24,000 nt of DNA. It comes from Candidatus Heimdallarchaeota archaeon. Its GTDB lineage: Archaea > Asgardarchaeota > Heimdallarchaeia > JABLTI01. Every line of letters starts with the position of its first letter. Positions within the stretch are counted from its first letter, which is position 1. A program made the translations under genes and the position numbers. Positions 1-24,000 of this stretch are shown in pieces. Where the stretch lies: positions 17,317-41,316 of the forward strand of contig JAUWKS010000029.1 in assembly GCA_030614005.1 (NCBI GenBank). The letters run 5' to 3'. The notes beneath the pieces were generated by a model, which saw only the letters and a program-made list of their open reading frames with translations, made no database searches and was not told the DNA's origin.

Positions 1-16
1 GTTAAGAACTAACTGT

Positions 17-56
17 AGGCCTGTAGTTCAGCCTGGATAGAATAACGGATTTTAAT
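17..56 (+). pseudogene. Orphan 5' half of a tRNA gene (acceptor 5' strand, D-arm, 5' strand of anticodon stem); no matching 3' half nearby
   Basis: Reads AGGCCTG-TA-GTTC-AGCCTGGATA-GAAT-A-ACGGA-TTTTAAT. The acceptor strand is identical to tRNA-Arg at 1801-1878 and the D-arm folds (GTTC/GAAT). The required TCCGT strand, T-arm and 3' acceptor strand are absent from the following several hundred nt. Confidence 0.6.
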
Positions 57-373
57 CAAATGGTTCAAGAATAGAAATCTCTTTAATTTCATAATTTATT
101 CAACAAAACCTTACAATAAAATTATTGTAATTGTTTTGATGATATAAATAACTGTTATTTTGAAAAGAGATTTTAAACTAACATTTAAAGGAAAAAATAG
201 AAAATGATTTTTGAAATTTTTATAATAAATTCGTAAATTTAAATACAATATATAAAATTAAATAATCAAATATCTTTAAATATGAAAAACAATATTCTTT
301 TATACCTTTAATAAAAGATATAAGGATGAAATGTATAAAAATTATACGAAAGGATAGGTAGGTTGATTGTTTC

Positions 374-952
374 TTGTCTGACACTAAAACAAAAATAGTG
401 AATAGATTAAATAAAAAAATTGATCAAATTCTAAAATTAAATGAAACTGAACTTTCAGAATACATTGATTTAATTATTAAACTTTTAAGTGATAATCATA
501 TTATAATCAGTTTCCGCAAAAGAGATAGACTAATGATTAGTAGAAAAGGATTAAAGAAAGTAATTAAAAAACCTGATGCTGATTTTGATGAGATTTCTGA
601 AATTATTTCTATTATAATATTAATAATACAAATACCTGATGATGATGAATTAATTTCCAAATATACAAAAAATAAGAAAATGATTTTCATTAGAAAAAAA
701 ATCAAAGAATCTGGATTATTTAGTTTGGTTTTATCAAGAATGAGTATAACAAATGCTTTCTGCGATATACAATATGAATTGATTACAAGACATTTCAGAG
801 AAAATGGATTGAATGATGATATAAAATTTTGTCAAATTGTAATTGAGTATAATGAATTGAATGACTACAAGAAAACCTTAATAGAACTTGATAAAAAGCA
901 AATTCAATATTTAATTATAAAGCTTCAAAGTGCATTAAAAGAGCTAGCTTAA
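374..952 (+). CDS. Hypothetical protein (192 aa), first gene of a three-gene cassette
   Basis: Long ORF with a TTG start 12 nt after GGTAGG. Lys/Ile-rich with no motif I recognise. Followed 15 nt later by the next ORF, which has its own AGGAAGG ribosome-binding site. Confidence 0.5.
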   Translation: MSDTKTKIVNRLNKKIDQILKLNETELSEYIDLIIKLLSDNHIIISFRKRDRLMISRKGLKKVIKKPDADFDEISEIISIIILIIQIPDDDELISKYTKNKKMIFIRKKIKESGLFSLVLSRMSITNAFCDIQYELITRHFRENGLNDDIKFCQIVIEYNELNDYKKTLIELDKKQIQYLIIKLQSALKELA

Positions 953-967
953 AAGGAAGGTAATTCA

Positions 968-1513
968 ATGGATCAAAACAATATTCTTATCTATGATGAA
1001 AAAAAAGAAGCAAATTGTGAACCCGATATTGATGAGGATATAATTGTTTATGATTTGGAGCAATATAGACAAAATAGAGAAGCAACTCACATCTTTTTGT
1101 CTGCATTTAAAGTGATGAAAAAGGATTTTGATATTTATCCATTATACTCGAGTAATATACCATTTATAAGTAAATCCAAACAAGAATTAGAATTAACTCA
1201 CTCAATAAATGATACATTAGCAAATATTGAAGAGAAAATCACAATGATAAATAGAAATTTCGATGAAAAAATGAACGAAATAATAAATCGATTAGAATAT
1301 TTTGAAGATCTTTTGTGCAATAATAATGATGAAGAAGAGATTATAGTAATCAAAGATTATACTTACGATAAAGCCAGAAAAATTATTGAAGATCATTTAA
1401 AAAGTGTAAAAAGAAAAGTACCATTAGAAGAATTTATTTTAAACTTTGGCATTGACTTAACACTTGCAAATCAGATAATTACAGATTTATTAAAGGAAAA
1501 AAAAGTGAAATAG
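968..1513 (+). CDS. Hypothetical protein (181 aa) with a possible C-terminal helix-turn-helix
   Basis: ATG preceded by AGGAAGG. Central coiled-coil-like stretch. The C-terminus VPLEEFILNFGIDLTLANQIITDLLKEKK looks like an HTH or winged helix (weak call). Confidence 0.5.
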   Translation: MDQNNILIYDEKKEANCEPDIDEDIIVYDLEQYRQNREATHIFLSAFKVMKKDFDIYPLYSSNIPFISKSKQELELTHSINDTLANIEEKITMINRNFDEKMNEIINRLEYFEDLLCNNNDEEEIIVIKDYTYDKARKIIEDHLKSVKRKVPLEEFILNFGIDLTLANQIITDLLKEKKVK

Positions 1514-1517
1514 GAAA

Positions 1518-1703
1518 ATGACTACATATTATATAGCAAATGATGCAATTGAAGGGAAACAGATTTATTGCTATGCAAGAAAATACGACATTAGTGATAA
1601 AAAAGTTAGATGTAAAAGTAAACATCACTGTTACCTAATAAAATTAAGAAAATATGCGAAATGCATCATTGTTAAACCTGCTGTTGAATGGATCGAAGAT
1701 TAA
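1518..1703 (+). CDS. Small hypothetical protein (61 aa), Cys/His-containing
   Basis: ATG lies 4 nt after the previous stop (coupled). Contains C18, C32, H36, H37, C38 and C49, so possibly metal-binding. No recognisable family. Confidence 0.4.
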   Translation: MTTYYIANDAIEGKQIYCYARKYDISDKKVRCKSKHHCYLIKLRKYAKCIIVKPAVEWIED

Positions 1704-1800
1704 TAGTAAAAAATGATGGATTCCAAATTATAATAAAAATAATTTTTGAGTAGCAATATACAATTAGATTTTATTTATACTTGTTTTATTAAAATAAAAT

Positions 1801-1878
1801 TGGCAGGCCTGGACGGATTTGAACCGCCGACCTCTTGGTCCGAAGCCAAGCACGCTATCCAGGCTGCGCCACAGGCCT
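1801..1878 (-). tRNA. tRNA-Arg, anticodon UCG, CCA encoded, no intron
   Basis: The reverse complement reads AGGCCTG TG GCGC AGCCTGGATA GCGT G CTTGG CTTCGGA CCAAG AGGTC GGCGG TTCAAAT CCGTC CAGGCCT G CCA. This is a full cloverleaf with all stems paired. Confidence 0.92.
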
Positions 1879-3212
1879 AACAATAATTTTTATTCAATCG
1901 GTTCGGTTTTTTAACTTTATGTTAATTACCGAAGCCGAGCATTCTATGGTTTCAATTGTTAATTAACAATCTTCTTGCTTCCTTGAGCTTCTTCTGAAGT
2001 CTCTCCACAAGCACTTCCCGCCAACCCAGCGGTGTTGTCAATTGATGACTGGAACTTCTTTAATCCTCTCTTAAGGATTATTCTTGCTGAATTTTCATCT
2101 CTATCTATGATTAATCCACAATTAGGGCAGCTATGAATTCTCATTGCCAAACTCTTTTCTACTATCGCTTCGCAGTCACTGCAGAGTTGAGTAGTATTAT
2201 ATGGATTTACTAAAATCATTACTTTTCCGCTTTCTACTGTTTTATACGAAAGGAAATTGCGAAATATTCCCCAAGAGACACTACCAATGCTTTTTGCTAA
2301 ATAGCGATTCTGCATCATATTTTCTATTTTTAAATCCTCAAGAGAAATTAAATCATAGGTATTCACTAATTTTGTTGCTTCTTTTTGGATGTAGTCTTTT
2401 CGTTGATTGCGAATCTTTTGGTGTATATTTGCTATCTTTAAACATTGTTTTCTCCAATTATTTGACCCTTTAACCATTCGCGATAATCTTCTTTGTTCTT
2501 TTGCTAAATTTTTCTCAAAAGAGTATATCCATTTTGGATTTTCGATAACATCACCATTGCTTAACGTTCCATATTTTGTTAATCCAACATCAATACCTAT
2601 TGCTTTATTTATGTCAATATTAGAATTAGGAATTTCTGAAGATATTTGAAAAACAATGAAAGCATACCATTGGTTAACATCTCGTTTTACTGTGAAGTTT
2701 TTATGATTGCTTTCTCAGGAATTGCTCTATCTATGACTACCTTAACTAAACCGATTTTTCCCAACTTTAATTTCTTATCAATTATTTTAAATCGATAACC
2801 ATTAGCATATTCGGTATATGTAAAGGATTTGTAATCTTTTCTTTTCTTAGATTTTGGTTTGCCCCATTTTGAATTTCCTTTTGCTCGTTCTTCAATAAAA
2901 CGTCCAAAGGCATAATCTACTCTTTTAGCGACATTCTGAAGTATATGAGCATTAGGGTCTTTGTAAGAAATGGTTCTCCTTCTTCATCTCTGGAAGTTGT
3001 TTTATCTGGTCAAAACAGCTAATGTATTTTCGTTCTTCCTTTGGAAAATCTTTGATTTTTTCATAATGATCGTGTCTTTGTTTTATGAAATCATTGTATA
3101 GTCGTCTGCAAGTTTCCACCCATTCTTTGAAAGTTTCCTCTTGTTTTTTAGTTGGATAAAGACGATATTTGAATGTTTTAGAAAATATTTTTTGACCAGA
3201 CATTTCAACCAC
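1879..3212 (-). mobile_element. IS200/IS605-family (lone-tnpB, IS1341-like) element remnant; ends not defined
   Basis: Contains tnpB only, with no Y1 tnpA. A bulged hairpin, TCGGTTCGG(1898-1906)/CCGAAGCCGA(1929-1938), lies between the tnpB stop and the tRNA-Arg 5' end and may be a right-end or omega-RNA structure. The left end may lie beyond 3212 (see the element at 3448-3536). Confidence 0.55.
1959..3212 (-). pseudogene. tnpB: tnpB (RuvC-like RNA-guided nuclease, OrfB) disrupted by two frameshifts
   Basis: The N-terminus is SKTFKYRLYPTKKQEETF. The middle segment HILQNVAKRVDYAFGRFIEERAKG...GLVKVVIDRAIPEK is in a different frame. The C-terminal part carries GIDVGL (RuvC I), SLEDLKIENM (RuvC II), a CSDC...CPNC zinc ribbon and DRDENSARIIL (RuvC III). 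Frame changes fall within 2955-2983 and 2690-2714. Confidence 0.88.
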
Positions 3213-3277
3213 ATTGTTACCGTATGGTTATATTATGGAATACGATATATTTAAGTATTATGGTAACCAAATGGTTA

Positions 3278-3445
3278 ATGAGGACAAAAGAAATGCCATT
3301 AGAATTTCGAAGAAAAGTAATTGACAATAACAAAAGTTTGATGGTAAATATTCCATATGAGATTGCTCAGCAATTAGAAATAAATAAAGGGGATACGATA
3401 ATTATTACTTATGAAGATGGATTTTTCAAATGTAGAAAGGGATAA
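3278..3445 (+). CDS. AbrB/SpoVT (MazE-like) swapped-hairpin DNA-binding domain protein
   Basis: SLMVNIPYEIAQQLEINKGDTIIITYEDG matches the SpoVT-AbrB pattern (xIPkeiaxxLgixxGdxvxi). The ORF is open from 3224, with ATG candidates at 3278 and 3293. No partner toxin gene is adjacent. Confidence 0.65.
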   Translation: MRTKEMPLEFRRKVIDNNKSLMVNIPYEIAQQLEINKGDTIIITYEDGFFKCRKG

Positions 3446-3447
3446 TT

Positions 3448-3536
3448 TCTCAATAGAAATTCACGTGGAGCGTTGTGAATCACTGTAAGTGTTGAACAGC
3501 GACGGCGTGAGTCTGCTCCGAGCAAGAGTATTGAGA
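3448..3536. other. GC-rich, multi-hairpin structured element (possible ncRNA or IS end)
   Basis: An outer 8-bp stem TCTCAATA(3448-3455)/TATTGAGA(3529-3536) encloses three hairpins: ATTCAC(3459-3464)/GTGAAT(3475-3480); CAC/GTG (3481-3491); and AGCGAC/GTCTGCT (about 3498-3517, one bulge). I count about 55% G+C over 3462-3528, in AT-rich flanks. Confidence 0.35.
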
Positions 3537-3684
3537 TTTTTAATATTGATTTACAACCATTACTTGTTAAATTGGATTATTCTAACTGTTACATCAATAA
3601 TACAAGTATTTGACAAAGAAAAAAGTTAAATCAATTGATTATTTAACAAATAATCCTTAAAGAGAGTTAGCTGAAACTGATCCC

Positions 3685-5256
3685 TTATTTTTTAGATTCA
3701 ATTGTTAATAATGCGCTTTTTGAAATGTTTAATCGCTGTTTGATACTATCTAACTTTAACTCGAAATCATCCTCAGTATAATTAGTATTAGTAAAAACTT
3801 CAAACTTTGAAATCACATTTTTATCTGAGTCATATACTATAATTGTACTTTTTTCTGTTTGTAAACCATTCATATCAGGTATTTTTGATAATAGATTAAT
3901 CCTTAATTCGTGAGATTTTTCTATATCAATAAATGATTCATCTATTAATGTGTGAATTGTTTCCTTTTTCATGTTAAGATAGATAGCTATTAAAATTGAT
4001 TTTCTTAAATAATCCAATAGAGTAATAGAGAATTCTTTAATGCTCCCAAATTTCTCATTAATTCTTTTATGATTTTTCGCACCAATCGTACCCCCATGAA
4101 CGTATTTGCTTCTAATTTCATAAGCCTCCTTTATTAAACTAACAATTTTAGCCGGTTTATCTATAGATAAAATTCCAAGCAATTTTGCAATTCTTGATCG
4201 AAGCTTAAAGCTTAGCTCCCCAGGATCTGTACCTCTAAGATAAATCGCTTCTAATCCCATGATTGCATTAGCAATTCTTTCCTCATCAGTTTTACCATGA
4301 AAAATAGAATCCTTATATCGTAAAAAAGCAATTGAAAGGTAATCAACTTTCTTCTCTTCATTAATGTAGAAATTCTTTGGGAGTAAATTACTAAGTCTTT
4401 TCAAGAAACCAATTAATTCTTTAACATTATCTGGTGTTATGATTACTTTCTTTAAAGTAGGAAAAATAAATTGTCTGTTTCCCACTCTTACTGGAAAAAT
4501 TGGGTTCATAGTAGAAATAATGGAATCTGAGCTTAATTCATATCGAATGTATCTAACACTTCCAACTTGATATAGTATTATAATTGAAAGTACTTGTTCA
4601 ATCAGAATCTGAATTGCTCTTGGATTTCTAACTTCGCAAGTAAGGTTTAAGATTGCATCAGGGGGATAAAATAAATCTCTTTGAATAGCAAATGAATACT
4701 CGATTTTCTCAAAGTCTTCCTTTGAAGTTTGTTTAATCTCTAATATAGTTGAATTTACTTGAAATTCAAATGTAGGAGTTAAAACAACTAAATCTTTTAG
4801 TTCAATCTTTGCATATGAGCTTATGAGTTCATCATTGAGTTGCTTAAAGAATATATCTAATTTTCTTTTGATTATGCTATTATCAATTTTTTCTTCTTGA
4901 ATTGAAACTTTTATAATTGCATCTATAAAATCACTTTGCAATTTTATCTCATTTTCATTTGGATAATTTTCTTTTAACAATGACAATATTTTTTGATAAA
5001 GAGAAAATTCTAATATATCTTCTTTGAACTTCATTACTCTCTTATTACCATCAATATATTCAACTGGTTTGCTAGTCGTAGCAGGTCTTGCGCCTTCAAT
5101 ATCATATTCAAATTTCGTTACTTCTGTTTTGACAAATGAATTGTATATAATTGGTTTGAATTTAGTCTTTTCAATATTTTTCCGGACATAATCATAAATC
5201 TCTATTGAGTATTCCAATAAAGCATCTCTAAGGTTTCTAAATTTTTGATTGTTCAT
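3685..5256 (-). CDS. HEPN-domain protein (Apea-like HEPN at the C-terminal half, uncharacterised N-terminal domain); putative RNase
   Basis: 523 aa. Residues ~305-430 read LRYKDSIFHG...AIMGLEAIYLRG...LRSRIAKLLG...AYEIRSKYVHGG. They carry the HEPN Rx4H motif (R382 at 4111-4113, H387 at 4096-4098) in the usual helical context. Confidence 0.6.
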   Translation of the reverse strand: MNNQKFRNLRDALLEYSIEIYDYVRKNIEKTKFKPIIYNSFVKTEVTKFEYDIEGARPATTSKPVEYIDGNKRVMKFKEDILEFSLYQKILSLLKENYPNENEIKLQSDFIDAIIKVSIQEEKIDNSIIKRKLDIFFKQLNDELISSYAKIELKDLVVLTPTFEFQVNSTILEIKQTSKEDFEKIEYSFAIQRDLFYPPDAILNLTCEVRNPRAIQILIEQVLSIIILYQVGSVRYIRYELSSDSIISTMNPIFPVRVGNRQFIFPTLKKVIITPDNVKELIGFLKRLSNLLPKNFYINEEKKVDYLSIAFLRYKDSIFHGKTDEERIANAIMGLEAIYLRGTDPGELSFKLRSRIAKLLGILSIDKPAKIVSLIKEAYEIRSKYVHGGTIGAKNHKRINEKFGSIKEFSITLLDYLRKSILIAIYLNMKKETIHTLIDESFIDIEKSHELRINLLSKIPDMNGLQTEKSTIIVYDSDKNVISKFEVFTNTNYTEDDFELKLDSIKQRLNISKSALLTIESKK

Positions 5257-5286
5257 TTGATATACCTCATTGAATTTGAGAGTTAC

Positions 5287-6288
5287 TCAAATTTTCCCTT
5301 TTGATTGAAGAAAACTAATAACAATAACAACAATCGAAATGATCAAAAATGATACAAAAAGTCCTGTATTCACACCATTAAACCAACCTGCAGTATTAGC
5401 AACCTTTTCAATAATAAAATCAATGATTACGTATCCTAACTGGACAAGGATTAAAAGCCACCAATTCTTACTTCCTTTGAAAGTAACAATTGCTGTGGCA
5501 AGTTGCTGTAGTTGGGGAGCGCTCAATCGCGGAGTTTCTCTTGAGTCAGTAACAAGTTGTGTTAATGATTCATTTAAATGATTAACTTTTTCTTCTACAC
5601 TACAGATAATCTGTTCTTGATTGATTGTTCGAGCTAATAGCTCTTGCTGAATATCATCATCTTCTAATTGCTCTATAATCTCTCGAACTTTGGTAACTTC
5701 TTCTTTAACAATGCCTACTTCTTGCTTAATTATTTGGAGGTGAGAAATTTGATTCATAACTTCTTCAGTTTCCATGTTATTAATGAAATCTTCAAACAAA
5801 GAAATTTGTGCTGAATCTAATTCGCCAGCATCTATCATTTTCCCTATTATGATTTCTCCTTCGCTACCTCTTCCTTCTAACTTAATAAGAGCTTTAGCGA
5901 AACCAAATTTAGCATCACTTGATGTTAGTGAATTCAAATCAGATTTTATTAAGCTAATAGCATTTGTAGCTTTCATTTCACCAAGTGCTAAAACAGATAA
6001 TATACGAACTGATTCCTCAGAATCTTGAGGCATACATTTTATAAGTTCAGGTTCTATTAAATGGATTTTAGTGGGAAATCTACGTCCAATTAATCCAAGT
6101 GCTTCAGCTGCAAGGGAGCGTATTTCCGGATCTTTATAATTTAAGACGGAAACTAATTTTGGAATCTGTTCTGTTGCATCTTGTTCTCTTGATGGTGCCA
6201 TATCTGCAGAATAAAAAGCTGATAGATCAATCGTTTGAAAAATAGAGATGAATTTCCTAATGTTACTTTTACTAATGCGTTGACTCAT
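5287..6288 (-). CDS. HEAT-repeat / coiled-coil protein with two C-terminal transmembrane helices
   Basis: PBS-lyase-type HEAT repeats (IPKLVSVLNYKDPEIRSLAAEALGLIG and EESVRILSVLALGEMKATNAISLI). A long acidic coiled coil. C-terminal WWLLILVQLGYVIIDFII and GLFVSFLIISIVVIVISFL. The ATG at 6288 follows GGAG; the ORF is open to a TTG at 6324. It ends 30 nt upstream of the HEPN gene on the same strand. Confidence 0.6.
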   Translation of the reverse strand: MSQRISKSNIRKFISIFQTIDLSAFYSADMAPSREQDATEQIPKLVSVLNYKDPEIRSLAAEALGLIGRRFPTKIHLIEPELIKCMPQDSEESVRILSVLALGEMKATNAISLIKSDLNSLTSSDAKFGFAKALIKLEGRGSEGEIIIGKMIDAGELDSAQISLFEDFINNMETEEVMNQISHLQIIKQEVGIVKEEVTKVREIIEQLEDDDIQQELLARTINQEQIICSVEEKVNHLNESLTQLVTDSRETPRLSAPQLQQLATAIVTFKGSKNWWLLILVQLGYVIIDFIIEKVANTAGWFNGVNTGLFVSFLIISIVVIVISFLQSKGKI

Positions 6289-6816
6289 ATCCTTTTCTTC
6301 TCCAATAAATAACTCAAAAACCAATACTCATAGAAATACAAAAGGGTTTCCAACGAAGCATACTTTATTGCATTAAAATCAGAACATAAAGGAATATAGA
6401 ATTATAATAATTTAAACACTACGTAAGTGAGTAATAGAGAAATCAAAAGGGATGCAAAATAAGAAAAAATGCCCTAAAAATACTCAAAAGAAGAGAAATC
6501 GACTTGGTAAAAACAATTTTAAAAATAAACATTTTCAAATAATATTATTGTAGATAAAGAAAGAATTCATCAAATTTCTTGGTTGTATTTATTTAAGAGT
6601 AAATCTTTTAGACCAAAATTTAATCATCTCTAACTTAACTCTTCTAGAAAATAATAAACAACTTTTTACCTAATTTTATTATTTGCCAATCTTTCATTCA
6701 ATTAGTATATGAGATTTGAAAAAATAGGTTTAAATAATAAAAGACTGAATTATATCTTTAGAAGAGGAATTAAAATAAAAATGGCTTTTAAAAATTAGAA
6801 AAAGATATTATTAATT

Positions 6817-7722
6817 TTGATTGTTATTTTTTGTATTGTTGGTATTAATATATTTAATTACCATTTAATTAGACCTTTTGGTCAAAAAAGAAATCCAAAA
6901 TATATGGCTATTATACCTAAATATGAGAATAACACTTCTGTAAAAATTTCTATTTATATGGGGGGCAGTTATTTTGACTATTTGGGATTATCCAATGAAG
7001 ACATTAATGTAAATTCAATGAAAAAATATGGTTGTAAAATAGTTTTTGAAATAAATAACAGTGTCTACTTAGATATTCCAGAATATTTTGAACAAGGGAA
7101 TATCATCTGGGATTCACCGAATGAGTTTATCTATCCATATAAAGATACAGCAGAAATTGTTTATAAAAATGGAACAATAGATGACCCTTTTCATTTATCT
7201 GGTTATTTCATCGATGCAAGTGATTTGCAAATAAATGAAACATTAGAATTTGCAGGATATTTTGATGAAATGGTAACACAACCAACAAGAGAGAAATTTA
7301 TATTGGAATTATTTACTATCGGTGTTGATGAATTTGGTAAAGAGTTGAATATAGATATTGATGTTTATTTCGATGAATTGGATTTTTATGAAAAGGGTTA
7401 TGAAATCGAAGAAACAAATGGAGAACTCTCTTTTTATTTCATTGGAGCTCCAGTAATTTCAAATTTCATTACTAACATTTTCTCCATGGATCATTTGGAT
7501 AGAATTTTCTATAATATTCCAGTTCTTATTGAATACACTAAAAGAAGTAGTAGGAATATAGAATTTTTCGGAAATTTATTGATTGGATTATTATTACCTT
7601 TTGAGATTACCATATTACTAAAAGTTTTAAATTTTAATGAGAAAAACAAAACCAAGGATACAAAGGTTAAACAAAACTATATTCAAGTGTGTTACATCTC
7701 AACGAAAAGCGTTACTCATTAG
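6817..7722 (+). CDS. Hypothetical membrane-anchored protein (N- and C-terminal hydrophobic segments); possibly a pseudogene
   Basis: 301-aa ORF starting at TTG. An in-frame ATG at 6781 would give a classical leader MAFKN-KKILLILIVIFCIVG but is separated from the ORF by TAG at 6796-6798. Confidence 0.5.
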   Translation: MIVIFCIVGINIFNYHLIRPFGQKRNPKYMAIIPKYENNTSVKISIYMGGSYFDYLGLSNEDINVNSMKKYGCKIVFEINNSVYLDIPEYFEQGNIIWDSPNEFIYPYKDTAEIVYKNGTIDDPFHLSGYFIDASDLQINETLEFAGYFDEMVTQPTREKFILELFTIGVDEFGKELNIDIDVYFDELDFYEKGYEIEETNGELSFYFIGAPVISNFITNIFSMDHLDRIFYNIPVLIEYTKRSSRNIEFFGNLLIGLLLPFEITILLKVLNFNEKNKTKDTKVKQNYIQVCYISTKSVTH

Positions 7723-7824
7723 AAAAAAACTCCAAAATACTGGAATAAACATGTGAGCGATTTGGTAACAAACAATGAAATAAAAAAGACGAAAGTTGAA
7801 CACTCATGTAGCCTTTAAAAAACG

Positions 7825-7863
7825 CCGAGAGGTTCGGCGGTTCAAATCCGTCCAGGCCTGCCA
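7825..7863 (+). pseudogene. 3' fragment of a tRNA-Arg-like gene (position ~39 to CCA), inverted relative to the intact tRNA-Arg
   Basis: 7834-7863 (TCGGCGGTTCAAATCCGTCCAGGCCTGCCA) is the exact reverse complement of 1801-1830. 7825-7833 (CCGAGAGGT) differs from the intact gene (CCAAGAGG) by one substitution and one extra T. No 5' half lies upstream. Confidence 0.8.
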
Positions 7864-7942
7864 ATTTATTTCTACTCTTTTTCATTGCCTAAAGATTTAA
7901 TAGTTAATTATTAACATCATTATATCATATAGTAAATTATTC

Positions 7943-8071
7943 ATGGAGAACAAAACTATGGACTGGTGGGTCATTTTACTAATCGTTCTTGGAAGCATTG
8001 TGGGTTTAATTGCCCTCGTTGTTATTGGCTTTATGGGTTTTCTAGCGATTACAGCTGATTCTAGAAAATAA
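7943..8071 (+). CDS. Small single-pass membrane protein (42 aa; not in the supplied ORF track)
   Basis: My own translation gives MENKTMDWWVILLIVLGSIVGLIALVVIGFMGFLAITADSRK, one clear transmembrane helix. There is an alternative ATG at 7958. Confidence 0.4.
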   Translation: MENKTMDWWVILLIVLGSIVGLIALVVIGFMGFLAITADSRK

Positions 8072-8147
8072 CCCAATAGCTCTTATCCTCTTAAAGAATG
8101 CAAAAAAAACTTTGCATCACTTGTATAGTGGTGCATTTTTTACCTTT

Positions 8148-9719
8148 TTAGCTGCCAATTATTTTTGCTATATTTCTGTTCATTTTGTCAGCTATTTCTC
8201 TTCTTTCTTTGCTTTTCGCTTTTCCTAAACCTATTTCCGTGATTATTTTTGTGTATCTTCCCGTTCCACTTGGTCTTATACTTATTACAAGATTGTTTTC
8301 ATTCTTATCTTGAACGATCAAGTTTTGACCATCCAATGTTGATCTATAGATTACTTCATGTTCTTTTGTAAGATAGTCCATTATTTCCTTGGATGATTTT
8401 AGGACTTTTTCTAGTCTTTGTGGATAATTCAAATTTAACATATCTATTTGTGTTTTTAACACATCTACTGACGGGAATTCCGGTAGCTTTTCATTCTCTT
8501 TGAACCAATGCATTAGCCATAGTGCATGTTGAAATGGAGATTTCATGCAAATTGGATGTGATTTATTGAAGAAGATGTCTGTATAGTCCGCACCTGATAT
8601 TTTATTTATGCTTGGGTTTTCTGCTAGTAGTTCTGCTACTCCTAAAAAGAATGCGGGTTCTCCTTGTGCAGTTGCATAAACTTTTTTTGTATATTTACTT
8701 AATGCTGAGAGCATTAGTAATGAAATTCTCTCTTGTACTAGCACATATTCATCTGGTTTAGTTACTTTTGCTTCTGCTATTAATCCCGTTGTAAACGATT
8801 CTTCTTGATTCATTACTATTTTATCTTTTCCGATTCCAGGTGTTTTCACAAGAAATGTTCTATCTGCATCTGCATCATGATTGAAAACTGCTTGTGTCTT
8901 TTTGTAATATTTTTCTGCCAATTCATCCCAAATTTCTCTTGGATCCCTATCTGGTGCTGTTGGATTTAAGACGTTATTGTCAAGAGAAATATCTGCATTT
9001 GATTCTCTATCGATTATTTCCCATATCTCCCCTGCCATACTATGCCTGCAATCAACGATAAATTCTCCTTCGATTTTATCCATTGGAGTCACTTTTTTTA
9101 GCGATTTGAAAAATTCCTCCCTCATATCTTTTGTATCTAGTTTTTCAACAGAGCCGATATCTTTTGGGTGCACCATTTGATTTTCCCCAATCATCCCTTC
9201 AATAACCGGTGCAAGTGTTCTTGGCAAAAATCCGAAAATGCTATTCTTTTTTATGCTTTTTGGAAAATCAATTGTTGCGCCATTTTTTTGTAAAAGATCA
9301 ACTGCATTTCCAATATTTATTACCAATTTCAATCCCACATATTGTTGTGGACTATGACTTCTTCCGAAAAAGCATCCTGGTAATCCGTGCTTATAGCATG
9401 AGAACATGAACTCTGGTACTGTTACAGGACCATCCAACTCGATGATATTTATCCCACTTCTTCTCATATATTCTTTTGAGCTTATTGAAATTGACTTGTG
9501 TACTCTGCTTCCATCGTATCCAATGAGAACATCACTTTCAATTGTTTTTGCAAAACCTGTCGCGTATTTATCAAAGAAATCAGCATTATATACGGAATAC
9601 AAATCTCGAGGTCCATTTGTTCCAGTTAATTGAGCTAGCTTGATATCAAATTTATATTTTGAAACAAAACTTGGATTAGATGTACTTAATACTAGTGGTT
9701 CTAGCTTTGGGAGAGTCAT
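8148..9719 (-). CDS. Alpha-D-phosphohexomutase superfamily enzyme (phosphoglucomutase/phosphomannomutase/AGM1-like)
   Basis: Has a catalytic-serine-loop-like GRSHSPQQYVGLK (compare TASHNPxxxNGxK) and a metal loop HDADADR (compare DGDxDR). The ATG at 9719 follows GGTGA; the ORF is open to a TTG at 9764. Confidence 0.75.
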   Translation of the reverse strand: MTLPKLEPLVLSTSNPSFVSKYKFDIKLAQLTGTNGPRDLYSVYNADFFDKYATGFAKTIESDVLIGYDGSRVHKSISISSKEYMRRSGINIIELDGPVTVPEFMFSCYKHGLPGCFFGRSHSPQQYVGLKLVINIGNAVDLLQKNGATIDFPKSIKKNSIFGFLPRTLAPVIEGMIGENQMVHPKDIGSVEKLDTKDMREEFFKSLKKVTPMDKIEGEFIVDCRHSMAGEIWEIIDRESNADISLDNNVLNPTAPDRDPREIWDELAEKYYKKTQAVFNHDADADRTFLVKTPGIGKDKIVMNQEESFTTGLIAEAKVTKPDEYVLVQERISLLMLSALSKYTKKVYATAQGEPAFFLGVAELLAENPSINKISGADYTDIFFNKSHPICMKSPFQHALWLMHWFKENEKLPEFPSVDVLKTQIDMLNLNYPQRLEKVLKSSKEIMDYLTKEHEVIYRSTLDGQNLIVQDKNENNLVISIRPSGTGRYTKIITEIGLGKAKSKERREIADKMNRNIAKIIGS

Positions 9720-9821
9720 TTTTTCACCAATAAACAGCTTACTTGGAATTAGTTTTAAATTCAATAAGTTATTACTATTTTGTATATTTGACCTTTTCCG
9801 GCATGGAATTCTGGTGATATC

Positions 9822-10238
9822 TTGAAATCGTTACAATTGGGTGGTATCTGTTCAAACTATTCTTGTGCAATTTGCTGCAAAGAAACAAAAATGATCCTTT
9901 CTTCTGAAGAAGTACAAATAATCATAGATTGTGGTTATGATAAAGAGGATTTTTGTTATGTTGATGAAGAAGGTTTTATCCGCTTAAAAAATGTTAATGG
10001 TATTTGTTTCTTTTTGCGTGATAACAAGTGTATTATCTATTCTTCACGACCACAAGGGTGCAAATTTTATCCAATTATCTTTGATTTAGATACAAACAAA
10101 GCGATTGTTGATCCCGATTGTCCTTTAGCTGTATCTATCTCGAGTAAAACGATATCTACCTTCAATAAAGATTTAAAGAAATTTATTAGAAAAATAATGG
10201 AAGAAAGAGAAAATTCTTCTGAAGAGAAAGAGTTTTAA
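9822..10238 (+). CDS. YkgJ/UPF0153-family putative zinc/iron-chelating protein (CxxCxxCC)
   Basis: Has the N-terminal motif CSNYSCAICC and the downstream GICFFL...NKCIIYSSRPQGCKFYP typical of the family. A TTG start is needed to retain the motif. Confidence 0.7.
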   Translation: MKSLQLGGICSNYSCAICCKETKMILSSEEVQIIIDCGYDKEDFCYVDEEGFIRLKNVNGICFFLRDNKCIIYSSRPQGCKFYPIIFDLDTNKAIVDPDCPLAVSISSKTISTFNKDLKKFIRKIMEERENSSEEKEF

Positions 10239-10241
10239 TAC

Positions 10242-11030
10242 TCATTTTCTGATTTTCTTTTTCTTTGCTTCGAGTTTATTTGCTTCTTGTGTTTCCCCAA
10301 TTAAATGTAAAATTTTAATCGCGTTTGAATATTCTTTTTCAATAATGCTATCAAAATCAGGATCATTTTTCTTTTGATAGAACAGTGCTAAATCTTCATG
10401 TGCTTTTGCAATGTTCATTTTAGCTTTTTTAGCTGATTTTGCAGTTGTATCTTTTTCTTCAATAATTTGCTTCCTTGCCTTGGAATCAAAATCTTTGTTA
10501 TGAAGGAGTACTCTCTCGAGTAATAATGATACCTTACTGTAAAGATTACTTATTCTTTCAAATAAATGAATTGACCCTTCAACGTCATTATCATTCTTTG
10601 TTTGATTACTCAGATTCTCAAATATTTCAACCGATTGTTCATAGCAGTTCTTTGCTTTGTCAAAGCTCATTATATAGCTATACCCATCTGCAGCATCTTC
10701 GAAGTTCGAAGCTGCTTGTTTTTGATCTTTTCTAATAACTGCTTCTTTTGCAATATTTTCGAATCCAACAGCGGCTTTTTTCAAGCCAATTATTCCAATT
10801 ACTTGATACAGCTTATTTATCCTTGAAGCTTTATCAATTAGATTATTCCAGGCACGGATTGCTGCTAGTGCAAAATCAATAGCTAGTGCAAGATCATTGT
10901 TATCTTGAGCTAAGCCAACTAGATGTTCATATGTTTTTGCGGAGTCTTCCCACCTACTTGCTGCATAGTTAGCTTCAGCTTCCGACTTTAATTGTTTTAT
11001 TTGAGGCTTCATTCCCAAAACACTTTCCAA
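10242..11030 (-). CDS. All-helical TPR-like repeat protein, function unknown
   Basis: Repeated A..Y....W/Y.(D/E)(S/A)A..YE-type helices (AEANYAASRWEDSAKTYEHLV, FDKAKNCYEQSVEIFENL) and a Lys-rich tail. Starts at TTG 11030 or ATG 11012. Confidence 0.45.
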   Translation of the reverse strand: MESVLGMKPQIKQLKSEAEANYAASRWEDSAKTYEHLVGLAQDNNDLALAIDFALAAIRAWNNLIDKASRINKLYQVIGIIGLKKAAVGFENIAKEAVIRKDQKQAASNFEDAADGYSYIMSFDKAKNCYEQSVEIFENLSNQTKNDNDVEGSIHLFERISNLYSKVSLLLERVLLHNKDFDSKARKQIIEEKDTTAKSAKKAKMNIAKAHEDLALFYQKKNDPDFDSIIEKEYSNAIKILHLIGETQEANKLEAKKKKIRK

Positions 11031-11163
11031 TTAGAACAATACAATATTTCTTTAGAATTTTATGCTCTTAAACTCTATGTTTAAGGTAAGAATGAATATC
11101 TATGAATAAAAAAATAGTGTTTGTGAAGATTATTATTAATCTTCACTTTAAATACTTTAAACC

Positions 11164-12921
11164 TTACTCGGTTTCATATTCGTCTAAATCTACTGCATCT
11201 TCCCCTTCTTCTTCATCGAGTTCCTCTTCAGGCTCTTCCGATTTTTCCGAAGGAGTGCCTTTTGGTGTTTTTACTACTCTAACGAAAAAGAAAGTTAATG
11301 CAATTAAACCTATGATAATTGTTAACGCAAATGTGATTATATATGGTATTGGAACATCTAATGGTTCAGGTCCTGGAGGAAATACTTCCAAATAAAGATC
11401 TGTCGTAGTATTGTAACCATACCCTCTTTTGTGACCGACAATATTAATATAAACTGTTCCTCTGCCAATTTCATTTGTGTCAATTGTGCAAGAGAAATTT
11501 GTGTTATCAGTGGTTTCCATGTTTATTTCTAACACTATATTGGAACTTCGCACTACTCTTAGTGTAACATTTATCCCTTCAATAAGAGTATTATTTTGAG
11601 CGATATATGTAACATTTGAGTTTATTATATCCCCTTGATTAAGGGTAAAAGTACTCAAATCAAAGTTTGAATTTTGAATCACTGCATACATCTTTGTTAA
11701 CCATTGTATTGTTCTTTGGAAAAAGAATTCATTTTCAGGGTTTCGTCCCATTTGTGTATCATTAAAGATATTTGCTGAACCGATTGTTGCAATTCGTCCA
11801 TTATTCTTTGTCTCTGTTAAAACGATTAGAGTATTATTTAAACCAATGGTTTCATTTTCATCAACAACACCATTTCCATTTTCGTCTGCAAAAGTTGTTT
11901 CATTACCACTTGCTAAAACGTAACTATCAACAATTTCTCCAGCGACTTGAAGGTCATAGAATTCCAAGCTTTCTTCTATCCAAGTTTCATTTATTTCTAA
12001 CATGGGTCCAGCATAATTTATTGTTGGAACTATTTCATCAGTTAATGGCACATATTGATTTTCTGTTAGAATTGGATGATCCATGAATTCTGAAACAAAA
12101 AATGTTGAAAGAGTATTATTTTCACCAATTGGATCACTTAAATCGGTTGAATTTATGCACATAGCTGTTGCATTATCAAAATGGATTCCAAATGGTTGAA
12201 TTAGTTCATTAACGTTTGTAAAAATCGAATCAGCTGAACCTGCTATTAAAAGCCCACCGCCATCTCTTACAAACTGAGTTATTGCTTCAATTTCAAATAT
12301 GGTGAAATTTTTTGTTGAATCGTTTGGTTCTAAAATAATTAAAAGATCTATACCAGCTAGTGTAGAATTAATAACATGAGCATCTTCATTAAAACTGAAC
12401 TTGAACTCACTATCTTGAATCCAATTAACTAACCCAGAATATTTTGATTTTATTCCATTGTTATCAGTATTGTGTCTCAAGTCGAAGAGGATGTTTACTT
12501 CATCATGTCTAGGTAAGTCAGGGACATAAGGATCTTCTACATTAAAGGTTCCTGTTTCTGAACAGTTTACTGAGGAGTAAGTAAATTCTCCAATTTTGTT
12601 TGCAATGAATTCAACTACAATTGTTGTATTAGCTTCAATTACTTCATTTATACCGTACTCGACTATTACAAAAGTGTGACCTATATCTATACTTTCTATT
12701 GTAAGGTTTACAGCTGCGCTTTCTTTTACTGTAAATGATTCAGGAGTAAACGCTGTCTTTGACACATTGATGTGTAAATTGAACTCACCAACATGAAATA
12801 GATCAGGTGTTAATTCATCATCAATTTGACTCTGCATTGCATTTGCTGCTAGGCTCTCTCCAATAACTAAAAAGGAGATTATTGATATTATCATTAGTAG
12901 TTTTTTTATCTTCAATTGCAA
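11164..12921 (-). CDS. Secreted, membrane-anchored surface glycoprotein candidate: cupredoxin-like fold, then a GldG/DUF4350-like domain, a C-terminal TM and an acidic tail
   Basis: Signal peptide MQLKIKKLLMIISIISFLVIGESLAANA. FTPESFTVKESAAVNLTIESIDIGHTFVI...GEFTYSSVNC resembles a cupredoxin-like domain. LLIILEPND...EIEAITQFVRDGGGLLIAGSADS resembles a GATase1-like or ABC auxiliary domain. Roughly 20 N-x-S/T sequons. TM helix IPYIITFALTIIIGLIALTFFFV, then an EEPEEELDEEEGED tail. Confidence 0.6.
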   Translation of the reverse strand: MQLKIKKLLMIISIISFLVIGESLAANAMQSQIDDELTPDLFHVGEFNLHINVSKTAFTPESFTVKESAAVNLTIESIDIGHTFVIVEYGINEVIEANTTIVVEFIANKIGEFTYSSVNCSETGTFNVEDPYVPDLPRHDEVNILFDLRHNTDNNGIKSKYSGLVNWIQDSEFKFSFNEDAHVINSTLAGIDLLIILEPNDSTKNFTIFEIEAITQFVRDGGGLLIAGSADSIFTNVNELIQPFGIHFDNATAMCINSTDLSDPIGENNTLSTFFVSEFMDHPILTENQYVPLTDEIVPTINYAGPMLEINETWIEESLEFYDLQVAGEIVDSYVLASGNETTFADENGNGVVDENETIGLNNTLIVLTETKNNGRIATIGSANIFNDTQMGRNPENEFFFQRTIQWLTKMYAVIQNSNFDLSTFTLNQGDIINSNVTYIAQNNTLIEGINVTLRVVRSSNIVLEINMETTDNTNFSCTIDTNEIGRGTVYINIVGHKRGYGYNTTTDLYLEVFPPGPEPLDVPIPYIITFALTIIIGLIALTFFFVRVVKTPKGTPSEKSEEPEEELDEEEGEDAVDLDEYETE

Positions 12922-13314
12922 GTCTTAAACACCTCAAGATGTAAGAGTACGTACATTTAGCTTTTTTCGTTTGAATAAAACTTCAGTGCTACAATTTCTG
13001 CTTTTTTTATAGTTTAAAATCTTTTCTTTCGCTTTTTTTACTAAATACAATGTTTTCCTTTATGTAGTAGAAAATTATTCTCTACAAGTAAAAGGAAAGG
13101 GTTTTCCAGGTTTTTCATTCATCAAATGATGTCTTTTTAATCAATTTCTATTCCCAAATATCTTTTCGACGAAAAATCATTAGAAGATGACGCAAACGAT
13201 ATATTTTAATCGCGAATTATTCTTTAGTTAATAAGTTTAGATGATTTAATAAATCAAACTAAGCACAAGGATAATTAATTAAATGTTGAACCCTTGTATA
13301 AGTGAGTGTTAGCC

Positions 13315-13683
13315 ATGTCATCCCGAGTAGAACAAATTCATAATATTCTTACAAAATTAAAAGCAGGTCATGATGGTGTAGAAGGATGTCTCCTTGTTAC
13401 AGCTCAAGGATTACCTATTGATTCTGTTTTTGACGGTTCCACAGATGAAGACTTAATTTCAGCTATGACTGCAGCCATTTCTTCTGTATCTGAAAGAGTT
13501 ACTCAAGAGCTAGGAAAGGGTAAAATTAACAATATTTCAATTCTTGGTGAGAAGGGGTACATTATTTTACTTGATATAGCATCACGTGCTGTTCTAACCG
13601 TTCTTGCAAAAACCGAAGCAAATTTGGGTCTGATTTTACTTCTTGCTAGAAGATCTTGTACCCAACTTACTGAGTTAATCTAA
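13315..13683 (+). CDS. Roadblock/LC7 (MglB-like) domain protein
   Basis: GVEGCLLVTAQGLPIDS...LISAMTAAISSVSERVTQELGKG..NNISILGEKGYIILLDI...AVLTVLAKTEANLGLILL fits the Roadblock/LC7 fold pattern. The ORF is open from a GTG at 13306. Confidence 0.8.
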   Translation: MSSRVEQIHNILTKLKAGHDGVEGCLLVTAQGLPIDSVFDGSTDEDLISAMTAAISSVSERVTQELGKGKINNISILGEKGYIILLDIASRAVLTVLAKTEANLGLILLLARRSCTQLTELI

Positions 13684-13691
13684 AGACTAGA

Positions 13692-13994
13692 TTATATTGT
13701 TGTTCCTTCAAAATCTTCTTCAGAAGGAATTAATTTTTCCAATCGTTTAAAGAGTTCTAAAAATTCTACTCCTGTAGGAGTTATTCTATAGACTGTTAGA
13801 TTCTCATCTTCATCATCATAAATCAAATTTCTTGCTAAAAGGAATAAAAGAATAGGTTTTGCTCTATCTACTGGGAGATTCGCTGCTCGAGATATTCTCG
13901 TTAAAGGAAGATCTGCTTGGAAGTAAATAATTTTCAAAATCTCATTATAGATTTCATATTTTGATCTTCTGAGACTAGATCTTCGCCTTGACAT
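13692..13994 (-). CDS. Small archaeal winged-helix DNA-binding protein (HTH_45-like)
   Basis: RSKYEIYNEILKII...PLTRISRAANLPVDRAKPILLFLLARNLI...YRITPTGVEFLELFKRL shows the typical wHTH layout. Confidence 0.65.
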   Translation of the reverse strand: MSRRRSSLRRSKYEIYNEILKIIYFQADLPLTRISRAANLPVDRAKPILLFLLARNLIYDDEDENLTVYRITPTGVEFLELFKRLEKLIPSEEDFEGTTI

Positions 13995-14170
13995 TTAGTA
14001 ACCCTTCTTGTTTTTGTCTTATTGTTCAATTCTTTATCAAAGATAATAATGTTTTGGAATTCGAAGACATTTTCATTTATTTAACAAAAAACTAATAATA
14101 TTTGAATAAATTGAATATCATTGAATATACTAAGTCTTTGGTTGGATGAATACTGAATTATTTTGTCTAT

Positions 14171-14449
14171 ATGGTTAAATGTGCTGATAACACCCTTTAC
14201 ACAGGATATACAAGTAACTTAGAGCAACGTATAAAGCAACATAATTCTGGATCACAAGGAGCCCGATATACTAAAACTAGAAGACCAGTTAAATTAGTTT
14301 TTGTCGAAATTTATCAATCACAAAGAGAAGCAATAAAACGAGAGCTTGCTATTAAGAAACGCTCTCGAGAAGAGAAATTAAATTTAATCAAATTATCACC
14401 CATAAAACCACCAGTATTTTATGATACTGAGAACGACAATTCTAAGTAA
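14171..14449 (+). CDS. GIY-YIG nuclease-superfamily protein (YhbQ/UPF0213-like)
   Basis: (YFVY)MVKCADNTLYTGYTSNLEQRIKQHNSG...ARYTKTRRPVKLVFVE...REAIKRELAIKK carries the GIY and YIG elements, the conserved Arg and the Glu. Confidence 0.8.
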   Translation: MVKCADNTLYTGYTSNLEQRIKQHNSGSQGARYTKTRRPVKLVFVEIYQSQREAIKRELAIKKRSREEKLNLIKLSPIKPPVFYDTENDNSK

Positions 14450-14481
14450 GAATTGATGACCATGAAATACTTTTTTTGTAA

Positions 14482-15108
14482 TTAGTTTTTGATTTGATAC
14501 AAATCTATCTTTATTACATGTTGATTTTTCTTATGAAAATCATATTGCCTTGGTATCTCAAAATCCATTGATATGATATCTACTACTTCTGCGCCGTGTT
14601 CTTTACAGAATTTTCTAAAAAATTGTCTTGTTTTTTCCGCATGTGGATTAATTGAGTAAATTACTTGTGAATGTTGTAGAGCAGTAATTAGAAAATCTCT
14701 ATCTCGAGATACACTCTCTTTTCTCATTCCAAATGGAGGATTCATTATTGTTGTATTTATTTTCTTGAATTTTAATTCTCTAACATCACTACATATCCAA
14801 TTACAAATTTCCTCAAAATCGGTCTCCTTGCAATTAGTCTTTGCTACCGAAATTGAATTCAAATCTATATCAATTCCAAAAACATTTTTTGCGCCCAGAT
14901 ATGCTGCGCCAAGTGCAAGTATTCCTGAACCACAACCAAGGTCTAGGATATTCTTTTGATAGATATCATCATTTTCTATCCCAGCAATCCAGAGTAAATT
15001 AGCAGCTACTCGAGATGAAGTAGGATATTGTTCATATTTGATTTGTAGGTTAGGAATGGTCTCGAGATACTGTAAGAATATTTCAAGGTCTTTACGTTTT
15101 ACTCGCAA
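14482..15108 (-). CDS. METTL5-like (COG2263) SAM-dependent N6-adenine RNA methyltransferase
   Basis: SAM motif I is ILDLGCGSGILALGAAYLGA..VFGIDID and the catalytic motif IV is MNPPFG. The C-terminal ...EIPRQYDFHKKNQHVIKIDLY resembles METTL5 and its archaeal homologues. TTG start preceded by GGAG. Confidence 0.8.
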   Translation of the reverse strand: MRVKRKDLEIFLQYLETIPNLQIKYEQYPTSSRVAANLLWIAGIENDDIYQKNILDLGCGSGILALGAAYLGAKNVFGIDIDLNSISVAKTNCKETDFEEICNWICSDVRELKFKKINTTIMNPPFGMRKESVSRDRDFLITALQHSQVIYSINPHAEKTRQFFRKFCKEHGAEVVDIISMDFEIPRQYDFHKKNQHVIKIDLYQIKN

Positions 15109-15152
15109 TTATGAGTCTCCAAAATCCATATGCTGTTATATAGTTAGTATTA

Positions 15153-15191
15153 TTAAAAAGAAATATCTTGAAAGGAAATAAATCCTTTCAA
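15153..15191 (-). terminator. Hairpin plus T-run downstream of enolase
   Basis: A perfect 9-bp stem TTGAAAGGA(15168-15176)/TCCTTTCAA(15183-15191) with a 6-nt loop lies 20 nt after the eno stop. On the transcribed strand it is followed by GATATTTCTTTTTAA. Confidence 0.45.
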
Positions 15192-15210
15192 ATTAACAGC
15201 TATTTCTCTA

Positions 15211-16551
15211 TTAAATAAAATCATTGAAAGCAGTTCTGAACTTTTTACCAGGATAGGCAGCATTGGATTCCAACTCATCATGGATACGTAAGAGTCGATT
15301 GTATTTTGCTGTTCGTTCTCCTCGAGCAACAGAGCCAGTTTTTATTTGACCGGCACATAAACCAACAACCAGATCAGCAATACTTGTATCTTCAGTTTCT
15401 CCACTTCTATGAGAAACAACAACAGAGAAATTTTTCTTCCAGCAGAATTTCGCAGCATCAATAGATTCAGTAATTGTTCCAATTTGATTAATCTTCAATA
15501 GAAGCGAATTAATGGAGTTATTCTTGATAGCCATCTCGAGACGTTTGATACTGGTTACAGTAAGATCATCTCCAACTATTTGGACTTTATCTCCCACTTT
15601 CTTTGTTAATTCAGCGAAACCGGCAAAGGACTCTTCATCAAATGGATCTTCAATGCTAGCAATAGGATATGATTTTATCAGATCCATCCAATAATCAACA
15701 AGTTCACCTTCGGTAATTGATTTCCCATCAATATTATATTTGGAATCAATGAAGAATTCTGCTGCAGCTGGATCTAAAGCAAAACTGATTTCCTTACCCA
15801 CTTTATAACCGGCAGCTTCTGTTGCTTCCTCTAAGAGTGCAAGCGCTTCATTACTTGTGTCTACAGGAGAGCCAAAACCACCCTCATCACCAATATTTGT
15901 AGCTAATGGACCATATTTTTTCTTCAATATTTTTTTCAAGCTCTGGTAAATTTCTGCAACAGATCTGATTCCATCACGAAAATTAGTAAAATCTACAGGC
16001 ATTAGCATAAATTCTTGAGGAGCAAGCTTTCCGCCAGCATGTTTTCCACCATTAATAACGTTAGCCATTGGAATTGGAAGTAAAAACTTCTCAGAAGATT
16101 TTCCATATGCTAAATCGTATATCTGTTTGTAAAGAGGAATTCCATTCTCTTCTGCACTCAATTTACAAGCTGCAAGTGAAACACCTAACATCGCATTTGC
16201 ACCCAGATTAGACTTATTTGGAGTACCATCTAATTCTAACATAGTTGTATCAATTAATCGAACATTTCTCGAATCAAATCCTTTCACTGCAGGAAAGATT
16301 TTATCATTGACATTGCTAATCGCTTGCAACACGCCTTTCCCATGAAATCTCTTGGGATCTTTATCGCGCATTTCAAGAGCTTCATTACTACCTGTGCTTG
16401 CACCAGATGGAACAGCAGCGATAACAGTTGTTCCTCCATCAGAAGTCATTTCAACTTCAACTGTTGGGTTACCTCGAGAGTCCAAAATTTCTCGAGCATG
16501 AATTTTCCTTATCTTGAATTTTGTATCATCTGACAAATTAATAACATCCAT
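15211..16551 (-). CDS. eno: Enolase (2-phosphoglycerate dehydratase)
   Basis: IRKIHAREILDSRGNPTVEVEM at the N-terminus, then GASTGSNEALEMRD, SHRSGETEDTSIADL and KTGSVARGERTAKYNRLLRI. These are unmistakable enolase signatures over the full length (446 aa). Confidence 0.97.
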   Translation of the reverse strand: MDVINLSDDTKFKIRKIHAREILDSRGNPTVEVEMTSDGGTTVIAAVPSGASTGSNEALEMRDKDPKRFHGKGVLQAISNVNDKIFPAVKGFDSRNVRLIDTTMLELDGTPNKSNLGANAMLGVSLAACKLSAEENGIPLYKQIYDLAYGKSSEKFLLPIPMANVINGGKHAGGKLAPQEFMLMPVDFTNFRDGIRSVAEIYQSLKKILKKKYGPLATNIGDEGGFGSPVDTSNEALALLEEATEAAGYKVGKEISFALDPAAAEFFIDSKYNIDGKSITEGELVDYWMDLIKSYPIASIEDPFDEESFAGFAELTKKVGDKVQIVGDDLTVTSIKRLEMAIKNNSINSLLLKINQIGTITESIDAAKFCWKKNFSVVVSHRSGETEDTSIADLVVGLCAGQIKTGSVARGERTAKYNRLLRIHDELESNAAYPGKKFRTAFNDFI

Positions 16552-16633
16552 TAATTACTTGATAAAAGTTAATTTAGTTTTAGATAAAAATGTAGCGATT
16601 TACAAGTGTAATAAAAGAAGAAAAGAAACTATT

Positions 16634-16771
16634 TTAGATGCTTTTTCTCTCTAGTCTTTTTTCTCGATTTTTCACTATATACCCAAATAGGCTATAACCA
16701 TTGAAGAGTGCAATGAAAAGCATTCCTAAACCTAATAATACAACAATTAACCATCTTTTATCGGTATTCAA
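16634..16771 (-). CDS. Small single-pass membrane protein (45 aa; not in the ORF track)
   Basis: My own translation from a TTG gives LNTDKRWLIVVLLGLGMLFIALFNGYSLFGYIVKNREKRLERKSI, one TM helix with a basic tail. This is a weak call. Confidence 0.3.
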   Translation of the reverse strand: MNTDKRWLIVVLLGLGMLFIALFNGYSLFGYIVKNREKRLERKSI

Positions 16772-17270
16772 TAACTATCCCCATAATGATTGAATATTAA
16801 AATATTGCTAATTAGAAGAAGCAAGATTGTTTATATTGGAAAAAAATAATCTATAAGTTGACAATTTTCGCTTCGAATCTGGGAATTGAAAATGCTACAC
16901 CAAAAAAGCTCCTAAATTACTCTACAAATAAGTTCGAGCAGCTAAAAGTGCTAGATCTATTACAAGACACGTTTTCACATGTGAGGAATTACAATGTTAT
17001 CTAGCTGAACACTGTTAAGTTTGAAATCAAAAACTTGCATTAGATTTCATTGATGAATGGTTAACAACCCAATTGAATAGGAAGATTGTGAAGCAAAGAA
17101 CAGTATAGTTCACGTTATGTACTCTATTTTTGTCCAACAGTCTATTTATTATACAAAGTTTGAACTCAATAGAAATGGTTACATGAGTTAATTCAAGGTA
17201 TTTGTACGAGAAAAAAAATCTTTATATATGCAATCAACACAATTATTCCTTGATGTTAAAAGTTTCATTT

Positions 17271-19139
17271 ATGGGAATTTATTTGAGACGAAAAATATTT
17301 TTCTTATTAGTATTAATGATTTTGAATTTTGGCTTAGTAAAAACTGAATTGAATGGTGAGAGTAATACTCAGTTTATTGTTTCAATTAAAAATCAATCAA
17401 TTATAAATAGCTCCTCATATAGTGATTGGTTTGCTTTGGTTATTAATCAGCTTTATACGCAGGATTTATTGACTGATGATTACAATGAAACCAAATTTCA
17501 TTCAGCATTTATTGATGTAGTAACTAACGCAAAGTATTGGCCAGAGGAACTAGCGATAAATAAAGAGGAATACTTAGATCCCTCAGTTGAAGAGATTGTT
17601 GTTTCAACTCCAACTGAATTGAATGGTTCCCTTCTAATGTTTAATCCTTATTATCTAAATTATTATACTCCATATCTCACAGAATTTTTTCTGTTTAGCC
17701 TAGTTGATTCTTTAAATGCAACTACTAAATACCATTCATGGGATTTTTCAGAAGAAATAACACAAGTAGGAACAATTGAGAAATTCATTAACGCTTCACT
17801 TAACACATTGCTCTTACGAGAAGTCAATGGTAAAATAGTTGGTAGAACTTTTGATTACGCTAATAACTACTCTAGTATCAGCAACTTAAGATCTGCATTG
17901 AAATGGCTTGATTATTCATTTAATACTTCTTTACTAATAGCAACAATCCAAAAACAAATCGATAGTCTTTCAACAGTAACCTTCCCTAATTGGTATTCAT
18001 CAGCAGCTTATGGATTATTATGTATTGAAACTGGTCAAGAATTTTCTAATAATTCTCTTGTTAACTTTGGTGAATCAGTTATAGATTATCTTTGGAACAA
18101 TAAAGAGTTCACTAACGATGATGATTCAGAAGGTTATAAATTTACAATAGCACTAGATTTAGTTGATTATAATAATAGCTATGCAAAGGAAATAACAGAT
18201 TTCGGTATTAGTTTATTATTCCCTAATATGGGAGTTGATTTACTACAACCTATAGTGGCTTCACAAGAATACTATAATTATCTCAAAAATGATACTTTTC
18301 ATTCCATTTATTTATATTACAATATCTTTGACTTGTTTGAATTAATGGAAGTTTTGGATGAACATTATCCTGAAAAAAACTATCCAACAATTCAAAAGAA
18401 AATAATGAATTACTACTTCTCAATATGTTACTATTCGCCTGTATTAAATAGATATACCATGGATTATTCAACACATGCATCTCTACTTCTAAATGATTTT
18501 TATTCTAGTCAGGATATTTTATTTAGAGGTCATCTATTTTACTTGGCAAAACTCCTTGGGCAATACTGTTCTGAATTTGGTGCTATTAATGATACTGAAG
18601 CGCCTATGCTTGAAACATTCTATGCTACTGGAAAGAAAACAGTATTTACTGATAATGGTGTTTTTGTTAATAATCAGTTCAAAGCAATAGATAACAATTT
18701 TACATTAATTGCTAGTTGTGAAACTGAGGGATATTTTCTACTAAAAATTATCATGAGGGATGAGCTTTCTGGATTTGTGGATTCAAAATTTGTAATTGAT
18801 AATTCAACAATTTTCTCGCCATGTGACAATAGTAACAATACACTCTTACCCTTTCAGTATACAAATCACACTGTAACTAGTGTAATTAAGAAAGATTTTG
18901 ATCAGAGTATTTTCTATTATCTATATTCAAAAATGCTAGTAACAAAAGTTTTTGCACTGTATGCCTATGATAAAGTAGGAAATGTTAGGATATCAACAAT
19001 AATCTTTAAGCCGATAACTACAAATAACGAAGGAAGGGCTTATATCATAGGAATAAATACAATTTCAATAATGACTTTATATGGTATTGCAACGGTTATT
19101 ATTTGGCGAACACTTGAAAAACGAGTAAAGCGAGAATAA
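17271..19139 (+). CDS. Large secreted, C-terminally anchored protein of unknown function, sequon-rich
   Basis: MGIYLRRKIFFLLVLMILNFGLV looks like a signal or anchor sequence. A C-terminal TM helix (IIGINTISIMTLYGIATVIIW) is followed by RTLEKRVKRE. Many N-x-S/T sites. The ORF is open from a TTG at 17202. Confidence 0.6.
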   Translation: MGIYLRRKIFFLLVLMILNFGLVKTELNGESNTQFIVSIKNQSIINSSSYSDWFALVINQLYTQDLLTDDYNETKFHSAFIDVVTNAKYWPEELAINKEEYLDPSVEEIVVSTPTELNGSLLMFNPYYLNYYTPYLTEFFLFSLVDSLNATTKYHSWDFSEEITQVGTIEKFINASLNTLLLREVNGKIVGRTFDYANNYSSISNLRSALKWLDYSFNTSLLIATIQKQIDSLSTVTFPNWYSSAAYGLLCIETGQEFSNNSLVNFGESVIDYLWNNKEFTNDDDSEGYKFTIALDLVDYNNSYAKEITDFGISLLFPNMGVDLLQPIVASQEYYNYLKNDTFHSIYLYYNIFDLFELMEVLDEHYPEKNYPTIQKKIMNYYFSICYYSPVLNRYTMDYSTHASLLLNDFYSSQDILFRGHLFYLAKLLGQYCSEFGAINDTEAPMLETFYATGKKTVFTDNGVFVNNQFKAIDNNFTLIASCETEGYFLLKIIMRDELSGFVDSKFVIDNSTIFSPCDNSNNTLLPFQYTNHTVTSVIKKDFDQSIFYYLYSKMLVTKVFALYAYDKVGNVRISTIIFKPITTNNEGRAYIIGINTISIMTLYGIATVIIWRTLEKRVKRE

Positions 19140-19331
19140 TTTGAAGCTAATAACTGCCTCACTTTTTTTATTTACATTTGATTTTTGTTTTAGAAATGAA
19201 TTATCCTTAACACTAGCATATGTTACCTATCTTATAACTTCATTAAATTCTCCTTGGGTAAGCAGAAATAACTAGAAACAAGATTTGTTAAACAATAAAA
19301 ATAATCGTCTATGAGAAAAGGAAAAGAAAAA

Positions 19332-19469
19332 TGGTGCGGAGGGCGCGATTTGAACACGCGAACCTCTACAGGAAAGGATATCCTATTCCATCTGGCCCTG
19401 AGGGTTACTCGATCGACTTGATCGGGGATCTTAAGTCCTTCGCCGTTGACCTAGCTGGGCTACCTCCGC
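19332..19469 (-). tRNA. tRNA-Leu, anticodon UAA, with a 50-nt intron at 37/38 (19380-19429), CCA encoded
   Basis: The reverse complement reads GCGGAGG TA GCC..GGC G AAGGA CTTAAG [intron] A TCCTT TCCTGTAGAGGTTC GCGTG TTCAAAT CGCGC CCTCCGC A CCA. It is class II with a long variable arm, and the exons total 88 nt. Confidence 0.9.
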
Positions 19470-19633
19470 AATAGAATATATCAACAGCATCTCAGTAATT
19501 ACTTTTTGTTTTTTATTCTGTTAAAAAGTTTTGTGTAGAATAAAATATTATCATTTAGCTATGTTATTTTGCAAAGTAGCAAAACTATTTAAGAGAACTC
19601 TAATTTAGCATTCATTAGAAACTAAAGCTGTTA

Positions 19634-19752
19634 GCCGAGGTAGCCTAGCCTGGTATGGCGGTGGTCTCGAAAATCTTTGGTCGAGAACCTTTTCTCTCGA
19701 GTAAACCACTGCGTGCAAGCGCTCGGGGGTTCGAATCCCCTCCTTGGCACCA
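19634..19752 (+). tRNA. tRNA-Ser, anticodon CGA, with a ~32-nt intron at 37/38 (about 19672-19703), CCA encoded
   Basis: Reads GCCGAGG TA GCC..GGC G GTGGT CTCGAA [intron] A ACCAC TGCGTGCAAGCGCTC GGGGG TTCGAAT CCCCT CCTTGGC A CCA. The intron segment TCGAGAACC pairs with the exon segment GGTCTCGA, as a bulge-helix-bulge substrate would. Confidence 0.9.
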
Positions 19753-19929
19753 ATTTTACTAATTGGCACCAAAGTTAAATGAATAAATCAATGAATTGTT
19801 TTTGGGATTTTTCTAAAACTAAAATTCTTCTCATTTGGCTCCATTCAATATCACTCTCGAGAGTGTCAACTTTGACAAAGATTAATTCTGCTCGAGAGAA
19901 ATAAACACCACTAAAAAAAAGGAGAAGTT

Positions 19930-20325
19930 TTATTGAAAAATAAATGTAGAAATAAAACTTCCTAAGAAAAATATGTGAAGTGCTAACAAAAGACTGTTTG
20001 TAATTAAACCAAATTTTGCTATTTTTCTTTTTCCTTTTTTTATGCTAAGGGCACCTGTTACTATACCAATTATATTACATATATTAAAAGTAATAATAAT
20101 AGCAAGGATGCTATAGGTTCCAATATATTCCCAAGCATAGTGCATTATTATTATTAGTAACCACCATACTGTGATAAGGAAAAATAAACCTAAAGAAAAT
20201 GAAACATAGGATAATGTAGTAAATAGTTTTTTTCTATTAGTTTTTTCATTTGAATTAGTGTTAACTTCATTTAAACTTCCATTTTCTTGAGGAGATGTTT
20301 CTCCACTTATTTTATTTTCATTCAT
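19930..20325 (-). CDS. Small polytopic membrane protein (3-4 TM), unknown function
   Basis: A polar N-terminus is followed by hydrophobic segments (LFTTLSYVSFSLGLFFLITVWWLLIII, YSILAIIITFNICNIIGIVTGAL, LITNSLLLALHIFFLGSFISTFIF). The ATG at 20325 follows GGAG. Confidence 0.55.
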   Translation of the reverse strand: MNENKISGETSPQENGSLNEVNTNSNEKTNRKKLFTTLSYVSFSLGLFFLITVWWLLIIIMHYAWEYIGTYSILAIIITFNICNIIGIVTGALSIKKGKRKIAKFGLITNSLLLALHIFFLGSFISTFIFQ

Positions 20326-20681
20326 CAAAAGTCCTTACTCCTTTACATCTAAAAATAATTTTTCAGACATAATACCTTTTAGTACCCCAAATGTTGAAGT
20401 ATGCATTTCATCACTATAAAGATCATTGAAATTGTCTTTAATATCTATGCCAAGTGAAGTAATATGTTTTGCGTAGAGTAATTATGCATTATTGAAAAAT
20501 ATGTGTTCTTCACTATCAAAACAAATAGAATGTTTTTAATGAAAAATATGAATGAATGAATGTTTTTGTAACCTTGTTACACCTAAAAGGAGAAGTATTA
20601 CAAGCGAAGGTTTTCCAGACCGATTTTCACTTGCTTTTTTGCTTGAACAGGTTCTGCTGTTTATTATTCAACGAAGAACAT

Positions 20682-20996
20682 TTATCGTGAAAGTTCTATT
20701 TCTACGTGAATGTCATCTGGCATTTTTACTCTCATTATTTGTTTGAGAGTTCTCTCTTCTGCATCGATATCAATTAATCTTTTATGGATGCGCATTTCAT
20801 AATGCTCAAAAGTTTGTGTACCATTTCCACATGGGGATTTTCTTACTGGTACGGTTATTACTCTTGTTGGGAGAGGTATTGGCCCTTTCATTCGTACGCC
20901 TGTTCTTTCAGCAATTTTTTTTACTTGATTGCAAACACTTGCCAATGAATCAGTATTTTGGCCGCTTAATCTTATTCTTGCGCGGTGCGCTGACAT
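20682..20996 (-). CDS. rps10: 30S ribosomal protein uS10
   Basis: RIRLSG.N...[25 protein letters not shown]...[27 protein letters not shown]...L.QIMR matches archaeal and eukaryotic uS10/S20e over the full length. Confidence 0.95.
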
Positions 20997-21154
20997 TTTT
21001 AGTTTTCCTACCTATTATTGGTTTGGCTTTTTTTCTCTAGATTTCTTTTAAAAAACTTTCCATTGTGTTTTATTGGTTCTTAAACAAGTAGAGCTCTTCT
21101 TAGAGCTAATATTTATCTAATGAAACATCAGATAATTTAGATGGGGTTATTACT

Positions 21155-21601
21155 TTGTTTCGTCCTTCTAAAGAACTTTTAACCGATCCTGGAATTAGAT
21201 ATCTTGAATATTATGGTATGCGCTATATTCGAGCTTATTCGGGTATAAAGATCGGTATGGCAATAATGAGTGGTATATTTTTTAGTGTTGTAATGGTTAC
21301 TTTTTCACTTCATGTTATGGATGATTTTATTCCATTCTATTATATTATGAGTGGAATGGGCGGGATCTTTTTCCTACTAGCAGTTATTTTCGTATTATTT
21401 TTTCCAGATAGGAGATTTTTTAAGTACATAGTTGAATTACGTGATAAAAACGCAGTTACGGAACTCAAAGAAATACTTTACAAACCAGGTATTAAATCTA
21501 CATTAGCTATGTTGGCATTAATTGATTTAGGTGAAGTTGAACCCGAAACCTTCTATCGAATGAGTAGAGGTAGTGATCAGCAATCTTTGGGTGGATTATG
21601 A
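21155..21601 (+). CDS. Hypothetical membrane protein (2 TM) with a soluble C-terminal tail
   Basis: TTG-initiated ORF with TM segments IGMAIMSGIFFSVVMVTFSL and MSGMGGIFFLLAVIFVLFF. No recognised family. Confidence 0.4.
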   Translation: MFRPSKELLTDPGIRYLEYYGMRYIRAYSGIKIGMAIMSGIFFSVVMVTFSLHVMDDFIPFYYIMSGMGGIFFLLAVIFVLFFPDRRFFKYIVELRDKNAVTELKEILYKPGIKSTLAMLALIDLGEVEPETFYRMSRGSDQQSLGGL

Positions 21602-21785
21602 ATGCGATTGAAGTTAAGATTTTAATAGCTTGAATTGTAAAAGAATATCGTTCCGTTTTCATTCTTTATAAAGGAACTTTATTGTCACAATCGATGACAA
21701 AGTTAAAATAAGAGTAAAAATCGTTTTTCGTTCCACTGGCAATTGAGGGTGAGATTATCCAAGATTCCAGTATTAAAGTTTAGTC

Positions 21786-21793
21786 TTATAAAA
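21786..21793 (+). promoter_or_regulatory. TATA-box-like element upstream of the uL3 operon
   Basis: TTATAAAA lies ~65-72 nt upstream of the rpl3 ATG (21858). A GGAG Shine-Dalgarno-like site at 21845-21848 lies between them. Confidence 0.35.
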
Positions 21794-21857
21794 TAGAGAC
21801 TTCAAACTTTAGGCTTTGAAAAAGCCAATCGTAAAAGTTCGATTGGAGAAAATTATC

Positions 21858-22853
21858 ATGGGTCATCGTAAGAGTAACGCACCACACCAGGGATCACTCT
21901 CCTTCAGAAGAGTCCGAGTTAAGACTCAGAAGGGAAAAATACGATCTTGGCCTGATTGGGATGGAGCCCCTAAGCTCCTTGGATTCGCAGGATTCAAAGC
22001 CGGCATGACGCATGTGACTGTCATCGAGAATCGAAAGAACAGTCCAATGTTCAACCAGGAACGCATTGTTCCTGTAACTATATTAGAATGCCCACCTCTC
22101 AAGGTGATTGGTATCAGGGGATATCGTTATACCCCCACAGGACTTGCTATTGCTGCTGAAGCAATGATCAAGGACCTTCCTAAAGAACTTAGTCGAAGAA
22201 TGATTCTTCCTAAGAAGTATGATGCCAAAGCACGACTAAAAACCCTACAAGAGCGTCTAGGGTCAATTTATGAATTGAGAGCTATTGTCATGACGAATCC
22301 ACAACAAGCAAAACTTCCGCGTAAGTCACCTGATATCCTTGAGATAAAAGTTGGCGCTAAAGAAATGACGGAAGGCTTTGAGTTTGTTAAATCCCTTTTA
22401 GGTAAAACAGTCACACTTGATTCTGTTTTTGAGATCGGTGAATTAATTGATACCATAGGTGTTACAAAAGGTAAAGGTATACAAGGGCCTGTTAGAAGGT
22501 TTGGAATTAAGATACTTCCTCGAAAGACTCGAGGAGTTAAACGAAAACCTGGAGCATTAGGTCCATGGACTCCCTCTCGTACTATGTACACGGTTGCACA
22601 CCAAGGTCAGCATGGGTACCATCAACGTACTGAGTATAACAAGCTCATTATGAAAATTGGTACTAAAGAGGAGAATATTACTCCTGCTGGCGGTTTTAAG
22701 AGATTTGGTTTTGTCAACAGTGATTTCGTAGTTATGAAAGGTAGTATCCAAGGACCACCTAAAAGACTCATAACTTTGAGGAGTCCGATACGGGGTAAGA
22801 AACCCGTAACTGCACCTGAAATATTGCAGATTTCCCTCAGCAGTAAAATGTAG
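21858..22853 (+). CDS. rpl3: 50S ribosomal protein uL3
   Basis: MGHRKSNAPHQGSLSF..., FAGFKAGMTHV, GVTKGKGIQGPVRRFG and GQHGYHQRTEYNK are uL3 signatures. The ATG at 21858 follows GGAG; the track's upstream TTG at 21816 would add a non-conserved 14-aa extension. Confidence 0.95.
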   Translation: MGHRKSNAPHQGSLSFRRVRVKTQKGKIRSWPDWDGAPKLLGFAGFKAGMTHVTVIENRKNSPMFNQERIVPVTILECPPLKVIGIRGYRYTPTGLAIAAEAMIKDLPKELSRRMILPKKYDAKARLKTLQERLGSIYELRAIVMTNPQQAKLPRKSPDILEIKVGAKEMTEGFEFVKSLLGKTVTLDSVFEIGELIDTIGVTKGKGIQGPVRRFGIKILPRKTRGVKRKPGALGPWTPSRTMYTVAHQGQHGYHQRTEYNKLIMKIGTKEENITPAGGFKRFGFVNSDFVVMKGSIQGPPKRLITLRSPIRGKKPVTAPEILQISLSSKM

Positions 22854-22867
22854 GAGATAAGAAAAAA

Positions 22868-23698
22868 ATGAAGACTAAAATTTATGGTGCAATTGGTTTA
22901 GCTAAAAAAGCACGGGTAGAATTACCCGAAGTTTTTGACACACCCTATAGACCTGATCTTATTAAACGGGCTGTCTTAGCCGTACAAAGTACTAGAAGAC
23001 AACCGAAAGGAACTAAATATCACGCAGGTTGGACTGTAGCTTCAAGTTGGGGCACAGGTAGAGGTGCTGCTAGAACTCCAAGAAGTCATGGAAGCAGAAC
23101 TCATTCAGCATCTAGAGGTGCATTAGTGAATTACACCGTTGGTGGTAGAGTAGCTCACCCCCCTAGAGCCGAAAAGAAAATTGTTGAGAATATCAACAAA
23201 AAAGAACGTCGTTTAGCAATTCGCAGTGCTATTGCCGCTACATCTAACAAGGATTTAGTCCTTAACCGTGGTCATAGAGCTGCTAGTTTTGAATTACTAC
23301 CAATCATTTTTGAGGATGGAATTCATGATAAAATCGCTAAAACTAAAGACGCTATAGAGCTTCTTACAAAAATAGGCTTGATTAATGACATTGAACGATC
23401 CAAACAAGGAAGACATATCCGAGCCGGAAAAGGCAAAGGTAGAGGACGTAAGTATAAGAAACCTGTCGGACCACTTTTTGTTATTGACAGAGAATCTAAC
23501 TTCTGTAATTCTATAAGAAACCTTTCTGGTGTTGAAATTGTCGATGTAAAGTACTTGAATGCTGAAATGCTCGCACCTGGTACTCATGCAGGTAGATTAA
23601 CTGTCTGGATGGAAAAAACTATTGATATCATCAATACAACCTATCCTAACAAGAAAATCACTGCATCTAAAGCCAAGAAAGCAGCAGCTACAAAATAG
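22868..23698 (+). CDS. rpl4: 50S ribosomal protein uL4
   Basis: RPDLIKRAVLAVQS.RRQP.G....AG...S..SWGTGRG.AR.PR and the conserved operon position after rpl3. GGAG upstream. Confidence 0.93.
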   Translation: MKTKIYGAIGLAKKARVELPEVFDTPYRPDLIKRAVLAVQSTRRQPKGTKYHAGWTVASSWGTGRGAARTPRSHGSRTHSASRGALVNYTVGGRVAHPPRAEKKIVENINKKERRLAIRSAIAATSNKDLVLNRGHRAASFELLPIIFEDGIHDKIAKTKDAIELLTKIGLINDIERSKQGRHIRAGKGKGRGRKYKKPVGPLFVIDRESNFCNSIRNLSGVEIVDVKYLNAEMLAPGTHAGRLTVWMEKTIDIINTTYPNKKITASKAKKAAATK

Positions 23699-23713
23699 GA
23701 GATTTGAACACAA

Positions 23714-23986
23714 ATGAGTCTTGAAGAAAACTTATACTCGATAATTATTGCTCCTTTTAGTAGCGAAAGAATTTTCGAGCTAATTGAGAGTCAAAATAAG
23801 CTTGCTTTTATTGTTAAGCGCACAGCGAATAAGCAAACAATAAAACGAGCCATTGAAAAACTCTACAATGTGAAAATTGTAAAAGTAAATACAATGATCA
23901 CTCCAAAAGGCAAGAAAAAGGCTATTGTTCGTTTACATGAAACATACAATGCTGTTGATCTTGCTACAGCCTTAGGATTAATGTAA
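23714..23986 (+). CDS. rpl23: 50S ribosomal protein uL23
   Basis: II.AP..SE......E..NKLAFIV...ANK..IK.A.EKLY.VKV.KVNT......GKKKAIV.L, plus its position after rpl4. GGAG upstream. Confidence 0.93.
   Translation: MSLEENLYSIIIAPFSSERIFELIESQNKLAFIVKRTANKQTIKRAIEKLYNVKIVKVNTMITPKGKKKAIVRLHETYNAVDLATALGLM

Positions 23987-24000: not shown

Follow-up and report, generated by a model that had tools for sequence, protein, structure and literature searches.

In one family of Heimdall-group Asgard archaea, the palindrome CTCGAG is favoured genome-wide as a whole word of double-stranded DNA. The excess is real and three- to fourfold, and it is found both in genes and between genes. In the window, i.e. 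the entire stretch of 24,000 nucleotides analysed here, a sequence-only reading had listed 17 copies of the word against a rough expectation of about 2. The count and 16 of the 17 start positions were right, the last site starting at 22528 and not at 22527, and dinucleotide shuffles gave an expectation of 1.70 (maximum 6 in 100 shuffles). It was also right that 17 of the 25 TCGAG pentamers on the plus strand are preceded by C, that the sites fall in three reading-frame registers, and that one lies in a tRNA gene and two in the spacer after it. The sites are as follows, with the strand of the gene in brackets.

CTCGAG 1147..1152: NNC-TCG-AGN in an unnamed ORF, 968-1513 (+)
CTCGAG 9605..9610: NCT-CGA-G (Pro-Arg-Asp) in a phosphoglucomutase-like gene, 8148-9764 (-)
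CTCGAG 10139..10144: NNC-TCG-AGN (Ile-Ser-Ser) in a CxxCxxCC gene, 9822-10238 (+)
CTCGAG 10515..10520: CTC-GAG (Leu-Glu) in an ORF, 10242-11030 (-)
CTCGAG 13886..13891: NCT-CGA-G (Ser-Arg-Ala) in the wHTH (HTH_45) gene, 13692-13994 (-); common to G010
CTCGAG 14364..14369: NCT-CGA-G (Ser-Arg-Glu) in a UPF0213 GIY-YIG gene, 14171-14449 (+); common to G010
CTCGAG 14703..14708: NCT-CGA-G (Ser-Arg-Asp) in the METTL5-like gene, 14482-15108 (-), gene position ~400; same position in most genus relatives
CTCGAG 15009..15014: NCT-CGA-G (Ser-Arg-Val) in the METTL5-like gene, 14482-15108 (-), gene position 95; same position in several relatives
CTCGAG 15061..15066: CTC-GAG (Leu-Glu) in the METTL5-like gene, 14482-15108 (-); absent from the relatives compared
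CTCGAG 15321..15326: NCT-CGA-G (Ala-Arg-Gly) in the enolase gene, 15211-16551 (-), gene position 1226; common to G010
CTCGAG 15535..15540: CTC-GAG (Leu-Glu) in the enolase gene, 15211-16551 (-), gene position 1012; common to orthologues of 71-91% amino-acid identity
CTCGAG 16473..16478: NCT-CGA-G (Ser-Arg-Gly) in the enolase gene, 15211-16551 (-), gene position 74; most relatives have a site at 72-74
CTCGAG 16491..16496: NCT-CGA-G (Ala-Arg-Glu) in the enolase gene, 15211-16551 (-), gene position 56; most relatives share it
CTCGAG 19696..19701: within the 116-nt intron-containing tRNA gene, 19634-19749 (+)
CTCGAG 19856..19861: spacer after the tRNA gene; centre of a perfect 14-nt palindrome, 19852-19865
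CTCGAG 19891..19896: spacer after the tRNA gene
CTCGAG 22528..22533: NCT-CGA-G (Thr-Arg-Gly) in the ribosomal protein L3 gene, 21816-22853 (+)

The whole 3.6-Mb genome contains 1097 copies of CTCGAG, about one per 3.3 kb, on nearly all contigs. Among the 4096 hexamers it ranks first both by z-score (31.8) and by the ratio of observed to expected counts, which was 1.66 with a maximal-order Markov model and 2.5-3.9 with models of lower order. The genome-wide k-mer count proposed earlier as a check thus gives a ratio of 1.7-3.9, not one near 1. Strong avoidance is seen for no palindrome (0.68-1.19).

The sites are mostly intragenic, and 70% of the coding ones use the register NCT-CGA-G. When synonymous codons were shuffled with the protein sequence and the codon usage of each gene held fixed, CTCGAG still ranked first, with 1028 copies versus 384 expected (ratio 2.67, z = 33). 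Divided by frame, the observed and expected counts were 220 versus 148, 720 versus 216, and 88 versus 21, and frame-specific Markov models gave ratios of 1.68, 1.45 and 1.81. In non-coding DNA the ratio was 1.39 with the maximal-order model and 1.9 with the order-2 model, i.e. a smaller excess than in coding DNA, and the short intergenic spacers hold 36 copies (ratio 1.7). The excess therefore outlasts the control for protein sequence and codon usage, a point on which the sequence-only reading had made its claim depend, and every frame as well as the non-coding DNA shows it. It survived all five types of null model applied, and was nearly uniform across gene classes (2.1-3.4).

The excess requires the complete palindrome, and half-sites are almost without effect. 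An arginine codon placed between ..CT and G.. is CGA in 60% of cases, compared to 22% overall and 21-30% in the half contexts, and 28% of the compatible [SPTA]-Arg-[VADEG] contexts are written as CTCGAG, versus about 8% under neutrality. The compatible amino-acid contexts themselves occur at 0.98 of expectation, showing no effect on protein sequence. The flanks carry at most 0.11 bit of information and are not conserved, hence the word is not part of a repeat element. The five TCTCGAGA octamers reported earlier are located where they were said to be, but they do not amount to a longer consensus (observed/expected 1.02 given the heptamers), and the T/A flank bias taken for a feature of the motif is mostly compositional.

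The genome has its highest 24-kb count in the window; 17 sites are reached by 0.5% of 24-kb windows, the mean being 7.75. The sequence-only reading had pointed to nine sites within 2.6 kb, between 13886 and 16496. All seven compatible [SPTA]-R-[VADEG] contexts in this cluster are used, so that nine sites stand where the genome-wide rate would give 2.4 (P = 8e-4, with about 1000 windows of this kind). The cluster was therefore rejected as a separate element and is placed in the upper tail of a genome-wide process, arising from chance and compatible contexts. The methyltransferase encoded within it (14482-15108) was rejected as a DNA methylase, being a METTL5-type rRNA enzyme.

The excess is a family trait. 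The ratio of CTCGAG to GAGCTC was 2.3-3.5 in every one of the family's 12 genomes, as against 0.3-1.35 in all 71 other genomes of the class, and the codon-controlled ratio of observed to expected counts was 0.61 in one sister-family genome, and 2.9 and 3.8 in two members of the genus. Between genomes G000 and G010 (84% nucleotide identity) 56-66% of the CTCGAG sites are kept, a proportion that is 41% over all hexamers and 14-39% over comparable CpG words. Codons inside the word are better kept than the same codons outside it, with 81-88% versus 67% retention of CGA codons (P = 0.008) and 88% versus 68% retention of the third position of NCT codons (P = 6e-5). Site differences between the close genomes are spread over all positions and all types of change. 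In the deeper comparison of G000 with G005 (64% amino-acid identity) the probability of a site was 0.36 where G000 has one and 0.20 where it has none, the neutral value being about 0.08. A weak positional excess remains (odds ratio 2.4), and most sites have turned over, which shows that density, and not position, is maintained.

These comparisons show a weak, continuing and CTCGAG-specific force acting on synonymous and non-coding positions, by which gain is raised and loss is roughly halved; for this reason 28% of the compatible contexts, instead of about 8%, are written as CTCGAG. Its scaled strength is about ln(4) = 1-1.5, of the order of codon-usage selection.

The symmetry of the hexamer, taken together with the near absence of an effect of half-sites, fits a dimeric or symmetric DNA-recognising protein that would read CTCGAG as a whole word. 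We tentatively favour the reading in which this protein is a solitary DNA methyltransferase, both the methylation and the specificity of the enzyme being putative, though we hold it at less than even chances. The reader would then most likely be a lineage-specific enzyme, and methylated CTCGAG would be mildly advantageous, or favoured in repair, as a genome-maintenance or "self" mark. In the 126-contig assembly the distances between neighbouring sites follow a nearly exponential distribution (coefficient of variation 1.05), short gaps being slightly too frequent. No sign was seen of a preference for promoters or for positions along genes, or of clustering at the two Orc1/Cdc6 genes, except on a short contig, C11, that is generally dense. 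Together these results indicate no concrete function for a methyl mark. The methylation hypothesis gives no account of the weaker excess in non-coding DNA.

The best candidate for the writer is a genus-restricted, solitary gamma-class N6-adenine methyltransferase of 866 aa (G000:C74:5569-8169). It has Eco57I features, its catalytic motif is NPPY, and its target domain is of the TaqI_C type. The nearest solved folds of the target domain are M.BseCI, CamA and M.TaqI, which recognise ATCGAT, CAAAAA and TCGA, respectively. The likeness to TaqI and BseCI is one of general fold, with sequence alignments confined to the catalytic domain. No nuclease domain is recognisable in the enzyme, whose N-terminal domain is helical and has no nuclease match, and the gene lies among housekeeping genes, flanked by ferritin, GatD/E and racemase genes. 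Full-length homologues of the target domain were found in 10 of 11 genomes of the genus, versus only weak partial matches in 72 others, and 36 homologues were found among 5.8 billion proteins, those with a named source all but one being from Heimdall or Asgard MAGs. The enzyme was not found in G011, a member of the second genus that has the excess, nor in G002, these MAGs being 75% and 69% complete. The association between enzyme and excess counts as one evolutionary event, and the same pattern would hence be matched by many other genes. Two further methyltransferases conserved in the genus, one of 264 aa (N6_N4 type) and the other of 791 aa (Eco57I/TaqI_C type), are equally eligible as writers.

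The gene search suggested in the sequence-only reading thus yielded candidate methyltransferases. No C5 methylase (PF00145) was found in this genome, and one was present in 1 of 11 family relatives compared to 8 of 9 sister-family genomes. Neither Vsr nor MutH was found. The XhoI-family nuclease (PF04555) had no match in 21 genomes and none in 14 control genomes either, and this negative therefore shows little.

A sequence-biased repair or gene conversion, turning near-cognate words into CTCGAG and restoring damaged sites, would lead to an equilibrium between mutation and drive that serves no purpose. Lower loss combined with higher gain is what biased conversion predicts, and the weak force, nearly uniform across gene classes, the random spacing, the unaffected protein sequence, and the heavy turnover with elevated independent gain at deep divergence are all in line with it. 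Moreover, the excess of CCWGG in E. coli, linked to very-short-patch repair, is in about the same range as the maximal-order value of CTCGAG. Such a drive should, however, be at least as strong in unconstrained spacers, where the excess is weaker, and TTCGAG and CTTGAG, the deamination neighbours of CTCGAG, show no depletion (1.0-1.26 of expectation at orders 2-3). The spread of site differences over all kinds of change and the searches for C5 methylase, Vsr and MutH also speak against it, and we know of no archaeal enzyme with this property. We regard it as unlikely, albeit still a serious alternative.

It appears more doubtful that CTCGAG is the binding word of an abundant, family-specific protein other than a methylase, acting in nucleoid structure, segregation or chromosome organisation through many interchangeable and weakly selected sites. 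A palindromic hexamer with full-site synergy suits a dimeric helix-turn-helix reader, site density is conserved rather than position, and a family-specific 100-aa wHTH protein is encoded within the densest cluster (97% identity in G010, 74-81% in deep members of the genus, 72% in the second genus, and 34% for the best match outside the family). On the other hand, many genes will be family-specific, nothing links this or any other protein to CTCGAG, and the sites at the wHTH gene are accounted for by chance and compatible contexts. Furthermore, spacers and promoters are not enriched and the spacing is not regular.

Selection on CUCGAG in transcripts, e.g. as the site of an RNA-modifying or RNA-cleaving enzyme, is very improbable. 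It would agree with the larger excess in transcribed coding DNA, and since a palindrome has no strand of its own, and appears in mRNA from either coding strand, the usual strand test does not apply. Palindromy would, however, be a coincidence, palindromes making up 1/64 of hexamers and being the hallmark of readers of double-stranded DNA, and the excess extends to short intergenic spacers and exhibits no preference along genes. Finally, a by-product of codon-pair usage, of avoidance of CTAG or other words, or of CpG effects, or an artefact of MAG assembly or contamination, can practically be dismissed in spite of the dominant NCT-CGA-G register and a mild avoidance of CTAG (0.81), which NCT-AGA would create, since none of the three frames lacks the excess and spacers show it too, a CT prefix alone barely shifts the choice of arginine codon, CTAGAG is at 0.94 of expectation, no palindrome is strongly avoided, the sites lie on nearly all contigs, and the same signal marks 12 independent assemblies while all 71 others lack it.

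A literature search revealed no published report of such an excess in archaea. Among known systems, Dcm/Vsr very-short-patch repair in E. coli, which requires a C5 methylase and Vsr, shapes the abundance of CCWGG. As in our case, a methylase-target palindrome is there in modest excess across the genome, with no selection acting on single sites, but in the Heimdall genome neither enzyme was detected and the predicted depletion of T variants is absent. Dam/MutH-type systems combine a clade-conserved orphan methylase with a MutH-like nicking enzyme, origin clusters and even site spacing; the Heimdall genome has candidate orphan methylases, while MutH was not found and the spacing is not even. DNA uptake sequences (DUS/USS) are non-palindromic 9-12-mers with strongly conserved flanks, often forming inverted pairs in terminators, whereas CTCGAG is a palindromic hexamer with unconserved flanks and mostly lies inside genes. 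In XhoI-type restriction-modification the cognate site is avoided, in contrast to its enrichment in this family.

Compared by recognition word, archaeal methylases for exactly CTCGAG exist in all three chemistries, as listed in a REBASE-based review (M.TliI and M.Hka19301II, m6A; Staphylothermus marinus, m4C; M.HspBol31III, m5C; PMC11033074). They are classed there as type II or uncorrelated methyltransferases, and that review mentions no excess of sites. In Nocardiaceae the same word is tied to a clade-conserved solitary methyltransferase, and not to restriction, with copies of the motif clustered close to dnaA (Blow et al. 2016, PMC4752239). That cluster is local, non-coding and at the replication origin, whereas the excess in the Heimdall family is genome-wide and mostly coding.

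The sequence-only reading had likened the excess to the cyanobacterial highly iterated palindrome HIP1 (GCGATCGC), which has alternates within the cyanobacteria (Elhai 2015, PMC4390886; Xu, Lawrence and Durand 2018, PMC5861425). The likeness holds for behaviour but not for magnitude. Both words are GC-rich restriction-type palindromes whose excess runs through a whole lineage and affects every reading frame as well as non-coding DNA, and neither belongs to a longer repeat. By the test used for HIP1 (PMC5861425), a given codon is better conserved when it lies in the motif than when it lies elsewhere, and in both cases orphan methyltransferases are suspected as the cause. HIP1 is, however, an octamer of cyanobacteria with a 15-300-fold excess and about one site per kb (PMC4390886; PMC5861425), far above the three- to fourfold excess and one site per 3.3 kb of this archaeal hexamer. 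Periodicity over tens of kb has been reported for HIP1. The next-neighbour spacing of CTCGAG, as read on 126 contigs, is random, and at 64% amino-acid identity most CTCGAG sites are not positionally conserved. CTCGAG is thus far above Markov and codon-aware expectations and far short of HIP1 in size, and in this Heimdall family it is a mild counterpart, among archaea, of the cyanobacterial palindrome.

The sequence-only reading had described 17 CTCGAG sites in the window as a clustered excess resembling HIP1, the highly iterated palindrome of cyanobacteria, with a longer octamer consensus. The count stands, compared with 1.70 (maximum 6) in dinucleotide-preserving shuffles, and all site coordinates were correct except the last, which starts at 22528. 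Recounting also agreed that 17 of the 25 TCGAG pentamers on the plus strand are preceded by C, that the octamer TCTCGAGA occurs five times, that the sites fall in three reading-frame registers, and that one site lies inside the intron-containing tRNA gene at 19634-19749 with two more after it.

The window's own genome (3.62 Mb in 126 contigs, 33.5% GC) contains 1097 CTCGAG sites. When k-mers were counted genome-wide against a maximal-order Markov expectation, which is a conservative model, CTCGAG came first of 4096 hexamers both by z-score (31.8) and by ratio (observed/expected 1.66); at Markov orders 3, 2, 1 and 0 the ratio was 2.47, 3.37, 3.93 and 3.48, respectively. No other palindromic hexamer exceeded 1.19, and no word one change away from CTCGAG was depleted genome-wide. 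Elsewhere in the word spectrum, GATC (0.70), CTAG (0.81) and the GC-rich palindromes CGGCCG, GCCGGC and GGCGCC (0.68-0.70) were under-represented. The proposed octamer consensus did not survive, as TCTCGAGA occurs at 1.02 of the expectation given its heptamers and no flanking position contributes more than 0.11 bit. The unit is thus the hexamer, and a repeat element or extended consensus is ruled out.

Genes were approximated by the 3070 long ORFs called, covering 86% of the genome, and 70% of the coding sites occupy the register NCT-CGA-G. With frame-specific maximal-order Markov models the observed/expected ratios in the three registers were 1.68, 1.45 and 1.81, placing CTCGAG second, first and sixth among about 3800-3900 words. 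Synonymous codons were also permuted within each gene, keeping protein sequence and per-gene codon usage, and CTCGAG was again the top hexamer with 1028 sites observed and 384 expected (observed/expected 2.67, z = 33; per register 220 vs 148, 720 vs 216, and 88 vs 21). Arg codons situated between ..CT and G.. were CGA in 60% of cases, as compared to 21-30% when only one half of the context was present, and 22% overall. The preference for CGA thus requires the whole palindrome, and avoidance of CTAG cannot explain the excess. Genome-wide, 27.8% of [SPTA]-Arg-[VADEG] tripeptides are spelled with CTCGAG, vs about 8% expected, and no effect on the proteins was detected, the compatible contexts occurring at 0.98 of expectation.

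Non-coding DNA holds 69 sites (observed/expected 1.39 at maximal order, 1.88 at order 2), and spacers of at most 400 nt hold 36 (1.69); the excess outside genes is thus genuine, though smaller than inside them. Taken together, the frame, synonymous-permutation, non-coding and half-context tests rule out a codon-pair artefact, CTAG avoidance and CpG effects.

CGA accounts for 16-22% of the Arg codons of three family genomes (the window's own, G000; its closest relative, G010; and a deep member of the genus, G005), even outside CTCGAG contexts, and 9% in G016 of a sister family. The CTCGAG bias shifts the Arg codon usage of the family toward CGA. In the window, the gene for tRNA-Arg(TCG), the reader of CGA codons, adjoins a truncated TnpB/Cas12f-like ORF (1959-2477, within region 1801-2477) with only the OrfB_IS605 C-terminal part and a TNB domain.

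CTCGAG is present on nearly all contigs of the genome, is placed evenly along genes, and has observed/expected ratios of 2.1-3.4 across gene classes by GC, GC3 and length. Distances between neighbouring sites follow a nearly exponential distribution (coefficient of variation 1.05), short gaps being slightly over-represented, and multi-copy DNA has a slightly lower density, albeit on small numbers. The sole contig significantly poor in CTCGAG is C10 (32.8 kb, GC 30.4%), with 1 site vs 9.9 expected. It encodes TPR, FG-GAP/beta-propeller and PAS-GAF proteins, and may be recently acquired or mis-binned DNA.

The window has the highest CTCGAG density of the genome, and the top cluster is formed by its 9 sites within 2.6 kb. 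The four genes in question offer seven frame-1 contexts, of which all seven are used. At the genome's realised rates 2.36 sites are expected vs 9 (P = 8e-4), which is about the most extreme value in roughly 1000 such windows, and the cluster is therefore the tail of a genome-wide process. This decides against a separate functional element, be it an origin or a cis-acting product of the neighbouring GIY-YIG, methylase and wHTH genes, since the count is the extreme tail expected given the compatible contexts. The cluster and its gene order are conserved across the genus, and the Orc1/Cdc6 genes are located on contigs other than the window's. The local genes (enolase, METTL5/PH1948-type, UPF0213 GIY-YIG, HTH_45 winged-helix, Roadblock/LC7) were also rejected as an explanation of CTCGAG; the methylase is a METTL5/PH1948 orthologue of rRNA methyltransferase type, and the GIY-YIG protein is a UPF0213 member with a 49% identical counterpart in a family without the excess. 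The second-densest cluster (6 sites in 730 bp on contig C75) is no special locus, as it falls where the genes for pyruvate formate-lyase activase and pyruvate formate-lyase meet, i.e. in ordinary core metabolism.

Several other features of the window were recorded. The HTH_45 winged-helix protein (13692-13994, minus strand, 100 aa) is far better conserved than its neighbours, its counterparts in the closest relative and in the second genus being 97% and 72% identical and the best match outside the family 34%; no solved relative was found. Eukaryote-like proteins are encoded at 11164-12921 (minus strand; OST48 N-terminal/IFT52 GIFT-like, with a cupredoxin-like domain) and 13306-13683 (plus strand; Roadblock/LC7). 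The 645-aa ORF at 17202-19139 (plus strand) lacks a Pfam match, has 81-83% amino-acid identity in the closest relative, and contains zero CTCGAG despite its length. The tRNA gene (plus strand, 116 nt with its intron) was matched by Rfam at 44.6 bits and missed by ARAGORN; its anticodon-loop region reads ..CTCGAAA.., consistent with the initial assignment as tRNA-Ser. Just downstream, 19852-19865 is a perfect 14-nt palindrome with CTCGAG at its centre, which may form a hairpin or serve as a protein site. Segment 19319-19471 has dozens of short matches (70-91% identity) in each genome of the genus, including several contigs of the window's own, and 19875-20499 is 90% identical to positions 60062-60678 of contig C9. 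As judged from these matches, the former suggests a multi-copy element, or else an RNA gene not recognised so far, upstream of the tRNA, and the latter a duplicated segment.

To compare genomes we used as control word GAGCTC, which is CTCGAG backwards and has the same composition. The CTCGAG/GAGCTC ratio was 2.3-3.5 in all 12 genomes of the family, 11 of them from one genus and 1 from a second, and each of the remaining 71 genomes of the class fell within 0.3-1.35. Samples from two genus members gave codon-controlled observed/expected ratios of 2.9 and 3.8, while 400 kb sampled from a complete sister-family genome gave 0.61 and showed no influence of the context on Arg codon choice. Orthologues of the enolase locus in genus relatives hold 8-11 CTCGAG and 0-1 GAGCTC per 7.3 kb, and enolase loci labelled Promethearchaeum hold zero CTCGAG.

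Conservation of sites relative to synonymous alternatives, a comparison suggested along with the original claim, was run against the closest relative (332 kb aligned, about 84% identity), and codons inside sites were better retained. CTCGAG was conserved at 56-66% of sites vs 41% for all hexamers (rank 18 of 1645 words), and CpG words of similar composition at 14-39%. With the amino acid conserved, CGA was retained in 81-88% of cases inside sites vs 67% outside (P = 0.008), and the third position of NCT in 88% vs 68% (P = 6e-5). Loss of CTCGAG is thus roughly halved. Differences between close genomes affect all positions and involve several types of change, CpG transitions being the commonest. 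In the deep genus member (767 kb, 420 orthologues, 64% amino-acid identity, four-fold sites 42% identical), a compatible context has a site in 36% of cases where the window's genome has one and in 20% where it lacks one (odds ratio 2.4, P = 0.012); CGA outside such contexts, taken as control, gave 21% vs 17%. Hence most sites are replaced over time, with independent gains well in excess of the neutral rate, and it is the density of sites that is kept up. Realised occupancy compares with expected occupancy at an odds ratio of about 4.2, which translates into a scaled advantage of about 1.5.

The search for an enzyme behind the word gave no match for an XhoI-family nuclease (PF04555) in the window's genome or in any control genome, a negative that carries little weight; Vsr and MutH gave no match either. 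C5 DNA methylases (PF00145) were not found in the window's genome and occur in 1 of 11 family relatives vs 8 of 9 sampled sister-family genomes, a distribution inverse to that of the trait, and were dismissed as its cause. A 241-aa N6_N4 methylase is class-wide and was also discarded, and a 264-aa one (contig C71) is confined to the genus. Of four large Eco57I-type N6-adenine enzymes two have TaqI_C target domains, one of these being a 791-aa protein on contig C3; enzymes with TaqI_C domains are collectively common in the sister families and were set aside, as was the 566-aa Eco57I-type enzyme of G011, the family member from the second genus, which resembles the genus enzymes no more closely than it does another family's. 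No enzyme among those examined shows a clean whole-family pattern. The enzyme of most interest is a candidate writer:

Contig C74 of the window's genome, 5569-8169: 866-aa N6-adenine enzyme, candidate writer

Its gene is flanked by those for ferritin, GatD/GatE and a racemase. Homologues that span the full length, target domain included, occur in 10 of 11 genus genomes, and the other 72 class genomes, including the second genus of the family, have weak partial matches only. The target domain has 36 homologues among 5.8 billion proteins, and all but one of the source-named ones are labelled Heimdall or Asgard MAGs. Its predicted fold (pLDDT 84) is nearest M.BseCI (ATCGAT), CamA (CAAAAA) and M.TaqI (TCGA), and the N-terminal 240 residues are helical and gave no nuclease match. 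The 866-aa enzyme is a reasonable candidate writer, its specificity not being inferable from sequence. Caution is called for since the clade association represents one evolutionary event; the enzyme was not detected in two excess-bearing family genomes, which are 69% and 75% complete.

The CTCGAG excess is thus a real, family-specific, weak and pervasive DNA-word bias of the HIP kind, and the original interpretation was borne out in outline only. A palindrome excess throughout a lineage implies a protein that reads the word so frequently that thousands of synonymous choices are affected. A tentative and rather unlikely explanation is an epigenetic one, in which CTCGAG would be a chromosomal mark private to the lineage: a vertically inherited, solitary and almost Heimdall-only N6-adenine methyltransferase would write m6A at the word, and a genome-maintenance reader would select site density. 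Such a reader could serve to choose the strand in repair, to tell self from non-self or to organise the chromosome. If true, CTCGAG would become the first iterated palindrome of archaea whose writer is identified, in a family belonging to the closest archaeal relatives of eukaryotes, and the HIP1 problem, now 30 years old, could gain a tractable line of attack. The word itself is usable as a signature for binning the family and for spotting foreign DNA in it.

Prokaryotic genomes normally avoid restriction-type palindromes, and to our knowledge HIP1 is the only well-studied excess of this kind, its cause unexplained after three decades. We found no paper describing CTCGAG or another iterated palindrome in archaea. 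The Asgard case stands beside HIP1 as a second, weaker and phylogenetically sharp instance, and offers a clean contrast between 12 genomes with the excess and 71 without, a short list of candidate enzymes, and a quantified force (scaled advantage about 1-1.5). Archaeal methylases for CTCGAG are known in m6A, m4C and m5C forms (PMC11033074), and the Nocardiaceae have a clade-conserved orphan CTCGAG methylase, with origin clusters (PMC4752239). Selection on HIP1 was established by a codon-retention test, and in that test the CTCGAG of the present family gives the same answer (PMC5861425).
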